A stretch of DNA of 64,000 nt. Origin: Actinomycetota bacterium. Its GTDB lineage: Bacteria > Actinomycetota > UBA4738 > HRBIN12. The translations under genes and the position numbers were made by a program. Under the pieces are notes generated by a model, which saw only the letters and a program-made list of their open reading frames with translations, was not told the origin of the DNA and ran no database searches. This document shows positions 1-64,000 of this stretch, in pieces. Positions within the stretch are counted from its first letter, which is position 1. Every line of letters begins with the position of its first letter. Location of the stretch: assembly GCA_021325015.1 (NCBI GenBank), contig JAJPHY010000054.1, forward strand, positions 8,523 to 72,522. The letters are read 5' to 3'.

Positions 1-1057
1 ACAGGATGGCGAGCGCCGCGAGGACGATCACGCCGTTCGAGAACACCAGCCGGTCTCCGCGGTTGGCGAACTGACGCGGCATGAACCGGTCGCGCGCGAG
101 GATCGCCGACAGGCGCGGGAAGTCCTGGTAGGAGGTGTTGGCCGCCAGCACCAGGATCATCGTCGTGAAGATCTGCACGAGGTAGAAGCCGATCCCTCCC
201 CCGAACGTCGCGTGCGCGACCTGCGCCACCACCGAGCGCTCGTCGGACACCGTGACGTGCATCCGGCTGGCGAGGAACGAGATGCCGAGGAACATGGTGA
301 TCGCGATCGCGCCCATCATCGCGAGGGTCTCCGCCGCGTTCCTCGCCTGGGGGCGGCGGAACGCCGGCACCCCGTTGGAGATCGCCTCCACTCCCGTGAG
401 CGCCGTGGATCCCGACGAGAAGGCTCGCAGCACGATGAACAGGCCGACCGGCCCGGCGACCTTCGCCAGGTCGGCGGCGGGGGGGACGGGCTCGGCGAGC
501 GGACAGCCGCCGACGCACCGGGCGAGGCCTATCGCGACCATCGTGAGGATCGAGACGATGAACGCGTAGGTCGGGAAGGCGAACAGCGTCCCGGACTCCC
601 GAACCCCGCGGAGGTTCGCCAGGGTGATGAAGATCACGAACCCGATCGACAGCTCGACCTTGTAGGGGAGCAGGCTCGTCGCGGCCGACGTCAGGGCGAA
701 GACCCCCGCCACGATCGACACCGCGACCGTGAGCACGTAGTCGGTGAGCAGGGCCCCGGCCGCGATCAGGCCCGGGATGGTCCCGAGGTTCTCCTTGCTC
801 ACGATGTAGGCGCCGCCGCCGTTCGGATACGCCCGAACGGTCTGCCGGTACGAGGCCACGACGATCGCCATCAGGATCGCGATGGCCGCGGCGATCGGCA
901 TCACGTACCGGTAGGCGTAGGCCGCCAGCGTCGCCCCGAGCAGGACGTGCAGGATCTCCTCGGTCGCGTACGCAACGGAGGACAGGGCGTCCGAGGAGAA
1001 CACCGGCAGGGCCAGGATCTTCGGCAGGAGGGTGTGCTCCAGGCGCTGGCTGGCCAT
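1..1057 (-). CDS. APC-superfamily permease, KimA-like K+ uptake transporter paralog. The N-terminal ~350 aa is present; the C-terminus runs past the window edge.
   Basis: Hand translation of the minus strand from ATG at 1057 gives MASQRLEHTLLPKILALPVFSSDALSSVAYATEE...GDRLVFSNGVIVLAALAIL. This aligns residue by residue with the permease at 3427..5931. The first in-frame upstream stop leaves no other start. The + strand ORFs 212..1195 and 252..569 are off-frame artefacts. Confidence 0.7.
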   Translation of the reverse strand, partial: MASQRLEHTLLPKILALPVFSSDALSSVAYATEEILHVLLGATLAAYAYRYVMPIAAAIAILMAIVVASYRQTVRAYPNGGGAYIVSKENLGTIPGLIAAGALLTDYVLTVAVSIVAGVFALTSAATSLLPYKVELSIGFVIFITLANLRGVRESGTLFAFPTYAFIVSILTMVAIGLARCVGGCPLAEPVPPAADLAKVAGPVGLFIVLRAFSSGSTALTGVEAISNGVPAFRRPQARNAAETLAMMGAIAITMFLGISFLASRMHVTVSDERSVVAQVAHATFGGGIGFYLVQIFTTMILVLAANTSYQDFPRLSAILARDRFMPRQFANRGDRLVFSNGVIVLAALAIL

Positions 1058-1139
1058 GGCCCGGCCGACGAGGACCCGCTTCAGGAGGCTGCCGGTGGTG
1101 GTGCGCTGCCGCTCCCCGATGGCGATGGTCCTGCGGATT

Positions 1140-1865
1140 CTAGTTCGAGCGCTCCGCGATCCACCGGTAGCCGACGCCCGGCTCGGTCAGGATGAGCGCG
1201 GGCGCCGCGGCGGCGTCTCCGAGCTTGCGCCGCAGGGCGCGCACGTACACGCGGAGGTAGTGGCTCTCCTGTCCGTATCCCCGTCCCCAGACCTTTCGGA
1301 GCAGCCACTGGTGGGTGAGGAGCTTGCCGGGGTTGGTCACGAGCGCTTCGAGCAGCGCGTACTCGGTCGGCGTGAGGTGGACGAGCTCGCCGCGGAGCGT
1401 GACGCGGCGGCGGGCGAGATCCACCTCGAGGTCTCCGTACCGCTGCAGCGCCGGCGCCGGCTCCTCCGGTTGCGCACGGCGAAGCTGGGCGCGAAGCCGC
1501 GCGAGCACCTCTTCCATGCCGAAGGGCTTCGTCACGTAGTCGTCGGCGCCGGCGTCGAGCGCCGCCACCTTGTCGGCCTGCTGGTCCCGAACCGAGAGCA
1601 CGATCACCGGCACGTCCGAGAACGCGCGGAGCCGCCGAATCACCTCGGTGCCGTCGAGGTCGGGCAGCCCGAGGTCCAGGAACACCAGGTCGGGCGCGCG
1701 CTCGGCCGCGGCGACGAGCGCCTCCTCCCCGTTTGCCGCGGTCCGGACCGCGTAACCGTGCGCCTCGAGGCTCGTGCGGAGCGCGCGGCGGATCTGCGGC
1801 TCGTCGTCGACCACGAGCACCGTGGTGCCGGACCCTCCCGCAAACGGAGCCCGGAGCGAGCTCAC
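1140..1865 (-). CDS. kdpE: OmpR/KdpE-family response regulator (receiver plus winged-helix domain)
   Basis: The C-terminal 240 aa of ORF 1140..2837 read VLVVDDEPQIRRALR...LDLGLPDLDG...DDYVTKPF...LTPTEYALLEAL. The GTG start at 1865 overlaps the kinase TGA stop (GTGA). An alternative GTG lies 15 codons downstream (VLVVDDE). Confidence 0.8.
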   Translation of the reverse strand: MSSLRAPFAGGSGTTVLVVDDEPQIRRALRTSLEAHGYAVRTAANGEEALVAAAERAPDLVFLDLGLPDLDGTEVIRRLRAFSDVPVIVLSVRDQQADKVAALDAGADDYVTKPFGMEEVLARLRAQLRRAQPEEPAPALQRYGDLEVDLARRRVTLRGELVHLTPTEYALLEALVTNPGKLLTHQWLLRKVWGRGYGQESHYLRVYVRALRRKLGDAAAAPALILTEPGVGYRWIAERSN

Positions 1866-3316
1866 GACGCCGGCTCCTGCGGCACCGGCCCCGCGTCCGC
1901 GATCGGCAGCTCGAACACGACCGCCGTTCCGCCTCCCGGCGCCCCCTCGATCCAGATCCGTCCGCCGTGGGCGAGCACGATCGCGCGCGCGATCGCGAGG
2001 CCGAGCCCGCTCCCGCGCCGGCCGTCGGCCCCCTCGCCCCGCACGAACGGCTCGAACGCCCGCTCGCGCTCCCCCGGGGGGATGCCCGGCCCCTGGTCGA
2101 CCACCCGCACCTGGATCGCCCGATGCCAGAGCGAGGCCGAGACCACGACCTCGCCTCCCGGCGGCGAGAACCGCGCGGCGTTCTCGAGGAGGTTCGTGAG
2201 GACCTGATCGATCTGGACCGGATCGATCGGCACCTCCGGCAGGTCCGGCCGGATCACCGTCCGCACCGCGAGCCCCTCGAGCGTCGGCGCCATCCGGTGC
2301 AGGACCGACTCGATCACCTCCTCGATCGAGGTCGGCTCCTTCGCCGGCACGAGCGCGCCGGCTCGCACCCGGGCGAGGTCCAGGATGTTGCCGACCAGCC
2401 GGTTGAGGCGGTCCGTCTCCTCGAGCACGGTCGCGAGCAGCTCGCGCTGCTGCCCCGGATCGTGGGTCGTCGTCGCGTCGAGCAGGCTCGTGACGCTCGC
2501 CTTGATCGAGGCGAGCGGCGTGCGCAGGTCGTGGGTGACCGAGGAGAACAGCGCCGCGCGAAGCTGACTGGTCTCGGATTGGACGAGCGCGGCCCGGACC
2601 TGGACGTCCAGCCTCGCCCGCTCGACGGCCACCGCCACCTGACGAGCACAGGCCTCGAGCAGGTGCAGGTCGGACCCGGCCAGCCGGTCCAGGCTCGCAC
2701 GACGGACGGCGGTGAGGGTTCCGAACGGGACGTTCGCGACCACGATCGGCACGACCGTCGAGAGGCCGGGGTCGGCCCCCGGCTGCTCGGCCGCGCCGTC
2801 GAACCGAACCTCGTCGGTGCCCACGTGGATCTCGCACCGAGCCAGCCCGAACGGCTCGAGCAGGGCCTGCGCGAAGTCGGTCAGGACGCGCTCGAGCGGC
2901 TCGGCCGACAGCAGCCGCGAGGCGAGGTAGTTGAGCAGGCGCGTCTCCTGCTCCCGCCGCGAGGCGCGGCTCCGCTCCTCGAGCGCGCGCGCGAGGAGCA
3001 GCCCGACGATCGACGCCACGACGAGGAACACCCCGAGCGCCAGCCAGTCCTCCACCTTGGCGACGCGGAAGGTGTCGAGTGGCGGCGTGAAGAAGAAGTT
3101 CAGCCCGAGAAACGAGAGGAGCGCCGCGCCCAGGCCGCTCGGCGTCCCGCCCACGGCCGCCGCGGCCACGACGCCGAGCAGATACAGCGACGTCGAGGCG
3201 ACGGCGCCGTAGGAGCGGAGCGCCAGGGCGAGGAGCGTCGCCGCCGCGGGGGTCAGGACGGCGGCGAGGACCGACCGCTCGGCTGAGGCTCGGCCCGGAC
3301 GGAACGGCTCCCTCAT
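1862..3316 (-). CDS. kdpD: KdpD-like sensor histidine kinase, C-terminal half only (4TM, GAF-like, HisKA, HATPase_c). It lacks the N-terminal KdpD/Usp sensor domains.
   Basis: H-box FSSVTHDLRTPLASI, N-box LLENAARFS, and G-boxes DQGPGIPPGE and GSGLGLAIARAIVLAHGG are close to E. coli KdpD. The protein is 484 aa versus ~890 aa for full KdpD. Confidence 0.85.
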   Translation of the reverse strand: MREPFRPGRASAERSVLAAVLTPAAATLLALALRSYGAVASTSLYLLGVVAAAAVGGTPSGLGAALLSFLGLNFFFTPPLDTFRVAKVEDWLALGVFLVVASIVGLLLARALEERSRASRREQETRLLNYLASRLLSAEPLERVLTDFAQALLEPFGLARCEIHVGTDEVRFDGAAEQPGADPGLSTVVPIVVANVPFGTLTAVRRASLDRLAGSDLHLLEACARQVAVAVERARLDVQVRAALVQSETSQLRAALFSSVTHDLRTPLASIKASVTSLLDATTTHDPGQQRELLATVLEETDRLNRLVGNILDLARVRAGALVPAKEPTSIEEVIESVLHRMAPTLEGLAVRTVIRPDLPEVPIDPVQIDQVLTNLLENAARFSPPGGEVVVSASLWHRAIQVRVVDQGPGIPPGERERAFEPFVRGEGADGRRGSGLGLAIARAIVLAHGGRIWIEGAPGGGTAVVFELPIADAGPVPQEPAS

Positions 3317-3323
3317 CTCGGCA

Positions 3324-3389
3324 TCACGCTAGCCGTTTTCACGCGTTCTTCACGCTCCCGCCCGCGGCTTTCACGCCGCGCTTACACGC
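3324..3389. promoter_or_regulatory. Array of five (T)TCACGC direct repeats in the divergent kdpD / K+ permease promoter; candidate response-regulator (KdpE-like) operator
   Basis: CACGC occurs at 3325, 3340, 3351, 3372 and 3385, spaced 15, 11, 21 and 13 nt, the last in TTACACGC form. OmpR-family regulators bind direct repeats with ~10-11 bp periodicity. Confidence 0.4.
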
Positions 3390-3426
3390 CTGGTTCGAAG
3401 CTCGGGGCAGAGAGGACGGCGGTAAG

Positions 3427-5931
3427 ATGGCGATCCGAGAGCGCACGGGGCACGCGGAGCCGCAGGCGCGGCCCGAGCCGGACGGGCGATCGCGCGCCGA
3501 GGGGCGACGGGCCCTTCCTCAGGGCCCGGCCTACCTGGTGAAGCGGGCGATCCTGGGCCCGCCGATCCCCACGCACCGGCTCATCCACGAGCGGCTGGGC
3601 AAGTTCCTCGCCCTGCCCATCTTCTCCTCGGACGCACTGTCCTCGGTGGCCTACGCGACCGAGGAGATGCTCCGCGTGCTCGTTCCCGTGTCGGCCGCGG
3701 CGGCGTTCGCCCTCGTGTTCCCGATCTCGATCGCGATCGGCATCGTCCTGCTCGCGTTGATCTTCAGCTACCGGCAGACGATCAAGGCGTACCCGTCGGC
3801 CGGCGGCGCCTACATCGTCACCAAGGACAACTTCGGGCTCTTGCCGGCGCAGGTCGCCGGGGTCGCGCTCCTCACCGACTACGTGCTGACCGTCGCGGTC
3901 TCGATCTCGGCGGGCGTGGCGGCCATCGTCACGGTCTACACCGGCCTGTACCCGTTCCGCGTGTGGATGGCGGTCGGGTTCCTCGCGATCCTCATGTGGG
4001 GGAACCTGCGGGGCGTCAAGGAGTCCGGACGGCTCTTCGCCTCGCCGACCTACGTGTTCATCTTCATGATCTTCTCGCTCCTCGCCGTCGCGGCGTTCAA
4101 GCTCGCGACCGGGCACCTCCAGCCGGCGGCCCCCCCGCCGTCGGCGACCGGCCACGGGCTCCTGTACGGCGTCTCGCTGTTCGTGGTGCTCCGAGCGCTC
4201 GCCTCGGGATCGACCGCGATGACGGGCGTCGAGGCGATCTCCAACGGCGTCCCCGCGTTCCGGCCCCCCGAATGGAGGAACGCCCGCGCGACGCTGCTGA
4301 TCATGGGCGCGATCCTCGGAACGATGTTCCTCGGCATCTCGTACGTGGCCCACCGCCTCCTGATCGTCCCGGATCCCTCCGAGCGCAAGACCGTGCTCGG
4401 GATGATCGCGCGCGAGGTGTTCGGACCCACCGGGCTCGGGCACGCCGCATTCTTCCTCCTCCAGATCGCGACGATGGCGGTCCTGGTCCTCGCGGCCAAC
4501 ACGTCGTTCGCCGACTTCCCGAGGCTCGCGAACTTCCACGCCGGCGACTCGTTCATGCCGAGGCAGTTCACGCGTCGGGGGCACCGGCTCGTGTTCTCGA
4601 ACGGGATCCTCGCGCTCGGCGCGGCCGCCGGGCTCATGATCGTGGGCTTCCAGGCCAACGTGACGCGGCTGATCCCCTTCTACGCGATCGGGGTATTCAC
4701 GTCGTTCTCGATGTCGCAGGCGGGAATGGCCAAGCGACACTGGAAGCTGCGCGAGCCCGGATGGCGTCGCGGGATCGCGATCAACGGCTTCGGCGCGCTC
4801 GCCACGGCGGTCGTCGACGTGGTCATCATCATCACGAAGTTCTCCGAGGGGGGATGGGTGATCCTCGTCCTCGTCCCGATCCTGGTGTGGCTGCTGGTCC
4901 GGATGAACCACCGCTACGAGCGCGAGCGCCGAGAGCTCGAAGAGCACCTCGAACCGTTCGACCGGTCAACGATCCGCAAGCCCGCGGTGGTCCTGCTCGT
5001 CGAGGACCTCGACCGCAAGACCATGCACGCGCTCCAGTACGCCAAGACCATCCGGCCGGAGAGCGTCTCCGCGGTGCACTTCGCCGGCGCCCGGGGGACC
5101 GACGGACTCGAGCAGCGGTGGCGGGAGCTCGGCATCGACGTCCCGTTGAAGGTCGTCCGCTGCGACGGCCACCTGCCGAGCGCGCTCGCCGGCTTCGTGA
5201 GCTCGGTCCCCGAGGGCCGGGACGTGAACGTGATCGTCCCCGGCCCCGCGCGGATGGGGATCTGGGAACGGCTCCGCCGCGGCCGGACGGGCGCGCAGCT
5301 CGCGCGGGCCCTCCTGCCGTACGGGCGCGTGCGCGTGACGACGGTCAAGGATCACCCGGGGCCAGGGCACATGGTCACCGAATCCGTCGGCGGTCGGACC
5401 CGCCTGCGCGTCGTCCCGCGGAGCAGCCACCGGGTCATCGTGCTGGTCGACAAGGTCGATCGCGCCGTGATCCGCGCCGTCCGGTACGCGCTCTCGCTCG
5501 GTGCGACCGACGTGTGGGCGGTGCACGCGGCCGTGGACCCCGATCTCCAGGAGCACGTGATCCGCCGGTGGATGGAGCTCGGACTGCCCGTTCCGCTCGA
5601 CGTCATCGAGTGCTGGGACCGGAACGTCCCGCGCGCCCTCGAGCGCTACGTGGCCGAACAGACCGGAACGGACTGCGAGGTCACGATCGTCATGCCGAGG
5701 CGCGACTACGCGCAGCTCCGACAGCGCATCCTGCACGACCGGACGAGCCGCAGGATCGCGCAGGCGCTCGGCCGCTACGAGCACGTCGACCTCGCCGTCG
5801 TTCCCTTCTACTTCGACAAGGTCCACGCGGCGGACCGACCCCGACCCGTCGAGGCGCCCGAGTCCACCACCCCCCTCCCCTCGGGCGCCTCGATCCCATC
5901 CGGCAACGGCCAGGCGGGTCGGATAAGCTGA
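3427..5931 (+). CDS. APC-superfamily KimA-like K+ transporter with a C-terminal cytoplasmic extension of two USP-like domains
   Basis: Twelve-TM core with LALPIFSSDALSSVAYATEE. The C-terminal ~350 aa hold two repeats with USP signatures (VVLLVEDLDRKTMHALQYA...VNVIVPG and RVIVLVDKVDRAVIRAVRYA...EVTIVMPRR). The true start may be GTG 3538, because the first ~37 aa are not conserved in the paralog. Confidence 0.8.
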   Translation: MAIRERTGHAEPQARPEPDGRSRAEGRRALPQGPAYLVKRAILGPPIPTHRLIHERLGKFLALPIFSSDALSSVAYATEEMLRVLVPVSAAAAFALVFPISIAIGIVLLALIFSYRQTIKAYPSAGGAYIVTKDNFGLLPAQVAGVALLTDYVLTVAVSISAGVAAIVTVYTGLYPFRVWMAVGFLAILMWGNLRGVKESGRLFASPTYVFIFMIFSLLAVAAFKLATGHLQPAAPPPSATGHGLLYGVSLFVVLRALASGSTAMTGVEAISNGVPAFRPPEWRNARATLLIMGAILGTMFLGISYVAHRLLIVPDPSERKTVLGMIAREVFGPTGLGHAAFFLLQIATMAVLVLAANTSFADFPRLANFHAGDSFMPRQFTRRGHRLVFSNGILALGAAAGLMIVGFQANVTRLIPFYAIGVFTSFSMSQAGMAKRHWKLREPGWRRGIAINGFGALATAVVDVVIIITKFSEGGWVILVLVPILVWLLVRMNHRYERERRELEEHLEPFDRSTIRKPAVVLLVEDLDRKTMHALQYAKTIRPESVSAVHFAGARGTDGLEQRWRELGIDVPLKVVRCDGHLPSALAGFVSSVPEGRDVNVIVPGPARMGIWERLRRGRTGAQLARALLPYGRVRVTTVKDHPGPGHMVTESVGGRTRLRVVPRSSHRVIVLVDKVDRAVIRAVRYALSLGATDVWAVHAAVDPDLQEHVIRRWMELGLPVPLDVIECWDRNVPRALERYVAEQTGTDCEVTIVMPRRDYAQLRQRILHDRTSRRIAQALGRYEHVDLAVVPFYFDKVHAADRPRPVEAPESTTPLPSGASIPSGNGQAGRIS

Positions 5932-5938
5932 CGCGGCG

Positions 5939-6598
5939 ATGCGGGTGATCATCGTTGGGTGCGGGAGGGTCGGCTCCGAGCTGACCATCCAGCTCGCCAA
6001 GGCCGGCCACGACGTGACGATCATCGACAAGCGCCCCTCGGCGTTCGACCGCCTGCCGCCGGGGTTCGAGGCGCGAACGATGGTCGGGTTCGGGTTCGAC
6101 CGCGAGCTGCTCGAGGAGGCGGGGATCAAGGACGCCGACGCGTTCATCGCGGTGACCAACGGTGACAACTCGAACATCGTGGCGGCCCGCGTGGCGCGCG
6201 AGCACTACCACGTGCCGAAGGTCATCGCCCGGATCTACGACCCCCGACGGGCCGAGATCTACGAGCGACTGAACATCCCCACGGTGGCGACGACGACCTG
6301 GGGCGTGAAGCAGATCATGCTGATGCTGTCGCACGCCCGCGAGGAGATCAAGGAGAGCCTCGCCGGCGGCGACCTGTTCCGGATGCGGATCGGCGTCCCC
6401 GGGCACCTGGTCGGCAAGCCCGTCAACCGGCTGAACGTCGACGGCAAGGTCGTCGTGGTGGCGGTCGATCGCGGCGGGCACGGGTTCATCCCGGTCGCCT
6501 CGAGCACGTTCCAGGAGGGGGACTTCGTCGGCCTGATCGTGCACAAGGACGCGCTCGAGCTCCTCGACGAACTCCTGGCCCCGACCGTGGAGCACTGA
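5939..6598 (+). CDS. trkA: TrkA-N/TrkA-C K+ transport regulatory subunit (ceoB-like)
   Basis: Begins MRVIIVGCGRVGSELTIQLAKAGHDVTIIDK with a Rossmann GxGxxG motif. The C-terminal TrkA-C (RCK_C) domain is present. Confidence 0.85.
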   Translation: MRVIIVGCGRVGSELTIQLAKAGHDVTIIDKRPSAFDRLPPGFEARTMVGFGFDRELLEEAGIKDADAFIAVTNGDNSNIVAARVAREHYHVPKVIARIYDPRRAEIYERLNIPTVATTTWGVKQIMLMLSHAREEIKESLAGGDLFRMRIGVPGHLVGKPVNRLNVDGKVVVVAVDRGGHGFIPVASSTFQEGDFVGLIVHKDALELLDELLAPTVEH

Positions 6599-6599
6599 G

Positions 6600-7295
6600 A
6601 TGCGCGTGGTGATCTCCGGAGCCGGGGCCGTCGGACGCCACCTGGCGTCCGACCTTCGTCTGCGCGGTCACGATGTGCTGCTGATCGAGCAGGACCCGGC
6701 CACGCTCAAGGAGGCCAAGGAGTGGGCGCCCGACGTCGAGTACGTGCTCGGCGACGCGTGCGAGCTCTGGGTGCTCGAGAAGGCGAACCTGAAAACCGCG
6801 GACGTCGTCGTGGCCTCGACCGGGGACGACGAGGACAACCTGGTGACCTCGCTCCTCGCCAAGCAGGAGTACGCGGTCCCCCGCGTGCTCGCCCGGGTGA
6901 ACCACCCGCGCAACGAGTGGATGTTCACCGAGCAGTGGGGGGTGGACGTCGCCGTCTCGGTCCCCCACCTGCTCACGGCGCTCGTGGAGGAGGCGGTGAC
7001 CGTCGGCGACCTCGTCCGCCTGCTGCGTCTGGAGGGCGGCCGGGTGGCGCTGGTCGAGCTCACGATGCCCGACACGTCGCCCAACGCCGGCCGCCCGATC
7101 TACGAGCTCCGTCTGCCCGCCGACTCGGCGATCGTGGCCGTGCTCCGCGAGGGCCACGTGGTCATCCCGCAGCCCGAGTCGGTGATCGCGGCGGGGGACG
7201 AGGTCCTCGCCCTGTCCTCGGCCGAGTCGGAGGCGGCGCTCAGGCTGGCGATCGTCGGCGAGGGCGTCCCCGGCGGCTCGCCGCTCGACGAGTAG
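6600..7295 (+). CDS. trkA: TrkA-N/TrkA-C K+ transport regulatory subunit (ceoC-like)
   Basis: Begins MRVVISGAGAVGRHLASDLRLRGHDVLLIEQD, with a C-terminal RCK_C domain. The ATG lies 1 nt after the upstream stop. Confidence 0.85.
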   Translation: MRVVISGAGAVGRHLASDLRLRGHDVLLIEQDPATLKEAKEWAPDVEYVLGDACELWVLEKANLKTADVVVASTGDDEDNLVTSLLAKQEYAVPRVLARVNHPRNEWMFTEQWGVDVAVSVPHLLTALVEEAVTVGDLVRLLRLEGGRVALVELTMPDTSPNAGRPIYELRLPADSAIVAVLREGHVVIPQPESVIAAGDEVLALSSAESEAALRLAIVGEGVPGGSPLDE

Positions 7296-7317
7296 GGGCG
7301 CGGGGCCTCGGACAGAC

Positions 7318-7343
7318 AGACCCTGCGGACTAGTCTGTTTCAG
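7318..7343. repeat. Palindromic element GACTAGTCTG-TTT-CAGACTAGTC (10-bp stem) downstream of trkA; member of an ACTAGTCTG repeat family
   Basis: Read directly from the sequence. Related copies occur at 23196..23216 and 37840..37858. All sit 0-25 nt after + strand stops, locally GC-poor within a 70 % GC context. Confidence 0.5.
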
Positions 7344-7383
7344 ACTAGTCTGAGGGCCGACTGCTCCGGTGCCGCGCCGAGCG

Positions 7384-7797
7384 TCAGGCCGCGAAGTCGA
7401 AGCTCGGGTTCACCATCCGGCGCCCCTGACGGAGCTCCCCGACCACGCCTTCCACGATCAGACGCGTGCCGAGGGTAAGCCCGGGGATCGTCCGGCGCCC
7501 CATCCAGATCACCGACATCTCGCCGGTCCCGTCCGAGATCAGCGCCTCGAGCGACTCGAACCCCTCGATCGGCCGCACGGTGATTCGCTTGACCACCCCG
7601 GCCACCCGAACCCGGTCCCGGGTCGGGACCTCCGCGATCCGCGTCGTCCCCGGAACCTGCGAGGCCCACCGTCGGATCTCCTCGGCCAGGCGCTGCTCGT
7701 CGCTCTCCGCCATGCGGGAGAGGAAGCGACGGAACGGGTCGAGGATGCCCACGCGCCTATCGAAGGTGGTCGAGGCTCCGGCCGCAACTGGAGGCAC
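7384..7797 (-). CDS. OB-fold (tRNA_anti-like) nucleic-acid-binding domain protein
   Basis: RVRVAGVVKRITVRPIEGFESLEALISDGTGEMSVIWMGRR...RLIVEGVVGE is a typical OB-fold barrel. An alternative start at MAESDEQ (7713) would give 109 aa. Confidence 0.6.
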   Translation of the reverse strand: MPPVAAGASTTFDRRVGILDPFRRFLSRMAESDEQRLAEEIRRWASQVPGTTRIAEVPTRDRVRVAGVVKRITVRPIEGFESLEALISDGTGEMSVIWMGRRTIPGLTLGTRLIVEGVVGELRQGRRMVNPSFDFAA

Positions 7798-7800
7798 GGC

Positions 7801-10065
7801 TCAGGAGACGGCCGCCTCCTCCTTGGTCGTCTCGCGCGGGATCAGCAGCTCGCTCTTGCGGGCCTTCGAGATCCAGATCGCGGCCGCGAGGAGCACGGCC
7901 GCCGCCGCCGCGAACAGGAACCGCAGCGACCCGTCCCGAAACTCGACGACGAGCGGTGCGATCAACAGGGCGACGAGGTTCATGACCTTGATCATCGGGT
8001 TGAGCGCCGGACCGGCCGTGTCCTTGAAGGGGTCACCGACCGTATCGCCGATGACGGCGGCCCTGTGCTGCTCGCTGTTCTTGCCGCCGTAGTGGCCGGC
8101 CTCGACGTACTTCTTGGCGTTGTCCCAGGCCCCGCCGGAGTTCGACAGCATGACCGCCAGAAGCTGGCCGGTCAGGATCGCTCCCGCGAGGAACGCCCCG
8201 AGCGCCTCGGCCTTGAGGAGGAACCCCACGATCACCGGCGCCAGCACTGCGAGCAGGCCGGGCGTCATCAGCTCGCGGAGCGAGGTCTTCGTGCAGATGT
8301 CGACCACGCGCGCGTACTCGGGCTTCTCGGTGTAGTCCATGATTCCCGGGTGCTCGCGGAACTGGTTCCGCACCTCCACGACCACCTGCGAGGCGGCTCG
8401 GCCGACCGCGCGGATCGCGAGCGAGGAGAACAGGAACCCCACCGCGCCGCCGACGAGCAGCCCGACCAGCACGTCCGGCCGATCGACGGGGATCGGGAAC
8501 TCCTGGAGGTTGCCCTTGCCGAGCGCCTTCAGCACGGCGTCGGCGAACGACCCGAACAGCGAGGTCGCGGCGATCACGGCGGTCGCGATCGCCATGCCTT
8601 TGGTGATGGCCTTGGTCGAGTTCCCGATGGCGTCGAGGCCCGTGAGGATCTCCGCCGGACGCCCCTCGAACTCGCCGGACATCTCGGCGATGCCCTGCGC
8701 GTTGTCGGAGACCGGTCCGTACGTGTCCATCGACACGATGACGCCCACGGTCGTGAGCATCCCCATCCCGGTGAGCGAGATGAAGTACAGGCGCTCGAAG
8801 TTGTTGTTGCCGAGCAGGTACGCTCCGGTCACGGCGGCCGCGATCACCAGGATCGCCCACACCGTCGACTCGAGCCCGACCGAGAAGCCCGACAGGATCG
8901 TCGTCGCCGGGCCCGTCTGGGTGGCCTCGGCGATCTCGCGCACCGGCTTGTACTTGGTGTCGGTGAAGTACTGCGTGAGGATCTGGATGACCGAGGCGAG
9001 GATCAGTCCGAACAGCACGGCGACCGCCGGCCGGTAGTCCTTCATGTACCAACCGGCGATCACGAAGACGGCCGCCGCCGAGAGACCGGCCGACACGAAG
9101 AACCCGCGGTTGATCGACTTCATCCCGTGCTCGTCCTCGCTCCGGGGCGAGACCGCAAGGATGCCGACGATCGACGTGATCACGCCGACGGCGCGGACGA
9201 ACAGCGGGAACATCACGCCGCCGATCGCGCCGACCTGCGAGCCGGCGAACGCGGACGCGCCGAGGATCAGCGAGGCGACGAGCGTGACCTCGTAGGACTC
9301 GAACAGGTCGGCCGCCATCCCGGCGCAGTCGCCGACGTTGTCGCCCACGTTGTCGGCGATCACGGCCGCGTTGCGCGGGTCGTCCTCGGGGATCCCCTTC
9401 TCCACCTTGCCGACGAGGTCGGCCCCGACGTCGGCCGCCTTGGTGAAGATCCCGCCGCCCACCCGCATGAACATCGCGAGGAGCGCCCCGCCGAACCCGA
9501 AGCCGACGAGCACGTCGGTCGCGTCGGTCTTGTACACGATCAGGATCACGGTGGCCCCGAGAAGCCCCAGCCCGACGGTGAACATCCCCGCCACCCCGCC
9601 GGCGCGGAAGGCCAGCCGCATCGCGCGCCGCAGGCCCGATTCCCGCGCCGCATCGGCCACCCGGACGTTCGCGCGCACGGCCAGCCACATGCCCGTGAAC
9701 CCGGTGATCCCGGAGAAGCCCGCGCCCAGGATGAAGGCGATCGAGCGCCCGAACCGGATGAACAGGTCGCCGTGCACGGCGCCCTCGGGCACCGGCAGCA
9801 GGAAGAAGATCGCCACCGTGAGGATGACCAGGAACACACCCACCGTGGTGAACTGCCGCCGCAGGTAGGCGCTCGCCCCCTCCTGGATCGCCCGCGCGAT
9901 CTCCTTCATCTTGTCCGTGCCCTGGGGCGCGGCGAGCACCTCGCGTACCAGGTAGTAGGCGAAGAGCAGCGCGATCAGCGAGATGCCCAGGATGATCCAG
10001 AGCGCCCTGTCTTCGAACGAGCCGAACACCGCCTTGATCGGCCCGCCCTCGGCGGCCAGGTACAT
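7801..10065 (-). CDS. hppA: Membrane-bound H+-translocating inorganic pyrophosphatase (V-PPase), probably the K+-independent type
   Basis: MYLAAEGGPIKAVFGS...ADNVGDNVGDCAGMAADLFESYEV...DAIGNSTKAITKG, where the Lys in the GNxxKA motif marks the K+-independent type. ATG 10065 is preceded by GAGGAGG. ORF 7801..10725 carries a spurious ~220 aa N-terminal extension. Confidence 0.9.
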   Translation of the reverse strand: MYLAAEGGPIKAVFGSFEDRALWIILGISLIALLFAYYLVREVLAAPQGTDKMKEIARAIQEGASAYLRRQFTTVGVFLVILTVAIFFLLPVPEGAVHGDLFIRFGRSIAFILGAGFSGITGFTGMWLAVRANVRVADAARESGLRRAMRLAFRAGGVAGMFTVGLGLLGATVILIVYKTDATDVLVGFGFGGALLAMFMRVGGGIFTKAADVGADLVGKVEKGIPEDDPRNAAVIADNVGDNVGDCAGMAADLFESYEVTLVASLILGASAFAGSQVGAIGGVMFPLFVRAVGVITSIVGILAVSPRSEDEHGMKSINRGFFVSAGLSAAAVFVIAGWYMKDYRPAVAVLFGLILASVIQILTQYFTDTKYKPVREIAEATQTGPATTILSGFSVGLESTVWAILVIAAAVTGAYLLGNNNFERLYFISLTGMGMLTTVGVIVSMDTYGPVSDNAQGIAEMSGEFEGRPAEILTGLDAIGNSTKAITKGMAIATAVIAATSLFGSFADAVLKALGKGNLQEFPIPVDRPDVLVGLLVGGAVGFLFSSLAIRAVGRAASQVVVEVRNQFREHPGIMDYTEKPEYARVVDICTKTSLRELMTPGLLAVLAPVIVGFLLKAEALGAFLAGAILTGQLLAVMLSNSGGAWDNAKKYVEAGHYGGKNSEQHRAAVIGDTVGDPFKDTAGPALNPMIKVMNLVALLIAPLVVEFRDGSLRFLFAAAAAVLLAAAIWISKARKSELLIPRETTKEEAAVS

Positions 10066-10268
10066 GGAGGTCCCCTCCTCGGATTGTTGGTGAAGAAGCC
10101 TTCTATCCTGCGGAAACCCCGGGATTATAGGTGGAAGCCCTCGCCGCCGACCCCGGTCGAACGGAGGGCGTTTCCGGGGGTCCAACGCGGGGTGCCGCGT
10201 GCGGGGCATCCGGGCCGCGGCCGGCGTGCGGAGGGGGCGGGTGCGGACGCTCGCTCGTGTCGCAAGGG

Positions 10269-12026
10269 TCACGTGAGCGGCCCGACGACCGCGCCGAGCT
10301 CGCGGTCGAGGTCCTCCAGCCCGGCACGGAGGGCGTGCCCCGCGGCGGCGACCTCCTCCGCGTGCTCCGCGCTTCGCTCCCGCTCCTCCTGCGCGCGACG
10401 AACGCCCGCGCGGAGGCTCTCGACCGTGCTCGAAAGACGGTCCACGAGCTCGCGCTCGAGCGCGCGCACGCTCTGGTCCAAGCGCGTGACGAAGTCGTAG
10501 CGGAGCCGACCCATGTGCTTGTCGACCAGCCGTGGGATCGCCTCCATCACGTCCCGCTCCACGAGCTTGCGGGCCACCTTCCTCGGGAGGTACCGCCGCA
10601 GGTCGGGAAGGAGCGACTCCAGAATGGTCGGGACCTCGAAGAAGGAGTAGGAGAACTCGGTCCTCCGCGAGAGCTCGACGCGGGCCACCCCGGTCTCGAG
10701 GCGGATCCCGAGGATGTCGCCGCACACGCGGACGGTCTCCTCCGCGATCTGCTCGGCCTCCTGGACGAACCGGGCGGTCGCCTTCCGGAACGCCTCGGCC
10801 ACCCGCCGATCCTCGGCCCCTCGCCAGCGGTCGACGTCGGCGCGCAGCCGGGCCCGCACGAGCTCGTCCAGCTCGGAGCCCATCGTTCGGACCTCCTCCG
10901 CCCGGTCCAGGAACTCGCGGGCCACCCGACGGAGCTGATCCTCCTCGCGCCGTCGCAGCGCCTCGAGGTCGGCCTCGATCGTCGCGACCAGCCGGTCGCG
11001 CTCCTTCCGCACGAGCGCCCGTACGTCGTCCTGGCGCTCGGCCGCGCGGGCGAAGACCCGCTCCATCTCCTCGACGCGGCGGGCGAGGTCCTCCTGCGGC
11101 AAGGCCGCCGCCCGCTCCTCCACGTCGATCGAGTTCCGGAGGTCGGCGATCAGCCGCCGCGCGCGCTCGGCGACCGACTCCAGGATCGTGCCTCCCTTCT
11201 CGCGGAGCAGGAACGCCCGGAAGTCGCGCTCGAACGCTGGGAGCCCTGAGTCCTCCAGCGCCGTCGGGTCGGCTTCAAGCTTGGCGCGCAGCGCGTTCCG
11301 GGCGCTCACCGGGTACAGGCGAACCTCGTGGCCCACGGCATCGGCGATCACGCCTCGGGTGAACTCGATCGCCTCCTCGCGATCGGACTCGGACAGATAG
11401 TCGACCTTGTTCAGGACGAAGAACATCCGGGCCGCCTCCTCCCGCACCTCCCGGAGGAACGCCCGCTCGGCGTCGGAGATCGGCGGATCGGCCGTCGTGA
11501 GGAAGATCGCGGCGTCGGCCTCAGGCACGAACGCCCGGGCCGCCTCGGTGTTGTGGGCGTAGACGCTCCCCACGCCCGGCGTGTCGACCAGGAACACGCC
11601 GTCGCGGAGCTCCTCGGCCGGGTAGTGGAGGACGGCGCGCTCCACGCCCCGGCGGTTCTCGGGGTTCCCACGCTCCGTGACGAAGGCGGCGAGCTCGTCG
11701 ACACCGATCGGCTCGACCCGGCCGCCCGTACGCACCACCTCCGCGCGGACCTCATCGCCCCAGGTCACCGCCGTGACGACCGAGGTGAGCGGGACGACGG
11801 CGGAGGGCAGGACCTCCGCGCCGAGCAGCGCGTTGACGAACGTGGTCTTTCCCCGCTTGAACTCGCCGACCACCACCACGTTGAAGCGTTCCTCGGCGAG
11901 CTTGTTCGACAGCGCTCGGCAGGCCTCCGCCACTCCGTGCCCGTTGCGCCGCTCGGCGAGCTCGGCGAGTCGAGCGAGGAGCGCGGTGAGGCGGTCGCGG
12001 CCCTCCGCGTACGTCCGGTCCCCCAT
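10269..12026 (-). CDS. Bacterial dynamin-like GTPase (BDLP, IniA/IniC-like)
   Basis: P-loop VVGEFKRGKTTFVNALLG, switch motif DTPGVGS and NKVD, followed by a long coiled-coil stalk region. The SD AGGAG lies 5 nt before the ATG. Confidence 0.8.
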   Translation of the reverse strand: MGDRTYAEGRDRLTALLARLAELAERRNGHGVAEACRALSNKLAEERFNVVVVGEFKRGKTTFVNALLGAEVLPSAVVPLTSVVTAVTWGDEVRAEVVRTGGRVEPIGVDELAAFVTERGNPENRRGVERAVLHYPAEELRDGVFLVDTPGVGSVYAHNTEAARAFVPEADAAIFLTTADPPISDAERAFLREVREEAARMFFVLNKVDYLSESDREEAIEFTRGVIADAVGHEVRLYPVSARNALRAKLEADPTALEDSGLPAFERDFRAFLLREKGGTILESVAERARRLIADLRNSIDVEERAAALPQEDLARRVEEMERVFARAAERQDDVRALVRKERDRLVATIEADLEALRRREEDQLRRVAREFLDRAEEVRTMGSELDELVRARLRADVDRWRGAEDRRVAEAFRKATARFVQEAEQIAEETVRVCGDILGIRLETGVARVELSRRTEFSYSFFEVPTILESLLPDLRRYLPRKVARKLVERDVMEAIPRLVDKHMGRLRYDFVTRLDQSVRALERELVDRLSSTVESLRAGVRRAQEERERSAEHAEEVAAAGHALRAGLEDLDRELGAVVGPLT

Positions 12027-12031
12027 CGAGC

Positions 12032-12058
12032 GCTCCTACCCCCGCCATCGGTAGGAGC
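12032..12058. promoter_or_regulatory. Palindrome GCTCCTACC-N9-GGTAGGAGC, 5 nt upstream of the dynamin-like gene start and containing its SD
   Basis: Read directly from the sequence. A near-identical copy at 12195..12221 abuts the ATG of the divergent gene. Confidence 0.45.
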
Positions 12059-12104
12059 CATCAGCCCGGAGCGGGCGGTCGGCGGGCCCCATCGCCTGTT
12101 GTGG

Positions 12105-12132
12105 AGTATAGGCATCGGTCCCTCCTATACTG
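12105..12132. promoter_or_regulatory. Inverted repeat AGTATAGG-N12-CCTATACT in the centre of the divergent promoter
   Basis: Perfect 8-bp arms read from the sequence. The element is AT-rich and -10-like (TATAGG / TATACT). Confidence 0.35.
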
Positions 12133-12194
12133 CGTCGGGCGATTCGTTCGCCCGAGGCGATGGAGCTCGCCGAACCGCTCGACGTGAGCTGATA

Positions 12195-12221
12195 GCTCCT
12201 ACCCGTCGGGGAGGTAGGGGC
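12195..12221. promoter_or_regulatory. Palindrome GCTCCTACC-N9-GGTAGGGGC directly abutting ATG 12222 and containing the SD
   Basis: Read directly from the sequence. It is a twin of the element at 12032..12058. Confidence 0.45.
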
Positions 12222-12665
12222 ATGGAGCGGAAGAACGACACCGCCGGGCGGCTCGAGGACCTCGTCCTCACCTTGCGCGACACCGAGGTTCCGGCGGAGA
12301 CTCACCCGGTGCACATGCCCGACGACGCGAGCCCCGCCGATCCGGCCGAAGCTCGCTTCCTGCTGTACGTCGGCCTGTTCGACGCGCTGGCGGACCGAGT
12401 CCTGTCCGAGGCTCCCTCCGAGGAGGAGGGCGAGGTCCATCTTCGGCGCGCGCTGGCCGCCGCCATGAGCGCCGACTCCGTCCTGAAGTTCGAGCGACAC
12501 GAGCGCCAGACCCGTGCCGACCAGAACGAGCTCATGGCGCGGATGCGGTCGCGAGAGATCCAGATGACCGAGCGCTGGATGCTCCCTCGGCTGCGCGAGG
12601 ACATCGACGCCTACCGTCGCAGAATCGAGGGCCTTCGTCGCGCTCTGCTGGAGGAGGCGGAATGA
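12222..12665 (+). CDS. Hypothetical protein (147 aa, acidic, predicted helical)
   Basis: ATG has an upstream GGAGG. The composition looks coding. The stop overlaps the next start (ATGA). Confidence 0.55.
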   Translation: MERKNDTAGRLEDLVLTLRDTEVPAETHPVHMPDDASPADPAEARFLLYVGLFDALADRVLSEAPSEEEGEVHLRRALAAAMSADSVLKFERHERQTRADQNELMARMRSREIQMTERWMLPRLREDIDAYRRRIEGLRRALLEEAE

Positions 12666-13192
12666 CCGCCGGAGTCGAGATCCTCGCCGCCGACTGGGCC
12701 GCGCTCGTGCCGACCGGCCGGCTGGAGCCGGACGAGGTCCGCGGCCTCCTCGCGCGCGGCCGCGCGATCGCGGCGGCCGCTCCCGCCGGGGCGATGCCCG
12801 AGCGTCTCTCGCGGCCGGAGCGCCTCGAGCGGCTCCGCCGGTCCCTCGCGGTCGCGGCGGCCCGGGCGGCCGTTCACCGCTTCGAGCTCGTCAGGCAGCG
12901 CGAGCGCTTCGAGCGCTCGGAGCGCGACGAGGTCGAGACCTACGAGCGCCATCTCGAGCTCCACAAGGACGTGGTGCCTCCGCTCAAGCTCGAGGCCCGG
13001 GCCCTGCGCGCCGAGGTGCGGAGCCTGGAGGCGGAAGCGCGCGCACGCGGCATCGACGTCGACGCCATCCAGCCCGCGATCGACTGGCGGAACACGCTCG
13101 CCGTCGACGGCTACGAGGCTCCGAAGTACGAGACGCCCGAGAGCCGCAAGCGGGCCGCCGTCGAGTTCTTTCGTCGGGTGGGCAAACGGTGA
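12662..13192 (+). CDS. Hypothetical coiled-coil protein (176 aa)
   Basis: Translationally coupled to the upstream gene. Charged heptad-like repeats (ERLERLRRSLAVAAARA...ELVRQRERFERSERDEVETYER). Confidence 0.55.
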   Translation: MTAGVEILAADWAALVPTGRLEPDEVRGLLARGRAIAAAAPAGAMPERLSRPERLERLRRSLAVAAARAAVHRFELVRQRERFERSERDEVETYERHLELHKDVVPPLKLEARALRAEVRSLEAEARARGIDVDAIQPAIDWRNTLAVDGYEAPKYETPESRKRAAVEFFRRVGKR

Positions 13193-13244
13193 GGCGAGCC
13201 TCGAGACGAGCGGGCGCTCGGTCGCGGAGATTGAGGAGGGTGGC

Positions 13245-13979
13245 GTGGTCGTAGCGCGCCGGGCTCGAGCGCTCCGAGACGAGGTCGGCTACCACGATCT
13301 CCTCGCCGACCTCCGCAAGCCCGGGTGCCCGGCCTGCCACGGGGGCCACCGCGCCGCGTGGCGCTACCTCGACGCACTGCTCTGGGAGTTCGTGAACGAT
13401 CCGGAGGTCCGCGCGCGGCTCCGCGCGTCCCTGGGGTTCTGCCGGGAGCACGCCCTGATGCTCCTGGCGGTCGCCTCCAACCGGTCCGCCGGCAGCGGCG
13501 TCGGTATCCTGTACGAGGACCTGCTCCGCCACGTTCGCGAGGAGCTGATCTCGGCCTCCCGGAGCCGGACGCGGAGCGCCAGCCGGAGAGGGCGGAGGTC
13601 GTCCGAGCGCCCCGTCCGCGGGCGGTGCCCCGCGTGCGAGAGCGCAAACTTCGTGGCCACGAACTACGCCCGGATCCTTGCCACCGCACCCGAGGACTCC
13701 CCGCCGATCGAGGGCATCCGGCGGCCGATGCGGGGCATCTGTCTGCCGCACCTCGAGCTCGGTCTCCGGCACGCGCGGACCGAGGCCCAGGCGGCGCGCT
13801 TGGTCGAGCTCTACCTCCGCGGTGAGGAGGAGCTCCGCACCGACCTCACGGAGTTCGTTCGCAAGCAGGACTACCGGTTCCAGAGCGAGGGCCTGACCGA
13901 CGCCCAGGCGAGCTCGTGGATGCGGGCGGTGTACCGTCTCGTCGGCGAGCCCCTGCCCCGCAAGCCACCCGAGCGATGA
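13245..13979 (+). CDS. Hypothetical protein with two CxxC-type cysteine clusters (244 aa; putative Zn-binding)
   Basis: GTG start with GAGGAGG 6 nt upstream. Cysteine clusters GCPACH...FCREH and RCPACES...GICLPH. Confidence 0.55.
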   Translation: MVVARRARALRDEVGYHDLLADLRKPGCPACHGGHRAAWRYLDALLWEFVNDPEVRARLRASLGFCREHALMLLAVASNRSAGSGVGILYEDLLRHVREELISASRSRTRSASRRGRRSSERPVRGRCPACESANFVATNYARILATAPEDSPPIEGIRRPMRGICLPHLELGLRHARTEAQAARLVELYLRGEEELRTDLTEFVRKQDYRFQSEGLTDAQASSWMRAVYRLVGEPLPRKPPER

Positions 13980-15205
13980 GCGCCACGAAAACGAGCCGGC
14001 GCGAGTCGGTCCTGCGCAACCGCACGGTCGCCGGGATCGGCCTCGCGAGCTTCTTCTCCGACGCGGGCCACGAGATGGCGACGGCTGCCCTCCCCGCGTT
14101 CCTCACCTCGCTCGGGGCGCCGGCCGCCGCGCTCGGAGCCATCGAGGGCGTCGCCGACGCGGCCCTGTCGACCTCAAAGCTCGCGGGCGGCGTCGTCGCC
14201 GACCGCAGGGGCACCGACCGCCGGCGGGTGGCCGCCGCCGGCTACCTGGTCACGGGTCTCGGGTACGGCTCGTTTGCCTTCGCGGGGTCCTGGCCGGCCG
14301 TGGCCCTGGGCCGGGCGGTCGCCTGGGCCGCGCGCGGATTGCGGACGCCGGCCCGCGAGGCGCTCTTGGCCGAGGCCGTCCCTCCCGAGTACCTGGGCCG
14401 CGCCTTCGGCATCGAGCGCGCTGGGGACTCCCTCGGCGCGATCGCCGGACCGCTCGTCGCCGCCGCCCTCCTGTCGACGATCGGCTACCGGCACCTGTTC
14501 TGGATCAGCTTCTTCCCAGCCCTCGCGGCCGCGCTGTCGGTGCGATTCCTCGCCCGCGAGGTCCCGCGGGCGCGAGACGTCGCCCATCACGTGGGGATGA
14601 GCATCCGGGAGCTCGCGACCGCGCCGGGCCTGTTCCGATCGCTGCTCGCCGGGGTCGGGCTGTACGGGCTCGGCAACTTCTCCGCCACTCTGCTGATCCT
14701 TCGCGCAACCCAGATCCTGTCCTTTGAGGGCCGGAGCGCCGCGTCGGCGGCCGCGACGGCCGTGCTGCTCTACACGGCGCACAACGCGGCGAACGCGTTC
14801 GCCGCCTACCCGGCCGGAGCCCTCGCCGACCGGATCGGTCGCCGGGTGGTCCTCGTGATGGGCGTGGCGTTGTTCGCCCTCGCCTGCGTGGCCTTCGCGT
14901 TCTCCCCCTCGAGCCTGCCGATCCTCGCCGCGCTGTTCGTGGCGATCGGGGCCTCAACCGCGCTGGTCGAGACCGCGGAGGGGAGCCACGCCGCCGAGGT
15001 CCTCCCGATCGCGCTGCGTGGCAGGGGATACGGGGTCGTCGGGCTCGTCGACGGGGTAGGCGATCTCGTCTCGAGCCTCGTCGTCGGCGTCCTGTGGACC
15101 GTGGCCTCGCCGGCATGGGGGTTCGCGTACGCGGCGCTGCTCTCGATGCTCGGCGCGCTCGTGCTGATCCCCGGCTGCCTCACCGCCCGCCGGCCGAGCG
15201 CCTGA
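13976..15205 (+). CDS. MFS transporter
   Basis: Twelve predicted TM segments. Contains MFS motif A-like GRAVAWAARGLRTPAREALLAEAVP. The ATG at 13976 overlaps the upstream stop (ATGA). Confidence 0.8.
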   Translation: MSATKTSRRESVLRNRTVAGIGLASFFSDAGHEMATAALPAFLTSLGAPAAALGAIEGVADAALSTSKLAGGVVADRRGTDRRRVAAAGYLVTGLGYGSFAFAGSWPAVALGRAVAWAARGLRTPAREALLAEAVPPEYLGRAFGIERAGDSLGAIAGPLVAAALLSTIGYRHLFWISFFPALAAALSVRFLAREVPRARDVAHHVGMSIRELATAPGLFRSLLAGVGLYGLGNFSATLLILRATQILSFEGRSAASAAATAVLLYTAHNAANAFAAYPAGALADRIGRRVVLVMGVALFALACVAFAFSPSSLPILAALFVAIGASTALVETAEGSHAAEVLPIALRGRGYGVVGLVDGVGDLVSSLVVGVLWTVASPAWGFAYAALLSMLGALVLIPGCLTARRPSA

Positions 15206-16064
15206 CGAGCCGAACGAACTCGCGCGCGGCCGGCGAGAGCGGCGTACGGCGGAACACGAGCCCGATCGTCCGTCGGACCCGCGGCCGGAGCGGGGCGACG
15301 ACCGCGCCCCTGCGCGCCGCGTCGTGAGCCTGCGGGGCCGGCAGCAGCGTCACCCCGGCTCCGGCCAGCACGAGCGGCAGGATCGCCTCGCGCTCGTCGG
15401 TCTCGACCGCGACGAGGGCGCGGGCGCCCGCCGCCTCGAACGCCCGATCCAGCAGGCGGCGTGTCGACGTCCCGGGAGGGCCGGTCACGATCGGAAGGTC
15501 CCGCAGTCTCGCGACCGTGATCCGCCCCGAAGGCGGGGGCTCGAAGCCGGGCGGACAGACCGCCAGGAGCTCCTGGACGAGGAACGGCTCGGCGATCAGG
15601 TCCTCGTCCTCGACCGGCACCTCGGAGAGCCCGACCTCGGCTCGACCCGAGCGCACGAGCACGGCGACGGATCGGCCGGCCTCGGGCTGGAGGACACGGA
15701 CCGACACCCCAGGAAACTCGCGGCGGAAGGCCCCGACGAGCGGGGCGAGGGGATCCGCCGCGAGCGTTGGAAGCGCGGCCAGGTCCAGGCGTCCGCTCTC
15801 CAGCCCGGCGACCGCCGCGGCGGCCGCGCGCGCGTTCTGCACGTCCCGGACGATCCCGCGCGCGAACTCGAGGAACGCCTCGCCCGCCGAGGTGGGGATC
15901 ACCGAGCGCCCGAGCCGGTGGAACAGCTCGACCCCGAGCTCCCGCTCGAGGCTCCGAACGCCCTGCGACACCGAGGGCTGGGAGACATAGAGGGCCTCGG
16001 CCGCCCGAGAGAAGCCGCCGTGGTCGGCGACGGCGATCGCGTAGTCGATGAGCCTGAGTTCCAT
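15180..16064 (-). CDS. LysR-family transcriptional regulator
   Basis: N-terminal HTH reads MELRLIDYAIAVADHGGFSRAAEALYVSQPSVSQGVRSLE. The C-terminus is a substrate-binding domain. Confidence 0.85.
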   Translation of the reverse strand: MELRLIDYAIAVADHGGFSRAAEALYVSQPSVSQGVRSLERELGVELFHRLGRSVIPTSAGEAFLEFARGIVRDVQNARAAAAAVAGLESGRLDLAALPTLAADPLAPLVGAFRREFPGVSVRVLQPEAGRSVAVLVRSGRAEVGLSEVPVEDEDLIAEPFLVQELLAVCPPGFEPPPSGRITVARLRDLPIVTGPPGTSTRRLLDRAFEAAGARALVAVETDEREAILPLVLAGAGVTLLPAPQAHDAARRGAVVAPLRPRVRRTIGLVFRRTPLSPAAREFVRLVRRSAGGR

Positions 16065-16079
16065 AGGCTCAGCCTATCG

Positions 16080-16111
16080 TTTCGATGCGAAATCAGTGTT
16101 GAGCTTCTCAA
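16080..16111. promoter_or_regulatory. Two LTTR-type T-N11-A palindromes (TTTCGATGCGAAA and TTGAGCTTCTCAA) in the lysR/tauE divergent promoter
   Basis: Read directly from the sequence. The classic LysR box architecture is T-N11-A with 5-bp inverted arms. Confidence 0.45.
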
Positions 16112-16133
16112 CGATCGGTCGTGCGATGGAATC

Positions 16134-16919
16134 GTGGACGCGGGCAGATGCGCGGTCGTGGCCGCCGTGGCCGGGTGGACGTGGCTGTGGGTTGGGCTGA
16201 TCGGCCTCGCCGTCGGGTTCAGCGCGGGCCTGTTCGGCAAGGGCGGGTCGGCGGTCGCCACCCCTCTCCTGCACGCGGCGGGCGTTCCGGCCTTCGTCGC
16301 GGTGGCCGCCCCGCTGCCCGCCACCGTGCCCTCGACGCTCGCGGCGTCGTGGGCCTACGCCCGCGCGCACCTGGTGGACCGGCGGATCCTCGCCTGGAGC
16401 GCCGGGTTCGGGCTCCCGGCAACCGCCCTCGGGGCGCTCGCGACGCGATGGATCGACGGAGAGCTGCTGGTGCGCGCAAGCGAGCTGGTGGTGGCCGGGC
16501 TCGGGATCCGGTTCCTCCTGCGGCCGGGCTCGCCGACGGAGAAGGCGGCCGAGGCGCCGCCAGATCGCGCTCGGCTGGCGGTGGTCGCCACGCTCGTCGG
16601 GGTCGCCTCGGGACTGCTCGCGAACAGCGGCGGGTTCCTGCTCGCGCCGCTGTACCTGGGGGTGCTGCGCATGCCGATCAAGCGCGCCTTCGCCACCTCC
16701 CTCGCGGTGGCGAGCCTGCTCGCCGTTCCCGGCACGCTCGTCCACTGGGCCCTCGGCCATATCGACTGGGCGGTGGTCGCGGTGTTCGGGGCAAGCTCGA
16801 TCCCCTTCTCGTACCTGGGCGCGCGAGTCGCGCTCCGCTCCGATCCCGTTCGGCTGGAGCGGGTCTACGGGGCCGCCCTCACCTTGCTCGGACTCGGGCT
16901 GTTCGCACTGGGGCGCTGA
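16134..16919 (+). CDS. TauE/SafE (DUF81) family sulfite/anion exporter
   Basis: TM-rich protein with GLFGKGGSAVATPLL and ANSGGFLLAPLYLGVL. The start is uncertain (GTG 16134 or a downstream GTG). The ORF-track N-terminus from 15324 is antisense to lysR. Confidence 0.65.
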   Translation: MDAGRCAVVAAVAGWTWLWVGLIGLAVGFSAGLFGKGGSAVATPLLHAAGVPAFVAVAAPLPATVPSTLAASWAYARAHLVDRRILAWSAGFGLPATALGALATRWIDGELLVRASELVVAGLGIRFLLRPGSPTEKAAEAPPDRARLAVVATLVGVASGLLANSGGFLLAPLYLGVLRMPIKRAFATSLAVASLLAVPGTLVHWALGHIDWAVVAVFGASSIPFSYLGARVALRSDPVRLERVYGAALTLLGLGLFALGR

Positions 16920-16965
16920 GCCCCCGGCCGGCGGCGCCGGACGCCGCACAGCCCGCCACGTTCGG

Positions 16966-18309
16966 CTACGAGGGCGCCCGCTCCCGCGTGCGCAGCAGCA
17001 GGAAGCCCAGCAGCCCGGTGAGCACGGCCGCGAGCACGACCCCCACCCGAGCGGCGTCGAGCAGCGGGCCGGTGAGCGAGAGCTCGGCGACGAAGAGGGA
17101 CACGCTGAACGGCACCCCGGCTGCGGCCCCGACGCCGAGCACCCGCCTCCAGGTCAGGCCGGCCGGGAGACCGCTCGCGCCCAGTCGCACCGCCAGCCAC
17201 GACCCCAGGACGATCCCCAGGGGCTTGCCCAGAGCGCGGGCCAGCAGCATCCCCACCACCACCCGCTCGGAGCTCGTCGTGGCGAGCGCGTGCGGGACGA
17301 TCCGGACGCCGGCGTCGGCCAGGACGAACACCGGGAGGACCACGTAGCTCGTCCACGGGTGCAGGGCGGCCTCCAGCCTGGCGAGCGGCGAGACCGCGCC
17401 GCGGCAGAGCCTCGAGAGCTCGAGCCACTGCGCCGCGTCGGCATCGGGCGGAGAGGGATCGTCCACGGTCTCGTCGGCGATCCGGTGGGCCTCGCGGCTC
17501 ACCGCGCGGGGTCGGTGGAAGGGCACCGCCGGCGTGAGCAGCCCCATGGCGACGCCCGCGAGCGTCGGGGACACCCCCGAGCCGTGGAGCGCGAGCCACA
17601 TCGCGGTGCCGAGCGCGCCGTAGACGACGCTCGAGCGGACGTCGATCCGGCGGGCGACGAAGACCACGGCGCCGATGGCCAGCGCGAGGGCGACCGACCC
17701 CGCGGAGAGGCGGTGGGAATAGAAGATCGCCACGGCCGCGATCGTGCCCAGGTCGTCCGCGATCGCCAGCGACAGGACGAACACGCGGAGGGAGGAGGGC
17801 GCTCGAGGAAACGCGAGCGACAGAACGCCGAGCGCGAGCGCGATGTCGGTTGGCATCGCGGCGCCCCAGCCGTGCGAGGCGGGCGGGCTCGGGTTCGCCA
17901 CCAGGTACAGGAGCGCGGCGACGACCATCCCCCCGAGCGCCGCGGCCGCCGGCAGGATCGCCGCGCGCCGGCTCCGCAGCTCCCCCGTGAGAAGCTCCCG
18001 TTTGACCTCGAGCCCGGCCACGAGGAAGAACAGCGTCATCAGCCCGTCGCGGATCCAGCCCCGGAGGTCGTCCTCGACCCCCCACCGCCCGAGCCGAACG
18101 ACGAGGTGGCGGCTCCACAGATCCTCGTACGCCCCCCGGAGCGGCGAGTTGGCCCACACCAGGGCGACCGCGAGCGCGAGCAGCAGCAACAGGCCGCTCG
18201 CCACCTCGGTCTCGAGGAACGACTGCAACGGCCGGATCACCCGCCGGGGAATCGGCCGGTCCGAGCGCGACCACGGCAGGCGGAGCTCCTCGCCCCGTTC
18301 GACCTTCAC
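16966..18309 (-). CDS. nhaA: Na+/H+ antiporter NhaA (paralog 1)
   Basis: Contains LFFLVAGLEVKRELLTGELR, AIADDLGTIAAVAIFY and PWTSYVVLPVFVLADAGV. The GTG start at 18309 overlaps the stop of the upstream paralog (GTGA). Confidence 0.8.
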   Translation of the reverse strand: MKVERGEELRLPWSRSDRPIPRRVIRPLQSFLETEVASGLLLLLALAVALVWANSPLRGAYEDLWSRHLVVRLGRWGVEDDLRGWIRDGLMTLFFLVAGLEVKRELLTGELRSRRAAILPAAAALGGMVVAALLYLVANPSPPASHGWGAAMPTDIALALGVLSLAFPRAPSSLRVFVLSLAIADDLGTIAAVAIFYSHRLSAGSVALALAIGAVVFVARRIDVRSSVVYGALGTAMWLALHGSGVSPTLAGVAMGLLTPAVPFHRPRAVSREAHRIADETVDDPSPPDADAAQWLELSRLCRGAVSPLARLEAALHPWTSYVVLPVFVLADAGVRIVPHALATTSSERVVVGMLLARALGKPLGIVLGSWLAVRLGASGLPAGLTWRRVLGVGAAAGVPFSVSLFVAELSLTGPLLDAARVGVVLAAVLTGLLGFLLLRTRERAPS

Positions 18310-19736
18310 CGCCGGCGCTCCTCCTCGGCCGGCCGATCGCCCCGGAGGATCGCGTAGCCGAGGCCCCCCGCGACGACCGAGGCGAGCAGCACGCCGAGGC
18401 GGGCGTGCTCGAGCAGGGCGCCGCTCGGGAAGGCGAGCTCCGCGACGAAGATCGAGAGGGTGAAGCCGATCCCGGCCACGGACGCGGCCCCCGCGAGCCG
18501 CCTCCACGTGACGCCCTCGGGGAGGGTGCCCACGCCCGTCCGCACCGCCAGGGCCGAGGCGCCCAGGATGCCGACGAGCTTGCCCACAACCAGCCCCACC
18601 ACGACGCCGAGCGTGACGCGGCTCGCCGCGGCGCTTCGGAGGGCGTCCGCGGACAGGCGGACCCCGGCGTTCGCGAGCGCGAACAGCGGGACCACGACGA
18701 ACGTCGGCCACGGGTGGAGGGCGGACTCCAGGCGGGCGAGGGGCGACACGGCCTCGCGCGAGAGCCGTGCCAGTGAGAGCCACTGCGGCGCATCCGCATC
18801 CGGCGGCCATGGATCGTCCACCGTCTGATCGGCGACCCGGTGCGCCTCACGGCTCACGGCCGCCGGGCGCTGGAAGGGCGCCGCCGGCGTCAGCAGTCCC
18901 AGAACCACGCCGGCGATCGAGGCATGCACGCCGGACTCGAACACGGCCACCCAGAGCGCGACCCCGAGCGCCAGGTAGACCGCACCAGCCCGCACGTGGA
19001 TCCGGCGCAGGAGCACGGCGAGCGCGACCAGGGCGAGCGCGACCAGCAGCGGGACCCACGAGACCGATCCGGAGTCGACAACCGCGATCACCACGATCGC
19101 GCCGATGTCGTCGACGATCGCGAGGGTGAGCAGGAAGGGCTTCAGCCCCCCGGGGGCGCGACCCGCCGCGAGCGTCAGCCCGCCCAGGGCGAACGCGATA
19201 TCGGTCGCCATCGGGACGCCCCATCCGCGTCCGCCGTCCCCGCCGGCGTTCAGCGCCAGGTACAGGACGGCGGGCACCACCATCCCGCCGACCGCGGCCA
19301 CGACCGGCAGAGCGGCCGCGCGCATCGTGCGGAGCTCCCCGGTCAGGACCTCACGCTTGATCTCCAGTCCCACGACGAGGAAGAACAGCGCCATGAGGCC
19401 GTCGTTCACCCAGTGCCGCAGGTCCTGCGAGACGGGCACGCCCCCGGCTCTCAGGGTGAGCCTCGTGTGCCAGAGGGTTTCGTACGCGCCCCTCCAGGGC
19501 GAGTTCGCCCACCCGAGGGCGATCACGGCGGCGGCGAGGAGGACCAGGCCGCCTGCGGACTCGGTCCCCAGGAAGGCCTGCAGGGGCTGCACGATCCGGC
19601 GCGGGAGCGGGCGTTCCGAACGGGACCAGGGCGTGCGGATACCCTCGCCCAGCGCGGTCGGGTCGGTCGGTCGGTGCGCCACGCGGTCCTCGTCGCCGAC
19701 CAGGCTTCCCGGCGCACCCTCGATGGACGGCCTCAT
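18306..19736 (-). CDS. nhaA: Na+/H+ antiporter NhaA (paralog 2)
   Basis: Contains LFFLVVGLEIKREVLTGELR and AIVDDIGAIVVIAVV. ATG 19736 gives the start MRPSIEGAPG. The conserved leader PWSRSERPLPRRIVQPLQAFLGTE is shared with paralog 1. Confidence 0.75.
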   Translation of the reverse strand: MRPSIEGAPGSLVGDEDRVAHRPTDPTALGEGIRTPWSRSERPLPRRIVQPLQAFLGTESAGGLVLLAAAVIALGWANSPWRGAYETLWHTRLTLRAGGVPVSQDLRHWVNDGLMALFFLVVGLEIKREVLTGELRTMRAAALPVVAAVGGMVVPAVLYLALNAGGDGGRGWGVPMATDIAFALGGLTLAAGRAPGGLKPFLLTLAIVDDIGAIVVIAVVDSGSVSWVPLLVALALVALAVLLRRIHVRAGAVYLALGVALWVAVFESGVHASIAGVVLGLLTPAAPFQRPAAVSREAHRVADQTVDDPWPPDADAPQWLSLARLSREAVSPLARLESALHPWPTFVVVPLFALANAGVRLSADALRSAAASRVTLGVVVGLVVGKLVGILGASALAVRTGVGTLPEGVTWRRLAGAASVAGIGFTLSIFVAELAFPSGALLEHARLGVLLASVVAGGLGYAILRGDRPAEEERRR

Positions 19737-19773
19737 CGTACCCGATGTCCCCACACGTAGGATTGGAGACACC

Positions 19774-21453
19774 GTGAGACGCCCCCGATTCGGCCTGCCC
19801 GAACGCGACGCGCTGCACGCCGTCCGCCTCCGGTGGCAACGGACCGTGGTCCTGGCAGGCCTCACCGGCGTCCTCACCGGCCTTGGCGTGGCGTTGTTCG
19901 ACTGGCTGACCGCGAACGTGCTCCTCGATTCGGTCCGGAGGTCCCCGCGCTGGGCTCAGACGCTCGCGCCGGGGCTCGGCCTCCTCTTGGCGGCCCTCCT
20001 GCTGCGCTTCGCCGCTCGCGGCGCGAGTCCCTCCACCTCAGACGAGTACATCCGCTCCTTCCACGAACGCGGCGCCCGCCTGCCGCTCACCCCCGTGGTT
20101 GGGCGGATCCTGGCCTCGGTGGCCACGCTCGGGTCGGGAGGGGCGATGGGGTTCGAAGGCCCGTCCATCTACCTCGGCGCCGCTGTCGGCTCGCTTCTCC
20201 AGCGGAGGTTCTCGCGGTTCTTCTCGCGGGAGGACGCCAAGGTGCTCCTCGTGGCCGGCGCGGCCGCGGGCGTCTCGGCGATCTTCAAGGCGCCGGCGAC
20301 CGGCGCGCTCTTCGCGCTCGAGGTGCCGTTCCAGGAGGACCTCGCCGCGCGGGCGGCGCTTCCCGCGGTGGTCTCCTCGGCGGCCTCCTACCTGACGTTC
20401 GTGGCGTTTCACGGCACCACCCCGCTGTTCTCGGTGCGGGGCAATCCGGGATTCCAGCTGAACGATCTCGTGGGCGCCGCGCTGGTGGGCCTGCTCTGCG
20501 GGACCGGTGCCCGCGCGTTCGTCTGGCTGATCCGGCAGGCGAAGCGGGCCCAGCGATCCGTCCCGCCGCGGGTGGCCTGGCTGGTCGGCGGCGCGGCGCT
20601 GGCCGGAATCGGCGCGCTCGGGTTCGCCGCCTTCGACGGACCGCTCGCGCTCGGGCCCGGCTACCGGGCCGTCACCTGGCTCACCGATCCGACCCGCGAC
20701 CTCGGCCCGATCGCCCTGCTCCTCGGGTTGCGGGCGCTCGCCACGGCGTTCACGCTGGCCGGCGGGGGCGCCGGCGGGCTGTTCATCCCGCTCGTCGTGG
20801 AGGGCGCGATCCTCGGTCGCCTGATCGCCGGCGTGATCGGGCTGACCCGAACGACCCTGTTCCCGCTGGTGGGAGCCGCCGCCTTCCTCGGTGCCGGCTA
20901 CCGGACGCCGATCGCCGGCGTGATGTTCGTCGCCGAGTCCACCGGGAGGCCCGGGTTCGTGGTCCCCGCCCTGATCGCGACGGCCGTCGCCCAGCTGGTG
21001 ATGGGTCGCTCCTCGATCTCCCCGTATCAGATCCGCATGCGCGGGGGCCACGTCGAGGAGCGGCTGCGGATGCCGGTCTCGACCGTCCTCGTCCGCGACC
21101 CCTACACGGTGCCGCCGACCGCGACGGTCGAGGACCTGCTCCACCGCCACTTCGTACAGGCGCGCTCGCGCGCGATCCCGGTCGCTGAGGTGAACCGATA
21201 CCTCGGCATGGTGCGGCTCGAGGACGTCGACGAGGTGCCGCGGGAGGAGCGGGCCTCGCGGACGGTCGCCGAGGTCATGCGCCCCGACGTCCCGGCAGGC
21301 TCGAGCGGATGGACGCTCCGCCACGCGGTGGCCGCGATGGAGGCCGCCGACGTGGATCAGCTCGCGATCGTCGAGGGCGAGACCCTCGTGGGCGTGGTGA
21401 GCATGGACGACATCGTCAGCCTGGGCGAGATCCTGGAGGCGACCTCCGACTGA
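19774..21453 (+). CDS. ClC-family chloride channel / H+-Cl- exchanger with C-terminal CBS pair
   Basis: GSGGAMGFEGP selectivity motif and GYRTPIAGVMFVAE, with two C-terminal CBS domains. GTG 19774 has GGAG 6 nt upstream. An in-frame ATG at 19723 is the alternative. Confidence 0.8.
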   Translation: MRRPRFGLPERDALHAVRLRWQRTVVLAGLTGVLTGLGVALFDWLTANVLLDSVRRSPRWAQTLAPGLGLLLAALLLRFAARGASPSTSDEYIRSFHERGARLPLTPVVGRILASVATLGSGGAMGFEGPSIYLGAAVGSLLQRRFSRFFSREDAKVLLVAGAAAGVSAIFKAPATGALFALEVPFQEDLAARAALPAVVSSAASYLTFVAFHGTTPLFSVRGNPGFQLNDLVGAALVGLLCGTGARAFVWLIRQAKRAQRSVPPRVAWLVGGAALAGIGALGFAAFDGPLALGPGYRAVTWLTDPTRDLGPIALLLGLRALATAFTLAGGGAGGLFIPLVVEGAILGRLIAGVIGLTRTTLFPLVGAAAFLGAGYRTPIAGVMFVAESTGRPGFVVPALIATAVAQLVMGRSSISPYQIRMRGGHVEERLRMPVSTVLVRDPYTVPPTATVEDLLHRHFVQARSRAIPVAEVNRYLGMVRLEDVDEVPREERASRTVAEVMRPDVPAGSSGWTLRHAVAAMEAADVDQLAIVEGETLVGVVSMDDIVSLGEILEATSD

Positions 21454-21482
21454 GCTCGGGGCATCGTCCCGGATGCCGGGGC

Positions 21483-22232
21483 ATGACCCGGGTGGTTGTA
21501 GTTCGGGGCGGGCCCCGGTACCCTTCCCGCGGTTTGTCCGAAGGTCGCCATCGCCCGTCACCCCAGCGGCGGCTCCCCCCCGCGGTGCTGATCGTCCCAG
21601 CCGCGCTCGTCGCGCTGGGCCTGGTCCTGTTCCTCGTGCTTCGCGGCGGGAGCGGCGGCCGAGGCATCTTCGGCGGAGGCCCCGACGACACGATCCCCGC
21701 GTTCGACTTCCGGATCACAAAGACACAGCCGATCGTGGTCACCGACAAGGAGCCGTCGCAGTTCGACTCGTCCGCGGCGCAGGTGGCGGACGAGGTGACG
21801 AAGACGATGACGGCGCTCTACACGGAGGCCTTCCTCGACCCGTCGAACTGGCGCGACGGCACGTACGACAACGTGTGGCCCCTGTTCGACGAGGGCTCGC
21901 GCACGAGCGCTCAGCAGGACGGCACGACGCTCACGCTCGGCGCCTCCGCCGGCGACACGTACGACAAGGTCGGCCGCCCCAAGGGAAAGATCGCCGTCAA
22001 GGTGCTCCTGGACCGCGAGGAGAAGCCCTCGATGGCGGTCGCGATCGTGAAGTTCAGCGCCCTCGGGACCCGCAAGGACGGCACGTACACCGAGATCGTG
22101 AGCACCGGCCAGTTCTTCCTGAGGCCCGGGGGTTCCGGCTGGACCGTGTACGCGTGTCAGGTCCGGCGCTCGGACCACGAGACCACGCCGCCGCCGGGTC
22201 CCTCCGGCAGCCCCTCGGGAGCGTCCTCGTGA
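21483..22232 (+). CDS. Hypothetical membrane-anchored protein (Arg-rich N-terminus, one TM, extracytoplasmic domain)
   Basis: The C-terminal 200 aa of ORF 21309..22232 show coding composition (TKTQPIVVTDKEPSQFDSS...). The stop overlaps the LCP start (GTGA). The start is uncertain. Confidence 0.5.
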   Translation: MTRVVVVRGGPRYPSRGLSEGRHRPSPQRRLPPAVLIVPAALVALGLVLFLVLRGGSGGRGIFGGGPDDTIPAFDFRITKTQPIVVTDKEPSQFDSSAAQVADEVTKTMTALYTEAFLDPSNWRDGTYDNVWPLFDEGSRTSAQQDGTTLTLGASAGDTYDKVGRPKGKIAVKVLLDREEKPSMAVAIVKFSALGTRKDGTYTEIVSTGQFFLRPGGSGWTVYACQVRRSDHETTPPPGPSGSPSGASS

Positions 22233-23185
22233 GGCGGCGGACCGTCCTCGCGGCCGTCGCGCTTGCGGCGTGGATCGCGGGATCGACGCTCGGGATCTCG
22301 GCGCCCGGAGGAACGCCGAGGGCCTCGGCGCAGCCGTTCCTCGAGATCGGCCAGGCGCACGCCGGGTTCGCGCCCACGCTCGACGGCTCTCGGCCGATCT
22401 TCATCCTGTTCATCGGGAGCGGCGCGCGTCCCGGTGAGGACGTCGAGCACTCGCTCGCCGACTCGATCCACATCGTCTCGATCAACCCGGCCAAGCACCG
22501 ATCGGCGATCCTCGGAATCCCGAGGGACTCGTGGGTGGACATCCCCGGCCACGGGTCGAGCAAGATCAACTCGTCGATGGTCTACGGGGGACCCCAGCTG
22601 CTCGTCCAGACCATCGAGAGCCTGACCGGCATCCACCTCGACTACTGGGTCCTCACCACGTTCTGGGGCTTCACGACGATGCTGAACAACATCGGCGGCC
22701 TCACCGTGGACGTGCCGTTCGCGATGCACGACTCCTACTCGGGGTCGGACTTCGAGCCCGGGGTGCAGGTCCTCAAGGGGCCCGACGCGTTGGCGTTCGC
22801 CCGCGACCGCCACAGCCTGCCCGAGGGCGATTTCGGGCGGTCGGAGGACGGAGGCCGGCTCATCGTGGCCGCGCTGCAACAGTTCCGGAAGGAGTACTCG
22901 AAGGATCCCAGCCGGCTGCTGACCTGGGTCGCGGCCGGCCTTCGAAACGTCCAGACCAACGTGCCCTTCGACCAGGTTCTCGAGCTTGCGTTCACCGCGC
23001 TCTCGGTGAACCCCAAGTACGTCGAGAACGTGGTGGCGCCGGGGACGACCGGCATGGTGGGCGGAAGCTCGGTCGTGAATCTGACCTCGCAGGCGCAGAC
23101 GATCTTCCACGACATGGCGGGCGACGGGCTGATCGCCAAGAAGAACCTGCCGCCGAGCCCGAACGCGAGCCTGCTGGGCGGCTGA
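22229..23185 (+). CDS. LytR-CpsA-Psr (LCP) family cell-envelope phosphotransferase
   Basis: FILFIGSGARPGEDVEHSLADSIHIVSINP...GIPRDSWVDIPGHGSSKINSS.. The N-terminal ~250 aa of ORF 21473..23185 are off-frame. The real start is GTG 22229. Confidence 0.8.
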   Translation: MRRRTVLAAVALAAWIAGSTLGISAPGGTPRASAQPFLEIGQAHAGFAPTLDGSRPIFILFIGSGARPGEDVEHSLADSIHIVSINPAKHRSAILGIPRDSWVDIPGHGSSKINSSMVYGGPQLLVQTIESLTGIHLDYWVLTTFWGFTTMLNNIGGLTVDVPFAMHDSYSGSDFEPGVQVLKGPDALAFARDRHSLPEGDFGRSEDGGRLIVAALQQFRKEYSKDPSRLLTWVAAGLRNVQTNVPFDQVLELAFTALSVNPKYVENVVAPGTTGMVGGSSVVNLTSQAQTIFHDMAGDGLIAKKNLPPSPNASLLGG

Positions 23186-23195
23186 TCACCCCCGA

Positions 23196-23216
23196 GCTAG
23201 TCTGTTACAGACTAGT
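23196..23216. repeat. Palindrome AGCTAGTCTGT-T-ACAGACTAGTT, 11 nt after the LCP stop; ACTAGTCTG family
   Basis: Read directly from the sequence. The arms are 9-10 bp. The flanking genes are convergent. Confidence 0.5.
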
Positions 23217-23263
23217 TGCGGAGCTCCGGACCCCGGCACCGGCGCCGCGGCGTGCTCGGCATC

Positions 23264-24310
23264 TCAACGCGTGAGCACGTACACGACGTACGCCGCGTAG
23301 AACGCGCCCTGCAGCAAGAGCCAGGGCGCCGTGAAGCGCTTCCGGAACCGGATCGTGCCGTACAGGACGAGTCCGGCCGCGAGCGCGATGCCGGCGGCCA
23401 CCAGCGCCTCGTGCGCGAGGTGCCAGGGGGTGAGCAAGAGCCCAACGGTCACGGGGAACGAGGACTGGAACACCATCGCCCCGGTCATGTTGCCCAGCGC
23501 GAGGGTGTCCTTGCGACGCCGGACCCAGATCACGCTGTTGAACTTCTCCGGCAGCTCGGTCGCGAACGGCGCGAGGAGCAGCGCGAACACGAGGTGCGAG
23601 AGGTGGAACCGCTCGCCGAGCAGGTTCACCGCGGAGACGAACAGGCGCGCGCCGCCGACGATCAGCAGGAGAGAGACGGCGACCTGGACGAAGCTCGGCC
23701 AGCTCGGCAGGCGCTTGGACCACGCCGGGAGCGAGGGTCGCAGGCGCCGGAACCAGGCCCACACGTACAGCGGTCGGATCTCGCTCTCGGCCTCCGCCTC
23801 GAGCTCGCGCTCGCCGGGCGCGGCGAAGTGCCGCCGCACGTAGAACACGTAGCCGACGACCAGGACGGCCGAGAGGGCCCAGTCGAGCGCCCGCACGTGG
23901 ACGAGCCCGGCGACCATCGCGAGCGCGTACATCGCGAGGAAGTAGCCGAGGTCCTGCCGAAGCACGCCCGGATCGCCCTCGAGCTCCAGGCTCCGCCCGT
24001 TCGTTCGGGAGGTGACGAAGACCGCCACCGCGATCACGAACATCGCGAGCGTGGTCAGCATGAACGGCGCCCCGAGGATCGCGCCGATCCCGATCTCCTC
24101 GCCGGAGGCATGACCGGACACGATCGCGATGATCGGCAGGATCGTCTCGGGGAGCGCGGTGCCGACGGCGGCGAGCACGCTCCCGACCGCGCCGTCGGAC
24201 AGGCCGAAGCCCTCGCCGATCCACTCCACACCGTTCGTGAACAGCTCGGCGCCGGCGAGGATCACCAGGAGCGACAGGGCGAGCTCGAGCCATTGCATGG
24301 GCCGGGGCAT
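23264..24310 (-). CDS. CaCA-family cation/Ca2+ antiporter (YrbG-like)
   Basis: Alpha-repeat motifs GTALPE and ATELPE/GNMTGA, with 10 predicted TM segments. Confidence 0.8.
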   Translation of the reverse strand: MPRPMQWLELALSLLVILAGAELFTNGVEWIGEGFGLSDGAVGSVLAAVGTALPETILPIIAIVSGHASGEEIGIGAILGAPFMLTTLAMFVIAVAVFVTSRTNGRSLELEGDPGVLRQDLGYFLAMYALAMVAGLVHVRALDWALSAVLVVGYVFYVRRHFAAPGERELEAEAESEIRPLYVWAWFRRLRPSLPAWSKRLPSWPSFVQVAVSLLLIVGGARLFVSAVNLLGERFHLSHLVFALLLAPFATELPEKFNSVIWVRRRKDTLALGNMTGAMVFQSSFPVTVGLLLTPWHLAHEALVAAGIALAAGLVLYGTIRFRKRFTAPWLLLQGAFYAAYVVYVLTR

Positions 24311-24467
24311 TGTCCCACTCCGACCGGGCCCGACCCTCTGTTACGCTGCGTCGATCGAAGGGGAGTAGTCCGGAAGCGGACCTCGCCGTCATCACGGCCG
24401 ATCGGCCCGGCGGGTCCCTCGCGACGCGGGGACGAGACCTTCGGCCCGTGGAGGCTGAGGAGGTCGC

Positions 24468-25799
24468 GTGACCACGCTGAAGGAGGAGCTCCGGGACGTC
24501 CATCCGTCCCGGCAGGGCGCCTCCCTGATCCTGGCCTTCGCCGCCACCGGCCCCGGGCTCGTCCTGCGCGTCTCGGGCGCCCACGTGGCGGAGCCGCTCG
24601 CGGCCCTGCTGTTCGGCCTCGCGATCGTCGGGGCCGCGTTCCTGCTCTCGTGGGCGGCGGAGGTCGCCCAACTCGACATCTCGGCCGGCCTCGCAATCGC
24701 CGTCCTCGCCTTCATCGCGGTGCTGCCCGAGTACGCGGTCGACATGGTCTTCGCGCTGAAGGGCGGGAACGCCGTGCAGGCCTACGGGGCCGCCTGCCGA
24801 CCTCCCGGCTCGGGCGTCGAGACCGCGTGCTCGCTCGCGCTCGCCAACATGACCGGCGCGAACCGCCTGCTGATCGGGATCGGCTGGTCGATGGTGGTCT
24901 TCATCGCCTGGGCGCGGCTGCGGGCCCAGGGTCGCCCGTCGGGCGAGGTCGTCCTCGAGCGGTCGCACGCCGTCGAGGTCTCCTTCCTCGGCCTCGCCAC
25001 GGCCTACTGCCTGTTCCTGCCGCTCAAGCACTCCGTCACGCTGATCGACGCGGCCGTGCTCGTCGGGATCTTCGTCGCGTACACGATCCGGATCTCGCGC
25101 GCGCCGGCGGAGGAGCCGCACCTGGTCGGCCCCGCCCGCCTCCTCGGCGGGCTTGCGCGCGCGCCACGCCGGCTCGCCGTCGTCGGGCTGTTCGTGTTCT
25201 CGGCGGCCGTGATCCTGCTCGTCGCCGAGCGCTTCGCCGACGCGCTCGTGGGGACCGGGCGCGAGTTCGGCGTGAGCGAGTTCCTGCTGGTCCAGTGGCT
25301 CGCGCCGCTCGCCTCCGAGGCGCCCGAGCTCCTCGTCGCCGGGCTGTACGCGTGGCGGCTGAACACGAACGCCGGCCTCGGCACGCTCGTCTCGAGCAAG
25401 GTCAACCAGTGGACGCTGCTCGTCGGGACGCTCCCGGTGGTGTTCGCGCTCGGCGTCGGCGGGCTCCACGGCCTGCCGATCGACGCGCACCAGCGCGAGG
25501 AGCTGTTCCTCACGGCGGCGCAGTCGTTCTTCGCGCTCGCGGTGCTCGCCACGCTGTCGATCTCGTCGCGCGAGGCGCTCATGCTCTTCTCGCTGTTCTG
25601 GGCGCAGTTCGTGATCGGCGCGGTCGTGCCGGACTCGTTCGGCGGACGCGAGCTCGTGATCGTGGCGATCGCCTATCTGGTCCTCGGGATCCTGATCTTC
25701 GTCCGAGACCGCGAGCGGATCCCCGAGTTGCTGCGGGACGGGTTCGTGCGCCCGTATCACCTGCTGAACGGCGCGGCCGACGAGGAGGGCCGGCGGTAG
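24468..25799 (+). CDS. CaCA-family cation antiporter (second, divergent paralog-like)
   Basis: Contains AVLPEYAVD, ANMTGANRLL and ASEAPELLVAG. Membrane protein of 443 aa. Confidence 0.75.
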   Translation: MTTLKEELRDVHPSRQGASLILAFAATGPGLVLRVSGAHVAEPLAALLFGLAIVGAAFLLSWAAEVAQLDISAGLAIAVLAFIAVLPEYAVDMVFALKGGNAVQAYGAACRPPGSGVETACSLALANMTGANRLLIGIGWSMVVFIAWARLRAQGRPSGEVVLERSHAVEVSFLGLATAYCLFLPLKHSVTLIDAAVLVGIFVAYTIRISRAPAEEPHLVGPARLLGGLARAPRRLAVVGLFVFSAAVILLVAERFADALVGTGREFGVSEFLLVQWLAPLASEAPELLVAGLYAWRLNTNAGLGTLVSSKVNQWTLLVGTLPVVFALGVGGLHGLPIDAHQREELFLTAAQSFFALAVLATLSISSREALMLFSLFWAQFVIGAVVPDSFGGRELVIVAIAYLVLGILIFVRDRERIPELLRDGFVRPYHLLNGAADEEGRR

Positions 25800-25908
25800 C
25801 CTCAACGCTCCGGACGCCCGTGGCGGCGGCCGAACCAGCGACAGGTCCACTCCTGGCCTCCGATCGTCCCCAGGCGATTCACCGGCAGGTCGGTACGATC
25901 CGCGGCAT

Positions 25909-28168
25909 GGATTCGCGCGCCCTCCTGGAGCGGGTCGCCGGTCCGGACACTCTCGTCCACGTGCGCGAGCTCCCGGCTCGCCCGAACGTCGTGGAGCCGT
26001 TCCCCGAGGACCTGCCCGAGCTGCTCGTCGAGCGGCTGTCGCTCCTCGGCGTCGAGGGCCTGTACCGGCACCAGCGGGAGGCGCTCGACGCGGTCCGCGC
26101 CGGCCGGAACGTCATCGTCGCCACCGGCACGGCGAGCGGGAAGACCCTCGTCTACAACCTCGCGTTCGCGGCCGAGGCGATCCTCGACGCCAAGCGCACC
26201 GCCCTGTACCTGTACCCGACGAAGGCGCTCGCGCGCGACCAGCTCCGCCAGATCCGCGAGCTCAAGCTCCCGCAGCTAAAGGCCGCCGTGTACGACGGCG
26301 ACACGCCGCGGGCCGAGCGACCGCTCGTTCGCAAGAACGCGAACCTCGTGATGTCGAACCCCGACATGCTCCACGCCTCGCTCCTCCCCGATCACGCGCG
26401 GTGGGCGGACTTCCTGCTGCGCCTGTCGCTCGTCGTCGTCGACGAGGCGCACGTCGCGCGCGGCGTGTTCGGCTCCCACGTCGCGATGGTGCTCCGCCGG
26501 CTCCGACGCCTGATCGCCCACTACGGCGGCGAGCCGCGGTTCGTGCTCGCGAGCGCGACGGTCGGCAATCCGGCCGAGCTCGCCGAGCGGCTGGTCGGCC
26601 TGCCGTTCGACGCCGTGACCGAGGACGCCTCGCCGTCGGGCGAGAAGGTGTTCGCGCTCGTGAACCCGCCGGTGATCGACGAGGAGTCGGGGGCGCGACG
26701 GAGCGCGCTCACCGACGCGTCGGGGATCATGGCGCGCCTGGCCGAGGCGGGCGTGAGATCGATCGGGTTCACGAGGTCCCGGCGCGCCGCGGAGCTGCTC
26801 GCCGAGTTCGCGCGCCGGGAGCTGCCCGCCGAGCTCAAGCCCCGGGTGAAGTCCTACCGCGCGGGCTACCTGCCCGAGGAGCGCCGCGAGCTCGAGCGAA
26901 TGCTGGCGGAGGACCGCCTCGTGGCCGTGGCCTCGACGAGCGCGCTCGAGCTCGGGATCGACATCGGCTCGCTCGACGCGGCGATCCTCGTCGGCTACCC
27001 GGGCACCCGCGCCTCGATGTGGCAGCAGGCCGGGCGCGCCGGGCGCCGGGAGTCCGCCTCGCTCGCGGTGCTCGTCGCGCAGGACGACCCGCTCGACCAG
27101 TACCTCGTCACGCACCCCGAGGACCTGTTCGACCGGCCGGCCGAGGACGCGGTGATCGACCCCTCGAACCCGTTCGTGCTCGAGCCGCACCTTCTGTGCG
27201 CGGCCCGCGAGCACCCGCTCGCCGAAGAGGAGCTCGCGTTCTTCGGGCCCGAGGCGGCGGACGCGGCCGCCCGTCTGGAGGAGCGGGGCGAGCTGGTCCG
27301 GCGCCGGGGGACGCTCCACCACCGGGGGCGGGAGGCTCCGCACCGGCGCGTCGACATCCGGAGCTCGAGCGGGCACCTGTTCGCGATCGTGATCCGGGAG
27401 ACCGGCGAGCTCCTCGGGACCGTGGACGAGTCCCGCGCCTACGACCACGTGCATCCCGGGGCGGTCTACCTGCACCAGGGCGAGCAGTTCGAGGTCTCCG
27501 AGCTCGATCTCGCGAACCGCGTCGCGCTCGTCTCGCGCGCCGACCCCGACTACTACACGCAGTCTCGCGACACCACCGACATCGAGGTGGTCGGGGCGAG
27601 CGAGCGGGCCGCGACCGGCGACGGCGTGCCGACCTTCTACGGCGCCGTCCGCGTGACCAACCAGGTCGTGGGGTTCGTGCGGCGCCTGGTGGCCTCGGGC
27701 GAGGTGGTCGACTCGGTCCCGCTCGACCTGCCGCCGCAGACGCTCGAGACGAAGGCCGTGTGGTGGGCGATCCCCCAGCGCGTGATCTCTCGAGCGGCGA
27801 TCCGCCCGCCGGACCTGCCCGGTGCGGTGCACGCGGCCGAGCACGCCGCGATCGGGCTGCTGCCCCTCGTCGCGACGTGCGACCGGTGGGACGTCGGCGG
27901 GGTCTCCACCGCGTACCACCCCGACACCGACGCCTGCACGATCTTCGTCTACGACGGCTACGCGGGGGGCGCCGGGATCGCCGAGCGCGGGTTCCGCTCG
28001 GCCGAGCGGCTGCTCGAGGCGACGCTCGAGACCGTGCGGCGGTGCCCGTGCCCGCACGGGTGCCCCTCGTGCGTTCAGTCGCCCAAGTGCGGCAACGGCA
28101 ACGAGCCGCTCGACAAGGCCGGTGCGGTCGCGCTGCTCGCGGCGATGCTCGGGAGGAGCTGGGGATGA
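25909..28168 (+). CDS. MrfA-like DEXH-box helicase with C-terminal DUF1998 Zn-finger domain
   Basis: Walker A TGTASGKT, DEAH-type VVVDEAHV and motif VI QQAGRAGRR. The C-terminal domain has four Cys (CPCPHGCPSC...C). This is the C-terminal 753 aa of ORF 23216..28168; the upstream 900 aa are off-frame. Confidence 0.85.
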
Positions 28169-28178
28169 GGGGTTGGAG

Positions 28179-28658
28179 ATGACGGAGCGACCGTACGTCG
28201 CAGTCTGCGGGGCCGGGGTGGCAATCGAGCGGGAAGCTGCCTGGGCCGAGGAGATCGGGCGCCTGCTCGCCGAGGCCGGCGCGGTGCTGGTCTGCGGCGG
28301 GCTGGGCGGCGTGATGGACGCCGCGGCCAGGGGATGCGCATCGGCCGGCGGCACCTCGATCGGCATCCTGCCCGGCGAGTCGCGCTCGGCCGCGAGCCCG
28401 CACCTGTCGGTCGCGATCCCGACCGGGCTCGGCGAGGCGCGGAACGCGCTCGTCGTCCGGGCGGCCGACGTCGTGATCGCGGTCGGCGGCGAGTTCGGCA
28501 CGCTGTCGGAGATCGCCCTCGCGCTGAAGACGGGAAGGCCGGTCGTCGGCCTCGGGACGTGGGAGCTCGCGAGGGACGGTCAGGCGGTCGAGGCGATCGA
28601 GCGAGCCTCGAACCCCGCGGAGGCCGTCCGGCGCGCGCTCGTCCTCGTCGGAGCGTGA
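28179..28658 (+). CDS. TIGR00725-type SLOG (LOG/DprA-like Rossmann) family protein
   Basis: VAVCGAGVA...LVCGGLGGVMDAAARGCASAGGTSIGILP...VVIAVGGEFGTLSEIALAL is the SLOG signature. It lies 10 nt after the helicase stop. Confidence 0.7.
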   Translation: MTERPYVAVCGAGVAIEREAAWAEEIGRLLAEAGAVLVCGGLGGVMDAAARGCASAGGTSIGILPGESRSAASPHLSVAIPTGLGEARNALVVRAADVVIAVGGEFGTLSEIALALKTGRPVVGLGTWELARDGQAVEAIERASNPAEAVRRALVLVGA

Positions 28659-28661
28659 GCC

Positions 28662-29333
28662 TCAGCGCCCGCTCGCGGGGGGCGGCTTGAACGCAGCCCT
28701 GGCGGCGGCCTTGGCCGCCGCCTTGGCCTGCTTCGCGGCCGCCTTCACGTCGGAGCGGGCCGCTTTCCACTGCGCGGAGGCGAGCTGCGCGACCGCTCGC
28801 GCCTCGAGCGCCGCCGCCCTCGCCTCGCGCGCGGCCGCCTTGATCGATTCGCGCACGTCGGGGGGCGGCAACATCGCGAGGATGCGCTGGGCGTGTTTGC
28901 GCTGCAGCTCCGTGCCGCCCACCAGGAAGTCCCGGATCGCCCGGAGGTGCTCGATCGAGACATTCCGCATCTGTCGGTTGCCCTCCTCGCGAAGGGGTCC
29001 GTACAGCTCCCCCGCAGCTCGCAGGGTCTGCTCGGTGATCACGACGAGCACCCGCCGCTGGTCCCCCGCATCGCGAACCCGACGCACGAGCCCGGCGGAT
29101 TCCAGACGGTCCAAGGCCGCGGTCATCGCTCCGGGCGACATGCCCGTCGCTTCGGCGAGCTGACCGGCCGTCATCGGGCCCCGGACGTTCAGCATGCCGA
29201 GGCAGCGCTGATCGGTCCGGTTGATCCCGAACAGCCTGCCGACGGCGTCGTCCAGCAGGTCGCTGGCGATCTGGTACTCCTGGATCGCCCGCCCGATCTC
29301 GCGGATCAGCTCCTGTCGAGATTCATTTGACAT
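28662..29333 (-). CDS. MarR-family transcriptional regulator with Ala/Lys-rich basic C-terminal tail
   Basis: wHTH region MTAGQLAEATGMSPGAMTAALDRLESAGLVRRVRD...RRVLVVITE. The tail reads AAKQAKAAAKAAARAAFK. Start ATG 29333 (MSNESRQ) has AAAGG upstream. In-frame ATGs at 29351 and 29369 are alternatives. Confidence 0.75.
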   Translation of the reverse strand: MSNESRQELIREIGRAIQEYQIASDLLDDAVGRLFGINRTDQRCLGMLNVRGPMTAGQLAEATGMSPGAMTAALDRLESAGLVRRVRDAGDQRRVLVVITEQTLRAAGELYGPLREEGNRQMRNVSIEHLRAIRDFLVGGTELQRKHAQRILAMLPPPDVRESIKAAAREARAAALEARAVAQLASAQWKAARSDVKAAAKQAKAAAKAAARAAFKPPPASGR

Positions 29334-29356
29334 TGGAACCTTTCGATTCATAAACT
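29327..29356 (+). promoter_or_regulatory. Candidate sigma70-like promoter (TTGACA-18-TAAACT) for the ABC transporter, in an AT-rich divergent region
   Basis: Hexamers read from the sequence. The segment 29320..29380 is unusually AT-rich for this DNA. Confidence 0.35.
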
Positions 29357-29398
29357 GTTCGAGTTTCAAAAGTATACCCCCGCACGGGAGGAGAGCGG

Positions 29399-30376
29399 AT
29401 GAGCCACGCGATCGAAGCCGAGGGACTGGTCAAGACCTACCCGAAGGGCGTCCGAGCGCTCGACGGGCTGGGGTTCGCCGTCGAGGAGGGGACCATCTTC
29501 GGGCTGCTCGGCCCGAACGGAGCCGGCAAGTCCACCACCGTGAAGGTCCTGACCACGCTCTCCCGACCCGACGCCGGCGGGGCCCGGGTCGCCGGCCTGG
29601 ACGTCCTGCGCCGGCCCGACCGCGTCCGCCGGGTCATCGGGCTGGTCTCGCAGCGTTCGGCGGTGGACCCCGAGGCCACCGGACGGGAGAACCTGACCCT
29701 GCAGGGCCGCCTCTACGGCATGGAGGGGCGAGAGCTGCGCGGGCGGGTCGCGGAGCTGCTCGAACGGTTCGGGCTCGCCGGCGCCGGCAAGCGGGTCGCC
29801 CGAGACTACTCGGGTGGAATGCAGCGGCGCCTCGACATCGCGACCGGGCTCGTGCACCGCCCGAAGGTGCTGTTCCTGGACGAGCCGACGACCGGCCTCG
29901 ACCCCGAGGTGCGGGCGGACATGTGGCGCATGATCCGCGAGCTCGCCCGCGACGAGGGCCTCACGATCCTGCTCACGACGCACTACCTCGAGGAGGCCGA
30001 CCGGCTCGCCTCGCGTCTGGCGATCGTCGACCGCGGGCGCGTGGTCGCCGAAGGGACGCCTGAGGCGCTGAAGAGCGAGCTCCGCGGCGACGCCCTGCAG
30101 ATCGAGCTCGGCGACGGGCAGACGAACGGCGAGGTCCACCGCGCGCTGGCGTCGCTGGCCGAGGTGCGCGACGTGGTCCTCGAGGGACGGAGGCTCCGGG
30201 CCCGCGCCGACGACGGTCCGCGAGCGGTTCCCGTCGTGCTCCAGGCGCTCGAGTCAGCGGGGGTCCGGGTCGCGTCGGTGACCGTGTCCCGGCCCTCGCT
30301 CGACGACGTGTATCTGCGGCACACGGGCCGGAGGTTCGAGGAGGCCGATCGGGCCGAGGAGGTGAAGACGAGATGA
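29399..30376 (+). CDS. ABC transporter ATP-binding protein (DrrA-like, ABC-2 type)
   Basis: Walker A GPNGAGKST, signature YSGGMQRRL, Walker B LLFLDEPTTGLD. Strong SD GGGAGGAG. Confidence 0.9.
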   Translation: MSHAIEAEGLVKTYPKGVRALDGLGFAVEEGTIFGLLGPNGAGKSTTVKVLTTLSRPDAGGARVAGLDVLRRPDRVRRVIGLVSQRSAVDPEATGRENLTLQGRLYGMEGRELRGRVAELLERFGLAGAGKRVARDYSGGMQRRLDIATGLVHRPKVLFLDEPTTGLDPEVRADMWRMIRELARDEGLTILLTTHYLEEADRLASRLAIVDRGRVVAEGTPEALKSELRGDALQIELGDGQTNGEVHRALASLAEVRDVVLEGRRLRARADDGPRAVPVVLQALESAGVRVASVTVSRPSLDDVYLRHTGRRFEEADRAEEVKTR

Positions 30377-31149
30377 CGTCGCTGAAGCACACGTGGTACA
30401 TGACGCTCCGTCACCTGCGGGCGCTCGCCCGCCAGCCCTGGTACATCGCGTTCACGCTGGTCCAGCCGATGATCTACCTGCTGCTGTTCGGCTCGCTGTT
30501 CCAGAAGATCACGGGGCTCGGACACTTCGGCACGGCCGACTACATCGCGTACCTCACGCCGGGCATCGTCGTGATGACCGCGATGTTCTCGGGTGGGTGG
30601 TCGGGCATGGGGATGGTCTTCGACCTCGACCGGGGCGTCATGGACCGGTTCCTCGTCTCGCCGGTCCGCCGGGGCTCGCTGATCAACGGTCGCGTCGCGC
30701 AGGGCGCGATCGTGGCGGCGATTCAGGCGCTGATCATCCTCGTCGTCGGGCTCGTGCGCGGCGCTCGGTTCGACGGCGGGCCGCTCGGCGTCCTCGCGCT
30801 CATCGCGAGCGCGGTGCTGCTCGCGGCGCCGTTCATCGCGCTCTCAAACGCCACCGCGCTCATGGTGCGGAAGGAGGAGTCCGTGATCGGCGCGGTGAAC
30901 TTCATCCTGCTGCCGCTCACCTTCACCTCGTCGGTGTTCATGGCCAAGGACCTGATGCCCGGCTGGATGCAGACCGTGGCTCGGTTCAACCCGGCGAACT
31001 GGGCGGTCGAGGCCGCTCGGGACGCCGCGCTGCAGGCCCACCCGGACTGGGGCTCGATCGGCACGCACCTCGGCCTGCTCGCGGCCTTCACGGTCGTCGC
31101 GGTCGCGCTCGCCACGAGGGCCTTCCGCGCCTACCAGCGCTCCGTCTGA
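30373..31149 (+). CDS. ABC-2 type transporter permease (DrrB-like)
   Basis: Six TM segments. The start overlaps the upstream stop (ATGA). Confidence 0.85.
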   Translation: MTSLKHTWYMTLRHLRALARQPWYIAFTLVQPMIYLLLFGSLFQKITGLGHFGTADYIAYLTPGIVVMTAMFSGGWSGMGMVFDLDRGVMDRFLVSPVRRGSLINGRVAQGAIVAAIQALIILVVGLVRGARFDGGPLGVLALIASAVLLAAPFIALSNATALMVRKEESVIGAVNFILLPLTFTSSVFMAKDLMPGWMQTVARFNPANWAVEAARDAALQAHPDWGSIGTHLGLLAAFTVVAVALATRAFRAYQRSV

Positions 31150-31154
31150 ACCGG

Positions 31155-32324
31155 CTACCGCAGAGCCGGATCGTAGGGGAACGGGGCGAGCACCCTCGCC
31201 CCGTTCGCCGTCACGAGCACCTGCTCGCCGAGCTTCACGCCATCGCGCGCCCCCGCGGCGCCCGCATACAGCTCCACCACCAGCGCCATGCCCTCGACCA
31301 GCACGCGGTCGGGGTTCGGCTGCCGGTCCTCCGGGTACGCGACGCTCGGGCTCTCCTCCTCCAGCCCGATGCCGTGCACCATGACCTCGTAGCGCTGCGG
31401 CCGGTACGCTTCCGGCAGCCGGGGCGCGCGCTCGGCCAGCTCCCGGCAGGTCACACCGGGGCGGATGAGATCGAGCATGCGGGAGAGCCACTCGTACGCG
31501 ACCCCGAAGACCTCGCGCTGCGCCGGCGTCGGCCGAACGTCCCCGCAGAGGAACGTGCGCGACACGCAGAAGAAGTAGCCCTCGACGCCGACCGCGTCGG
31601 TGTCGACAAAGACGAGATCGCCCGGCTCGAGCGCCCGCGCCGTCGCCTCGGCCCGCCACGGGTTGGTGTTCGGCCCGGAGCACACCGTGCTCGTCGCCAG
31701 GTACTCGCCGCCGTGTCGCAGCAGCCGGTCGGCGAGGACGGCGAGCAGGTCGCACTCCCGCACGCCGGGCGCCACCGTCGCCTCGAACGCGGACAGCAGG
31801 TCCGACACGATCGCCCCGTTGAGCTCGAGGAGCCGGACCTCCTCGACGGTCTTGACCTCGCGTGCCGCACACGTGACGGGCGACGAGTCGGTAAGCGAAA
31901 CGCCCTCCCGGAGCAGCGCGAGCAGACCCGGCGTCCCGAGCCGGTCCACCGCCAGGCGGTCGGGCACCGCGCCGAGCTCGCGGGCCGCGCCCAGGACCTC
32001 GCGAACGAACACCGCCGCCTCGCCCTCGGGGTCGTCGGTGAACTCCCACGCGTGCATCGGCCGCACGTCGGGGGCGATCCGGCGCGCGCGGTGGATCGAG
32101 TTCGGGTGCTCGAACAGGATCGGAACCCCCTCGGCCGGAACGAGCGCGCACCGGACGAAGGTCGTCTCGCTCCAGATCGGCATCGTCGACACCCCGGTGG
32201 CGTAGCGGATGTTCGGCTCGTTGAAGAGCAGGCACAGGTCGACGCCTCGCTCGCGCATCGCCGCCTGCAGGCGCGCGAGCCGGCCGGCACGAAGCTGCGC
32301 AAGGTCGATGCCCAGGTGGGTCAC
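31155..32324 (-). CDS. M24-family Xaa-Pro dipeptidase / creatinase-like hydrolase
   Basis: Creatinase_N-like N-terminus and pita-bread C-terminus (VFVDTDAVGVEGYFFCVSRTF, EVMVHGIGLEEESP). GTG 32324 has AGGA upstream. The ORF-track start at 32489 overlaps the MMPL gene. Confidence 0.8.
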   Translation of the reverse strand: MTHLGIDLAQLRAGRLARLQAAMRERGVDLCLLFNEPNIRYATGVSTMPIWSETTFVRCALVPAEGVPILFEHPNSIHRARRIAPDVRPMHAWEFTDDPEGEAAVFVREVLGAARELGAVPDRLAVDRLGTPGLLALLREGVSLTDSSPVTCAAREVKTVEEVRLLELNGAIVSDLLSAFEATVAPGVRECDLLAVLADRLLRHGGEYLATSTVCSGPNTNPWRAEATARALEPGDLVFVDTDAVGVEGYFFCVSRTFLCGDVRPTPAQREVFGVAYEWLSRMLDLIRPGVTCRELAERAPRLPEAYRPQRYEVMVHGIGLEEESPSVAYPEDRQPNPDRVLVEGMALVVELYAGAAGARDGVKLGEQVLVTANGARVLAPFPYDPALR

Positions 32325-32335
32325 GACTCGGGATC

Positions 32336-34579
32336 CTAGCGGGGCGGCAAGCGCAGCCGGCGCTTGGAGTGCCCGTCGTGCGCCATCTTGAACACCTGGT
32401 AGGGCTCGCGCGGCTCGATCGGCGGCAGGCTGCCCTCCCCCTCGATGTCGAGACCGGGCAGGATCCGGTTCAGCCAGCCGGGGAGCCACCAGTTCGCGTG
32501 CCCGAGCAGCACCATCGTGGACGGCACGAGCACGATCCGCACCACCGTGGCGTCAACCAGCACCGCCACGGCGAGCCCGAACCCGATCATCTTCACGGTC
32601 GAGCTCTCGTTCAGCACGAACGAGAGGAACACCGCGATCATCACGAGCGCGGCGGAGGTGATCACCCGTGCCGTCGAGCGGATGCCGGTGGCGACGCTCT
32701 CGACCGTGTCGCGATCGACCAGGTACTCCTCGCGGACCCGGGAGAGCAGGAACACCTCGTAGTCCATCGACAGGCCGAACAGGATCGCGAACATCACCAT
32801 CGGGACGAACGAGACGATCGCGACGGGCCCGTCGAGCCCGAGCAGGCGATCACCCCAGCCCCACTGGAACGCCGCGACGACGGCGCCGTAGGCGGCGGCG
32901 ATCGACAGGCCGTTCACGATCGCCGCCTTGAGCGGCACGAGGACCGAGCGGAACACGAGCAGGAGCAGCACGAACGAGAGCGCCACCACGGTCGCGATCA
33001 ACGGGACCAGGCGTCCCGCGACGAGCGACTTGAGGTCCAGGAACAGGGCGGTCGCGCCCCCCACGAGGATCGTCGCTCCGGTCTCGCGCTCGATCGGCGG
33101 GAGCACCCGCTCGCGTAGCCGCTCGACCAGGTCGCCGGTCGCCGACGAGCCGCGGGCGGAGCGCGGGATCGCGGTGACCACGGCCGTCCGCCCATTCGCG
33201 CTCACCGCCGGCTGCGTCACGGCAGCCACGTCGGGATCGCTCCTCACCGCCGCCACGACCGCCTGCACCGCCGAGGCGTCCCCCGGAGTCGGCAGCTCCG
33301 CGACCAGCAGGAGCGGGCCGTTCACGCCGGGACCGAACCCCTCGGCGATGAGCGCGGCCGCCCGCGCCTGGGTCGAGTCCTTCCCGGCAACGCCGACGTC
33401 GAGGCCGAGGCGCATCGAGAACATCGGGACCATCAACGTTCCGACGACGGCGAGCCCCGCGACGAGCGAACGCCACGGGTGGGTGGCCACGACGCGCGCC
33501 CACCTCGCCCAGATCCCCTGATGGTCGGTCTGCGATCGCCGCCGCGGCCACCCGATCCCGAGCGCGTCGACGCGGCGGCCGAGGATCCCGAGCAGCGCCG
33601 GCAGCAGCGTGAGGGCCGCGGCGACGGCGACGAGCACCGCGATCGAGGCGACCGAGCCGATCAGGCCGACGAACGGGATGCCCGACACCCACAGCCCCCA
33701 GATCGCGACCATGACCGTGAACCCGGCGAACAGGACGGCCTGTCCGGCCGTCGCGACCGCGCGCCCGATCGCGTCGCCGACCGCTAAGCCGCGCCCGAGG
33801 CCTTCCCGGAAGCGCGTGACGATGAACAGCGAGTAATCGATGCCCACGCCGAGGCCGAGCATCGTGGCGAGCGTCGGGGTGAGCGTCGGGATGTCGCCGA
33901 CGTGCGAGATCAGCCAGACGATCGCGAGCGAGGTCCCGAGCCCGAGGAGCGCGGTCACGATCGGCAGCCCCATCGCCGTCAGCGATCCGAACGCGAGGAA
34001 CAGCACGACGACCGCCGCCGTGAGGCCGACGATCTCCGAGCCGCGGGGCTCCGGCAGGTGGGTGAACTCGACGAGCGGGCCTCCGAGCTCGACCTGGAGG
34101 CCGGCCGCGCGGGCCGGCGCCACGACGGCGCTCAGGCGATCGGCGGCGGCGCGTCCCAGCCGGGTGAGGCCCTCGTCGTAGTGGACGGTCGTGAACGCGA
34201 TCGTTCGATCCCGGGAGATCCCGGCCTCCCCGCCGGTCGCGGTCGGATCGTCCACCGCGACCACGTGCGGAAGACCGGCGACCCGCTGGAGAGTCCCCTC
34301 GATGGCCGCCATCGCCGCCGGAGTGGCGAGCGTGCCGGTTCGCGCGTGGAAGACGATCGTCGCGGTGGTGCCCGCCTGCTCGGGAAACCGGGCCCTCAAC
34401 ACGTCCAGGGCGCGTTCGGCCTCCGACCCTGGGATGCGGAAGTCGTCGACCAGCGCGGGCCCGGCGATGCGCCCGGCCGCGAACACGGCCCCGGCCACGA
34501 GGACCCAGACGCCCAGCACGAGGAACCGGCGGCGGGCGGCACCCCGCCCGAGGCGGTACAGACCGGTGGTCAGGCTCAT
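32336..34579 (-). CDS. MMPL-family (RND superfamily) membrane transporter
   Basis: Two 6-TM bundles with periplasmic loops. Contains DYSLFIVTRFREG and MDYEVFLLSRVREE. ATG 34579 has GAGGAG upstream. ORF 32336..35707 carries a spurious 375 aa N-terminus. Confidence 0.85.
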   Translation of the reverse strand: MSLTTGLYRLGRGAARRRFLVLGVWVLVAGAVFAAGRIAGPALVDDFRIPGSEAERALDVLRARFPEQAGTTATIVFHARTGTLATPAAMAAIEGTLQRVAGLPHVVAVDDPTATGGEAGISRDRTIAFTTVHYDEGLTRLGRAAADRLSAVVAPARAAGLQVELGGPLVEFTHLPEPRGSEIVGLTAAVVVLFLAFGSLTAMGLPIVTALLGLGTSLAIVWLISHVGDIPTLTPTLATMLGLGVGIDYSLFIVTRFREGLGRGLAVGDAIGRAVATAGQAVLFAGFTVMVAIWGLWVSGIPFVGLIGSVASIAVLVAVAAALTLLPALLGILGRRVDALGIGWPRRRSQTDHQGIWARWARVVATHPWRSLVAGLAVVGTLMVPMFSMRLGLDVGVAGKDSTQARAAALIAEGFGPGVNGPLLLVAELPTPGDASAVQAVVAAVRSDPDVAAVTQPAVSANGRTAVVTAIPRSARGSSATGDLVERLRERVLPPIERETGATILVGGATALFLDLKSLVAGRLVPLIATVVALSFVLLLLVFRSVLVPLKAAIVNGLSIAAAYGAVVAAFQWGWGDRLLGLDGPVAIVSFVPMVMFAILFGLSMDYEVFLLSRVREEYLVDRDTVESVATGIRSTARVITSAALVMIAVFLSFVLNESSTVKMIGFGLAVAVLVDATVVRIVLVPSTMVLLGHANWWLPGWLNRILPGLDIEGEGSLPPIEPREPYQVFKMAHDGHSKRRLRLPPR

Positions 34580-34704
34580 GCGAACCGCTCCTCGAGCTCC
34601 CGGCCATGGTACGGGAGTCACCGGCGCGGCCGCAGGGACGAACGGCCCCGCTCGGCGGGGCGAACGCCCAAGGGCCGCGTGGCCAGCAGATCCGCGCCGT
34701 CGCC

Positions 34705-36279
34705 TCAGGCGCGAACGCGCTGGAGCGCCCGCATCACGGCTCCGCGCTCCCCCGGCGTGAGACCGGTGAGGAGGAACGCGGTGGAGTAGACGAGGCCGCC
34801 CGCGAGCCCGGTGCCGAGCAGGTCGATCCCCCACTTCGGACCCGAGAGCAGCGCGTGCACGCCGATCATCGCCGCGGCCCCCACCGCCGCCGGGACGGCG
34901 AGGCGGAGGTAGTGGCGGTCGTACGGTTGGATCCGCACGAACCGCCACACGAGCAGTAGACGGAAGGTGTTGGAGAACACGAGGGTCGATGCCTGGGCGA
35001 TCGCGGCCCCCTTCGGCCCCATGCCGGGGACGAGCGCGACCGCCACGCCGAGGTCGAGGGCGAAGGAGGACGCGTACACGAGCAGGTCCCAGCCCGTGCG
35101 CCCCACCATGATGAGGACGAACCCGGCCGCCCCGACGCTCACGTTCACGATCTGCCCGACGAGCAGGATCCGCAGCCACGACGTGCCGGTCGAGTAGTTG
35201 CCGCCGAAGACCTTCAGCACCGGACCGGGCGCGATCAGGAACAGGAGCAGCAGCGGGATCGTGCCGGCGAGCGTCCACCGCGTGATCGACTTGAACAGCC
35301 CGTCGAGCCGGTCGCGCTCGCCGCGCTCGTGCAGGTCGGCCACGAAGGGGCTGAACATGTACGAGACGGCGGTCAGGAACAGGACGAGCGCCTGCGCCAC
35401 TCGCACAGCGGCCGCGTAGACGGAGAGGTCGGCGCTTCCCGACGGCAGGTAGTGCGAGAGCACGAACAGGTCCGTGTAGAACAGCGCCTGCGACAGGAGC
35501 GCGGCCGGCGCGCGCGGCGCGCCGTAGCGCAGGAGCGCGGCGGCCTCGTGCGGCTCGGCGGGCATCGGCTCGAACGCCGCAGTCTCCCGCCGCCACAGGA
35601 CCCACGCGAGCGCCGTGGCCACGACCCACGAGAGCGTGTACGTCCACACGGTGACGGCGACCGTCTTCTCGACCACGCTCCATCCGACCAGCGTGAGCGC
35701 GATCCACGAGATCGGCTGGCCGATCCAGTACGCATAGAGCGTGTGGCGCATGATCTTCAGCCCGCGGCTACCGCCGAGGTATACCTGCGCCAGCGCGACG
35801 AACGCGAGCCCGATCGCCGCCGCCCGGAACGCGCTCGCCGGCGCGTGCAGGAACGACGAGAGGGGGGTCGCGAGCAGGAGCCCGGCGGCCGCCACGACGA
35901 CCGAGACGCCGAGCGCGACGAGCGCGGCGATCCGCACGATCGCGCGCGAGCGGCCGGGCTCCCCCTTGCCGACCTCGATCGCGACGCGCCGGACCGAGGC
36001 CATGTCCATGCCGAACCGCGTCGCGGCCCCGGCGACGAACGCGAGCTGGGTGGCGAGCGTGACCTGCCCGAAGGCCGCCGAGTGCTTGCCGAACGCGCGG
36101 GCGATCAGGACGTTCATCCCGAAGCTCGCCAGCACGAACACCGCGAGCCCGACGACGTTCTGCCCGGTCCCGGCCAGGATCGTCACGTGGTCCCGGCCGT
36201 GGGCGTCCTCGCCGAGACCGAGCGCGTCGGCCAGGCGGGCCCCTTCCGCCCGCGACCGACGACCCCGCTCCGAGCTCAC
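34705..36279 (-). CDS. MOP-superfamily polysaccharide/lipid-linked oligosaccharide flippase (Wzx/MurJ-like)
   Basis: About 14 TM segments. GTG 36279 is preceded by GAGGAGGAGGGG. Confidence 0.7.
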   Translation of the reverse strand: MSSERGRRSRAEGARLADALGLGEDAHGRDHVTILAGTGQNVVGLAVFVLASFGMNVLIARAFGKHSAAFGQVTLATQLAFVAGAATRFGMDMASVRRVAIEVGKGEPGRSRAIVRIAALVALGVSVVVAAAGLLLATPLSSFLHAPASAFRAAAIGLAFVALAQVYLGGSRGLKIMRHTLYAYWIGQPISWIALTLVGWSVVEKTVAVTVWTYTLSWVVATALAWVLWRRETAAFEPMPAEPHEAAALLRYGAPRAPAALLSQALFYTDLFVLSHYLPSGSADLSVYAAAVRVAQALVLFLTAVSYMFSPFVADLHERGERDRLDGLFKSITRWTLAGTIPLLLLFLIAPGPVLKVFGGNYSTGTSWLRILLVGQIVNVSVGAAGFVLIMVGRTGWDLLVYASSFALDLGVAVALVPGMGPKGAAIAQASTLVFSNTFRLLLVWRFVRIQPYDRHYLRLAVPAAVGAAAMIGVHALLSGPKWGIDLLGTGLAGGLVYSTAFLLTGLTPGERGAVMRALQRVRA

Positions 36280-36430
36280 CGACGACCCCTCCTCCTCGCC
36301 CGGAGCCACCCTCGGCCCGGTCCGGCCCGGCAGCCTACCGCGCGGTCGCGTCGGCCCCTCCTCATCGTCAAGGAATCTCCATTCCGAGGCATCGCCATCC
36401 CGCGCGGAGCCTGGAAGACTCGCCCTGCCG

Positions 36431-37330
36431 ATGATCACGTTCGTCCAGTCGACGGTCATGGGGCTCCTGCAGGGGTTCAGCGAGCTCTTCCCGATCTCGA
36501 GCCTCGGACACAGCGTGCTCGTGCCCGCCCTTCTCGGCTGGCACCGCGTGGTCTCCTCACAGTCGCGGAGCGAGTCGTTCTTCCTCGCGTTCCTCGTCGG
36601 CCTGCACGTGGCGACCGCGCTCGCGCTCCTGGTCTACTTCCGCTCGGACTGGGCGCGGCTCATCGGCGGCTTCTTCCGCACGCTGCGGACCCGCAGGATC
36701 GAAGACGCCGACGAGCGGATGGCCTGGCTCCTCGTGGTCGGGACGATCCCGGTGGGGATCACCGGCCTGCTGCTCGAGCACGCGCTCCGCGTGCTGTTCG
36801 CCAAACCGCTCGCGGCCGCCGCGTTCCTCGCCGTGAACGGCGCGATCCTGTTCGCCGGCGAGCGCCTGCGACGGCGGGCGGAGGTCCGCCAGCTCGTCGC
36901 CGCGAGCGCCGGGGCCGGCGACGGGGGCGAGCCCGGCCGGAACCTGGAGACGCTGGCCTTCCGCGAGGCGTTCGTGATCGGGCTGTTCCAGACGCTCGCC
37001 CTCCTCGAGGGGATCAGCCGCTCTGGCATCACGATGGTCGCCGGACTGCTGCGCGGCCTGAACCACGAGGACGCCGCCAGGTTCTCGTTCCTGCTCGCGA
37101 CGCCGGTGATCCTCGCCGCCGGCCTCTACAAGCTCCCCGACCTCCTCGGCCCGCTCGGCAACGGGATCCGCCCGCAGGTGCTGGTCGGCGCGATCGCGGC
37201 CGGGATCACCGCGTACCTGTCGGTGCGGTTCCTGATGCGCTACTTCCAGACGCGGACGCTCACGCCGTTCGCGGTCTACTGCCTGCTCGCGGGCGGGCTC
37301 GCCCTCGTCTACTTCGGCCTGATCCGCTGA
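36431..37330 (+). CDS. uppP: Undecaprenyl-diphosphatase
   Basis: GFSELFPISSLGHSVL, ISRSGITMVAGLLRGL and RFSFLLATPVILAA are BacA/UppP signature regions. Confidence 0.85.
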   Translation: MITFVQSTVMGLLQGFSELFPISSLGHSVLVPALLGWHRVVSSQSRSESFFLAFLVGLHVATALALLVYFRSDWARLIGGFFRTLRTRRIEDADERMAWLLVVGTIPVGITGLLLEHALRVLFAKPLAAAAFLAVNGAILFAGERLRRRAEVRQLVAASAGAGDGGEPGRNLETLAFREAFVIGLFQTLALLEGISRSGITMVAGLLRGLNHEDAARFSFLLATPVILAAGLYKLPDLLGPLGNGIRPQVLVGAIAAGITAYLSVRFLMRYFQTRTLTPFAVYCLLAGGLALVYFGLIR

Positions 37331-37436
37331 GGCGTTCGGCCCGGAGCCCCGAGCTCGGAGCCGGCCCGGTACGATCCCGCGCTGAGCGTCCCGCGCGGCG
37401 GAGCGCGGGCCGCGCCGACGACCCGAGGAGGCGTGC

Positions 37437-37844
37437 ATGGCGGACGACGATCGCTACGAACGCGGGCGCAGGCGCCTGGCCGAGATCCACGGCGAGCGCT
37501 CCCTGGCCACGATCGAGTCGCTCGGCGACCTCGGCCGCTACATCGTCGAGTTCGCGTACGGCGAGGTGTACTCGAGGCCGGGGCTCTCCCTCCGCGACCG
37601 GCAGATCGCGACGGTCGCCGTGCTGGTCGCGCTCGGTCGCTCGTCGCAGCTCCCGGTGCACCTGCGCTCCTCGCTCGCGGCCGGCCTCACGCCCGACGAG
37701 CTTCGCGAGATCATCCTGCAGACGGCGACCCTCGCCGGGTTCCCGCCGGCGATGAACGCGATGTCGACCCTGAAGACCATCCTCTCCGAACGCGAGGACC
37801 CGGCCGGTCGGCCCGAGGCCGGCCCGGCTACGAGCGGGAACTAG
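37437..37844 (+). CDS. Carboxymuconolactone decarboxylase (AhpD-like) family protein
   Basis: YIVEFAYGEVYSRPGLSLRDRQIATVAVLVALG is the CMD domain. Confidence 0.8.
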   Translation: MADDDRYERGRRRLAEIHGERSLATIESLGDLGRYIVEFAYGEVYSRPGLSLRDRQIATVAVLVALGRSSQLPVHLRSSLAAGLTPDELREIILQTATLAGFPPAMNAMSTLKTILSEREDPAGRPEAGPATSGN

Positions 37845-37858
37845 TCCGTGACAGACTA
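37840..37858. repeat. Palindrome CTAGTCCGT-G-ACAGACTAG overlapping the TAG stop of the CMD gene; ACTAGTCTG family
   Basis: Read directly from the sequence. Followed at 37862..37883 by the GC hairpin GGCGCGCC-CCGCGT-GGCGCGCC. Confidence 0.5.
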
Positions 37859-38057
37859 GATGGCGCGCCCCGCGTGGCGCGCCGGTAGGCCGGCATGCTG
37901 GCGCGGCTCCCGAACACCCCGTCGAGCCCGGAGCACGACCCGACGGCTCGTCGATGAACCGGTTCGTCGCGGGCCTCCTCGAGGCGATCGGGGTGCGGGC
38001 CCGACCCGGGGCCGAGGTGGTCGGGGTGCGCGACCGACCCGGTACGCTCGCGCCGCC

Positions 38058-39590
38058 ATGTTGTTCGAGGACGTCGCACGGACCTCGGCAGAGGTCGCCC
38101 GGACCAGCTCCCGATCGAGGAAGGTCGAGCTCCTGGGCGGGCTCCTCCGCTCGGCGGGTCCGGCCGAGGTCCCGGTGGTGGTCGCCTACCTGTCCGGAGC
38201 GCTCCCGCACGGGCCGGTCGGCGTGGGATGGGCCTCGCTCCGCGACCTTCCCCCTCCCGCGTCGCGCGCCACCCTCGGGGTTCGCGAGGTCGACGCCGCG
38301 CTCCGACGGATCGGCTCTCTGTCGGGAGCGGGGTCGCAGTCCGCGCGGCGGCGGGAGCTCGCCGACCTGTTCGGGCGGGTCACCGAGCTCGAGCGGCGGT
38401 TCCTGATCGGGTTGCTGACCGGCGAGGTCCGGCAGGGCGCGCTCGAGGGCGTGATGGTCGAGGCCGTGGCGCGGGCGGCGGAGGTTCCGCCGGGGGCGGT
38501 GCGGCGGGCGCTGATGCTCGGAGCCGACCTCGGAGCGGTGGCCGCGGCGGTCCTCGCCGAGAGCGAGCGCGGGCTCGCTCGGTTCCGCCTCCAGGTGCTC
38601 GAGCCGGTCCAGCCGATGCTCGCCCGGACGGCCTCGGATCTCGCCGGGGCGTTCGGGCGGATCGCGCCCGCGTCGATCGAGTGGAAGCTCGACGGCGCAC
38701 GCATCCAGGTGCACCGCCGTGGCGACCGGGTCCGCGTCTTCACCAGGAACCTGGCCGACGCCACCGAGCGCGTGCCCGAGATCGTCGAGCGGGTCCTCGC
38801 GCTCCCGGTGGAGGCGGTCGTGCTCGACGGCGAGGCGATCGCCCTCCGCGACGACGGACGCCCTCGCGCGTTCCAGGTGACGATGCGCCGGTTCGGAAGC
38901 CGGCGGGGAGTCGAGGAGCTCCGCGCGGAGATCCCCCTGTCCTGCTTCTTCTTCGACGCGCTCCACCTGGACGGGGAGGACCTGATCGACCGGCCGCAGG
39001 CGGCGCGGTTCGAGGCGCTTCGCGAGCGGGTGCCGCCCGATCTGGTCGTGCCCCGCACCGAGGCGGCGACGGATGCGGAGGCCCGGCCATTCCTGGAGGA
39101 GACGCTCGCGCGCGGGCACGAGGGCGTGATGGTCAAGGCGCTCGACGCGCCGTACGAGGCCGGCCGCCGCGGCGCGAGCTGGCTGAAGGTCAAGCGCGCG
39201 CACACGCTCGACCTGGTCGTGCTCGCCGCCGAGTGGGGGCACGGGCGTCGGCGGGGGTGGCTCAGCAACCTGCACCTCGGCGCGCGCGATCCGTCCTCCG
39301 GCGGGTTCGTGATGCTCGGCAAGACCTTCAAGGGGATGACCGACCAGATGCTGGCGTGGCAGACGGAACGCCTGCTCGAGCTCGAAGCGGCCCGGGACCG
39401 CTCCACCGTCTACGTGCGCCCGGAGCTGGTCGTCGAGGTCGCGTTCGACGGGCTGCAGGAGAGCCCGAGGTACCCGGGCGGGCTCGCGCTCCGGTTCGCC
39501 CGCGTGAAGGGCTACCGGCCCGACAAGCGGGCCGGCGAGGCGGACACGATCGAGACCGTGCGGGCGATCCACGCGGGCTCGAACTCCTGA
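38058..39590 (+). CDS. ligB: ATP-dependent DNA ligase (LigB-type)
   Basis: N-terminus MLFEDVARTSAEVARTSSRSRKVELLGGLL is mycobacterial LigB-like. Adenylation motif I EWKLDGARIQ, plus the OB domain. The ORF-track start at 37860 is likely too far upstream. Confidence 0.85.
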   Translation: MLFEDVARTSAEVARTSSRSRKVELLGGLLRSAGPAEVPVVVAYLSGALPHGPVGVGWASLRDLPPPASRATLGVREVDAALRRIGSLSGAGSQSARRRELADLFGRVTELERRFLIGLLTGEVRQGALEGVMVEAVARAAEVPPGAVRRALMLGADLGAVAAAVLAESERGLARFRLQVLEPVQPMLARTASDLAGAFGRIAPASIEWKLDGARIQVHRRGDRVRVFTRNLADATERVPEIVERVLALPVEAVVLDGEAIALRDDGRPRAFQVTMRRFGSRRGVEELRAEIPLSCFFFDALHLDGEDLIDRPQAARFEALRERVPPDLVVPRTEAATDAEARPFLEETLARGHEGVMVKALDAPYEAGRRGASWLKVKRAHTLDLVVLAAEWGHGRRRGWLSNLHLGARDPSSGGFVMLGKTFKGMTDQMLAWQTERLLELEAARDRSTVYVRPELVVEVAFDGLQESPRYPGGLALRFARVKGYRPDKRAGEADTIETVRAIHAGSNS

Positions 39591-39615
39591 TCGCCCGGGC
39601 GCTGCCCGAGCGCCG

Positions 39616-40836
39616 TCACGGCGCCCGGCTGGCCTCGAACACCGGGACCGGGCTCCCGAACCCCTTGAGCTCGACCTCACCCATCTCGGCGAACGCGAAC
39701 CCGCGCCCCGAAGCCGGCCCGACGACCTCGCCGCTCACGAGCGTCTGTCCGGCGCTCGCCACGGCGGCGATGCGGGCCGCGAGGTTCACCGTTCGACCGA
39801 AGTAGTCGCCGTCCTGGAAGACGGCCGGGCCGGCGGCCACCCCGGCGTGCGCCGGCAGCCCGAGCTCGGGCGCCCGGTGCACCACCTCGAGCGTCGCCTC
39901 GACCGCGTCTCCGGGGTCGCGGAAGTGCACCATCACGCCGTCGCCGAGCCACTTGATCGGTTTGCCTCCGGCCTCGGTGGTGACGCGGTCGACCACGTGC
40001 CCCAGGTCGGCGGCCAGGCGCGCGCTCGCCTCATCGCCGTGCTGTTCGGTGAGCGCCGTGAACCCGGCGAGGTCGACGAAGGCGAATGCCGGCGGCCGTG
40101 CCGGCCGCTCGTACAGGCCCATCTCGTCGAGCACACCCTCGATACCCTCGACGGTCAACGCGTTCCAGGCGCGCTCCTGCTGGCGCCGGTAGGCCACCAG
40201 CACCATCCGCTCCTGCAGCGGGGTCGACTCGGCCCCGAACGCATTGGCCGCGTCGACCGCCTCCCGGTACGACATCCCCCGGCGGACGAACGCGCCGAGC
40301 ACGAACTTCTCGAACAGCGCCGCCTCGGCGTCGACGATCCGCCGCATCGCGTCGGCGTACACCCGAGCCGTGCGGAGGAGGGCATCCCGGTCGAACACCG
40401 TGGCGGCGAGGCGGACCAGCGGGAAGATCTCGAGCTCGTCCTCGCGGATCCGGTCCGACGGCAGGCGGCGGGTCGAGCCCATCGACTGCGCGACGTCGAG
40501 CACGAGCTCGATTGGTAGCTGCATGCGCTCGGCCAGCTCTTCGTAGGTGAGGTCGGCGAGCGTGGACCACCGATAGTGCGGCAGATCCATGAACGAGAGC
40601 GAGACGCGCCCCTCGGCGATGGCCCGACCGATCGCTGCGGCCGGCATCCCCGCGAGCTCACACGCCGAGACGAATCGGACCCGGTGGACGTCGCCCTGGG
40701 TAAACGGCTCGTCGCCGTCGGCCGGAAACAGGACGCCGTGCTCGACGAGCCGGTCGATCGCCGCGACGTCCACGCCCGCGCGTTCGGCGAGCGCCTCGCG
40801 CGAGAGGCGGTCAGGCTCCAGGGACGGAGGGTCCAT
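39616..40836 (-). CDS. Class III adenylate/guanylate cyclase with N-terminal HTH-containing domain
   Basis: Catalytic motifs FAFVDLAGFTALT, WLGDGVMVHF and GRTVNLAARI. The N-terminal HTH-like stretch is LSREALAERAGVDVAAIDRLVEHGVL. Confidence 0.8.
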   Translation of the reverse strand: MDPPSLEPDRLSREALAERAGVDVAAIDRLVEHGVLFPADGDEPFTQGDVHRVRFVSACELAGMPAAAIGRAIAEGRVSLSFMDLPHYRWSTLADLTYEELAERMQLPIELVLDVAQSMGSTRRLPSDRIREDELEIFPLVRLAATVFDRDALLRTARVYADAMRRIVDAEAALFEKFVLGAFVRRGMSYREAVDAANAFGAESTPLQERMVLVAYRRQQERAWNALTVEGIEGVLDEMGLYERPARPPAFAFVDLAGFTALTEQHGDEASARLAADLGHVVDRVTTEAGGKPIKWLGDGVMVHFRDPGDAVEATLEVVHRAPELGLPAHAGVAAGPAVFQDGDYFGRTVNLAARIAAVASAGQTLVSGEVVGPASGRGFAFAEMGEVELKGFGSPVPVFEASRAP

Positions 40837-40927
40837 GGACGCCCAAGAGTATCAGGGAGCAACCACGGTGGACGGGGGCGGCCGGCGGCACAGGCGCAGC
40901 TCCCGCGCCGGCGCTCACCGCCGACCG

Positions 40928-42103
40928 CTATCCGGCGGGCACCGGCGTACGGAGCATGGGCGTTCGACCGCAGTTTGCTCGGTACCGCTCGAACCGTTCC
41001 AGCACGTCCGCCGGCAGATCCGGCAACCCGGGCGGCCCGGCCCGGTACTTTGTCCCGTCGGGCCGGTACCAGGCCACGGCGCCGTCGGCCGCGCGCTCGA
41101 TGCGCCACCCGTGCTCGTGCACCAGCCGGTGATGGAACGTGCAGATCATCAGGAGGTTGTCGAGATCGGTTCGGCCGCCCCTGGACCACCACTTGATGTG
41201 ATGGGCTTTCAGGTAGCTCCGGCGGCCGCAGCCCGGGAACCGGCACTCGGGGTCGCGGTGCCGAAGCAGGCGGAGCATGCTCGCCGGGGGTTCCCTCCGG
41301 GCTCGCCCGAGAGCGAGCGGATTGCCCGCCCCGTCCTCGGCGACCACTTGGAGCCTTGCCTCGCAGGCGAGCCGCTGAAGCGCGGCGCCCACGACCACGC
41401 CCTCGAACCCCACCCGCGCGGAACGATCGTCGCTCAGGAGGGCCTCGGCTGGCGCGTGGATCAGGATCGTGGGCGTCGGGTCGGCCGAACCCCGGCACAC
41501 CGCCACGAGGGCGTCGGCCAGCCGCTCCGGCCCGTTCGGGTCCTCGTCCGGCATGGTCGGGAGCCGGTCAGCCACCCGGTCCAGACACTGCTCGACCACC
41601 GCCATCTCGGCGGCCGGCAGGCGGGCGAGGAGCTCGCCCATCGTTCCCTCGTCGGCGTACCAGATGTTTACCGAACGAGCGCGCTCGGCTTGCTCGGCCT
41701 CCTCCCGCGACCGCCTGACCTCGAGATCGCCCCGCCGGCGTATCGTGGCGGCGGAGACCTCTCCGGCCCAGCGGAGCAGCCGAGCCTCGGTTTCGGGCGT
41801 GGCGAACCGGCAGAGCTCGAGCACCTTGTCGATCCCGATCTCGCCCCGCTCGAACGCGCCCGCGATCCGCGGGAGGGATCGAAGCGCGTGCCCGGCACGG
41901 ATCCAGCGCTCGGCCTTCCACCAGGAGACGCCGTATCGCATCGAGACGTAGTGGCTCATGCTCATGGCGCCGGAGTCAGTCCAGACCGCGCGCTCGTCGG
42001 CGCGAGCGATGAGCTCGAGCATCCGACGCTGCGAGCGGCAGATCTCGGCGTTCGACCGGTCGATCTCGTCGACGAGCTCTTCGCGTGTGGTCGAGGGCCG
42101 CAT
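40928..42103 (-). CDS. DUF222 plus HNH endonuclease domain protein (mycobacterial REP13E12-like family)
   Basis: N-terminal DUF222 (EICRSQRRMLELIARADERAVW) and C-terminal HNH (CRFPGCGRRSYLKAHHIKWWSRGGRTDLDNLLMICTFHHRLVHE). Confidence 0.8.
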   Translation of the reverse strand: MRPSTTREELVDEIDRSNAEICRSQRRMLELIARADERAVWTDSGAMSMSHYVSMRYGVSWWKAERWIRAGHALRSLPRIAGAFERGEIGIDKVLELCRFATPETEARLLRWAGEVSAATIRRRGDLEVRRSREEAEQAERARSVNIWYADEGTMGELLARLPAAEMAVVEQCLDRVADRLPTMPDEDPNGPERLADALVAVCRGSADPTPTILIHAPAEALLSDDRSARVGFEGVVVGAALQRLACEARLQVVAEDGAGNPLALGRARREPPASMLRLLRHRDPECRFPGCGRRSYLKAHHIKWWSRGGRTDLDNLLMICTFHHRLVHEHGWRIERAADGAVAWYRPDGTKYRAGPPGLPDLPADVLERFERYRANCGRTPMLRTPVPAG

Positions 42104-42273
42104 GATCCGAAGTATCGAACATGCGTTCGGAGGCGTCAGTGAGGTCGGTCACATCCGGACCGAAATCCGCCGGCGGCACCGAACTTGTCCCCCAGGTGGG
42201 GCCCGTGGTGGGCTCCCGGTGCCGCGGCGGGGAGGCGAGCCGGAGCCCCCCTCCGGACGGTCGGAGGACGCTC

Positions 42274-43848
42274 CTATTCGAGGTAGCCGAGGCCGCGCAG
42301 GTGCTCCTCCATCTCGTCGGCCTCGGTGTCGGAGACGGTCGGCTCCTCGGCGACCGCGACGGCGGCCGGAACCGACTCGCCGGCCCTGACCGAGGCCTCG
42401 GCGCCGACGACCTCGTGCAGGACGCGACCGGTGGGCTTGATCGAGGCGGGCGCGTCGAGCGCGGCCAGGATCGTCGGGGCGAGGTCGATGAGCTTCGGCT
42501 CCTGCTCGAAGGGCTTCACGTTCGGACCGACGGCCACGATCACGCCCTCGGGTCGGTGGTCGCCGGAAACCCAATCGGCGTCCTCGATCGCGGACTTCGC
42601 GTGGGTGAGCGAGTAGCCCTCGGCAGGCTCCATGAGGATGTCGGGCGCGGTGTCGGCATGCCTGCCCTTGAAGACCTCTTCCTTCTTGAAGATCGCCTTG
42701 ACGGGCTTGCGCCCGGTCTTGGGGTCGACGAAGGAGGCGAGCCGGTCCATCACCTCGTCGCGGACGCGCTCGAAGTCGCCGGGGTCGACGATGCCGTCCG
42801 GCTCGCGGCCGGCCAGGTTGATCGAGACGCCCTCGCCGGTCGAGCGGATCGAGGTGTACGCGCGGGTCTTGGACCAGTTCACGGGCTGCGGCAGGGAGAC
42901 CTTGCCGTGCAGGCCGAGCACGTCGTAGAGCTTCCGCGCGATCTTGCGGACGGCGCCCCACTGCATCGGACCGAAGACCACGTTCGACGCGCTGAACTCG
43001 AGGTAGCCGAGCTTCTTCAGCAGGTGGTCCATGTGGATCGTGCGGGTACAGGACTGGAACCCGTGGTCGGAGATGAACAGGATCAGGTCGTCCTCGCGCG
43101 TGCGCGAGACGAACGAGCCGATCGCGTCGTCGAGCTGCTTGTAGACGTCGCGGACCTTCGAGGCGAGCGCGGTGTCCTTGTTCCTTGCGTAGTCGGGGTG
43201 ATCGGGGCCGACGTAGTTGGAGAGGGCGTGCTGGGTGCGATCGACCGAGACCCAGACGGAGGCCATCAGGTCCCAGTCGGTGTTGTCCATCAGCCACTCG
43301 GTCGCGCGGATCCGCTTGCCGGTGATGTCGAGGGCCTCGGCCAGGTACGGCTCGGGCCGGTTCCGGTAGGTGGTCCAGGACATACCGTTGATCTCCCAGG
43401 GCACGCCGGCCTTCGCGAGCGTCTCGGGCAGGTCGGCGGGGTGGGAGTAGGTGCGGTTCTTCGGAAGGACCCCGCCGGCCAGGATCCGCCCGTTGATCTC
43501 GGGGGGCGGGAACATCAGGGGCACGTCGGCGTAGACCCCGACCTTGCCGGCCGCCGAGAGGTCCTCGACGAACGTGCGCTCCTTGATCGATCGATAGGTG
43601 ACCGGGTAGGCCTTGTGGGTGCCCGGGACGGTCTCGAGGATGTCGTAGACGCCGTGGTCGGCCGGGTCGACGCCCGTCAGGAACGATGGCCAGGCCGCCC
43701 ACGAGTGGGTCGGGACGGTCGAGCGCAGGACCGCCCGCTGCCCCCGGCCGATCAGGGCCTCGAGGTTCGGCAGGTCGCCCCGCTCGAGCAGGGGGTCGAG
43801 GATGCGCCAGTCGGCGCCGTCCCATCCGATCAGGAGTACTCGTGGCAT
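42274..43848 (-). CDS. Alkaline-phosphatase-superfamily protein (type I phosphodiesterase / nucleotide pyrophosphatase-like)
   Basis: MPRVLLIGWDGADWRIL...LILFISDHGF metal-binding core. C-terminal LRGLGYLE. Confidence 0.8.
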   Translation of the reverse strand: MPRVLLIGWDGADWRILDPLLERGDLPNLEALIGRGQRAVLRSTVPTHSWAAWPSFLTGVDPADHGVYDILETVPGTHKAYPVTYRSIKERTFVEDLSAAGKVGVYADVPLMFPPPEINGRILAGGVLPKNRTYSHPADLPETLAKAGVPWEINGMSWTTYRNRPEPYLAEALDITGKRIRATEWLMDNTDWDLMASVWVSVDRTQHALSNYVGPDHPDYARNKDTALASKVRDVYKQLDDAIGSFVSRTREDDLILFISDHGFQSCTRTIHMDHLLKKLGYLEFSASNVVFGPMQWGAVRKIARKLYDVLGLHGKVSLPQPVNWSKTRAYTSIRSTGEGVSINLAGREPDGIVDPGDFERVRDEVMDRLASFVDPKTGRKPVKAIFKKEEVFKGRHADTAPDILMEPAEGYSLTHAKSAIEDADWVSGDHRPEGVIVAVGPNVKPFEQEPKLIDLAPTILAALDAPASIKPTGRVLHEVVGAEASVRAGESVPAAVAVAEEPTVSDTEADEMEEHLRGLGYLE

Positions 43849-44140
43849 GGAAATCAGTCCTCAGCAGGGGGTTCGGGTCCGGGAGAGTCTACCCAAGGAG
43901 GGCGCGGGCACTCCCGTTCTCGTCGCGTGTCAACGCCAGGGCCCTCCCCGCGCACATGTGAGTGATGAGGGCGGAGACTCGGGGGCCGATCACAGTGTTT
44001 GAGAGCTCGTTCGAGTCCTTCCGCCGCGCATGGTTCCCGTCGGTCGGCCGCGCCGTGGCGCTCGTGGTGAGGGATCTGGATCAGGGGAGCTGGCGACCGC
44101 GGGTACCTCCGGGTTTGACGAAAGGGCAGAGTGCTCCATA

Positions 44141-44171
44141 ACCTACTGGTTCTATAAACGAGAGGCTATAG
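44141..44171. promoter_or_regulatory. AT-rich inverted repeat TCTATA-N10-TATAGA immediately upstream of arsR-family gene; candidate operator
   Basis: Read directly from the sequence. It overlaps the presumptive -10/SD region. Confidence 0.3.
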
Positions 44172-44561
44172 ATGGCAACGACTGTGGCAGACCCGCTCGA
44201 TGCGGTGTTCGGGGCGCTCGCGGATCCGACGCGGAGGGCGATCCTCTCCCGTCTGGCGCAGGGGGAGGCGACCGTCACGGAGCTCGCCGCGCCGTTCAGC
44301 GTCTCGCAGCCGGCGATCTCGCGGCACCTCAAGGTGCTCGAGCACGCCGGGCTGATCTCCCGGACCCGGCGGGCCACCGCCCGCCTCAGCCACCTCCGGG
44401 CCGAGCCGCTCCGCGAGGCGACCGTGTGGCTTGCCGGCTATCGGAAGTTCTGGGAGGAGAGCTACGAGCGGCTCGACGAGCTGCTCGAGACCCTGCAGTC
44501 GCAGGGGCAGGAGACCGACCGATCGCGACCGAGCGATCCGGCAGGAAGGAGCACGACGTGA
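44172..44561 (+). CDS. ArsR/SmtB-family transcriptional regulator
   Basis: LADPTRRAILSRLAQGEATVTELAAPFSVSQPAISRHLKVLEHAGLI. Confidence 0.85.
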   Translation: MATTVADPLDAVFGALADPTRRAILSRLAQGEATVTELAAPFSVSQPAISRHLKVLEHAGLISRTRRATARLSHLRAEPLREATVWLAGYRKFWEESYERLDELLETLQSQGQETDRSRPSDPAGRSTT

Positions 44562-45040
44562 CCGAGATGCAGATCACCGCCGAGCCCGGGGTTCCGCAGA
44601 TCCTGACCTCGCGCGAGTTCGCCGCGCCGCGCGACCTGGTGTTCCGCGCGTTCACGGAGCCGGACCTGCTCGTCCAATGGCTCGGACCTCGCAGGTACAA
44701 GATGACGATCGACCGGTGGGACCTCCGGGACGGCGGCACGTATCGCTACGTCCACGCCGACGAGGCCGGCAACGAGTTCGGGTTCCACGGCGTGTTCCAC
44801 GGCGATCCCTCACCCGACGGCATCGTGCAGACGTTCGAGTTCGAGGGCGCTCCCGGCCACGTCTCGATGGACACGGCGACGTTCGAGGAACGGGACGGCA
44901 AGACGATCGTCCGCATCAACTCGGTATTTCAGTCGGTCCAGGCCCGCGACGCGATGGTCGATGCCGGCATGGCGAGCGGCATGAGCGAGGGGTACGAGCG
45001 CCTCGACGACCTGCTCGCCAGGCTGGTCGCGAACGGCTGA
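44558..45040 (+). CDS. SRPBCC / AHSA1-domain protein
   Basis: The GTG start overlaps the arsR stop (GTGA), with AGGAAGGAG 8 nt upstream. AHSA1-like fold sequence is present. Confidence 0.8.
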   Translation: MTEMQITAEPGVPQILTSREFAAPRDLVFRAFTEPDLLVQWLGPRRYKMTIDRWDLRDGGTYRYVHADEAGNEFGFHGVFHGDPSPDGIVQTFEFEGAPGHVSMDTATFEERDGKTIVRINSVFQSVQARDAMVDAGMASGMSEGYERLDDLLARLVANG

Positions 45041-45072
45041 AAGAGCCGCTGACCCCGGAAAGGGAGAGGACC

Positions 45073-45543
45073 ATGCAGAAGATCACACCGTGCCTGTGGT
45101 TCGACACCCAGGCCGAGGAGGCCGCGACCTTCTACGTCTCGCTGTTCGACGATGCGGAGGTGAAGAGCGTCCAGCACCTGGACGGGACCCCGAGCGGGGA
45201 CGACGTGGCGCTGGTGTCCTTCCGGCTGGAGGGTCAGGAGTTCACGGCGATCAACGGCGGGCCGCAGTTCCCGTTCACCGAGGCCGTCTCGTTCCAGGTC
45301 TCGTGCAAGGACCAGGCCGAGGTGGACCGGCTCTGGAGGGCGATCACCGCCGACGGGGGCGAGGAAGGGCAGTGCGGCTGGTGCAAGGACCGGTTCGGCC
45401 TGAGCTGGCAGATCATCCCCGATCGGATGGGCGAGCTCCTGGGCGATCCCGACCCCGAACGCGCCCAGCGCGCGATGCAGGCGATGCTCCAGATGCGGAA
45501 GATCGACGTCGCGGCGCTCGAGCGCGCGGCCGACGGTACCTGA
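45073..45543 (+). CDS. VOC (glyoxalase/bleomycin-resistance) superfamily protein, PhnB-like
   Basis: MQKITPCLWFDTQAEEAATFYVSLF...WCKDRFGLSWQI. Confidence 0.8.
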   Translation: MQKITPCLWFDTQAEEAATFYVSLFDDAEVKSVQHLDGTPSGDDVALVSFRLEGQEFTAINGGPQFPFTEAVSFQVSCKDQAEVDRLWRAITADGGEEGQCGWCKDRFGLSWQIIPDRMGELLGDPDPERAQRAMQAMLQMRKIDVAALERAADGT

Positions 45544-45573
45544 GGCCGGGGCCCGGGCTCCGGGGAGGGGTTC

Positions 45574-46365
45574 GTGGAGATCGAGGTCGGAGGGCTCCGG
45601 ATCGCATACGAGCGGCGGGGGAGCGGACCGCCGATCGTCCTGCTCCACGGCGGGCTGGCCGACCACCGCGACTGGGAACCTCAGCTCGAAGGGCTCTGTG
45701 ACGAGCTCACGGTCGTCGCCTGGGACGCGCCGGGATGCGGAGGCTCGGACGACCCGCCGCCGGCGTTCCGGTTCCCCGATTACGCGGAGGTGCTCGCCGG
45801 GTTCATCGAGGAGCTCGGGCTGGAGAGGCCACACGTGCTCGGGCTCTCGTGGGGTTCGACGCTCGCTCTGGAGCTCTACCGCCGGCGCCCCGATGTGCCG
45901 CGAACGCTGATCCTGGCGGCCGCCTACGCGGGCTGGGCGGGCTCCCTGCTGCCCGAGGTGGTCGAACGGCGAGTGGCCGACACGCTGGCAGAGCTCGAGA
46001 CCCTTCCACCGCAGGACTATGCGAGGACGTGGATCCCGACTTTGTTCACGGAGCGTGCGCCCGCCGGGCTCGTCGAACACTACCTGGGGGTGATGGCCCA
46101 GTTCCACCCCGCCGGGGTCCGACCGATGCTCCACGCGATGGCCGAGGCGGACCTGCGGGAGGTTCTGCCGACGATCGGGGTCCCCACGCTCCTGCTCTAC
46201 GGGGAGCTGGACGTTCGCTCACCGATCGACGTGGCCCGCCAGATGCAGGCGCGCATTCCCGGCTCCACCCTCGTGGTGCTCCCCAAGGTCGGCCACATGG
46301 GCAACCTCGAGACGCCGGAGGCGTTCAACGCCGCGGTGCGCGAGTTCCTCGCCCGCGGAGGTTAA
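45574..46365 (+). CDS. Alpha/beta-fold hydrolase
   Basis: HGGLADHRDWE, nucleophile elbow GLSWGS and C-terminal His (KVGHMGNLE). Confidence 0.85.
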   Translation: MEIEVGGLRIAYERRGSGPPIVLLHGGLADHRDWEPQLEGLCDELTVVAWDAPGCGGSDDPPPAFRFPDYAEVLAGFIEELGLERPHVLGLSWGSTLALELYRRRPDVPRTLILAAAYAGWAGSLLPEVVERRVADTLAELETLPPQDYARTWIPTLFTERAPAGLVEHYLGVMAQFHPAGVRPMLHAMAEADLREVLPTIGVPTLLLYGELDVRSPIDVARQMQARIPGSTLVVLPKVGHMGNLETPEAFNAAVREFLARGG

Positions 46366-46877
46366 GTCTTGCCGCCTCGCCCGGTTTCCTCCAGGATCCG
46401 GCGGAGCACGGGCAGGACGAGCCGGTCCTTCTCGCGGCCGGCGGCCTCCTTGGACCGGATGACGTCGGCGAGCGAGGCCACGTCCACGTCGACCCCCAGG
46501 ATCCTGAGGCGCACGGCGTCCCTCGAGACGTCCTCGTATCCGGCGGTCCCCGTCGGCTCGAACGTGATGTCGAGCCGGCCGTGATCGGTCACGAGGTTCC
46601 ACACCGCAGAGGCGGCGAGCGATCGCGCGTCGTGATCGAACGGGAGCCCCTCGGGTTTGTCGACCGTCCAGACCCGCGCATGCATCGCCTTCAACGCCTC
46701 CGAGAGCCGGCGGAGGTTCTCCTCGGTTCGGTCCGGCACGACGTCGACGTCGACCGTGACGTACGGGGACCCGTGGATCACCGCGGCGAAGCCGCCGATG
46801 AGGACGAACCGTACCCCGTGCTCTCGAAGGACGGCGAGGATCCGCTCGGGCGCGAGCTCGGGTTCAGGACCGACCAC
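46362..46877 (-). CDS. Minimal nucleotidyltransferase-fold protein (putative toxin partner)
   Basis: FVLIGGFAAVIHGSPYVTVDVDVVPD is an NTase GS...D.D-like motif. The GTG start overlaps the 3' end of the upstream XRE gene by 14 nt. Confidence 0.65.
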   Translation of the reverse strand: MVGPEPELAPERILAVLREHGVRFVLIGGFAAVIHGSPYVTVDVDVVPDRTEENLRRLSEALKAMHARVWTVDKPEGLPFDHDARSLAASAVWNLVTDHGRLDITFEPTGTAGYEDVSRDAVRLRILGVDVDVASLADVIRSKEAAGREKDRLVLPVLRRILEETGRGGKT

Positions 46878-47232
46878 GGCGGTGTTCCATTGCGGCCCGG
46901 CGGCTGCGAACCTCCATCGCAGCCCGGCCGGCGCGGGCGAACCGGAGGGCGGCCTGGTGCTGCCGCACGCGCTCGTCCACGCTCAGGCGCAGGTTGGCCC
47001 GGGCGGCCACCCAGTCGGAGTCATCGAGCGGGACGATCGTCGATCCGAGCTCGAAGCCGCAGGCGCGGACGAGCTCTCGAGCACGAGCCAGGCTCGGCTC
47101 CGTGCGACCCCGCTCGATCCTGGCGATCGCGGACTGGGTGGTTCCGACCCGCCGGGCGAGCTCGGCCTGCGTGAGGCCGGCCCGCCGGCGGGCTTCCCGG
47201 ATCAGGGCTCCCCCGATCATGTCAGGGATCAT
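46864..47232 (-). CDS. XRE-family HTH transcriptional regulator (putative antitoxin)
   Basis: LIREARRRAGLTQAELARRVGTTQSAIARIERGRTEPSLARARELVRACGFEL is an HTH_3 motif. This is the C-terminal 123 aa of ORF 46864..48672. Confidence 0.7.
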   Translation of the reverse strand: MIPDMIGGALIREARRRAGLTQAELARRVGTTQSAIARIERGRTEPSLARARELVRACGFELGSTIVPLDDSDWVAARANLRLSVDERVRQHQAALRFARAGRAAMEVRSRRAAMEHRRGRS

Positions 47233-47397
47233 AGCGGAATTGCTATGCCCTCGCGACCTCTGCCCAGCCGCGGCGATCTGGATCGAGCTCCGGCAGGTGT
47301 CGGGGGGGAGCGGCCGTGGTCCCCTGCCCCATCCGAGCGCAGCTCCTGAGGGTCGCCGCCCACCTGGCCGAGCCTGCATCCGGCTATCGTCTTCGGC

Positions 47398-47658
47398 ATG
47401 GAGACCTGGGACGCCCTTCGAGCCCGACGCAACGTGAGGAGCTACGCCGACCGCCCGATCGCCCCCGACGACCTCGAACGCATCCTGGAGGCGGCCCGTC
47501 GGAGCCCGTCCTCGATGAACCAGCAGGCGTGGGACTTCGTCGTCGTCACCGACCGAGTGCGCCGCGGCCGAATCGCCGGCCGTTCGACCGGGTCGTCCAT
47601 CGCGAGCGCTGGTCGTAACCCCCTCGGGCCGGCCGATCGACACCGGCCCCGGAGTTGA
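47398..47658 (+). pseudogene. Nitroreductase-family gene remnant (N-terminal ~55 aa conserved, then divergence and a stop at 86 aa)
   Basis: DALRARRNVRSYADRPIAPDDLERILEAARRSPSSMNQQAWDFVVVTD matches nitroreductase N-termini. Full-length enzymes are 180-220 aa. The downstream sequence belongs to a convergent gene. Confidence 0.5.
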
Positions 47659-47702
47659 TCGCAGACCCGGGCCCGGACCGACTCGAGGGGGCCACGGCCG
47701 GC

Positions 47703-48575
47703 TCACCCGGCGGGGACCGAAGCTCCGAACGCGGCCGCGTGATCTCGAACGAACTCCCCGAACGTGCGGGGCCCGCGGCCCAGCAAGTCGCGGACGGTCG
47801 TGGTCACCCCGCTCAGCGAGCCCTCGCGGATCAGCCGGAAGACCCGCGGGAGGTGGACCACCAGCCATTCCGGCGCGCCGGTACCCCGGAGCTGGCCGAC
47901 CACCGACTCCTCGGGAACGTCCACGAACCGGACCTCGCGGCCGAGGACGGCCGAGAGCTCCTCGGCCGCCGCCCCGAACGTGATGGCCTCGGGACCGCTC
48001 AGCGTGTACGTCATGCCGGCGTGCCCGTCGCGGGTGAGGACCACCGATGCCACGGCGCCGGTGTCGGCGGGGTCGATCGTCGCTACTTTGCCCTCGCCGG
48101 CCGGAGCCGGCAGGACGCCCTGGCCGGCGATGGGCTCCGCCCAGGCCAGGAAGTTGGTCATGTAGAAGCAGGACCGCAAGATCGTCCAGGGCAGCCCCGT
48201 GGCCCGCAGGTGATCCTCGGCCAGGCCGTTCCAGTCGAACGTGGGGAGCGGGGATCCCGCCTCGGCAAGCACGGTCGACACCTTCACCACCCGCCCCACG
48301 CCCGCGCGCGCGGCCTCGTCGATCAGCCGCATCTCCCAGGCGGGCTTGTCGGGGCCGTCGGCGGTGGAGACCAGCAGGGCGTCCGCGCCGGTCACGGCCC
48401 TGCGGATGGCTTCCTCGTCGCCGAGGTCGCCCACCGCGAGCTCCACCCGGCCGCCGAGGAGCGCCCGCCCCTTCTCCCGGTCGCGGACGAACGCACGGAC
48501 GGGCTGGCCCGCCCGAACGAGCTCGCGGACGGCGCTCGAGCCGACGTTGCCGGTCGCTCCGGTCACCACGATCAC
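47703..48575 (-). CDS. NmrA-like / atypical SDR NAD(P)H-binding oxidoreductase
   Basis: Begins VIVVTGATGNVGSSAVRELVRAG. GTG 48575 has GGAGG upstream and overlaps the upstream stop (GTGA). Confidence 0.8.
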   Translation of the reverse strand: MIVVTGATGNVGSSAVRELVRAGQPVRAFVRDREKGRALLGGRVELAVGDLGDEEAIRRAVTGADALLVSTADGPDKPAWEMRLIDEAARAGVGRVVKVSTVLAEAGSPLPTFDWNGLAEDHLRATGLPWTILRSCFYMTNFLAWAEPIAGQGVLPAPAGEGKVATIDPADTGAVASVVLTRDGHAGMTYTLSGPEAITFGAAAEELSAVLGREVRFVDVPEESVVGQLRGTGAPEWLVVHLPRVFRLIREGSLSGVTTTVRDLLGRGPRTFGEFVRDHAAAFGASVPAG

Positions 48576-50005
48576 GCGGCACCTCCCTCCTCCCCGGGCT
48601 TCCCCGCGGGCACGATGTTCTGGTTGAGCCGGAACAGGTTGGCGGGGTCGTACCGGCGCTTGAGCTCGGCAAGGCGGGCGTACTTCTTGGGCCCGAACGA
48701 GCCCACCACCCGGTCCCCGTCGTCCTCGCTCGCGAAGTTGGTGTAGGTGCCGCCCGCCGAGAACGGCTGCATGGCGCGCCAGAGCGAGCGGGTCCAGGCG
48801 ATGTGGCGCCCGTCCTCGGTTGGATCGCTCCAGCGGGCGTTCACGTTCAGGATCGTGAACGCGTCGCGGTGGCCGAACGCGGTCGCCTCCTCCGGGACCC
48901 GCCCGACGGCGCCTCCGAGGTACGCGAACTTGAAGTCCGAGAGCGGGGATGTGATCGAGTCCAGATGCTCCAGCAGGATGCCGGTCGCCGCGTCCGGGAG
49001 CTCCTTCAGGAACTCGGCCTTCCAGTAGTTGCGGAGCCCCGGCCCCCAGCTCGCGTCCTGCATCGTCTGCATCTGCACGTACGGCCGAGGCTCGACCAGG
49101 TCGACGATCGGCCGGGCGACGGAGCGGATCGGGGAGATGGCCCGCTCGCCGTCCTCGAGCGCGCCGCAGTGGATCGCCGCGATCCCCACGATCGGACGCC
49201 CGTGGACCTCCTCGGGCAGGAACGGCGTCGGCGGCGCGAGCCGAAGCACGAGCCCGAGCATCAGGTCGTCGGGCGCCGCGTCGCGGAGCTCTCGATAGGC
49301 GGCGATCAGCTCCGACGCGCTCTCCGCCGGAAACAGCAGCATCCCGGCCATGACCGTGGGGCCCACGGGGTGGAGCTCGAGCTCGAACGAGGTGACGATG
49401 CCGAAGTTCCCGCCGCCTCCGCGCAGGGCCCACAGCAGGTCCGGGTCGTCCTCGGGCGAGGCCCGGACCAGCGAGCCGTCGGCCAGCACGACGTCGGCCG
49501 AGATCAGGTTGTCGCAGGCCAGCCCGTGACGGCGCTGGAGCCACCCGAGCCCTCCGCCGAGGGTGAACCCCGCTACGCCGGTCGAGCCGACGAGCCCGCC
49601 GGTGGTGGCCAAACCGAACGCCTGGGTCTCCCGGTCGAGCTCGGACCACACCACGCCCGGCTGAACGTGGGCCCGGCGGGCGAACGGATCCACCCGGATC
49701 CCCTTCATCCCCCCGAGGTCGATCACGAGGCCGCCGTCGCACGTCGAGTGCCCGGCCACGCTGTGCCCGCCGCTCCGGACGGCCACCAGCAGGTCGTGGT
49801 CGCGGGCGAAGCGGACCGCCGCCATCACGTCCGCGACGCCCCTTGGGCGGACGATCGCGGCGGGGCGCTTGTCGATCGAGCCGTTCCAGACGCGTCGGGC
49901 CTCCTCGTAGCCGTCGTCGACCGGCGTGACGATCCCCCCCGAGAGGCTCTCGGCCAGGCGCGCGAGCATGGCCGGGTCAAGCGCCCGGTCCGTGGAAACG
50001 GCCAC
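48572..50005 (-). CDS. FAD-linked oxidase, BBE-like (PCMH-type FAD-binding plus BBE C-terminal domain)
   Basis: RSGGHSVAGHS, GGGLGWLQRRHG and C-terminal YDPANLFRLNQNI are BBE signatures. Confidence 0.85.
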   Translation of the reverse strand: MAVSTDRALDPAMLARLAESLSGGIVTPVDDGYEEARRVWNGSIDKRPAAIVRPRGVADVMAAVRFARDHDLLVAVRSGGHSVAGHSTCDGGLVIDLGGMKGIRVDPFARRAHVQPGVVWSELDRETQAFGLATTGGLVGSTGVAGFTLGGGLGWLQRRHGLACDNLISADVVLADGSLVRASPEDDPDLLWALRGGGGNFGIVTSFELELHPVGPTVMAGMLLFPAESASELIAAYRELRDAAPDDLMLGLVLRLAPPTPFLPEEVHGRPIVGIAAIHCGALEDGERAISPIRSVARPIVDLVEPRPYVQMQTMQDASWGPGLRNYWKAEFLKELPDAATGILLEHLDSITSPLSDFKFAYLGGAVGRVPEEATAFGHRDAFTILNVNARWSDPTEDGRHIAWTRSLWRAMQPFSAGGTYTNFASEDDGDRVVGSFGPKKYARLAELKRRYDPANLFRLNQNIVPAGKPGEEGGAA

Positions 50006-50064
50006 GTCATCCCCCTCCCCTGCAGCGGATGACCCGAGGATGCGGGAGCGCGCTCGAGTCGCTC

Positions 50065-50104
50065 AAGTCCACGTTCTGGACCGTTCGGTCCCATTTCTGG
50101 ACTT
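50065..50104. promoter_or_regulatory. Nested palindromes AAGTCCA...TGGACTT with inner GTCCA-CGTTC-TGGAC between the divergent FAD oxidase and hxlR-family genes
   Basis: Read directly from the sequence. Confidence 0.3.
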
Positions 50105-50137
50105 GCCGCGGTGGACCCGTATGACCAAGATCGTCCG

Positions 50138-50827
50138 ATGAAGGGATACGGACAGTTCTGTCCGATGGCCCGGGCCTCGGAGCTGGTCGCGCAGCGGTGG
50201 ACCACGGTGATCATTCGGAACCTCCTGGCCGGGGCGACGACGTTCGGTGGCATCCTCGACGGCGCGCCGGGCCTGTCCAAGACGCTCCTCAGCCAGCGGC
50301 TTCAGCAGCTCGAGCGGCACCGGGTGATCCGACGCTCGCCGAACCCGAACGGCCGCGGCCACACGTACCACCTGACCGACATCGGGATGGAGCTCGCGCC
50401 GGTCCTCGAGGCGCTGGGCACCTGGGGCACGCGGTGGCTCGACCTGGACGCCGAGCACCTGGACCCCTACCCCGTGCTCTGGGACATCTCGAAGTTGATC
50501 GCCCAGGAGGATCTCCCGGAGCGGCGCGTGGTGATCCGCTTCGACATCACCGACCGCCGCTGGCGGAACCGGTTCTGGCTGGTCCTGGAGCCGCACGATC
50601 GGGAGGTGTGCACAGTAAATCCCGGGTGGACCGAGGACCTGGTGATCCGGCTGGACAGCCGCTCTCTAGCCGAGTGGCACATCGGCGATCTCGGGCTCCG
50701 GGAGGCGATGCGGGACGGCCGGATCCACATCGAGGGCCCTCCTCGGCTCACGCGCGAGTTCGAACGGCGGTGGCAGGGCCTGAGCTTCTTCGCCCGGGTC
50801 GAACGCCCCCTGGCCCGCGAGGGCTGA
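50138..50827 (+). CDS. HxlR-family winged-helix transcriptional regulator with C-terminal extension
   Basis: YGQFCPMARASELVAQRWTTVIIRNLLAGATTFGGILDGAPGLSKTLLSQRLQQLERHRVI. GTG 50111 is the alternative start. Confidence 0.75.
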   Translation: MKGYGQFCPMARASELVAQRWTTVIIRNLLAGATTFGGILDGAPGLSKTLLSQRLQQLERHRVIRRSPNPNGRGHTYHLTDIGMELAPVLEALGTWGTRWLDLDAEHLDPYPVLWDISKLIAQEDLPERRVVIRFDITDRRWRNRFWLVLEPHDREVCTVNPGWTEDLVIRLDSRSLAEWHIGDLGLREAMRDGRIHIEGPPRLTREFERRWQGLSFFARVERPLAREG

Positions 50828-50830
50828 GCC

Positions 50831-51100
50831 TCAGTCGTGTCTGGCCCTGGCAACGGCCTCCCGGGCCCTGCGCTCGGCCCACTCGGGAGAGAAGACCCGC
50901 AGCATCGTCGCGGCGTGCACGAGCAGGCCGATCCCCCACGCCGCGAGCGGCCAGTAGAACCACCAAGCCCCGCCCTCCCCGCGCCCGGGCCGGTCGGGAT
51001 CGCGCCCGCCCGCGAGGTCGACGCGAGAAAGATCCCTCGGCCGATCCGCTCGACGGATGGCAAATCCGGGCTCCCGCCGTACCGTTGACGGCGAACGAAC
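50831..51100 (-). CDS. Possible small 2-TM membrane protein (C-terminal WWFYWPLAAWGIGLLVHAATMLRVF); start unresolved
   Basis: Only the C-terminal ~60 aa of ORF 50831..51214 look coding. The N-terminus overlaps the ABC ATPase start. Weak call. Confidence 0.3.
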   Translation of the reverse strand, partial: VRSPSTVRREPGFAIRRADRPRDLSRVDLAGGRDPDRPGRGEGGAWWFYWPLAAWGIGLLVHAATMLRVFSPEWAERRAREAVARARHD

Positions 51101-51136
51101 CCTCGAGCGGCCCCCGACGACCAACGAGGAGTGCGC

Positions 51137-51905
51137 GATGGACACGAGCACGACCACCACCGATCTGCCGGGCCCGCCGAGCACGGCCGCCGCCCGCGCC
51201 GAAGGTCTCCGCAAGGTCTACGGGAGCGGCGACGCCGCGGTCGAGGCCCTCCGCGGCATCACAATCGCGTTCGAGCGCGAGCAGTTCACGGCGATCATGG
51301 GCCCTTCGGGCTCGGGCAAGTCCACGCTCCTGCACGTCATGGCCGGGCTCGACACGCCCACCGAGGGCAGGGTGTACGTCGGCGACGTCGACCTCACCAC
51401 CCTCTCCGAGCGCAAGCTCACCCAGCTCCGGCGCGACCGGCTCGGGTTCGTGTTCCAGGCCTTCAACCTCGTGCCGACGCTCACGGCCGCCGAGAACATC
51501 ACGCTCCCGCTCGACATCGCCGGGAGGAAAGACGAGCGCGGGTGGTTCGACGTCGTCGTGGACACGATCGGGCTCCGGGACCGCCTGCGCCACCGGCCGA
51601 GCGAGCTGTCGGGCGGCCAGCAGCAGCGCGTGGCGGCCGCGCGCGCCCTCGTCACGCGGCCCGAGATCGTGTTCGCGGACGAGCCCACCGGCAACCTCGA
51701 CTCGCGTTCGGGCGCCGAGCTCCTCTCGTTCCTGCGACAGGCCGTGCGCGAAGTGGGTCAGACGATCGTGATGGTCACTCACGACCCGGTGGCCGCGAGC
51801 TACGCAGACCGAGTCGTGTTCCTGGCCGACGGCAAGATCGCCGGCGAGATGACCGAGCCCACGGCCGAGCGGATCCTCGACCACATGAAGACGCTGGAGG
51901 CCTGA
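51137..51905 (+). CDS. ABC transporter ATP-binding protein (MacB/LolD/FtsE-like)
   Basis: Walker A GPSGSGKST, signature LSGGQQQRVAAARAL, Walker B IVFADEPTGNLD. ATG 51137 has GAGGAG upstream. Confidence 0.85.
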
Positions 51906-51908
51906 GCC

Positions 51909-54440
51909 GTGTGGCGGGCGACGTTCAAGAGCCTGCTCGCGCGCAAGGTGCGACTGCTGCTCACCACGCTCTCGGTGGTCCTCGGGGTCGGGTTCGTCGC
52001 GGGCACGTTCGTGCTGACCGACACGATGAACGCCACCTTCGACCAGCTCTTCCACAACCTCACGAAGAACACCGACGTGATCGTGCAGAGCCGGTCGGCC
52101 TTCGACTCGGCGGGGTCGAACAACGCCGACCAGCGCGAGCCCATGCCGGACTCCATCGTCCACACCATCGAGTCGGTGAACGGGGTGGCGAAGGCGATCC
52201 CCCAGGTCAACGGGTTCGCCCAGATCGTCGACCCGGCCACCGGCAAGCCGATCGGCGGGATGGGGCCACCGGCGATCGGCGCCTCCTGGAGCGGAGACCC
52301 GAGCGAGGCCATCACGCTGCGCTCCGGCGCGGCGCCCCACGGCCCGGACGAGACCGCGATCGATGCAGCGACCGCAAGGAAGTACGGGATCGGCCTCGGG
52401 GACCGCGTGAAGATCCTGTTCGAGGGCCCGTCGCACCTGTTCACGGTCACCGGCATCGTCGGCTTCGGCCAGGCCGACAACCTCGCCGGCGCGACGCTGG
52501 CCGTGTTCGACTTCCCCACGGCTCAACGGGTGCTCGACAAAGTGGGGCTCGCGGATGCGGTGGACGTGCAGGCAGACCCCGGCATCTCGGCGACGACGCT
52601 CCGCGACAGAGTCGCCGCGGTCCTGCCGAAGGGTATCGAGGCGATCACGGCCACCGACTTCGCCGACCAGCAGGCGGGGCAGATCCAGAGCGCGCTCGGC
52701 TTCTTCCGGACGGCGCTGCTGGTGTTCGCGGTCGTCGCCCTCTTCGTCGGCGGCTTCATCATCCTGAACACGTTCACGATCATCGTGACCCAGCGGACGC
52801 GCGAGCTCGCGCTGCTCCGCGCGATCGGCGCGAGCCGAGGCCAGGTCACGCGCTCGGTGCTGCTCGAGGCGGCGACCCTCGGCATGGTGGCCGGCGCCAT
52901 CGGGGTCGTGGCCGGGATCGGCATCGCGGTCGGGCTGCAAGCGCTGCTCGGCGCGTTCGGCATCGACCTGCCGAGCACCTCGACGCAGATCCTGCCGCGG
53001 ACCGTGATCGTCTCGCTCGCCGCCGGCCTGCTCGTCACGGTGATCGCCTCGGTCGTGCCGGCCCGGCGAGCCTCCGCCGTGGCGCCGGTGGAGGCCCTGC
53101 GCGCCGACGGCGCCCCGGCCGCGCGTTCGCTTCGCCGTCGCGTCCCCGCCGGAATCGCCGTGACCGCCGCCGGCGTGGGAACGCTCGCCTACGGCCTGGT
53201 CGGCGGCGGCGCGTTGCTGTTCGTCGGGCTCGGCGCCGCCGTGACGTTCGTGGGGGTCGCGATCCTCTCGGCGCTCATCGTTCGGCCGGCCGCGACGGCG
53301 GTCGGGTGGCCGCTCCGCGCGCTCGGGCTGCCGGGTCGGCTCGGCAGGGAGAACTCGCGGCGGAACCCGCGCCGCACGGCCTCGACCTCCGGAGCGCTGA
53401 TGGTCGGCCTCGGGCTGATGGCCTTCGTCGCGATCTTCGGCGCCTCGGTCCGGAGCTCGGTCGATCACGTGATCGCCGACACGGTGCGGGCAGACCTGTT
53501 CCTGAGCTCGAGCTCGTTCGAGGGGTTCGGACCGGACGCCGCCCAGGTCCTCCGCACGCTGCCGCAGATCGACGCCGTCTCGGAGTTCCGAGTCGTGCAG
53601 GCCCGGATCGCCGGCGGGAACGCGACGGTGACGGGCGTCGACCCGTCCTCGATCGGCCGGGTGGCGAACCTCGAGATGCGTTCGGGCTCCCTCGGCGCCC
53701 TCCGAGGGGACGCGGTGCTCGTGCAGGCCGACACCGCCGCCGAGCACGGATGGTCGTTGGGAGACCCGGTGCGGATCGAGTTCGCCCGCACGGGCACGCA
53801 GACGTTCACGCTCGCCGGCACGTACGAGCGGGACGAGATCGTCGGTCAGTACGTGATCCCGATGAGCGCGTTCGAGGCGAACGTCACGACGCAGCTCGAC
53901 CAGGCCGTGCTCGCCACGGCTGCGCCGGGCACGAGCGTCGCCGAGGCAGAACGAGCGGCGAGGAGCGCCCTCACGGACTTCCCGAACGTCCAGGTCCGCA
54001 ACCAGGCCGAGTTCCGCGCGCAGCAGGCCAAGCAGGTCGACGCCGCGATGTCGCTCATCACGGCGCTGCTGCTCCTCGCGGTGCTGATCTCGCTGTTCGG
54101 GATCGTGAACACGCTCGGCCTGTCGATCCACGAGCGCCGGCACGAGATCGGTCTCCTGCGGGCGGTGGGGATGAGCCGCGCCCAGGTGCGGCGGATGGTG
54201 CTCGCGGAGTCCGCCATCGTCGCGCTCCTCGGCGCGCTGCTCGGAACGGCCGTGGGCATCTTCTTCGGCTGGGCGGTCCAGCGATCACTCGCCGACCACG
54301 GCGTCTCGCAGTTCGCGATCCCCGGTGGCCAGCTCGCCCTCTACGTCGCGCTCGCCGCCGTTGCGGGAGTGCTCGCGGGGTTCGTTCCTGCGGTGCGCGC
54401 CTCCAGGCTCAGGATCCTGGACGCCATCGCCTACGAGTGA
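51909..54440 (+). CDS. ABC transporter permease with two FtsX domains (MacB-type, 843 aa)
   Basis: Two MacB_PCD/FtsX modules, each ending in four TM segments (ALLRAIGASRGQV and GLLRAVGMSRAQV). Confidence 0.85.
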   Translation: MWRATFKSLLARKVRLLLTTLSVVLGVGFVAGTFVLTDTMNATFDQLFHNLTKNTDVIVQSRSAFDSAGSNNADQREPMPDSIVHTIESVNGVAKAIPQVNGFAQIVDPATGKPIGGMGPPAIGASWSGDPSEAITLRSGAAPHGPDETAIDAATARKYGIGLGDRVKILFEGPSHLFTVTGIVGFGQADNLAGATLAVFDFPTAQRVLDKVGLADAVDVQADPGISATTLRDRVAAVLPKGIEAITATDFADQQAGQIQSALGFFRTALLVFAVVALFVGGFIILNTFTIIVTQRTRELALLRAIGASRGQVTRSVLLEAATLGMVAGAIGVVAGIGIAVGLQALLGAFGIDLPSTSTQILPRTVIVSLAAGLLVTVIASVVPARRASAVAPVEALRADGAPAARSLRRRVPAGIAVTAAGVGTLAYGLVGGGALLFVGLGAAVTFVGVAILSALIVRPAATAVGWPLRALGLPGRLGRENSRRNPRRTASTSGALMVGLGLMAFVAIFGASVRSSVDHVIADTVRADLFLSSSSFEGFGPDAAQVLRTLPQIDAVSEFRVVQARIAGGNATVTGVDPSSIGRVANLEMRSGSLGALRGDAVLVQADTAAEHGWSLGDPVRIEFARTGTQTFTLAGTYERDEIVGQYVIPMSAFEANVTTQLDQAVLATAAPGTSVAEAERAARSALTDFPNVQVRNQAEFRAQQAKQVDAAMSLITALLLLAVLISLFGIVNTLGLSIHERRHEIGLLRAVGMSRAQVRRMVLAESAIVALLGALLGTAVGIFFGWAVQRSLADHGVSQFAIPGGQLALYVALAAVAGVLAGFVPAVRASRLRILDAIAYE

Positions 54441-54499
54441 CGCCCGCGGGCCCCGACCGCGCCGGTCTCGCGCCTCGGTCAGTCGCCGTGCTCGAGAGC

Positions 54500-55870
54500 T
54501 CAGGGCTTGATGTTCTGGTTCAGGTGGAACACGTTCTCCGGGTCGTACGTCTGCTTGACCTTCACGAGATGGTCGTAGTTGGCGCCGTAGTTGGCCTTCA
54601 CGCGGTCCTGGTCGTCGGCCGCCATGAAGTTGACGTATCCGCCCTCCTCGGAGTGCGGCGCGACGGCCTCGTAGTAGCGACGGACCCACGCGATGTTCGC
54701 CTCGTTCTGAGCCGGATCCGGCCACATCCCCGCGATCACCGGCGCGAAGCTCGCGTCGCGGTGCCCGAACGCGGTGGCGCCCGGCGCCACCCGGTGCACC
54801 GCGCCGTTGATCGGGTAGATGTGCATCGTCGAGGTCACCACCGGGACCTCGGGGCCGTGCTCGGCGTGGGCGGCGATCGCGTCGTCGGTGAGCTCCTTCA
54901 CGAAGGCGGCCTTCCAGTAGTGCTGCAACCCGGGCGGGACGAGCGCGTCGAACGCGCCGTTCAGCGCCGGGTAGGGCATCGGTCCCACGTGCTCCGCCAC
55001 GACCGGCGCGACGTCGTGGAACGGCCGCAGCGCCCGCTCGCCGTCCTCGACGGGTCCCGCCCAGCACGCGACCATCGCGACGAACGTGTCGCCGTGCCGA
55101 TCCTCGGGGATGAACGGCAGCGGGGGCGCGGTCTGGAACGCCGGGAACGCGCCCATCTGCTCGGGGGCGTCGGCGATGTACTCGCGGAAGAACCGCAGGA
55201 CGTTCTCGGTCTCGTCGAGCTCGTAGAACATCGGTCCGCCGTAGATGTCCTTGACCGGGTGGAGCCGGAACTCGAGGGCGGTCACGACCCCGAAGTTCCC
55301 GCCGCCCCCGCGGAGCGCCCAGAACAGGTCGTCGTTCTCGGTCGCGCTCGCGACGAGGAACCGCCCGTCGGCGGTCACCACGTCGGCCGAGACCAGGTTG
55401 TCGCACGACAGGCCGAACCCGCGCGCCAGGTACCCGATCCCGCCGCCGAGCGTGAGGCCGGCGACCCCGGTCGTCGAGATGATCCCGCCGGTCGTCGCCA
55501 GGCCGAACGCGTGCGTCGCGGCGTTGAAATCTCCCCACGTGGCCCCACCCTCGGCCCTCGCCGTGCGCGACGCCGGGTCGACGCGAACGCCCCGCATTCG
55601 CGCGAGATCGATCACAACGCCTTCGTCGCAGGTCCCGAACCCCGGCACGCTGTGCCCGCCGCCGCGGATGGCCAGGTCGAGTCCGCGCTCGCGCGCGAAG
55701 GTCACCGCCGCGATCACGTCGCCGGCGTTCACGGCGCGAACGACCACGGCCGGCCGTCGATCGATCATCGCGTTGTAGACCTTCCGCGCCTCCTCGTACC
55801 CCCCGTCCCCGGGCACGATCACGTCGCCCCGCACCCGCTCGCGCAGCTCGTCGATCGAGAGCGTCCCCAC
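54500..55870 (-). CDS. FAD-linked oxidase, BBE-like (second paralog)
   Basis: RGGGHSVPGFGT, GGGIGYLARGFG and C-terminal YDPENVFHLNQNI. Confidence 0.85.
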   Translation of the reverse strand: MGTLSIDELRERVRGDVIVPGDGGYEEARKVYNAMIDRRPAVVVRAVNAGDVIAAVTFARERGLDLAIRGGGHSVPGFGTCDEGVVIDLARMRGVRVDPASRTARAEGGATWGDFNAATHAFGLATTGGIISTTGVAGLTLGGGIGYLARGFGLSCDNLVSADVVTADGRFLVASATENDDLFWALRGGGGNFGVVTALEFRLHPVKDIYGGPMFYELDETENVLRFFREYIADAPEQMGAFPAFQTAPPLPFIPEDRHGDTFVAMVACWAGPVEDGERALRPFHDVAPVVAEHVGPMPYPALNGAFDALVPPGLQHYWKAAFVKELTDDAIAAHAEHGPEVPVVTSTMHIYPINGAVHRVAPGATAFGHRDASFAPVIAGMWPDPAQNEANIAWVRRYYEAVAPHSEEGGYVNFMAADDQDRVKANYGANYDHLVKVKQTYDPENVFHLNQNIKP

Positions 55871-56013
55871 GGCAGCCTCCTTCGGTCGGACCGTCCGCGG
55901 CGACGCTAGGTCGCCGGCGTGTGACCGCCGGTGAGAGCGCCCGTGTGAACGGGCGTGAGAGCGGCTCCCCCCGCCCCGGCAGGCTCGGTCTTGCCCCGGC
56001 CGCGGAGGGCGAG

Positions 56014-57876
56014 CAGGATGGCGAGATGGCGCTCGAGATCCACCTGCTCGGCTCGCCGGTCGTCGTGCGCGAGGGGGTGGTGTACGCGGCTCCGAAGGGC
56101 CGGAAGGTCTGGGCGCTGCTCGCCTACCTCATGCTCGTCGAGCGCCCGCCGAGCCGCCCGCAGCTCGTCGACCTGCTCTTTCCCGACGCCGAGGACCCGG
56201 CCGGAGCCCTCCGGTGGAACCTCTCGGAGCTCCGGCGGCTGCTCGGCGGATCCGACACGGTGGGGAGCGGCAACGTCGTCCGGCTCCGCCTGCCGGAGGG
56301 CTCGACGGTGGACGTGCAGGTGCTCATGAACGGCAGCTCCCACGAGGCCACCCGGCTTCCGGGACTCGGACGCGAGCTGCTCGAGGGCGTCGACGTGGAG
56401 GCGAGCCCCGGGTTTGCCGCGTGGCTGCTCGGCGAGCGGCGCCGGCTCCAGGCGCTGGGCGAGGCCGTGCTCCGCGAGGGCGCGCTACGTGCGCTGGCCG
56501 CGGGCGACGCCCGGACCGGCGTGGCCCTCGCCACCCGCCTCGTGGCGACCGACCCTCTGAACGAGGACGCCCACGCCCTGCTGATCCGGGCGTTCGCCGC
56601 GACCTCCGACGAGGTCGCCGTGAAGCGACAGCTCGCGGCCTCGATCGACCTGTTTCGCCGGGAGCTCGGCGTCGAGCCGGGTCCAGAGCTCACCGAGGCG
56701 GCCAGGATGCCCGCAAGGCCCGCGCGGGCGGGAACCGGGCAGGGACGCGCGGCGATCCAGGCGGTGCTCGAGTCCGGCCGGGCCGCCGTCGACGCCGGCG
56801 CCGAGTCCGGGCTGGAGGCGCTCCGAGGGGCGGTCGACCTCGCACGGGAGGTCGGAGAGGCAGATCTGGAGGCGGCCGGCTGCCTGGCGCTCGGCACCGC
56901 CCTCGTGCACGCGGCCAAAGGCAAGGACGAGGAGGGTGCGGCCGCCCTCCATCGCTGTATCGCCGTCGCCGAGTCGACCGGCCGGCGGGACCTCGCGACG
57001 TCGGCCCACCGCGAGCTCGGATACATCGAGGTCCTGCGGGGGGACTTCGCAAGGGCGAGCACCCTGCTCGCCACCGCCGAGACGCTGGCCGACGGCGATC
57101 CGGTCGAGCTGGCGAAGATCAAAGCCGTCATGGGCGCGTTCCATGGAGACCGGGGGGAACTCGACCGGGCGACGGCGGCCCTCCGACGCTCGATCGAGCT
57201 CTCGGAGGAGACGGGCCAGCCCAAGCAGATCGCGTGGTCTGCCACGATGCTCGGCAGGGCTCTCCTCCAACGTCGAGAGATCGACCTCGCCGAGGAGGCA
57301 CTCGAGCGCGGGCGCGAACTCGCCCGGGGCGAGCGGTGGACGGCCTTCCTGGCGTGGCCCGAGGCGCTGCTTGCCGAGGTGTGGTTCCGGCGCGGTGAAC
57401 TCGACCGGGCGTCGGAGGCCTTCGAGCACGCCTTCGCGCTTGGCGCCCAGGTGAACGACGCCTGCTGGGAGGCGTACGGCGTTCGAGGGCTCGGCCTCCT
57501 CCATGCGGCCAAGGGCGACCTCGGCACGGCGATCCAGACCATTGACGACGCCCTGAGCCGCTGCGCGCGTCAGCGCGACACCCACCTGTGGCTCCGCGCC
57601 TACGTCCTCGACGCCCTGTGCGCCGTGGCGGTCGCGGACGGGCATCCCTCGGCCGAGCGCTGGGTGAGCGACCTGTCGGCGCTCGCCGCCCGCGCGGGGA
57701 TGCGTGAGATCCTCACGCGGGCCTACCTCGACCGGCGCGACCTCGGCGACCCCTCGGCCGTCGAGGTGGCGCGCGTGCTCGCGATCGGCGTGGAGAACCC
57801 CCGTCTCGAGCAGCTCATCGATCCCGAGGGCCCACCGCTGCTCGAGGACCTGCTCGGAGAAGGCGCACGCACGTAG
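56014..57876 (+). CDS. SARP/AfsR-family transcriptional regulator (OmpR-type wHTH, BTAD and TPR-like repeats)
   Basis: MALEIHLLGSPVVVREGVVYAAPKGRKVWALLAYLML is the classic SARP N-terminus. A BTAD domain (ALATRLVATDPLNEDAHALLIRAF) is present. Confidence 0.8.
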   Translation, partial: QDGEMALEIHLLGSPVVVREGVVYAAPKGRKVWALLAYLMLVERPPSRPQLVDLLFPDAEDPAGALRWNLSELRRLLGGSDTVGSGNVVRLRLPEGSTVDVQVLMNGSSHEATRLPGLGRELLEGVDVEASPGFAAWLLGERRRLQALGEAVLREGALRALAAGDARTGVALATRLVATDPLNEDAHALLIRAFAATSDEVAVKRQLAASIDLFRRELGVEPGPELTEAARMPARPARAGTGQGRAAIQAVLESGRAAVDAGAESGLEALRGAVDLAREVGEADLEAAGCLALGTALVHAAKGKDEEGAAALHRCIAVAESTGRRDLATSAHRELGYIEVLRGDFARASTLLATAETLADGDPVELAKIKAVMGAFHGDRGELDRATAALRRSIELSEETGQPKQIAWSATMLGRALLQRREIDLAEEALERGRELARGERWTAFLAWPEALLAEVWFRRGELDRASEAFEHAFALGAQVNDACWEAYGVRGLGLLHAAKGDLGTAIQTIDDALSRCARQRDTHLWLRAYVLDALCAVAVADGHPSAERWVSDLSALAARAGMREILTRAYLDRRDLGDPSAVEVARVLAIGVENPRLEQLIDPEGPPLLEDLLGEGART

Positions 57877-58020
57877 GACTCGCAGGGCCACCCGTTGCGA
57901 GGCGCCCGCCGGATCGCGCCTTCGGTCGTGGGCCCGGCCCGTCCGGGGCCGTCCGACCCTCCCCGCCGGCCTCGCACGGCCGCCACCATTGGCGGACGGA
58001 GCCGCCCGAGGAGGATCTCG

Positions 58021-58542
58021 ATGAACGCGATGGTGGTCTACGAGTCGCTCTATGGCAACACCGCGGCGATCGGGGAGGCGATCGCCGAGGCCCTCCGCGG
58101 GCGCGGGCTCGAGACCGAGTCCGGCCTCATCTCCCGGATCTCGCCGGAGGTGGCGGCGGCGTTCGACCTCCTCGTCGTCGGCGGTCCCACGCACCAGCAC
58201 GGGATGAGCAAGCCGGCCACCCGCAGGACGGCGGTTCAGGATGCGGCCAACGCGTTCGCCGACCCCACGGTCGAGCCCGGGCTGAGCGAGTGGCTCACCG
58301 ACCTCCCCGACACCGACGGCAAGCTCGGCGCCGTGTTCGACACCCGCATCGACAAGCCGGTGTTCCTCACGGGATCGGCCGCGAAGGGGATCGCGCCGCG
58401 GTTGCAGGGGAGCGGGTACCGGCTCCTGGCCAAGCCCGAGAGCTTCCTCGTGACGATGAAGAACCGTCTGCGCGAAGGGGAGATCGAGCGTGCAGGGAGC
58501 TGGGGCGCGGAGCTCGCCGAGCTCGCCTCGGTCTCGCGGTAG
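58021..58542 (+). CDS. Flavodoxin-like protein
   Basis: Begins MNAMVVYESLYGNTAAIGEAIAEAL. GAGGAGG SD upstream. Confidence 0.8.
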   Translation: MNAMVVYESLYGNTAAIGEAIAEALRGRGLETESGLISRISPEVAAAFDLLVVGGPTHQHGMSKPATRRTAVQDAANAFADPTVEPGLSEWLTDLPDTDGKLGAVFDTRIDKPVFLTGSAAKGIAPRLQGSGYRLLAKPESFLVTMKNRLREGEIERAGSWGAELAELASVSR

Positions 58543-58593
58543 GGGCTCACGCTCGGGCCGGCTCCCGAAGCGCACGGCCGACGCGGTCCTCGC

Positions 58594-59332
58594 TCAGCGT
58601 GGACGTCGCGGGTCCACGACCTCCAGGTGCACGTGCGGGCGGTGTCCCCCGACGTAGTAGTCGGTCTCGGAGGTGAACGGGAACACCCTCGCGACTCCCA
58701 GCCGGGTGAGGCCGGCGATCACGCGCTCGCCCGGTCGAACCGAGACGTGCGCGAGGTGGATCATCACCACTCGGTACCGCGGATCGGCGCTCGGTCGGAT
58801 CACGACCTCGACGTCGGCGTAGCGACCGTACAGGCGGTACGCCTTGACCTTCGTCACCACGCCGTCGGCCGGGGCCAGAAACGGCTGCCCCGGCCGCGTC
58901 ACCACGTCCACCGCCGAGGTCGCCGGCGTCGGCCGGCCGCGGCTCGCCATGATCACGTAGGCGGGCCCGTGCGTCGGCGCGGTGCGAGGGCGAAACTTCG
59001 TGAGGTTCTCGTCCCGCACCAGATGTCCGAGCGGATGCAGCGGCAGCGCGTCGTGGTACGACGCCTCGTGGTAGCAGACGCAGACGGGGTGCGATACGGG
59101 GAGCACGAGCCGCACGTCGTGCCATCTCGCGAGCGGGAGCGCCGGCCGGTGGGCGACCGTGGCTCCGCGCGAGGGTGGGGGCGCGAACTCGGCCGCTCGG
59201 GCGGCGGCACGCCGAGCCGGAACGAGTCCGTGGGGCGGGCGCCCCACCGAGGCGAGGACGACCAGCGCAAACGCAGCCCCGGCCGGGACCAGCACAACCC
59301 TCCACCGGCGGCGCCGGTGACGGTCCATCCGC
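58594..59332 (-). CDS. Putative secreted protein with degenerate M23/LytM-like C-terminal motif (HVHLEV)
   Basis: Signal-like N-terminus RRRRWRVVLVPAGAAFALVVLASVG. C-terminal GGHRPHVHLEVVDP resembles the M23 HxH motif. This is the C-terminal 246 aa of ORF 58594..59676. Confidence 0.45.
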
Positions 59333-59632
59333 ATCGTCGAAGTATGACCGGCCCGGAGGCGGTGCGGTCGCGCGTCAGGAATCCGAGGCCGGTCGCGCGC
59401 GACGAACTGGTGCGCCGGCCGCGCCGCCTGTCCGTGCTGCTCGCCGTCGTCGCGGGGCTCGCCGCCTTCGCCCTCGCACGCGGGCCGGCACGAACCCGTC
59501 CTCTCTCCGACCGGTCCGTTCGGCAGAGGTCCCGGCGAGCGGGGGTCCCAAGCCCCCATCCCCAGGCGACTCGAGCTGATAGCACGGTGGTCGGGAGGGC
59601 GGGTTCCACCGAGGGCGGACGGAGGTTGGAGC

Positions 59633-60127
59633 ATGACGGTGCTGGTGACGTACGCGAGCAGGCACGGGGCGACCAAGGGGATCGCGGCGGCGATCGCCGA
59701 GCGGCTGCGCGAACGAGGGCGCGCGGCCGAGCTCCGCCCGGTCGACGCGGTCGATCGGCTCGACGGGGCGGAGGCCGTGGTGCTCGGGAGCGCCGTCTAC
59801 GCGGGGTCGTGGATGAAGGGCGCGACCGCGTTCGTACAGCGACACCGCGAGGCGCTCTCCAGCCTCCCGGTCTGGTTGTTCAGCAGCGGCCCGACCGGTT
59901 CCGCCTCCGACCAGGACTGGACGCCCAAACAGATCGCCGCCGTGAGCCGGGATATTGGCCCGCGTGACCATCGCGTGTTCTTCGGAGCGATCGACGCCGA
60001 GAAGCTCGGCTTCGTCGAGCGCCGGATCGTGAAGGCGGTGAAGGCGCCGACCGGGGACTTCCGGGACTGGGACCGGGTTCGCGCCTACGCGGACGAGATC
60101 GCGGACGCGCTCGAGGGCGAGTCATAA
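59633..60127 (+). CDS. Flavodoxin-domain protein (HemG/WrbA-like)
   Basis: Begins MTVLVTYASRHGATKGIAAAIAERL. Confidence 0.8.
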   Translation: MTVLVTYASRHGATKGIAAAIAERLRERGRAAELRPVDAVDRLDGAEAVVLGSAVYAGSWMKGATAFVQRHREALSSLPVWLFSSGPTGSASDQDWTPKQIAAVSRDIGPRDHRVFFGAIDAEKLGFVERRIVKAVKAPTGDFRDWDRVRAYADEIADALEGES

Positions 60128-60340
60128 GGCCGGCTCGCGTCGTGCTGCTCATCGCAGGGATCCTGGGCGACGGGAACGCGGACTCGATGGACCCGGGCTC
60201 CGACGGTGTGGGCATGCGCGGCGGAATCGCTCTGTCACAGAGTCATCGTCCACGGATCGGGGTGCGTGCATCGGTTCATCGTGCGTCCTAGGCTTCGCCG
60301 CCGAGCGGCCCGCCGGCCGCGCGGGCGGAAAGGAGCGGCA

Positions 60341-60910
60341 ATGGCCGAGGTCCACATGCTGAGCGAGGGGTACGTGAAGGACGGCGATCGCGTCGGCTCG
60401 ACGGTGGGGTTCGTCCGCGACGGAGAGGCCCTCGTCGTGATCGACCCGGGGATGGTGCCTTCGCGCTCGGCCATCCTGGACCCGCTCGCGGCGATGGGCG
60501 TCCCTCCCGAGCAGATCACGGACGTGGTGGTCTCGCACCACCACCCGGACCACACGCTGAACGTCGCGCTGTTCCCCAACGCGCGGCTGCACGACCACTG
60601 GGCCTGGTACCGAGACGACCGGTGGGTGAGCCGCGACGCGGAGGGATTCGAGATCTCGAGCGGCGTGCGCCTGATCCGCGTCCCCGGCCACACCGAGCAG
60701 GACGTGGCGACCATCGTCGACACTCCGTCGGGCCTGTGGGTGTTCACCCACCTGTGGTGGACGGCGGATGGACCGGTCGAGGACCCGTACGCACCGGACC
60801 CGCAGACGCTGCACGCGAGCCGCGCGCGGGTGCTCGACCTGCCCGGTCTCGCGAGGATCGTCCCGGGTCACGGCCCGGCGTTCGCCCCAAGCTCGAGCAC
60901 GCCACGCTGA
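60341..60910 (+). CDS. MBL-fold metallo-hydrolase
   Basis: Contains VVSHHHPDH and RVPGHTEQD. SD AAAGGAG. Confidence 0.8.
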   Translation: MAEVHMLSEGYVKDGDRVGSTVGFVRDGEALVVIDPGMVPSRSAILDPLAAMGVPPEQITDVVVSHHHPDHTLNVALFPNARLHDHWAWYRDDRWVSRDAEGFEISSGVRLIRVPGHTEQDVATIVDTPSGLWVFTHLWWTADGPVEDPYAPDPQTLHASRARVLDLPGLARIVPGHGPAFAPSSSTPR

Positions 60911-60931
60911 GCGGCGGGGCTCCGGCTCCGC

Positions 60932-62050
60932 CTACGTGGGGGGAGCCGGGCGGGTGGGCTCGGCGTCCGGCAGGGCCAGCAACACGATCCGGCCGTCGAG
61001 CATGATGAGCGCGGGCTCGGCGAGGGCGTCGAGGTGCTCGAGCGGGTTGCGGCGGTACGCAACGAGATCCGCCGGCGCCCCCTCTTCGATCCCGGGGAGC
61101 CCGAGCCACGAGCGCGCCGCCCACGACGCCGCTCCGAGCGCCCGGTCCGGCTCGAGGCCGGCCCGGCGCAGGCGGCGGATCTCCTCGCGGATCAGCCCGT
61201 GTGGAGCCATGCCGGCGTCGGTCCCGGCGAGCACGGTCACGCCCGCGCCGGCCGCCTCGCGGACGAGGTCCGGCAGTCTGTTGACCGCCTCGCGAAGCGG
61301 CGCGAGACCCTCCTCGCTCGCCCCGAGCGCCCGGTGCATCTTGAGCAGCGCCTCATGGGCGACGAGCGTGGGCACCCAGGCCACACCGGCGGCGGCCATC
61401 GCCTGCACGTGCTCGCGGCGGATCATGACCCCGTGCTCGATCGAGTCGAACCCAGCGTCGATCGCCGCCTCGATCACTTGGGGCAGCGTCGCGTGGATCG
61501 CGATGCGCGCTCCGAGCAGGTGCACCCTGGCGGCGGCGGTGGCGAGAGCCCGGGGCGGGTAGTTCGCGCGCGGCTGGCCCCCGGGCGTCGGGAAGTCGCC
61601 CACGACCTTCACCCATCGAACGCCCGAGGCGACCTCGCGGGCCGCCGCCTCGGCGAGCTCGTCGGCCTCGACGCGGAGGGCAAGGCTCGGTACGAATCCG
61701 CCGGGCGGCGCGAGGAACCGTCCGGCCGTGATCGTTCGCGGGAGCCCCTCGTGCGGGCCGAGCCCGGCCGAGCCGGGGTCCGGGCTCCCGGGCTCCCGGA
61801 TGAGGAGCACGCCCGCGCGCAGATGGGCCTCGGCGCTTGCGCGCGCGGCCGCGCCGGCCGGGGCGTCGTCGCCGGCGGGGCTTCGCAGCCCGAGATGGGC
61901 GTGCGCATCCACAAGGCCCGGGATCAGGTAGCAGCCGTCGAGCAGGGAGCGGACCGGTTCGTCGGTCGAGAACGCGATTCGGCCGTCCACGACGAACACG
62001 TCGCGAACCTCGCCGTGGGGAAGGAGGGTCCCGCGGATATGGTCGGCCAC
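60932..62050 (-). CDS. Amidohydrolase-family protein (metal-dependent hydrolase)
   Basis: GLVDAHAHLG motif and TIM-barrel features. GTG 62050 has AGGAGG 5 nt upstream. ORF 60932..62836 carries a spurious 5' extension. Confidence 0.8.
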   Translation of the reverse strand: MADHIRGTLLPHGEVRDVFVVDGRIAFSTDEPVRSLLDGCYLIPGLVDAHAHLGLRSPAGDDAPAGAAARASAEAHLRAGVLLIREPGSPDPGSAGLGPHEGLPRTITAGRFLAPPGGFVPSLALRVEADELAEAAAREVASGVRWVKVVGDFPTPGGQPRANYPPRALATAAARVHLLGARIAIHATLPQVIEAAIDAGFDSIEHGVMIRREHVQAMAAAGVAWVPTLVAHEALLKMHRALGASEEGLAPLREAVNRLPDLVREAAGAGVTVLAGTDAGMAPHGLIREEIRRLRRAGLEPDRALGAASWAARSWLGLPGIEEGAPADLVAYRRNPLEHLDALAEPALIMLDGRIVLLALPDAEPTRPAPPT

Positions 62051-62200
62051 ACCGCCTCCTGGCACCGACCGACCACGAGACCCTACCCGAAGGCCGGCCC
62101 GGACGCCTGCGGGCCCCACGAGCCCACCGAACGCGCCGACTCCGAGCACGCACCCAGGACGGCTCGGGTGCTCGATCCAGCGCCTGACTATGCTTCGCCC

Positions 62201-63067
62201 ATGGCGCTGTACGAGCTGACGGTGCCCGGCGAGCGGCTCGTCGCGCCCGCCGTGGTGGCGGCCTTCGACGGCTGGATCGACGGCGCCGGCGCCTCGACGG
62301 CGGCGGCCGAGCGCCTGGCGGACGGCGCCGAGGTCCTCGCGCGGTTCGACCGGGACGCCCTGTACGACTACCGGGCTCGGCGCCCGATTCTGGACGTCGT
62401 GAACGGGGTCCCATCCGAGCTGACCTGGCCGGAGCTCACCGTTCGGCGGACCCGTCGCGGGGGTCGCGACGTCCTCGTCCTCTCCGGCGCCGAGCCGGAC
62501 TTCCGCTGGCGCGAGCTGGCGAACGACGTTCTGGCGATCTGCCTTCGGCTGGGGGTCGTGGAGTGGGTGACCCTGGGAGCGATCCCCGCGGCGGTCCCCC
62601 ACACGCGCCCGGTGCCGGTCCTCGCGACCGCCTCCACGCCCGGCCTGCTTCACGGCGGCGAGCAGCAGGGTCCCGAGGGGTTGCTTCGAGTGCCGGCCGC
62701 GGCGCTCTCGACGATCGAGCTCGCCGTGAGCGGCGGCGGGATCCCGGCCGTCGGGTTCTTCGCTCAGGTACCGCACTACGTGAGCGGCCCGTTCCCCGCC
62801 GCGACCATCGCGCTCCTCGAGCACGTGGGTCGACATCTCGGCATCGAGATCCCGCTCGGCTCGCTGCCCGACGAGGCCCTGGCCCAGCGCCGACGGCTCG
62901 ACGCGCTGACCGAGCAGGACCCCGACTCGAGGAGCTACGTCGAGCGCCTCGAGCGGTCCATGAGCGAGCAGCGCCTGCCCTCGGGCGACGAGCTCGCCTC
63001 AGAGATCGAGCGCTTCCTGCGCGACGCGGAGCGCGGGGAGGGCGGCGCCGGACCGCCGCGCGGGTGA
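62201..63067 (+). CDS. PAC2 (proteasome assembly chaperone-like) family protein
   Basis: Begins MALYELTVPGERLVAPAVVAAFDGWIDGAGAS. Contains VPHYVSGPFPAA. An in-frame ATG at 62189 is an alternative start. Confidence 0.75.
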   Translation: MALYELTVPGERLVAPAVVAAFDGWIDGAGASTAAAERLADGAEVLARFDRDALYDYRARRPILDVVNGVPSELTWPELTVRRTRRGGRDVLVLSGAEPDFRWRELANDVLAICLRLGVVEWVTLGAIPAAVPHTRPVPVLATASTPGLLHGGEQQGPEGLLRVPAAALSTIELAVSGGGIPAVGFFAQVPHYVSGPFPAATIALLEHVGRHLGIEIPLGSLPDEALAQRRRLDALTEQDPDSRSYVERLERSMSEQRLPSGDELASEIERFLRDAERGEGGAGPPRG

Positions 63068-63074
63068 GCGTCGC

Positions 63075-63425
63075 TCAGCGAGAGAGCACGCTTCGCAGGA
63101 CCTCCGCCGCCGAACGCTCCACGTCCCTCGTCGCCGTGAGGAGCGTGAGCCGGCCCTTCCCGGCGAGGGTCCGGAGCTCGGCGAGCGCGCGACGCCGCTC
63201 GGCCTGCCGGAGCTCGGCCCGGTACCGGCGCGCGAACTCGGCCCACCGTTCGGGGTCGTGTCCGTACCATGTTCGGAGCTCGTCGCTCGGAGCCACCTCC
63301 CGCATCCAGCGCACGTCCTCGAGAGTCGCCCGGCTCACGCCGCGCGGCCACAGCCGGTCGACCAGCACACACGTCCCGTCGCTCCGGTCTCGGGGTTCGT
63401 AGACGCGCTTGACCGCGACCTCCAT
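63075..63425 (-). CDS. DUF488-family protein
   Basis: Begins MEVAVKRVYEPRDRSDGTCVLVDRLWPRGVSRATLEDVRWMREVAPSDELRTWYGHDPERWAEF. Confidence 0.75.
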   Translation of the reverse strand: MEVAVKRVYEPRDRSDGTCVLVDRLWPRGVSRATLEDVRWMREVAPSDELRTWYGHDPERWAEFARRYRAELRQAERRRALAELRTLAGKGRLTLLTATRDVERSAAEVLRSVLSR

Positions 63426-63570
63426 GCCCCCATGATGCCCTGGGTTCGACCTGACGACCCACTCGGGTCCCCCGCCCGGACGGACGTTCGGCCCTAACCC
63501 CGACCACCCGCTGGGCCGCACCGTCGTGGAGGCGGGCACGCAGGCCGGTCGATCCGCAGGAGGTGGGCAC

Positions 63571-64000
63571 ATGCGCTGGAGCGACGAGTACACGGGGTAC
63601 GCGGCCGCGGTCGCCTCGTTCGCGGCGGTCGTGCTGTGGGCGGGCGGCGCCTCCGCGGGGTTCGCGGTCGCGGCGGCGGGCATCGCCGTCGTGCTCCTCG
63701 CGGTCGCGCTCCGGTCGTGGCGCCGAACGGCGCGCGTGCTGGTCGTCGGTCCCCCGAGGACCGAGCCGGTGGACCTGCTGGAGGAGGCGCTCGACGGCGC
63801 AGGGTTCGGCGTCGCGCACTGTCCCGGCCCGCCCTTCCGGGCCTGTCCGGTGTACGCGGGGCGTCCGTGTCCGGTACACGGCCGGCCGGTGGCCGCGGTG
63901 ATCGTTCGCGAGCCCGGCTCCTCGACCCCCGTGCCTCCCTGCGGCCGAGCTCTCCACATCCCCGCCCTGCCGGTCGAGGCGGGCGACCGCGCGCCCGCGG
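63571..64000 (+). CDS. Membrane protein (two TM then a Cys/Pro-rich domain), 3'-truncated by the window end
   Basis: Hand translation from ATG 63571 gives MRWSDEYTGYAAAVASFAAVVLWAGGASAGFAVAAAGIAVVLLAVALRSWRR...GVAHCPGPPFRACPVYAGRPCPVHG. SD CAGGAGG 8 nt upstream. The listed ORF 63563..63901 is off-frame. Confidence 0.45.
   Translation, partial: MRWSDEYTGYAAAVASFAAVVLWAGGASAGFAVAAAGIAVVLLAVALRSWRRTARVLVVGPPRTEPVDLLEEALDGAGFGVAHCPGPPFRACPVYAGRPCPVHGRPVAAVIVREPGSSTPVPPCGRALHIPALPVEAGDRAPA

Follow-up and report, generated by a model that had tools for sequence, protein, structure and literature searches.

A KdpDE-family two-component system linked to KimA-like permeases and a split TrkA in uncultured Actinomycetota

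What does a KdpDE-like two-component system control when the genes around it encode potassium importers other than the Kdp pump? The question is raised by a 64,000-nucleotide stretch of Actinomycetota DNA (contig JAJPHY010000054.1; hereafter the window), in which an earlier note had described a short KdpD-like kinase, a KdpE-like regulator and a KimA-like permease on the minus strand and, divergent from the kinase, a second KimA-like permease followed by two half-size trkA genes (Table 1). This gene content was borne out by domain and profile searches and by alignments. The note's further proposal, that a Kdp-type sensor is wired to KimA and TrkA instead of to a Kdp pump, fares unevenly. On comparative grounds, the wiring is supported by a linkage that goes beyond chance and by a conserved four-box candidate operator, but "instead of a Kdp pump" does not hold, as the pair is a separate paralog that in many relatives coexists with kdpFABC and the latter's own pair. 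Our reading, which we consider probable, is that the locus is a self-contained K+-uptake module under a third KdpD/KdpE-family paralog; as far as sequence can tell, the unit points to an unstudied control of potassium uptake.

Table 1. Features of the locus, in window coordinates
Feature	Position	Strand	Description
KimA-like permease 1	1..1126	-	N-terminal 375 codons; gene continues beyond window start
TAGAAT, -10-like	1137..1142	-	Overlaps regulator stop, 10 nt before permease 1 start; putative promoter element
KdpE-family response regulator	1140..1865	-	241 aa; Response_reg + Trans_reg_C (Pfam)
KdpD-like histidine kinase	1862..3316	-	484 aa; DUF4118 + HisKA + HATPase_c (Pfam)
TAGCGT, -10-like	3326..3331	-	Putative kinase promoter; 9 nt before ATG
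Candidate operator	3338..3388	+ (permease 2 sense)	Four direct repeats spaced 11, 21 and 12-13 nt; cross-locus conservation
Operator box TTCACG	3338-3343	+	
Operator box TTCACG	3349-3354	+	
Operator box TTCACG	3370-3375	+	
Operator box TTACACG	3382-3388	+	
GAAGCT, -10-like	3397..3402	+	Permease 2-trkA operon; 8 nt past last box; putative function
KimA-like permease 2	3427..5931	+	834 aa
Permease 2 cytoplasmic domain, copy 1	4987-5346	+	Residues 521-640; tandem repeat
Permease 2 cytoplasmic domain, copy 2	5434-5802	+	Residues 670-792; tandem repeat
trkA1	5939..6598	+	219 aa; TrkA_N + TrkA_C (Pfam)
trkA2	6600..7295	+	231 aa; TrkA_N + TrkA_C (Pfam)
Spacer of 92 nt	7296..7387		Site of the kdp cassette in relative L088 (blastn)
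Perfect 10-bp hairpin	7328-7350		GACTAGTCTG-TTT-CAGACTAGTC; terminator-like

Results

A kinase and regulator of the KdpDE family

Of the two halves of KdpD, the kinase represents the one with the membrane and catalytic domains: a DUF4118 transmembrane block, a putative GAF-like linker and a DHp-CA core. Its N terminus matches DUF4118 above the Pfam cut-off (84.7 bits), GAF_3 scores 21.4 bits against a cut-off of 27, and the Pfam search found neither the KdpD N-terminal domain (PF02702) nor a Usp domain. Residues 422-880 of E. coli KdpD align with it at 31% identity, the H, N and G boxes are invariant (H262, N379, D407/G409/G411 and G435/G437/G439 in alignment A1), and the best solved structure is the KdpD DHp-CA (6LGQ_C). 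KdpD is also its best NCBIfam match (profile positions 599-885 of 895), with 204.7 bits against an equivalog cut-off of 1123.

The regulator, whose first codon, GTG, shares bases with the kinase stop codon (GTGA), joins a receiver domain to an OmpR-type winged helix, and KdpE is its closest relative among characterised regulators. It shares 52% identity and a nearly identical recognition-helix motif (SHYLRVY versus SHYLRIY) with E. coli KdpE; the closest solved structures are those of KdpE (E ~1e-65), followed by MtrA (5e-46), and its best NCBIfam match, KdpE, reaches 247 bits, under the equivalog cut-off of 325. Compared with E. coli KdpDE, the pair retains the DUF4118 membrane block and the DHp-CA core, but differs in having no N-terminal serine-kinase or Usp domain, no linkage to kdpFABC and scores below the equivalog cut-offs.

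Because both proteins fall below these NCBIfam cut-offs, K+ sensing can be proposed by analogy only: the kinase would sense K+ in the manner of the C-terminal half of E. coli KdpD and would phosphorylate the regulator. A truncated E. coli KdpD without its N-terminal region retains the response to K+ limitation (PMC2714519), and the serine-kinase activity of the N-terminal domain is directed at KdpB (PMC11018627). In a paralog with no part in Kdp, a domain that acts on KdpB would be dispensable.

Linkage to potassium genes across relatives

Our comparison set consisted of related loci from Actinomycetota metagenome-assembled genomes (MAGs), with counts taken over 72, 75 or 77 loci. The regulator follows the kinase in 75/75 loci, the kinase is divergently flanked by a KimA-like gene or trkA1 in 72/75, and a KimA-like gene comes after the regulator in 44/72. 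Where at least 9 kb was available on both sides (n = 41), a KimA-like gene was present at every locus (41/41) and trkA at 32/41. The synteny outlasts gene rearrangements and extends down to about 47-50% kinase identity. At the level of sequence, these counts support a linkage far beyond chance between the two-component system and KimA-like and TrkA genes. The module is conserved in many uncultured Actinomycetota, as are the direct repeats and the distances between them.

All organisms found to carry the module are uncultured. A tblastn search for a cultured carrier in PLSDB, including mislabelled Nonomuraea and Embleya chromosomes, gave no match other than canonical KdpD, at no more than 37% identity; in Nonomuraea, the match is to a kdpABC-kdpD-kdpE locus.

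KimA-like permeases

Both permeases are, by sequence, KimA-type K+ transporters and thus candidates for K+ transport, being 42-46% identical to B. subtilis KimA, a K+/H+ symporter of the KUP family (6S3K), over the transmembrane domain and the first cytoplasmic domain. In permease 1 (Pfam AA_permease_2; 46% identity to KimA), all seven K+ residues that lie inside the window are conserved. Permease 2, which matches 6S3K with E = 1e-114 and has an APC-fold membrane domain, conserves 8/8 of the residues that coordinate K+ in KimA, namely D36, Y43, D117, T121, S125, T230, E233 and Y377 (bioRxiv 10.1101/2023.07.05.547876).

The cytoplasmic domain, single in KimA, is tandemly duplicated in both permeases, and the two copies in permease 2 are 34% identical (E = 4e-15). 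The duplication was not seen in plasmid-borne KimA homologues of Streptomyces, Priestia and Rhodococcus; the KimA-like gene on the Streptomyces plasmid is solitary. The setting differs from that of B. subtilis KimA as well, in that permease 2 is co-operonic with trkA, a c-di-AMP (ydaO) riboswitch is missing, and a two-component system appears, from the sequence, to control transcription. Upstream of the permeases, Rfam searches at the gathering threshold gave no riboswitch, neither ydaO nor another; in the window, they matched only two fluoride riboswitches at other sites, and in the trkA leaders of relatives nothing.

Permease 1 has no canonical start codon in the present strain. Its start by homology is an ATC (1126..1124); the first ATG is at 1057, and orthologues start 23 codons upstream of it. 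In the sister strain L083 (99.4% identical), an ATG occupies the position of the ATC and permease 1 is full length at 775 aa. The gap of about 80 nt between regulator and permease 1 given in the earlier note had been measured to the ATG at 1057, and comes down to 13 nt from the regulator stop. That kinase, regulator and permease 1 form one operon, as the note supposed, is plausible, but a -10-like hexamer suggests an additional promoter for permease 1: TAGAAT or TAGCAT is kept in 15/15 orthologous loci inspected, even where the regulator stops earlier (L017 and L026). No regulator boxes were found upstream of permease 1 (1058-1139).

A split TrkA beside a permease

Together, trkA1 and trkA2 are the counterpart of one split TrkA. 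The trkA1 product matches residues 1-104 of Vibrio TrkA (4J9U), its N-terminal half, the trkA2 product matches residues 234-435, its C-terminal half, and each contains an RCK_N (NAD-binding fold) and an RCK_C domain. The gaps are 7 nt from permease 2 to trkA1 and 1 nt from trkA1 to trkA2.

Two half-size TrkA genes beside an APC-type permease are also found in M. tuberculosis, as CeoB/CeoC and Rv2690c, the last of which we take to be KimA-like. Rv2690c and ceoB mutants share a common phenotype (PMC12216072), and TrkH, KtrB and KtrD are all missing from S. venezuelae, which does have KimA-like genes (PMC10117811). Unlike at the mycobacterial and Streptomyces loci, for which no comparable regulator has been described, the permease and both trkA genes here lie on the same strand, tightly spaced, and face a dedicated KdpDE-like pair. 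A TrkH adjoining trkA was sought with the E. coli protein, and tblastn found none (E < 1e-3), either in the window or across 80 related loci; Actinomycetota with the module may be without TrkH. A tentative possibility, to which we assign less than even probability, is an RCK-KUP complex in which a ring of split TrkA would partner the duplicated-domain KimA transporters, not a Trk channel, and in which the whole unit would be switched on by the K+-sensing KdpDE paralog.

A four-box candidate operator

Between kinase and permease 2 lie four direct repeats, spaced 11, 21 and 11-13 nt apart. CGTGAA-N5-CGTGAA has one perfect copy in the 64 kb, against a chance expectation of about 0.002 by our own base-composition estimate. 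Across 1.39 Mb, 72 of the 74 matches to the TTCACG box pair fall in the intergenic region between the kinase and its divergent neighbour, all in one orientation, and the four-box architecture with an identical 15-nt gap recurs in 49/77 loci. The boxes are unchanged in the sister strain; the two strains differ at 36/6001 positions. The half-site TTCACG/TTACAC is similar to the KdpE site of E. coli (TTTACAC), and both the 11-bp phasing and the orientation relative to the transporter operon agree. However, E. coli KdpDE uses one box pair centred upstream of the -35, whereas here four boxes adjoin the putative -10 elements of a divergent promoter pair.

On the kinase side, GCTAGCGT is kept in relatives at a constant distance from box 4, and we infer that the kinase mRNA is leaderless or near-leaderless. 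On the permease 2 side, GAAGCT departs from the -10 consensus, but cGAnnCT lies at a constant offset beyond the last box across relatives, and the promoter geometry is that of kdp promoters in relatives. A scan of 900-7900 found no sigma-70 consensus promoter, so the proposed promoter elements are drawn solely from cross-locus conservation. An intrinsic terminator scan of the same interval gave a single terminator-like site, which is at chance level.

From this arrangement, we propose that the four boxes would be occupied by two regulator dimers. Given that the boxes by permease 2 match those of kdp promoters in relatives in orientation and in distance to a weak -10 (GAnnCT), these two would activate permease 2-trkA1-trkA2 under K+ scarcity. 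The remaining two, over the -35 and spacer of the leaderless kinase promoter, would serve autoregulation of the kinase and regulator, and possibly of permease 1; as they are inverted relative to that promoter, its sign cannot be read from the sequence.

Relation to kdpFABC

As the earlier note had claimed, there is no kdpFABC in the window: KdpA, KdpB and KdpC were unmatched in the 64 kb (tblastn, E < 1e-8), whereas the same queries find counterparts in relatives at 45-73% identity. In many relatives, the paralog pair coexists with a kdpFABC that has its own kinase and regulator, an arrangement that the note had named beforehand as evidence against its reading and that is present in close relatives. 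Compared with the kdp-linked pairs of the same MAGs, the regulator is 50-56% and the kinase 29-36% identical, and the kdp-dedicated pairs have other operators and other recognition helices. By sequence comparison, the pair is a distinct paralog clade of the KdpDE family and not a rewired Kdp regulator.

In relative L088, whose flanks are about 90% identical, an 8.5-kb cassette directly follows trkA2 and comprises kdpFABC, a short kinase and a regulator of its own, and the KdpD N domain as a separate protein. A blastn comparison with the window showed this cassette to be cleanly missing from the present genome at the syntenic site, and the cassette-free junction recurs in an independent assembly (L094). 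The hairpin in the spacer has its counterpart in L010, where the same palindrome stands just after trkA2. The absence at the syntenic site makes loss of Kdp more likely than rewiring of KdpDE in the present genome: a neighbouring kdp cassette would have been lost with its own sensor pair, leaving only the KimA/TrkA circuit at the locus. Kdp may really be absent from this genome, or a kdp operon lying outside the window might also respond to the pair.

Discussion

One alternative to a dedicated paralog is a split KdpD. The short kinase could be the kinase half of such a protein, with a target kdpFABC elsewhere in the genome and the K+ genes merely clustered around it. Split KdpD is a known architecture, in which the KdpD/Usp part forms a protein of its own beside a TM/GAF/DHpCA kinase (Silberberg et al. 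2024, PMC11018627), and our kinase is of the same domain architecture as these kinases; relatives have KdpD N-domain-only genes beside kdpC. The survey that described this architecture omitted extra KdpD variants where a full-length KdpD was present (PMC11018627). However, split KdpD kinases adjoin kdpFABC and a KdpD N-domain protein (L087 and L088), whereas the present kinase belongs to another clade and sits beside KimA-like and trkA genes. Every visible kdpFABC has its own pair of a different clade (29-36% and 50-56% identity), with different box sequences and recognition helix, and the whole kdp cassette is missing at the syntenic site. No TTCACG box pair occurs at any kdpFABC promoter in the 1.39 Mb, the sole match near a kdp gene being upstream of a full-length kdpD in L025. 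We consider the split-KdpD explanation very unlikely.

What the pair senses, and what the boxes serve, could also be read differently. The pair might control the KimA/TrkA genes and yet respond to turgor or osmolarity, ionic strength or pH, not to K+: it is poorly defined which residues of KdpD sense K+, the kinase is about 30% identical to E. coli KdpD and its GAF-like region scores under Pfam cut-offs. Against this, the neighbouring targets are all components of K+ uptake and, among characterised sensor halves, the closest one senses K+ (PMC2714519), and we regard another stimulus as unlikely. Alternatively, the boxes might serve only autoregulation of kinase and regulator, or bind another protein, with permease and trkA constitutive like CeoBC. 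The distance from the boxes to the kinase -10 is indeed constant in every locus, including those with long trkA1 leaders, and the M. tuberculosis Trk system is described as constitutive (PMC11601456). But cGAnnCT is conserved at its constant distance past the last box on the permease 2 side, the boxes are oriented for the transporter operon as at kdp promoters, and a K+ gene lies divergently next to the kinase in 72/75 loci, which leaves only a slight chance for constitutive expression.

A module dedicated to KimA-like and TrkA genes, our preferred reading, would extend what has been described for these importers. In the literature that we found, KimA and Ktr importers are regulated by c-di-AMP, through a riboswitch and by direct binding; we found no report of a two-component system acting on them, nor of kimA or trkA being under a KdpE-type regulator. 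With its conserved candidate operator, a dedicated paralog of KdpDE type would add two-component control of secondary K+ importers. As a non-Kdp paralog without exactly the half that reportedly phosphorylates KdpB, the kinase offers a natural experiment on the two halves of KdpD, and a kdp cassette that is present or absent between flanks of about 90% identity indicates that K+ systems are modular. With a tight operon of a KimA-like gene and a split trkA, and no TrkH seen nearby, the partner of actinobacterial TrkA becomes testable, which bears on M. tuberculosis CeoBC; if the RCK-KUP reading is true, it names the missing membrane partner of CeoBC.

Gene content of the locus

The earlier note had described a KdpDE-like two-component system beside two KimA-like permeases and two trkA genes at window 1-7295, with no kdpFABC in the 64 kb. 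Domain calls and tblastn confirm this gene set, since E. coli KdpA, KdpB and KdpC queries find no match in the 64 kb and match relatives at 45-73% identity. G+C is ~72%, and the closest relatives of the window are, without exception, metagenome-assembled Actinomycetota. In M. tuberculosis, an OB-fold gene presumably likewise lies downstream of ceoC, and its pairing with trkA2/ceoC would suggest an old neighbourhood.

Features of the locus and its surroundings, in window coordinates
Feature	Position	Strand	Remarks
Histidine kinase, 484 aa	3316..1862	-	DUF4118, HisKA, HATPase_c
OmpR-type regulator, 241 aa	1865..1140	-	GTG start overlaps kinase TGA
KimA-like permease 1	3' of regulator, past window start	-	Incomplete in window
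KimA-like permease 2, 834 aa	3427..5931	+	110 nt from kinase start
Permease 2 duplicated cytoplasmic domains	4987-5346 and 5434-5802	+	Internal repeat alignment
trkA1	5939..6598	+	7 nt after permease 2
trkA2	6600..7295	+	1 nt after trkA1
OB-fold ORF	7384-7797	-	Next after trkA2
H+-translocating pyrophosphatase	7801-10140	-	Beyond OB-fold ORF
Fluoride riboswitch	12045-12105	-	48.7 bits; back-to-back with the next
Fluoride riboswitch	12147-12208	+	47.2 bits
Na+/H+ antiporter, NhaA type	16969-18810		Farther along window

The minus-strand fluoride riboswitch lies 19 nt ahead of a dynamin-family GTPase gene (10269..12026), and the plus-strand one is followed by two ORFs for soluble proteins of ~145 and 176 aa without Pfam match and then DUF6062. 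Neither precedes crcB or eriC, an unusual cargo, and the related locus L088 carries the same riboswitch-associated gene set.

Kinase, regulator and TrkA

The regulator shares 52% identity with E. coli KdpE, and its best solved structures are those of KdpE (E ~1e-65; next family MtrA, 5e-46), with a score of 247 bits that falls under the KdpE equivalog cut-off of 325. The kinase covers only positions 599-885 of the 895 in the KdpD model (205 bits, cut-off 1123); a domain search found neither the KdpD N-terminal domain nor a Usp domain in it, and GAF models score under their cut-offs. S. coelicolor KdpD (SCO5871), by comparison, reaches at least residue 652 and is longer than this kinase. E. coli KdpD without its N-terminal region keeps the response to K+ limitation but represses poorly at high K+ (PMC2714519). 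The KdpD N-terminal domain is a serine kinase with KdpB as substrate, and split versions are known (PMC11018627). Because TrkA1 matches the first half of Vibrio TrkA and TrkA2 the second, the two jointly make up a split TrkA.

KimA-like permeases

Permease 2 aligns to KimA of B. subtilis (6S3K) with E = 1e-114, and both it and the full-length permease 1 of the near-identical sister strain L083 keep 8/8 of the K+-coordinating residues listed for KimA (bioRxiv 10.1101/2023.07.05.547876). The cytoplasmic tail of permease 2 is a tandem duplication (residues 521-640 versus 670-792; 34% identity, E = 4e-15), which permease 1 shares (L083 4876-7203). KimA itself has one copy of this domain, whereas the actinobacterial permeases here have two in tandem; plasmid-borne homologues from cultured bacteria again have one, covering only residues ~30-640.

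Orthologues of permease 1 begin 23 codons upstream of ATG 1057, and TAGAAT/TAGCAT is conserved 8-11 nt ahead of that start, where it either overlaps the regulator stop or lies after it, which suggests that the permease 1 mRNA is leaderless. The start position (window 1124-1126, minus strand) reads ATC in the window, ATG or GTG in orthologues, and ATG in L083 (99.4% identical contig; product 775 aa). If the mRNA is leaderless, permease 1 may be poorly translated in the window strain or may begin at ATG 1057, without the conserved N-terminal LLKRVLVGRA; alternatively, the ATC may be a sequencing error.

An array of direct repeats between the divergent promoters

In the direction of permease 2, the intergenic region comprises TTCACG-N5-TTCACG-N15-TTCACG-N6-TTACACG, then 8 nt, GAAGCT, the ribosome-binding site GAGAGGA and the ATG. 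On the kinase side, the first box is 6 nt from TAGCGT, itself 9 nt from the kinase ATG, and GCTAGCGT is kept beside the kinase start in relatives. Transcripts of the kinase and of permease 1 are predicted to begin, leaderless, near 3316 and 1126, and that of permease 2 near 3409. CGTGAA-N5-CGTGAA has one exact copy in the 64 kb (~0.002 expected by chance, estimated from base composition); allowing at most one mismatch across 1.39 Mb of window and related loci, 72/74 matches fall in this intergenic region, all in the kinase sense. The 15-nt gap between pairs, followed by a conserved cGAnnCT past the last box, is identical in 49/77 loci. Two strains with 36 differences over 6001 positions have unchanged boxes, their genic differences being 25 synonymous and 9 nonsynonymous.

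In E. coli, TTTATAC-N4-TTTACAC stands in the kdp promoter, oriented with kdp. The kdp promoters of relatives have four-box arrays of their own in that orientation, with a TAGnnT -10 about 8 nt away. Judged against these layouts, the boxes beside permease 2 have the orientation and geometry of a putative activating KdpE-type site. The regulator would bind them and activate the permease 2 side. The second box pair falls on the -35/spacer region of the kinase promoter, and through it the kinase side may be autoregulated, either positively or negatively.

Conserved linkage among relatives

An alignment-based scan with one genome per species gave 80 loci, whose kinases range in identity between 80% and 47%, and synteny on these loci was counted by tblastn mapping. 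The regulator follows the kinase in 75/75 loci; the divergent upstream neighbour of the kinase is a KimA-like gene in 50/75 and trkA1 in 22/75, and the gene after the regulator is KimA-like in 44/72. Where at least 9 kb is available on each side (n=41), all 41 loci contain a KimA-like gene and 32 contain trkA. In the transporter operon the permease gene either precedes or follows trkA1-trkA2, and the permeases fall into three subtypes. That the association outlasts such changes in gene order and subtype argues for selection, not shared recent ancestry.

Where trkA1 faces the kinase directly, it has a leader of ~250-300 nt that is absent from the window (L017 3667-3704, L052 3282-3319, L045-L047, L049, L057, L063 and others), with an invariant UUUCCUCCGAG and then a 12-bp hairpin with invariant loop CUCCCUCCAG. 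The hairpin alignment (A2) contains compensatory changes in 5/12 pairs, and the hairpin has no Rfam match. This may be an anti-Shine-Dalgarno-like regulatory leader.

Relation to the kdp systems

These genomes contain three KdpDE-type clades, namely the module-linked short kinase, a kdp-linked short kinase and a kdp-linked full-length KdpD, each with its regulator. Between clades, regulators are 50-56% and kinases 29-36% identical, and E. coli KdpDE lies at about the same distance from all three. In 20 loci, kdpABC with its own kinase and regulator lies within 10 kb of the module. On contig JBAIGK010000288.1 (L088/L091), whose module kinase shares a 90% cluster with the kinase of the window, the order is permease 1, regulator and kinase leftward; permease 2, trkA1 and trkA2 rightward; the kdp-linked regulator RR2 and kinase HK2 leftward; kdpF-A-B-C; a KdpD N-domain protein; and the OB-fold ORF and H+-pyrophosphatase leftward.

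By blastn, L088 1-5685 aligns to window 1664-7295 (89.8% identity), the alignment breaking off exactly at the trkA2 stop, and L088 14216-17064 to window 7388-10248 (88.8%). With both flanks so placed, the 8.5-kb kdp cassette is absent from the window and 92 nt stand in its place; L094, an independent assembly (SRR24490439) with an identical kinase protein, has the same junction. As kdp adjoins trkA2 in more distant relatives too, loss in the window lineage is the simplest reading. The proposal that the system is wired to KimA-like permeases and TrkA instead of a Kdp pump needs recasting: kdpABC is absent from the 64 kb, but the kdpABC of relatives has its own kinase and regulator. The recognition helices differ (VEVLRVFV in RR2, SHYLRVYV in the module regulator), as do the box sequences of the L088 kdp promoter and the module, which suggests insulation between the two systems.

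The 92-nt spacer holds a perfect 10-bp hairpin (window 7328-7350, GACTAGTCTG-TTT-CAGACTAGTC), whose palindrome recurs directly 3' of trkA2 in L010 and L094; it is probably a terminator common to the convergent genes, not a deletion scar.

The kdp operons of relatives (L088 8160-8243; L003, L010, L020, L021, L024, L035) also specify a further hydrophobic peptide of ~27 aa (MADLVMLAVTVAFFVFGFALVVWMDRI is one). Its stop overlaps the kdpF start (ATATGA), so that kdpA is preceded by genes for two small peptides. Genes for the KdpD N-domain alone (KdpD + Usp, 390-560 aa) adjoin kdpC in L008, L009, L018, L033, L034, L036, L087 and L088, the kinase half being a separate gene divergent from kdpF. The N-domain gene of L018 neighbours trkA2, and the 4.8 kb available at this locus contain no kdpABC.

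Discussion

Our literature searches found no paper that ties kimA or trkA to a regulator of the KdpE type. S. venezuelae carries two KimA-like genes, both uncharacterised, lacks TrkH, KtrB and KtrD, and has an unstudied KdpDE (PMC10117811), and a KdpD survey set extra KdpD variants aside (PMC11018627). In M. tuberculosis, ceoB and the adjoining Rv2690c have a common Tn-seq phenotype (PMC12216072), and CeoBC is treated as the Trk system, whose membrane partner is not named (PMC11601456).

The module is not categorically new, and it is no evidence of a rewired Kdp regulator. On the comparisons made here, it is a real, conserved and apparently undescribed KdpDE variant, a paralog dedicated to importers of the KimA type and to a split TrkA. 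The most interesting possibility is that TrkA acts together with KimA-like transporters.

Follow-up and report, generated by a model that had tools for sequence, protein, structure and literature searches.

In Escherichia coli, the KdpE site in the kdpFABC promoter consists of the sequence TTTATAC-TTTT-TTTACAC (TTTATA-N5-TTTACA), located at positions −72 to −50 (PMC3264566). For the KdpE protein of Mycobacterium smegmatis, a 22-bp minimal site in PkdpF, CCGTAAAGAAACCATCAAGGCC, was reported on the basis of EMSA and DNase footprinting, and the authors called this site A-rich and unlike other KdpE sites (PMC5401905). The pho boxes are also made of direct repeats, with units of 11 nt that contain CTGTCAT in E. 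coli and GTTCACC in Streptomyces coelicolor (PMC4415409). Residues R193, R200 and T215 of KdpE were found to be required for DNA binding in a study of the KdpE DNA-binding domain, and V197 of PhoB, the equivalent of KdpE I194, makes base-specific contacts. KdpB is reported to be a target of serine kinase activity in the N-terminal region of E. coli KdpD. Here we describe a set of repeats between two divergent gene groups of an actinobacterium, in a 64-kb stretch of DNA that was analyzed as a whole and is called the window below. The kind of element is well known, namely the operator of an OmpR/PhoB-family regulator resembling a KdpE box, and the unusual part is the wiring to its target. We consider it probable, on the strength of the sequence comparisons given below, that the element is an operator of the KdpE type with two boxes and that it activates the promoter of a K+ importer operon when the regulator is phosphorylated.

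The intergenic region, given as 110 nt in a preliminary description of this DNA, has that length (3317 to 3426) and separates the ATG of a kinase gene (3316, minus strand) from the ATG of a permease gene (3427). The gene labels used there, kdpD-like and K+ permease, were right in substance, and the kdpD-like gene (1862 to 3316, minus strand) was found to be a truncated paralogue. It encodes a sensor histidine kinase of 484 aa in which Pfam models detected DUF4118, a weak GAF-like domain, HisKA and HATPase_c, corresponding to canonical KdpD from the membrane part through the GAF-like linker to the catalytic part. In the same Pfam comparison the KdpD-N (PF02702) and Usp domains were absent, and the protein begins with DUF4118. 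The best NCBIfam model was KdpD, with 204.7 bits over the C-terminal part only. Homologues of this kinase of about 480 aa number more than 5000, in uncultured Actinomycetota.

The start codon (GTG) of the next gene on the minus strand (1140 to 1865) overlaps the stop codon of the kinase gene in the sequence GTGA, and this gene encodes a KdpE-like response regulator of the OmpR family with 241 aa. Comparison with solved structures gave 6lgq as the best match (6.5e-66), the aligned residues of which are identical to E. coli KdpE, followed by E. coli KdpE 4KNY (4e-65) and MtrA (4.6e-46). The best NCBIfam model was KdpE (NF007820), with a score of 247 bits that does not reach the equivalog cut-off of 325, and so the protein is better described from its sequence as a paralogue of the KdpE-like kind than as a certified KdpE orthologue. 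The recognition helix, SHYLRVYVRALRRKL, and the wing, TEPGVGYRW, retain the equivalents of KdpE R193, R200 and T215. Directly downstream of the regulator gene there is a second gene for a KimA-family permease of the AA_permease_2 type, kimA2 (1 to 1138, minus strand), which is cut by the left edge of the window and has an uncertain start codon; a second kimA is often found in this arrangement in related loci.

On the other side of the intergenic region, the plus strand encodes a KimA-family K+ transporter of 834 aa (3427 to 5931; Pfam AA_permease_2) with a duplicated C-terminal cytoplasmic domain, followed by two genes for RCK proteins with TrkA_N and TrkA_C domains, trkA1 (5939 to 6598) and trkA2 (6600 to 7295). 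The permease matched Bacillus subtilis KimA (6S3K) with 1.1e-114, and all eight of the KimA K+-site residues listed in a preprint (D36, Y43, D117, T121, S125, T230, E233 and Y377) are conserved in it. Searches of the 64-kb window for kdpA and for the canonical KdpD N-terminal domain found neither, and no further OmpR-type regulator gene or canonical KdpD was found there. The annotated neighbors are K+ transporters and the KdpDE-like pair, with no pst or pho genes among them.

The preliminary description had listed five (T)TCACGC direct repeats in the intergenic region, the plus-strand letters of which are, from 3320 to 3390, ggcaTCACGCtagccgttTTCACGCgttcTTCACGCtcccgcccgcggctTTCACGCcgcgcttACACGC. 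The core CACGC was found at all five of the positions given (3325, 3340, 3351, 3372 and 3385), with start-to-start distances of 15, 11, 21 and 13 nt that include the 11- and 21-nt spacings pointed out earlier. The longer form of the repeat held in part: TCACGC occurs four times (3324, 3339, 3350 and 3371) and TTCACGC three times (3338, 3349 and 3370), and the fifth listed copy reads ACACGC. Counting both strands, this is the single place in the 64-kb window with at least three CACGC per 61 nt. When 64-kb windows were simulated with a first-order Markov model, five CACGC in 61 nt on one strand occurred in 3 of 1000 and four TCACGC in 48 nt in 1 of 1000, and at least five CACGC were obtained once when the intergenic region itself was put through 100,000 mononucleotide shuffles. 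Therefore, the cluster is more than would be expected by chance. In the whole window, from a genome of 72% GC, TCACGC is present at 75 copies, compared to 63 expected.

The repeats were resolved into four half-sites, all in the same orientation on the plus strand and arranged as two boxes. The distal box (3338 to 3355) contains half-site 1 (TTCACGC, 3338 to 3344), for which orthologues have TTCACGS or CTTACGG, and, 11 nt further on, half-site 2 (TTCACGC, 3349 to 3355), the best conserved of the four, with cTTCACG invariant in the 19 closest loci. The proximal box (3370 to 3387) contains half-site 3 (TTCACGC, 3370 to 3376), located 21 nt after half-site 2, and half-site 4 (CTTACAC, 3381 to 3387), again 11 nt further on. 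The layout is thus 7-4-7-14-7-4-7 without any indel, and both pairs have the 11-bp direct-repeat period of KdpE boxes. Because the distance is 11 bp within the pairs and 21 bp, or two turns, between them, all four half-sites would be on one face of the DNA. The view of five equal repeats was right about the repeats and wrong about their equality, the unit being four half-sites in two pairs phased by 11 bp.

With its sequence CTTACAC, half-site 4 shares 6 of 7 letters with TTTACAC, the S2 half-site of E. coli KdpE. The four orthologous loci L001, L002, L003 and L005 have CTTACGC or TTTACGC here, in a gapless alignment and with the same 9 nt to the predicted −10 element described below, and close orthologues stay gapless through the next 15 nt. 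We also considered TACACGC (3383), at a 13-nt spacing, as a fifth repeat, and this was ruled out by the gapless orthologues with CTTACGC at 11 nt. It follows from the same alignment that the fifth CACGC (3385) is a by-product of a G-to-A difference and lies 2 nt off the register.

The intergenic regions of related loci were compared with that of the window, as the preliminary description had proposed, and the array was found to be conserved in a fixed geometry in about 45 of them. A profile of 25 kinase homologues was used to collect 80 loci from species-representative genomes, the intergenic regions were oriented as in the window, and four half-sites were sought at offsets of 0, 11, 32±2 and 43±2. 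For the majority of the actinobacterial loci, the genes of the kinase and regulator were found to be divergent from kimA-trkA1-trkA2 or from trkA1-trkA2. The exact offsets 0/11/32/43 were present in 43 of the 45 orthologous regions that scored at least 19, and 35 of 47 loci scored at least 22, the latter value being the maximum over 940 shuffled controls. The family consensus of the half-sites is yTyACGs, with an A at position 4 of all four half-sites in all 37 loci compared, and orthologues also carry TTTACGC and TTTACGG, which relates the half-site form to the KdpE half-sites known from experiments. The mean pairwise identity was 0.65 for the half-sites versus 0.33 to 0.56 for four spacer and flank segments, with 0.39 for the 14 nt between the two boxes and 0.56 for the 4 nt that separate half-sites 1 and 2. 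A strand-specific count of hexamers that was not seeded with the motif gave, over 45 regions, 71 occurrences of TTCACG versus 6.7 expected, and CTTACG and CCTTAC were enriched 30-fold and 37-fold, respectively.

A genome-wide motif search had also been proposed earlier; in the window, scanned on both strands, the array and both boxes are each unique. In 766 kb of related loci, both strands included, 39 of 41 arrays directly precede the short kinase gene, facing away from it and towards the transporter operon. One exception is L026, in which the array has moved behind the regulator gene and again faces a gene downstream. In the Chloroflexia locus L057 the same array is located between the short kinase gene and an operon of a receiver gene and kdpA, and since it precedes these genes the layout is tied to the classical KdpE target. 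It was also observed in L057 that the short form of the kinase can adjoin kdp. The more distant kinase relatives from Chloroflexota and Terriglobia (L052 to L080) mostly do not have an array under the half-site model, and L057 and L064 are the only two that do; because so few of these loci match, either conservation beyond the Actinomycetota is patchy or the half-sites have diverged. Scanning metagenomes with one box, TTCACGNNNTCTTCACGC, gave 120 matches, nearly all of them isolated chance matches, one box by itself being too short a word for a search on this scale. The scan contained five full arrays, three of which adjoin a short kinase-regulator pair. On the unrelated metagenome contig L098, a similar array was seen before unrelated genes, namely those for a receiver protein and a phosphoketolase.

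A generic sigma-70 promoter and terminator scan of positions 3150 to 3600 gave no match, as is expected for a host that is an actinobacterium of 72% GC. Promoters were instead predicted from conserved TANNNT-like hexamers. The sequence GAAGCT (3397 to 3402, plus strand), located exactly 9 nt after half-site 4, is read as the −10 element of the kimA-trkA1-trkA2 promoter. The corresponding hexamer in the related loci is (G/C)ANNCT, with A2 and T6 invariant in 37 of 37 loci, and these columns played no part in finding the array. At the same position the sequence is TACAAT in L057, which belongs to the lower-GC Chloroflexia, and TACGCT in L026. Transcription would start near 3409, giving a leader of 18 nt with AGAGAGGA as the Shine-Dalgarno region. 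Relative to this predicted start, the proximal box would extend from about −39 to −22, where a −35 element would otherwise be, with half-site 3 overlapping the −35 position, and the distal box would be at about −71 to −54, near the location of the E. coli KdpE site (−72 to −50).

Leaderless or near-leaderless mRNAs are common in the Actinomycetota. On the kinase strand, the hexamer TAGCGT (3326 to 3331, minus strand) is located 9 nt before the kinase ATG and is predicted to be the −10 element of the kinase-regulator-kimA2 operon. Its complement, ACGCTA, is enriched 28-fold in the orthologous regions and is found at 6 to 9 nt from the start codon of the kinase in 16 loci, some of which have the array 25 to 45 nt further away. 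A constant distance of this kind from the start codon is the signature of the −10 element of a leaderless or near-leaderless mRNA, and 3326 to 3331 was assigned to the kinase promoter for this reason. The first CACGC (3325) overlaps TAGCGT and is 14 nt ahead of half-site 1, out of helical phase with it, and most likely belongs to the −10 element of a near-leaderless kinase mRNA and not to the operator. The distal box in this window corresponds to about −21 to −39 of the predicted kinase promoter.

The regulator encoded next to the array is the predicted binder, as suggested by the form of the boxes, the linkage and the co-variation of helix and half-site. From locus to locus, the array stays with the short kinase-regulator pair and is not bound to any particular order of transporter genes. 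In the 17 loci in which the regulator has Thr at the equivalent of KdpE I194 (helix YLRTY), position 3 of the half-site is C in 67 of 68 half-sites; this position is mostly T with regulators that have Val or Ile in a helix YLRVF or YVRIY, and the type found in the window, YLRVY, goes with a mixture of C and T half-sites. Phylogeny confounds this co-variation, for which few lineages can be counted as independent. The earlier proposal that the repeats are head-to-tail sites of an OmpR/KdpE-family regulator is thus supported by all of the computational tests, namely those of regulator type, permease identity, conserved geometry, likeness to known KdpE boxes and co-variation.

In its regulator type, its pair of direct half-sites with an 11-bp period facing a promoter, and a K+ uptake target, the locus resembles E. 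coli KdpD/KdpE. It differs from the E. coli kdpFABC promoter in having two boxes versus one, the second of them over the −35 position, and half-sites that are richer in GC (TTCACGC). It differs from E. coli Kdp in having a kinase that lacks KdpD-N and Usp, a kimA-trkA target and a regulator below the KdpE equivalog threshold. The genes downstream of the array in the window are kimA-trkA1-trkA2 and not kdpFABC, and kdp genes are found in this position in L057. Because the KdpD N-terminus is reported to act on KdpB in E. coli, its absence here fits a paralogue that does not serve a Kdp pump. When the M. smegmatis site CCGTAAAGAAACCATCAAGGCC is read on the other strand, it becomes GGCC-TTGATGG-TTTC-TTTACGG, which is a 7-4-7 direct repeat. 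The likeness to the present boxes is in the 7-4-7 arrangement on the complementary strand and in the half-site form TTyAyGG that is found in the loci studied, and the difference is that M. smegmatis has a single box before kdpFABC and a promoter of the SigF type.

The array also resembles the pho boxes of PhoB and PhoP in its unit of 7 conserved and 4 variable nt, in the tandem arrangement of boxes and in a proximal box that, here by prediction, takes the place of the −35 element, and differs from them in that the boxes are separated by 14 nt instead of being contiguous and in being linked to a KdpE-like and not a PhoP-like regulator. Compared with the PHO consensus of S. coelicolor, the period and the TTCAC core match, and the flanking positions of the half-sites differ. 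In B. subtilis, kimA is under the control of a c-di-AMP (ydaO) riboswitch. The locus described here is similar in that the gene regulated encodes a KimA-family K+ transporter with expression tied, here by prediction, to K+ status, and it is different in that a two-component regulator acting on transcription, and not a ydaO riboswitch, is the predicted means of control. An Rfam search of the window, and of 3250 to 3500 at a permissive threshold, found no RNA family on the repeats and no ydaO riboswitch.

The repeats could be looked at in other ways, of which the idea that they are compositional or chance repeats without function, or act as RNA in a 5′ leader, seems to us extremely improbable. 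Short GC-rich words are bound to recur in a genome of 72% GC, but the simulations rarely reached such a cluster, and the sequence, spacing and orientation of the half-sites are conserved despite spacers that vary. The array is not expected to be transcribed because it is upstream of both predicted −10 elements, and an RNA role is also disfavored by the lack of an Rfam match. It is very doubtful, too, that the cluster is an array of five equivalent CACGC binding sites, even though the copies are nearly identical in this window and in one sub-clade of the relatives there is a further TTCACG 17 to 18 nt upstream of half-site 1. The first copy is out of phase and its conserved part, ACGCTA, keeps its distance from the kinase start codon and not from the array; L001 reads CCAAGC at the position of this copy; and the fifth copy departs by 2 nt from the register held by all close orthologues. 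These observations favor the four half-sites in two boxes.

If the two boxes are a real OmpR-family operator, they could be occupied by a different protein, such as a canonical KdpE encoded elsewhere or a regulator of the PhoP or MtrA type, with the adjacent pair having other targets. In related genomes a canonical full-length KdpD-KdpE pair is found just beyond trkA2, with a KdpD of 833 aa that has KdpD-N and Usp, and the KdpE of such a pair might bind these boxes as well; TTCAC and the 11-nt unit are common to the half-sites and the Streptomyces PHO core, GTTCACC; and the array of L098, which fronts unrelated genes, indicates that the motif class is not exclusive. We nevertheless regard another occupant as unlikely, since the short pair accompanies 39 of 41 related arrays and 3 of 5 metagenome arrays, and the base at position 3 of the half-sites changes in step with the recognition helix of the regulator encoded next to them. 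Moreover, the flanks of TTCAC are unlike those of PHO, with C or T, not G, before the core and with position 6 being G in 62 of the 64 half-sites that belong to the largest group of regulators. There are no phosphate genes in the neighborhood, and a competing OmpR-type regulator or canonical KdpD was not found in the window. The adjacent regulator might also bind the array and repress the importer by occluding the −35 region, for example as a shut-off at high K+, and the predicted location of the proximal box is one that is common for repressors. This too we hold to be improbable. PhoB activates at pho boxes located about 10 bp from the −10 element. In the present promoter there is no recognizable −35 element, and the −10 element lacks the consensus first T in 37 of 37 loci (G or C instead), as is usual for promoters that depend on an activator; the proximal box has the same distance to its −10 element as these activating pho boxes, and in both E. 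coli and M. smegmatis KdpE works as an activator.

In the mechanism that we propose, namely activation by the adjacent regulator, the truncated KdpD-like kinase would phosphorylate the KdpE-like regulator, and head-to-tail dimers of the latter would fill both boxes on one face of the DNA. Because 9 bp lie between the end of the proximal box and a −10 element without a usable −35, the dimer bound to this box may stand in for the missing −35 contact and recruit RNA polymerase, like PhoB at pho boxes, with the distal dimer contributing cooperativity. The output would be that the kimA-trkA1-trkA2 K+ uptake operon is switched on, most likely when K+ is scarce, K+ limitation being suggested as the signal by analogy with KdpD. 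The distal box is also over the −35 region of the divergent kinase promoter, and its occupancy would for this reason probably feed back, with either sign, on the kinase-regulator-kimA2 operon. The preliminary description had suggested autoregulation together with control of the importer. The sequence comparisons support the latter part; autoregulation is plausible from the geometry of this window and does not have the support of conservation, because the distance between the array and the kinase promoter is not constant among relatives.

In the literature searched, there was no description of a truncated KdpD paralogue of this kind, of a KimA/TrkA target or of the invariant double-box layout. 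It is quite possible, although we would not yet call it probable, that a KdpD/KdpE paralogue which lost the N-terminal KdpD and Usp domains was rewired from the Kdp ATPase to KimA and an RCK pair, with an obligate two-dimer operator. If this is true, the TrkH-less actinobacterial "Trk" systems (TrkA pairs of the CeoB/CeoC type) would work with KimA-like permeases and would be under dedicated K+-sensing two-component control, a combination of KimA partner and two-component control for TrkH-less "Trk" systems that was likewise not described in the literature searched. KdpDE-type sensing would be linked to KimA/RCK uptake, which bears on the identity of the membrane partner of TrkA-only "Trk" systems, for example those of mycobacteria. 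The published mycobacterial KdpE site is reconciled with the others as a standard 7-4-7 KdpE box on the other strand, and a recognition code may be proposed that pairs Thr in the helix with C at position 3 of the half-site, and Val or Ile with T there. For the uncultured Actinomycetota, the kinase-regulator pair, the 50-bp operator and the target operon are all defined and together provide a testable regulon.

The binding site of KdpE at PkdpF of M. smegmatis was described as a 22-bp, A-rich sequence without likeness to other KdpE sites (PMC5401905). The reverse complement of this published site reads TTGATGG-TTTC-TTTACGG and, judged from its sequence, the site is a standard KdpE direct repeat with an 11-bp period.

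Arrays of four half-sites like that of the window were also found next to other genes. In a Chloroflexia MAG (L057:3300-3420), the layout is likewise 7-4-7-14-7-4-7 and the half-sites are CTTATCA, CTTATGT, TTTATGC, and TTTACGG, with the sequence TACAAT 9 nt after the array, which is flanked by a gene for a short KdpD-like kinase and by an operon with a receiver-only response regulator gene and kdpA as its first genes. An array very like that of the window was found in a metagenome contig of 61% GC from an unrelated organism (L098:3600-3720; half-sites TTCACGC, TTCACGC, TTCACAC, and TGCACGG), and downstream of it are genes encoding a receiver-domain protein and a phosphoketolase. Therefore, the TTCAC-type arrays are not confined to K+ loci.

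Genes encoding a canonical KdpD and KdpE were found directly past trkA2, and convergent with it, in one related locus (L014:75-3259), where KdpD is full-length (833 aa, with the KdpD-N, Usp, DUF4118, HisKA, and HATPase domains). The same arrangement is present in L009, L013, and L023, and so these genomes encode the short paralogue and, beside it, a canonical KdpD-KdpE pair.

The KimA-family permease encoded on the plus strand of the window (3427-5931) consists of 834 aa, in comparison to 607 aa for B. subtilis KimA. Two segments of the protein, at about residues 476-575 and 670-798, can each be aligned with the KimA C-terminal cytoplasmic domain, and this domain therefore appears to be duplicated. 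In the second kimA gene (minus strand), the earliest canonical start is the ATG at 1057, from which the conserved N-terminal motif LLKRxLxG of the product would be lost, and no ATG, GTG, or TTG was found upstream of this motif (window 1057-1138). This absence suggests that translation either begins at a non-canonical codon (ATC or CTG) or is coupled to that of the regulator gene, the end of which lies at 1140, just before the second kimA.

The window also contains two fluoride riboswitches arranged back to back, at 12045-12105 on the minus strand and 12147-12208 on the plus strand (47.2 and 48.7 bits, respectively; gathering score 34). Downstream of the minus-strand riboswitch is a dynamin-family GTPase gene (10269-12026), an unusual gene in first place behind a fluoride riboswitch. 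The next gene (within 7801-10725) encodes a membrane H+-pyrophosphatase, which is a plausible fluoride-sensitive target.

In related loci (L017, L020-L022, L026, L028, L029, L031-L033, L036, L039-L044, and L047), a small conserved ORF, absent from the window, is located between the promoter and kimA, a position reminiscent of kdpF. It encodes a single-helix membrane peptide with the motif G-x-L-V-G-P-x-x-R-S-W-x-x-W-R-E.

In related loci with trkA1 in first place behind the array (L006, L009, L010, L012-L014, L019, L023-L025, L027, L030, L054, L058, L161, and L177, but not the window), the 260-370-nt leader contains a conserved element (for example, L014:4600-4830, minus strand). It consists of GGA(AAGA)GG, then CTTTCCTCCGAG, and then a hairpin with the invariant loop CCCUCC, and it includes two CCUCC motifs that are anti-Shine-Dalgarno-like. 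In a comparison with Rfam, nothing reached the gathering threshold and no weaker match was credible. In the RNAalifold fold of seven sequences, compensatory changes occur in 6 of the 31 pairs. This leader element is a candidate cis-regulatory RNA, so far unannotated, that would act on K+ uptake genes.

Follow-up and report, generated by a model that had tools for sequence, protein, structure and literature searches.

A 19-bp palindrome at the gene ends of uncultured Actinomycetota, predicted to bind a lineage-specific PadR-family protein

Introduction

In Bacillus subtilis the operator of PadR reads ATGT-N8-ACAT. PadR repressors, winged-helix homodimers (PF03551) that bind inverted repeats with half-site centres ~13 bp apart and overlapping the promoter of the regulator's own gene, typically serve one promoter or a few adjacent ones. 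Specific palindromes also make up the chromosome-positioning sets ParB-parS, Noc-NBS, SlmA-SBS, MatP-matS and RacA-ram, whose sites lie mostly inside genes. Extragenic palindromes of another kind, REP/BIME elements and inverted DUS/USS pairs, occur in hundreds to thousands of copies, with degenerate and clustered forms and single-orientation units. Finally, a repressor bound inside a gene can act as a roadblock to transcription, as is the case for Escherichia coli PurR on purB and for CodY and CcpA in Bacillus.

NapM (Rv0047c) is a mycobacterial protein of the PadR family, described as nucleoid-associated and as having a genome-wide and cell-cycle role rather than that of a local repressor. 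It is linked to the cell cycle and to envelope stress and is reported to be confined to Mycobacterium (bioRxiv 10.1101/2024.11.29.625984, a study that gives no specific palindromic site set for it).

The present study concerns a palindrome occurring three times in a 64-kb stretch of actinobacterial DNA, the whole of which is hereafter called the window. The system to which it appears to belong resembles PadR repressors in its predicted winged-helix homodimer, its inverted-repeat operator and its half-site spacing, and likewise overlaps the regulator's own promoter, which would imply autoregulation. It differs from B. subtilis PadR in its half-site, TAGTC, and from typical PadR systems in its distribution, with tens of near-consensus sites per genome, mostly at gene ends. 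With the chromosome-positioning sets it shares a highly specific palindrome of 12-16 bp, probably in tens of copies per genome on lower-bound counts, putatively dimer-bound, conserved between related species and tolerated in transcribed DNA, but those sets rely on other protein families, and the motif described here avoids coding sequence. Like REP/BIME and DUS/USS palindromes it is found in extragenic 3' regions, between converging genes, although without their high copy number, degenerate or clustered forms, or single-orientation units. As in the PurR, CodY and CcpA roadblocks, the putative operator lies outside a promoter, and one copy is conserved inside purB; those roadblocks, however, are single cases in ordinary regulons, whereas the entire site set considered here lies, as a rule, off promoters.

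Literature searches retrieved no description of the motif or of its putative PadR regulator (a search with the sequence gave only primers) and nothing relevant on PadR in combination with a palindrome, convergent genes or ChIP-seq.

Materials and methods

A total of 185,579 species genomes were scanned with CTAGTCNGTNNCAGACTAG, which returned at least 108 loci (these, and the loci retrieved by protein, carry L numbers below); this pattern fixes one half-site, so that copy numbers per genome and the gene-end logo are biased lower bounds. Gene contexts were assigned with a GC3-based gene caller, for which Pfam hits and public precomputed gene calls provided a partial check. The link between the motif and a PadR gene was posed as a prediction from one orthologous set of loci (G2) and then tested by protein-only retrieval, both from assemblies and from metagenomes. 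The metagenome search, conducted with the PadR alignment, gave 80 loci, 73 of which had at least 120 nt of upstream sequence. The 54 distinct PadR promoter sites served as an unbiased sample for position analysis.

Three copies of one palindrome in the window

The three near-identical palindromes described by an earlier note are real. The window holds three copies of a 19-bp palindrome with the consensus CTAGTCYG-N3-CAGACTAG, all in a single shared register and, as located by mismatch search, not assigned to a strand: site 1, with the core 19-mer CTAGTCTGTTTCAGACTAG, at 7330-7348; site 2, the perfect 19-mer CTAGTCTGTTACAGACTAG, at 23197-23215; and site 3, CTAGTCCGTGACAGACTAG, one half-site of which is the C variant, at 37841-37859. 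With up to three mismatches allowed, the 19-mer matched three times against 0.00 expected (100 shuffles), and CAGACTAG matched six times against 0.38 expected from shuffles. After the three sites, the next-best match to the 21-mer in the window had seven mismatches, and a search with a looser consensus again returned exactly three sites. Half-sites occurred in the window only within the full palindrome, none being solitary. A chance origin of the three copies is excluded.

The sites are indeed GC-poor, as had been noted, at 42% G+C compared with 72% for the window. CTAG was found 12 times in the 64 kb against ~161 expected from base composition, a ~13-fold under-representation, and six of these 12 copies belong to the three sites. 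Window-wide, TTAA and AATT were counted once each.

The coordinates previously given for sites 2 and 3 (23197 and 37840) hold, while those for site 1 (7318-7343) were ~10 nt too low; the form GACTAGTCTG-TTT-CAGACTAGTC exists, but spans 7328-7350 rather than starting at 7318. The statement that each copy lies 0-25 nt past a plus-strand stop codon proved to be only a rough one. Site 1 is found 34 nt past the stop of a TrkA-like gene (6600-7295, +) and 35 nt from that of the converging OB-fold gene (7384-7797, -). Site 2 lies 11 nt past the stop of a LytR-CpsA-Psr gene (21473-23185, +) and 48 nt from the stop of the Na/Ca-exchanger gene converging on it (23264-24310, -). At site 3 the stop is inside the motif, where, according to sequence and gene calls, the CTAG provides the TAG (37842-37844, +) of a CMD-family gene (37437-37844). 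Site 3 also lies 198 nt upstream of the true start, at 38058, of ligB, encoding an ATP-dependent DNA ligase. All three sites lie outside divergent promoter regions.

Two alternative gene models around site 3 were discarded. GC3 and independent gene calls both spoke against a long form of ligB starting from the ATG at 37860, and the minus-strand ORF crossing the site (37828-38079) was not accepted as a gene, its translation being of low complexity and rich in R, P and S. The 198-nt non-coding stretch before ligB (37860-38057) has an odd codon-position G+C pattern, and yielded no Rfam match and no convincing ORF.

A motif family in uncultured Actinomycetota

At least 95 of the at least 108 loci are titled as MAGs of uncultured Actinomycetota or Actinomycetes. 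Among the matches listed, all carriers are uncultured, and their MAGs derive from soil and groundwater, have 65-74% G+C and hold several loci each; viral contigs gave no match. In the family as a whole, CTAGTCYG and CRGACTAG form invariant arms around three freely varying central bases. Across 0.86 Mb of locus DNA, CTAG-N11-CTAG was matched 112 times against 0-3 times for any other spacing, and degenerate copies were rare, with one bearing 2-3 mismatches and five bearing four. One related MAG contains at least ten pattern matches in ~4 Mb; such counts, which are lower bounds, point to tens of copies per genome, which would fit the order of magnitude of the chromosome-positioning site sets. As for local density, the window has three copies within 30 kb, compared with at least 3-4 per Mb in the related MAG.

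Synteny with the window was found for loci L093 and L007 (65-76% identity), which places the source organism of the window within the motif-carrying group. The region of site 3 has copies 99.96-100% identical in three other assemblies.

Association with a PadR-family gene

Three of the four cases in which the motif lies at a divergent junction correspond to the promoter of a PadR-family gene. Together with three tandem cases they constitute a single orthologous set (G2), in which the motif lies 4-42 nt before a gene of ~182-183 aa, at 6/6 loci, with a HAD hydrolase gene coming after it. The product belongs to the PadR family (PF03551, E 2.7e-17), and the six proteins are 48-62% identical.

Orthologues fetched from assemblies by exact protein sequence had CTAG-N11-CTAG 42-75 nt upstream at 4/4 loci, in the form of CTAGTCCG-N3-TGGACTAG variants that the DNA scan pattern could not find, and no further copy occurred in the 4 x 20 kb retrieved. 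In the metagenomes, the motif (up to two mismatches) was located within 200 nt upstream of the PadR gene in 69 of the 73 loci, and no match occurred elsewhere in 254 kb. Among the fetched orthologues the motif lies 9-78 nt upstream of the start. No other regulator gene recurs beside the motif among the matches listed.

At L109 and L110 a -35-like element (TTGCCC/TTGTTC) and a TAGACT -10 are 17 nt apart, and the site occupies the whole of this spacer; at L018 and L038 the start of the site is 3 nt past a TACACT -10. Judged from the sequence, these would be classical positions for a repressor. The weaker C7/A8 variants are over-represented among the promoter sites. In many PadR promoters a second, weaker site, CTGGTCYG-N3-CAGACTAG, follows 24-25 bp after the first (L109 at 9965, L113 at 9935, L114, L115, L119, L123, L131, L173 and L183), which suggests cooperative binding of two dimers. 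In a few lineages (PadR promoter sites of L132, L146 and L190) both outer bases are changed together (GTAGTC...GACTAC), a symmetric substitution that may reflect an altered specificity of the protein.

The best solved-structure match to the PadR protein is NapM (PDB 8JXK; E 1.7e-11, 47.6 bits, residues 6-142 of 182), which has the same two-domain layout of 182 aa. Orthology with NapM is not supported, the match being distant and NapM being stated to occur in Mycobacterium only.

The 64-kb window itself holds no PadR homologue, and the presence of the gene in the same organism is predicted from relatives; the PadR gene of L109 lies on the same MAG contig as L093, which is syntenic with the window at 5.9-10 kb. 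A gene for a HAD-family hydrolase follows the PadR gene in L109-L111, L113 (~10630-11440) and L064, the L064 protein bearing a hydrophobic C-terminal tail, and the PadR neighbourhood includes many cell-envelope genes (lgt, M15 peptidase, sulfatase/LtaS-like).

Placement at gene ends

The earlier note had proposed mapping the motif relative to gene ends at genome scale, and in the loci retrieved the copies lie chiefly at gene ends. Among 102 copies in high-G+C DNA, 45 lie at convergent junctions, 32 at tandem and 4 at divergent ones, with 8 being intragenic and 13 at locus edges; the motif-free junctions of the same loci comprise 53 convergent, 407 tandem and 98 divergent. Converging pairs represent 45/81 motif junctions against a background of ~10%, an enrichment of ~5-fold even over a simple model in which any 3' end is acceptable, whereas divergent junctions are nearly avoided. 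The earlier description of a repeat family with a 3'-end bias is thus correct as a description; what does not hold is the idea of a dispersed repeat, given tens of copies per genome at orthologous positions.

In an independent frame test, an open GC3-supported frame ended exactly at the TAG of the motif on 66 of 200 motif sides, while the other two frames provided such a frame on only 19 of 200, though chance predicts twice as many. At least ten converging pairs have both stop codons inside one motif. The median converging gap is 31 nt with the motif and 20 nt without it, and the hairpin energy of the gaps is the same in either case, on which ground the motif was rejected as a stand-in for hairpin terminators. 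Since converging gaps are short even without the motif and their hairpin energy does not differ, the overlap with stop codons looks like the result of fitting an AT-rich 19-bp site into very tight junctions, not like a replacement of terminators. Being AT-rich and carrying TAG on both strands, the motif can scarcely be accommodated in coding sequence whose GC3 exceeds 0.9; with coding sequence and promoter regions avoided, it is gene ends, and above all converging gaps, that remain for it.

Conservation, intragenic copies and turnover

Comparison of flanks defined 17 orthologous groups, the largest with 12 species; within these groups changes affect the centre and the Y/R positions and spare the arms. 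Orthologous positions are kept across species with saturated synonymous divergence. The motif lies upstream of metG in 12 species, the upstream neighbour differing between sub-groups, and is found where ddl converges on parB in six species, where a histidine kinase gene converges on UspA/ABC1 kinase in five, and between der and a following CDP-alcohol phosphatidyltransferase gene in four. In this lineage metG is apparently leaderless, with a TAnnnT -10 located 6-9 nt before the ATG, and the motif lies a variable distance of 13-50 nt further upstream of this promoter (L006, L015, L022, L034, L042, L060, L078, L082, L091 and L106).

Intragenic copies, at loci ascertained through the motif itself, occur within purB in four species (L004 at 1579, L023 at 3627, L052 at 3410 and L053 at 3990), where the motif encodes LVCARL with the rare codons CTA and AGA; within an acetyl-CoA-synthetase-like (acs-like) gene in three species (L016 at 3926, L047 at 3105 and L068 at 7515), where it encodes LVWNRL; and within a DnaE2-like (dnaE2-like) gene (L096 at 4953). 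The third codon positions around these copies are largely diverged. One further copy (L036 at 7372) separates ilvN from ilvC, normally parts of one operon, lying 5 nt beyond the stop of the former and 36 nt ahead of the start of the latter.

The sites turn over between relatives; L093, for example, has no site 1. At the orthologous junction (2960-2975) only CTAGTC is found, at the stop codon of the TrkA gene, and it may be the remnant of a lost site.

Possible docking or roadblock function

The explanation that we consider probable as a whole is that the three elements are sites for the homodimer of a lineage-specific PadR-family protein, with the copies at gene ends acting as docking points at the level of DNA. 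The binder would be a winged-helix homodimer of the PadR family, ~182 aa long, encoded elsewhere in the genome by a gene followed by one for a HAD hydrolase, and its site would comprise two half-sites CTAGTCYR with 3 free bp between them. The protein would repress its own promoter from a weaker form of the site, a proposal founded on where that form lies, within the -35/-10 spacer or across +1. The other sites, tens per genome and with the three of the window among them, would be near-consensus copies at gene ends, chiefly tiny converging gaps, as the only non-coding places without a promoter, where the CTAG ends often become stop codons. The weaker autoregulatory sites would hold the free protein at a level that keeps the near-consensus sites at gene ends occupied. 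There, the bound dimer would give the chromosome a fixed point of docking or a boundary, of an architectural, positional or topological nature, and would let RNA polymerase through.

For the gene-end copies taken by themselves, this function as fixed docking or boundary sites is the one we favour as most likely, albeit tentatively. Polymerase must normally pass the sites, given the stops inside them (66/200 sides), the copies within purB, acs-like and dnaE2-like genes, and the one between ilvN and ilvC; the equal hairpin energy of gaps with and without the motif and the position of NapM as nearest solved relative were also counted in favour of docking. A purely architectural role, on the other hand, offers no obvious reason for conservation of 16 out of 16 bases at each site.

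A doubtful but serious alternative retains the same PadR protein and the same sites and regards the gene-end copies as protein roadblocks or insulators, at which the dimer stops or slows RNA polymerase arriving from either side. Such roadblocks would end transcription units, limit antisense read-through where genes converge and shield downstream promoters such as those of the leaderless metG and of ligB, and a ligand that releases PadR might relieve the block. The strong enrichment of convergent junctions (45/81 against ~10%), the symmetry of the site, and the tiny converging gaps lacking hairpin terminators in these genomes are all consistent with this role, as are the tendency of the sites to hug the upstream stop and precede promoters, e.g. 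that of metG in 12 species, and the copy conserved inside purB, the gene in which PurR forms a roadblock in E. coli. However, a polymerase stalled at the edge of the protein would leave the in-site stop untranscribed at one third of motif sides and generate non-stop mRNA; copies inside essential coding sequences and between ilvN and ilvC would be costly if the block were strong; and the site occurs at only tens of the several hundred converging junctions of a genome. A strong constitutive roadblock is consequently hard to reconcile with the stops within the site, the intragenic copies and the ilvN-ilvC copy. The probability left by docking and roadblock goes to some other local function of the gene-end copies, or to none.

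Duplex DNA site or RNA hairpin

Far less likely is a function in RNA, with the motif forming a hairpin that acts as a tract-less intrinsic terminator or 3'-end stabiliser and is kept for an RNA-binding factor or an RNase. The location at gene ends would suit a hairpin of this kind, and a palindrome forms an identical hairpin whichever strand is transcribed. The fold of site 1 is strong, reaching -32.6 kcal/mol over 7310-7370 (z -4.9), with an extended palindrome that folding delimits at 7321-7356 (12-bp stem plus 4 bp; no strand assigned). It is, however, the sole strong hairpin of the three: the fold of site 2 is marginal, and that of site 3 (z = 0.06) is no better than shuffles. The core RNA hairpin, with a stem of 8 bp including four G-C pairs, has an energy of only -7.4 kcal/mol, and no T run follows the stem in the sequence of sites 2 and 3. 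A scan for terminator and promoter consensus sequences around site 1 (7000-8000) found nothing terminator-like and nothing promoter-like, and Rfam, queried for the whole window at the gathering threshold and for the surroundings of each site at E <= 1, returned only two unrelated fluoride riboswitches. Neither a stable G+C-rich stem, nor a U tract, nor compensatory change, the marks of an intrinsic terminator, was seen.

The distribution of variants also speaks against pairing in RNA. In the 54 promoter sites, T2 A3 G4 T5 C6 and G14 A15 C16 T17 A18 are invariant or nearly so, without covariation, and the two half-sites vary independently where they do vary (Fisher p = 1.0 for positions 7/13 and p = 0.71 for 8/12). 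The pairs at 7/13 were C.A in 18 sites, C-G in 17, T-A in 9 and T.G in 10; non-pairable variants (18/54) are thus as common as paired ones. At gene ends, sites bearing a single C variant would put U.G into the sense transcript in seven cases and C.A in seven, with no strand bias. Flank complementarity is absent in 62% of copies, as in controls, though long extensions of the palindrome into the flanks show a small excess (6% vs 0.2% in the control). Moreover, the same sequence occupies the untranscribed -35/-10 spacer of PadR promoters.

Independent variation of the half-sites, non-pairable pairs and a weak core hairpin without a U tract together point to a double-stranded DNA site of a dimer rather than an RNA terminator. 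The selected feature appears to be the duplex sequence of the two half-sites, as expected for a winged-helix dimer, and not a hairpin. With regard to the two functions that the earlier note had put forward, the binding site of one dimeric factor is, on sequence evidence, strongly supported by the invariant arms, the free centre, the independent half-sites and the presence of the motif at 69/73 PadR promoters. The tract-less terminator is not supported, in view of the core energy, a site 3 fold no better than shuffles, the lack of a U tract, the equal numbers of U.G and C.A, and the stops and conserved coding sequence inside the motif. Given the strong extended hairpin of site 1 and the slight excess of long extensions, some copies may nonetheless double as hairpins.

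Least probable of all is the reading of the motif as a small palindromic repeat, mobile or copy-pasted (REP, MITE or transposon footprint), that inserts at or near stops and has no host function. This reading would fit the extragenic 3'-end location, the presence of site 1 in the window and its absence at the orthologous TrkA/OB-fold junction of L093, the local density of the window and the difficulty of evolving a 16-base site de novo repeatedly, but is opposed by the low copy number (on lower-bound counts), the length of only 19 bp with no conservation of flanks, the orthologous positions kept despite saturated synonymous divergence, the single copy with 2-3 mismatches in 0.86 Mb, the half-sites never found alone, the lack of viral matches and the tight link to the promoter of one regulator. 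DUS-like and IS630-footprint readings were dismissed because of copy number, because half-sites were not found alone and because copies are conserved at orthologous positions.

Implications

The predicted protein-site pair is of an ordinary kind, a PadR repressor with an autoregulatory palindromic operator. What is unusual is that tens of near-perfect sites are placed systematically at gene ends, are conserved across species and double as stop codons. It is possible, though we would not count on it, that a sequence-specific PadR-family protein marks gene ends genome-wide in this uncultured lineage, either as a system of unit boundaries and terminators or as a new chromosome-positioning system. 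In the former case it would be a bacterial counterpart of the roadblock terminators Reb1, TTF-I and mTERF; in the latter, it would have the role of Noc, SlmA or MatP, and we know of no system of that type in this phylum. In either form, it would be the clash of an AT-rich CTAG motif with coding sequence of 70% G+C that has forced the sites onto stop codons.

For soil actinobacteria of a large group known solely through metagenomes, these results provide a concrete candidate pair of protein and site. Its design would be uncommon, the best sites of the regulator lying off promoters, at gene ends, where they give stops to one or both converging genes. If the sites limit read-through, they bear on how actinobacterial transcription units end where intrinsic terminators are scarce; if they organise the chromosome, they bear on what replaces systems of the Noc, SlmA and MatP type in Actinobacteria. 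Should neither apply, the motif would offer a clean example of base composition and promoter avoidance shaping the location of binding sites.

Additional observations

TAGTCT was considered as the -10 of antisense promoters and set aside, 27-60% of half-sites being TAGTCC, without the final T. In the window, a tRNA scan found none and the GC-skew profile gave no signal of an origin or terminus. The two fluoride riboswitch aptamers (RF01734, 47-49 bits) are arranged back to back at 12045-12105 (-) and 12147-12208 (+), driving divergent genes.

Follow-up and report, generated by a model that had tools for sequence, protein, structure and literature searches.

We found that the gene for a bacterial dynamin-like GTPase (DLP) and a four-gene operon transcribed divergently from it are very probably controlled by fluoride riboswitches. 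The operon codes for two orphan proteins (p147 and p176), a Cys/His protein of the DUF6062 family and an MFS transporter (Table 1). Because a separate fluoride riboswitch precedes each of the divergent units, we consider it likely that together they form a fluoride-stress module, and we suggest, more tentatively, specific roles for the proteins in membrane repair and transport.

Table 1. Coordinates of the genes and RNA elements of the locus.
Feature	Position	Strand	Evidence
DLP, dynamin-like GTPase, 585 aa	10269..12026	-	Pfam Dynamin_N 93.8 bits
DLP riboswitch expression platform, 9-bp hairpin	12032..12058	-	-21.6 kcal/mol, MFE and centroid
Fluoride riboswitch aptamer, DLP 5' leader	12045..12105	-	RF01734 47.2 bits, E 5.8e-10, full-length
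Fluoride riboswitch aptamer, p147-p176-DUF6062-MFS 5' leader	12147..12208	+	RF01734 48.7 bits, E 2e-10, full-length
p147-operon riboswitch expression platform, hairpin	12195..12221	+	-18.0 kcal/mol, MFE and centroid
p147 ('A' family)	12222..12665	+	Gene call; acidic, helical, soluble orphan
p176 ('B' family)	12662..13192	+	Gene call; basic coiled-coil orphan
DUF6062 Cys/His protein, 244 aa	13245..13979	+	Pfam PF19538
MFS transporter, 409 aa	13976..15205	+	Pfam MFS_1 3.5e-41

The two aptamers, one facing each transcription unit, are the only Rfam matches in the 64-kb stretch of DNA that we analyzed (the window), and a filter-free scan of the window for further fluoride riboswitches found none. 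Both exceed the RF01734 gathering score of 34 and match model positions 1–64 of 64; with a custom aptamer model they score 68 bits (DLP leader) and 69.5 bits (p147-operon leader). Like other members of RF01734 they have P1 and P2 helices, a pseudoknot and a competing expression platform. To assess covariation we used 46 aptamers, taken from the window and from DLP loci: pairing holds in 97.8% of the cells, compared to 38–58% in slid controls, and 11 of the 14 pairs have changes on both sides. The pseudoknot, between GGAG in the P1 loop and a 3' CUCC, was absent from the search model used to collect the aptamers, yet it is 99.6% paired in these sequences, with 4 of its 6 pairs covarying.

One aptamer ends 13 nt and the other 18 nt ahead of its start codon, and in both leaders the 3' pseudoknot strand (CUCCUACC) is able to pair alternatively with the Shine-Dalgarno region. 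In the DLP leader, the aptamer's 3' pseudoknot strand, GCUCCUACC, pairs with GGUAGGAGC, inside which lies the Shine-Dalgarno sequence GGAG, 7 nt before the DLP ATG at 12026. In the other leader the hairpin is formed by GCUCCUACCC and GGAGGUAGGGGC; the latter contains the Shine-Dalgarno sequence GGAGG at 12210–12214, directly before the p147 ATG at 12222. By predicted folding, the expression platform in each leader is mutually exclusive with the pseudoknot. Because the hairpin that sequesters the Shine-Dalgarno sequence shares the pseudoknot strand, each leader is predicted to be a translational ON switch. Orthologous leaders have the same architecture, with Shine-Dalgarno sequestration in high-GC relatives and, in low-GC ones, a terminator made of a hairpin and a following U-run.

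The five genes had been listed in a first-pass annotation of this DNA, and all of them are present where it placed them, with coding-type GC3 values of 0.86–0.93. It had also described the four rightward genes as translationally coupled, which holds for two pairs: p147 and p176 overlap by ATGA, as do the DUF6062 and MFS genes, and the second gene of each pair is translationally coupled to the first. Between p176 and the DUF6062 gene there is no overlap but a gap of 52 nt, in which a ribosome-binding site, GAGGAGG, is located. The longest MFS open reading frame begins at a GTG at 13916, and gene calls in other assemblies give 409 aa. The divergent arrangement, across an intergenic region of 195 nt, is seen again in two independent assemblies; in relatives, however, the DLP gene heads the same operon, and its divergent orientation is peculiar to the window's lineage.

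The DLP has an intact set of GTPase motifs (G1, GEFKRGKTT; G3, DTPG; G4, NKVD), and its Dynamin_N match (E 1.6e-26) is well above the Pfam cutoff of 27 bits. The GxxxxGK[ST], T81, DTPG and NKxD columns are invariant in 15 DLP homologues. The earlier label 'IniA-like' has to be revised, because the nearest solved relative is the Nostoc punctiforme protein BDLP (2J68/2W6D), which the DLP family profile matches with an E-value of 2.3e-39 for 2J68 (residues 35–446, the GTPase domain and part of the helical stalk), and IniA is a detectable but more distant relative (E 6e-17). The match to Pfam Dynamin-like_hel_bact (17.8 bits) is below its threshold of 28.3. We found no transmembrane segment in the DLP by hydropathy; a conserved hydrophobic stretch at around residues 458–480, including FSYSFFEVPTILESLLP (~464–480), may be a membrane-binding tip. 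Judged by sequence, the DLP belongs to the BDLP/mitofusin class of dynamin-like GTPases. It is comparable to BDLP in size and motifs, but is about 110 residues shorter, is solitary rather than part of a tandem pair, has two small coiled-coil proteins coupled to it, and is riboswitch-controlled.

IniBAC (IniA/IniC) and Bacillus DynA are stress-induced DLPs thought to preserve membrane integrity, and the first-pass annotation had proposed, with IniA and DynA in mind, that this locus could be a membrane-surveillance or defense unit. We considered it as a unit that acts against phage or envelope drugs, like these systems or like Eleos/LeoABC. The similarity of the DLP to IniA, and its matches to the PADLOC models LeoA and LeoBC (both ~1e-16), point in that direction, but a single protein matching both Leo models indicates generic DLP similarity. 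No second DLP and no LeoBC, IniB or IniC partner was found, the window has no fused double DLP, and none of the four neighboring gene products has a PADLOC match. We therefore rejected both Eleos/LeoABC and an IniBAC-type system as identifications, the latter on the grounds that there is a single DLP gene, that its neighbors are unrelated to IniB/IniC, and that BDLP is much closer (2e-39 vs. 6e-17). The surrounding genes are ion-homeostasis genes rather than defense islands. Instead of responding to cell-wall drugs through protein regulators, as in IniBAC and DynA, the locus is predicted to respond to fluoride through the two RNA switches in the intergenic region, and this link is conserved in the DLP and DUF6062 families. 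Context and regulation thus point to ion or fluoride stress, and we regard a trigger by cell-wall drugs or phage, and a role in defense, as highly improbable.

The partner proteins were described initially as having no assigned function, and our searches bear this out. Neither p147 nor p176 has a match in Pfam, NCBIfam, PADLOC or PDB, the Cys-rich protein matches only a domain of unknown function, and HMM searches gave none of the three a housekeeping annotation. The p147 protein has a pI of 5.05, no transmembrane segment, and four residues that are invariant in its family alignment (R107, W119, P122 and L124); among 1.84 billion proteins, this family accounts for only 54 representative clusters. 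The p176 protein has a pI of 9.7 and an invariant VPPLK motif, and its AF2 model (pLDDT 72) is dominated by one 78-residue helix (residues 51–128). None of its 38 homologues has a Pfam domain, but hhalign relates it to small coiled-coil proteins adjoining DUF6062 in Chloroflexota (probability 70–83%, E 1e-5).

Over its full length, the 244-aa protein belongs to DUF6062 (PF19538; 53 bits vs. a cutoff of 27; residues 25–233 aligned to profile positions 17–237 of 243), a family to which Pfam assigns no function. PF19538 was found in all but a few fragments among the 120 homologues listed. The four Cys/His clusters of the 244-aa protein (C28PAC31, C66REH69, C128PAC131 and C166LPH169) make up two CxxC…CxxH sites (C28, C31, C66, H69 and C128, C131, C166, H169), each predicted from its invariant residues to bind a metal, most likely Zn; all eight Cys and His residues are invariant in 26 homologues. 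The structure model is confident and all-helical, with no fold match in PDB. The duplicated invariant CxxC…CxxH pattern, the apparently orphan all-helical fold and the frequent position directly behind fluoride riboswitches are, on this sequence evidence, new features for DUF6062. The transporter is a member of MFS_1 (141.7 bits vs. a cutoff of 33.4) with several strongly hydrophobic segments; its TM1 carries a conserved motif, SD-x-G-HEMAT. It scores below the cutoff of every NCBIfam subfamily and is only distantly related to the drug:H+ antiporters NorA and QacA.

The association with fluoride riboswitches extends well beyond the window. Of the metagenomic DLP loci, 75 extend far enough upstream to be assessed, and 45 of these have a riboswitch upstream on the same strand, within 300 nt in 29 and within 3 kb in the other 16; for DLPs that are at least 45% identical the proportion is 9 of 11. 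The approximately 40% of sampled DLP loci without a riboswitch mostly belong to a group with ~31–33% identity and a different gene context. DUF6062 loci behave similarly, with a riboswitch within 300 nt upstream in 26 of 76 and within 3 kb in 12 more (38 of 76 in total). The riboswitch is directly upstream of the DLP gene in loci L083, L085, L087, L004 and L009, and those at distant loci were confirmed by Rfam's curated model. By sequence comparison, the association of both the DLP clade and DUF6062 with fluoride riboswitches is thus conserved across distant lineages.

The gene order is also conserved. In orthologous loci it is riboswitch, DLP, p147-like, p176-like, (His phosphatase, His_Phos_1), DUF6062, MFS, with overlapping stops, and the p147-like gene follows directly after the DLP gene, the stop of which it overlaps. 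The idea that the unassigned genes belong with the DLP, which loss of this linkage in other genomes would have undermined, is strengthened by this recurrence. However, p147 and p176 are absent near DLPs of 46–52% identity (L100–L102, although the DNA downstream of the L101 DLP extends for only ~0.9 kb) and also at more distant DLP loci, so the five genes may be members of a common regulon and not parts of a single machine.

In an alternative reading, the effector is the MFS protein with DUF6062 as its cytoplasmic partner, which could export fluoride, HF or a phospho-metabolite, and the DLP, p147 and p176 are passengers in a shared regulon, unconnected to the transporter either physically or functionally. 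DUF6062 occurs without a DLP in 75 of 80 species-representative loci, mainly in Chloroflexota, and the same MFS family is present in 29 of the 80 (and in 20–27 of 83 DLP loci), so the pairing of DUF6062 with the transporter is widespread where a DLP is absent (a DLP is present in only 5 of 80). Conversely, locus L087 has DLP, A, B, DUF190, NUDIX and MFS genes, adjoining enolase and MutS genes, but lacks DUF6062, and in the window the DLP and DUF6062/MFS sets are separate transcription units. On the other hand, the DUF6062 gene directly adjoins DLPs that are only 30–40% identical, and in many distant lineages it lies 20–170 nt from the DLP gene (30–37% identity), even where no MFS gene is adjacent (L103, L131, L134 and L168). 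This adjacency exceeds what a shared regulon would require, and the transporter's similarity to drug:H+ antiporters is only distant. We consider the transport explanation unlikely.

Dynamin-family GTPases are readily trapped by metal-fluoride phosphate analogues such as GDP·AlF4- and MgF3-, and so the cell might simply make more DLP to replace inhibited enzyme, as has been proposed for enolase and pyrophosphatase, or to act as a decoy, with no fluoride-specific role for the protein. Enolase, H+-PPase and His phosphatase, found in the same riboswitch-controlled neighborhoods, are likewise phosphoryl-transfer enzymes. Overexpression of inhibited enzymes is described as a known fluoride strategy in a review (PMC11139923). 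Against this, the DLP of these loci seems to be made exclusively from behind the riboswitch, and hence nothing points to a housekeeping copy that is being topped up. Co-transcription of the DLP with the dedicated orphan partners p147, p176 and DUF6062 argues for a specific function. We therefore see compensation as a rather remote explanation, less probable than the transport-based one.

A fluoride-stress module also fits with its genomic neighbors. The families that co-occur at DLP and DUF6062 loci are enolase, H+-PPase, Na+/H+ antiporters and USP, the last of which we take to be a fluoride-regulon member. The first three match the published fluoride regulon, which includes them, and USP is not among the regulon families in the available part of the review (PMC11139923). 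The known regulon includes Fluc/CrcB, CLC-F, Na+/H+ antiporters, enolase and pyrophosphatase, among others, and classic members of it are found in neighboring and orthologous loci. The operon in the window contains no Fluc or CLC-F gene, and the genes controlled here are instead those for the DLP, for the orphan coiled-coil proteins p147 and p176, for DUF6062 and for an MFS protein that is unclassified. The fluoride-regulon lists in the reviews consulted include no dynamin-like GTPase, p147/p176-type orphans, DUF6062 or such an MFS. Our literature search found no paper that connects fluoride with a dynamin-like GTPase or with DUF6062, none that treats fluoride, riboswitches and dynamin together, and no mention of DUF6062.

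In the module that we propose, the Shine-Dalgarno sequences of both leaders would be sequestered when cytoplasmic fluoride is low. Binding of fluoride as a Mg-F cluster would stabilize the pseudoknots and free the Shine-Dalgarno sequences, allowing translation of the DLP on one side and of p147, p176, DUF6062 and the MFS protein on the other. The DLP would be a GTP-driven membrane remodeling or repair machine that protects the cytoplasmic membrane during fluoride stress; fluoride induces membrane-integrity genes and provokes lysis, according to one review (PMC11139923). The acidic p147 and basic p176 coiled-coil proteins would probably be stoichiometric partners of the DLP, and the putative Zn-type Cys3His protein DUF6062 would work with the MFS protein to export or exchange a fluoride-related solute. 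A bolder version, which we offer as speculation and think rather unlikely, is that the module is an unrecognized, exporter-independent branch of microbial fluoride resistance. A fluoride-induced dynamin-like machine with dedicated coiled-coil and Zn-protein partners would then physically remodel or repair the membrane, or bring about sequestration in vesicles or as mineral, and a new MFS clade would move a fluoride-linked solute.

To our knowledge, the natural triggers of bacterial dynamin-like GTPases are mostly unknown. Riboswitches name the signal of the genes downstream of them, and here they give a testable physiological context, fluoride, to a DLP clade, to three orphan families (p147-like, p176-like and DUF6062) and to an unclassified MFS clade; the two leaders themselves would be compact fluoride switches that act on translation in a high-GC setting. 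If the DLP acts in fluoride tolerance, this would link membrane dynamics to halide toxicity and add a mechanism beyond the Fluc and CLC-F exporters, and it would matter for engineering strains that tolerate fluoride while they degrade or make organofluorine compounds.

We scanned the whole 64-kb window with Rfam at gathering thresholds and obtained exactly two matches, both to the fluoride riboswitch family (RF01734) and both in the 195-nt spacer between the divergently transcribed genes for the dynamin-like GTPase (DLP) and p147. A filter-free scan with a custom covariance model detected no riboswitch in the window beyond these two, and neither scan placed a further one before hppA, NhaA, CLC or the other flanking genes. 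The 3' strand of the pseudoknot in each leader, (G)CUCCUACC, is able to pair with GGUAGGAGC or GGAGGUAGGGGC, each of which contains a Shine-Dalgarno (SD) element, and SD hairpins of 9-10 bp are present in both the MFE and the centroid folds (-21.6 kcal/mol in the DLP leader and -18.0 kcal/mol in the p147 leader). In these predicted folds the fluoride-stabilised pseudoknot and SD sequestration would be mutually exclusive, as is usual for an ON switch. A strict consensus sigma-70 scan called no promoter here. Two TATACT hexamers lie in the 41-nt spacer between the aptamers (in the area of 12105-12131), at 12126-12131 (+) and at 12105-12110 (read on the - strand), each approximately 15-25 nt upstream of the P1 helix of its own aptamer, and they look like the -10 boxes of two divergent promoters placed back to back.

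The G+C content of the region is about 72%, and we used third-position GC to tell true genes from many shadow ORFs. The first-pass annotation had described the genes of this locus accurately, except that the junction between p176 and the Cys/His protein gene is a gap and not an overlap, and two assemblies made independently from this organism both have the divergent layout. Genes for ion homeostasis lie on both flanks (1862-10065 and 15180-21453): they encode a KdpD-like histidine kinase, a K+-transporter-like permease with two TrkA genes, the H+-pyrophosphatase, LysR, TauE, two tandem NhaA proteins and a CLC protein with CBS domains.

Features of the riboswitch-controlled locus, in window coordinates
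Feature	Coordinates	Strand	Remarks
hppA, H+-pyrophosphatase	7801-10065	-	
DLP, dynamin-like GTPase	10269-12026	-	585 aa
Divergent intergenic spacer			195 nt, between DLP and p147
Fluoride riboswitch, DLP side	12045-12105	-	RF01734, 47.2 bits; ends 18 nt before DLP start codon
Fluoride riboswitch, p147 side	12147-12208	+	RF01734, 48.7 bits; ends 13 nt before p147 start codon
p147	12222-12665	+	
p176	12662-13192	+	ATGA overlap with p147
Spacer, p176 to Cys/His protein gene	13193-13244		52 nt, with GAGGAGG ribosome-binding site
Cys/His protein (DUF6062)	13245-13979	+	244 aa
MFS transporter	13976-15205	+	ATGA overlap with Cys/His protein gene
LysR gene		convergent	beyond MFS

The DLP matches the Pfam domain Dynamin_N (93.8 bits), and its P-loop, switch-I Thr, DTPG and NKxD motifs are invariant among 15 homologues. 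Its nearest relative of solved structure is Nostoc BDLP (E = 2e-39), followed by Campylobacter DLP1/2, IniA (6e-17) and mitofusins. By hydropathy, no transmembrane segment was found in the DLP, p147 or p176. The proteins p147 (acidic) and p176 (basic) have no matches in Pfam, NCBIfam or PADLOC. In a set of 1.84 billion proteins the p147 family accounts for only 54 representative clusters, and there are 38 detectable homologues of p176. The AlphaFold2 model of p176 is of moderate quality (pLDDT 72, pTM 0.38) and consists essentially of one 78-residue helix. Compared with each other, p147 and p176 show no significant homology (hhalign probability 3.6%) and share a motif pattern only. The third member of the operon is a full-length member of Pfam family DUF6062 (PF19538), in which C28, C31, C66, H69, C128, C131, C166 and H169, forming a duplicated CxxC…CxxH pattern, are invariant in 26 diverse homologues; its AlphaFold2 model is confident and all-helical (pLDDT 91.4, pTM 0.85). 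Searches of the PDB with family profiles of p147, p176 and DUF6062 gave nothing meaningful. The transporter is a generic MFS_1 protein, to which NorA and QacA are only distantly related.

To examine the riboswitch link in relatives we used both the curated Rfam model and a wider survey. For DLPs that are 49-62% identical, the curated model places a riboswitch 4-22 nt before the DLP start in five loci (L083, L085, L087, L004 and L009), and it also finds riboswitches before DUF6062 (L008, L081), a His phosphatase (L087) and a Na+/H+ exchanger (L085). In the survey, a covariance model built from 11 instances was run over 80 metagenomic DLP loci spanning 66-29% identity, and the distant-locus matches that were re-tested were upheld by Rfam's curated model.

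Fluoride riboswitches upstream of DLP genes, by DLP identity (loci with ≥150 nt of upstream DNA; riboswitches counted on the same strand only)
DLP identity	Loci	Riboswitch ≤300 nt upstream	Riboswitch 300 nt-3 kb upstream
≥45%	11	9	0
35-45%	29	11	10
<35%	35	9	6
All	75	29	16

Across 46 aptamers, standard pairs fill 97.8% of pair cells and double-sided changes occur in 11 of the 14 pairs. The pseudoknot, which lies outside the search model, is 99.6% paired with covariation at 4 of its 6 pairs, as compared to 38-58% pairing in slid controls. The expression platforms are of SD-sequestering type in high-GC relatives and of the hairpin plus U-run terminator type in low-GC ones, a shift with base composition that is as expected for real switches. 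On the DUF6062 side, 76 of 80 species-representative loci (mostly from Chloroflexota) had enough upstream DNA; a riboswitch lies within 300 nt upstream in 26 of these 76, and within 4 kb in another 12. This locus set was picked with an alignment of closer sequences; the 26-sequence alignment had no conserved stretch. The folds and comparisons together show both units of the window to be apparently gated by fluoride aptamers with competing SD hairpins, in an association that is evolutionarily conserved.

In orthologous loci the gene order is riboswitch, DLP, p147-like, p176-like, (His_Phos_1), DUF6062, MFS, with overlapping stops, and the operon lies between hppA and NhaA. Because the DLP gene comes first in the operon in relatives, where it overlaps the p147-like gene (L083, L085, L087 and L090), the divergent DLP of the window is a lineage-specific inversion, after which each half retained a riboswitch. 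Relatives, too, have divergent pairs of fluoride riboswitches placed back to back, but there the second one drives enolase (L090) or a cation/H+ antiporter (L085, L093). In some relatives His_Phos_1, a phosphoglycerate-mutase-family phosphatase, lies between the p176-like and DUF6062 genes (L085 10665-11261); it is a 52-aa remnant in L083/L084 (L083 10736-10894) and is gone from the window, leaving the short spacer. Locus L087 has the order DLP, p147-like, p176-like, DUF190, NUDIX, MFS and adjoins enolase, His phosphatase and MutS-domain genes. Its contig has a second fluoride riboswitch (14237-14297) before His_Phos_1, DUF2180 and two MutS_V-domain genes, and the enolase gene lies between the two riboswitch units. 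In L004 the DLP is split into five overlapping ORF fragments (4492-6175), either by frameshift errors or as a pseudogene; the riboswitch and downstream genes are intact.

Genes for p147-like and p176-like proteins follow the DLP in every locus with a DLP at least 53% identical and enough downstream DNA, and are absent from loci with DLPs of 46-52% identity (L100-L102; in L101 the downstream DNA is only about 0.9 kb long) and from every locus with a more distant DLP. Of the 80 DLP loci, 25 contain DUF6062, which in many distant loci lies 20-170 nt from the DLP; conversely, only 5 of 80 DUF6062 loci contain a DLP, and these come from Actinomycetota, Armatimonadota and Eisenbacteria. Chloroflexota often have DUF6062 as 2-4 tandem copies, and its companions there are the same MFS family (29/80 loci), a cation/H+ antiporter, USP/CBS proteins and small coiled-coil proteins. 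The latter, where they are next to DUF6062, give suggestive matches to p176 (hhalign 70-83%, E about 1e-5), of which they are probably remote homologues, and weak ones to p147 (7-34%).

Chloroflexota loci with 2-4 tandem DUF6062 paralogues include L021 (972-9361), L017, L025, L046 and L037, with a cation/H+ antiporter and a USP-CBS protein; the MFS protein of L021, a member of the same MFS family, is fused to an N-terminal zinc-ribbon/HEAT-like region. Coiled-coil proteins of about 140 and 200 aa are also found in Chloroflexota loci, often with fluoride riboswitches at the operon start. Another helical family of about 140 aa, marked by a conserved 'RYG' motif and made up of clusters c17 and c29 (hhalign probability 96.6% for one against the other), is found repeatedly in the distant fluoride operons with DLP/DUF6062 (L103 1038-1559; L144 10049-10480; L120 10800-11225; L161 4859-5314). 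We considered this family as a relative of p147 or p176 and rejected it as unrelated by hhalign. The distant locus L120 has tandem DLP genes of 594 and 906 aa (6101-10668) behind the riboswitch and the CPA and USP genes, so the fluoride-linked clade also exists in the classic paired-DLP form. Two unrelated RNA elements were seen, a SAM-I/IV riboswitch (L009 341-453) and a T-box leader (L106 13972-14240); the T-box may be a clue to which phylum this low-GC DLP locus belongs to.

Other frequent companions of DLP genes are MFS (20-27 of 83), CPA antiporter (14), USP (14), enolase (13), His phosphatase (9-10) and H+-PPase (7). The fluoride regulon as published already includes several of these: the review PMC11139923 names Na+/H+ antiporters, pyrophosphatase and enolase, as well as exporters. 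The first-pass annotation had proposed a membrane-surveillance or defence unit. The module is real and co-conserved; the proposed trigger was not borne out, and two fluoride riboswitches stand in its place. We reject the phage-defence and IniA-type (drug-stress) readings: the locus has no LeoBC, IniB or IniC partners, its neighbours have no PADLOC match, and it sits in an ion-homeostasis neighbourhood.

We propose that rising cytoplasmic fluoride would switch on translation of the DLP, p147, p176, DUF6062 and MFS proteins. The DLP, of a class that acts on membranes, would form a GTP-driven membrane maintenance or remodelling complex with its acidic and basic coiled-coil partners, and the DUF6062/MFS pair would work in transport alongside it. 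Rival readings are that more DLP is simply made to compensate for inhibition of this GTPase by fluoride, or that the module is centred on transport and the DLP merely shares its regulon. We favour the membrane complex beside a transport pair because the DLP belongs to the BDLP class, because several bacteria are reported to induce membrane-integrity genes and to lyse in response to fluoride (PMC11139923), and because the DLP is tightly coupled to acidic and basic partners.

In the literature searched we found no mention of DUF6062 and nothing that brings together fluoride, riboswitches and dynamin; the paper that first described the regulon (Baker et al. 2012) and its supplement were outside that search. 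The reviews consulted, including PMC11139923, name exporters, antiporters, PPase, HAD phosphatases, enolase, formate hydrogen lyase, chorismate mutase, MutS and K+/Cl- transporters as regulon members, with no GTPase among them. The riboswitch class itself is well known, and the window's two copies are ordinary, Rfam-detectable members. The best description of the region is that of a fluoride-riboswitch-controlled stress module of DLP, DUF6062 and MFS; it appears to be a known regulatory system with a new effector set, a cargo previously undescribed.
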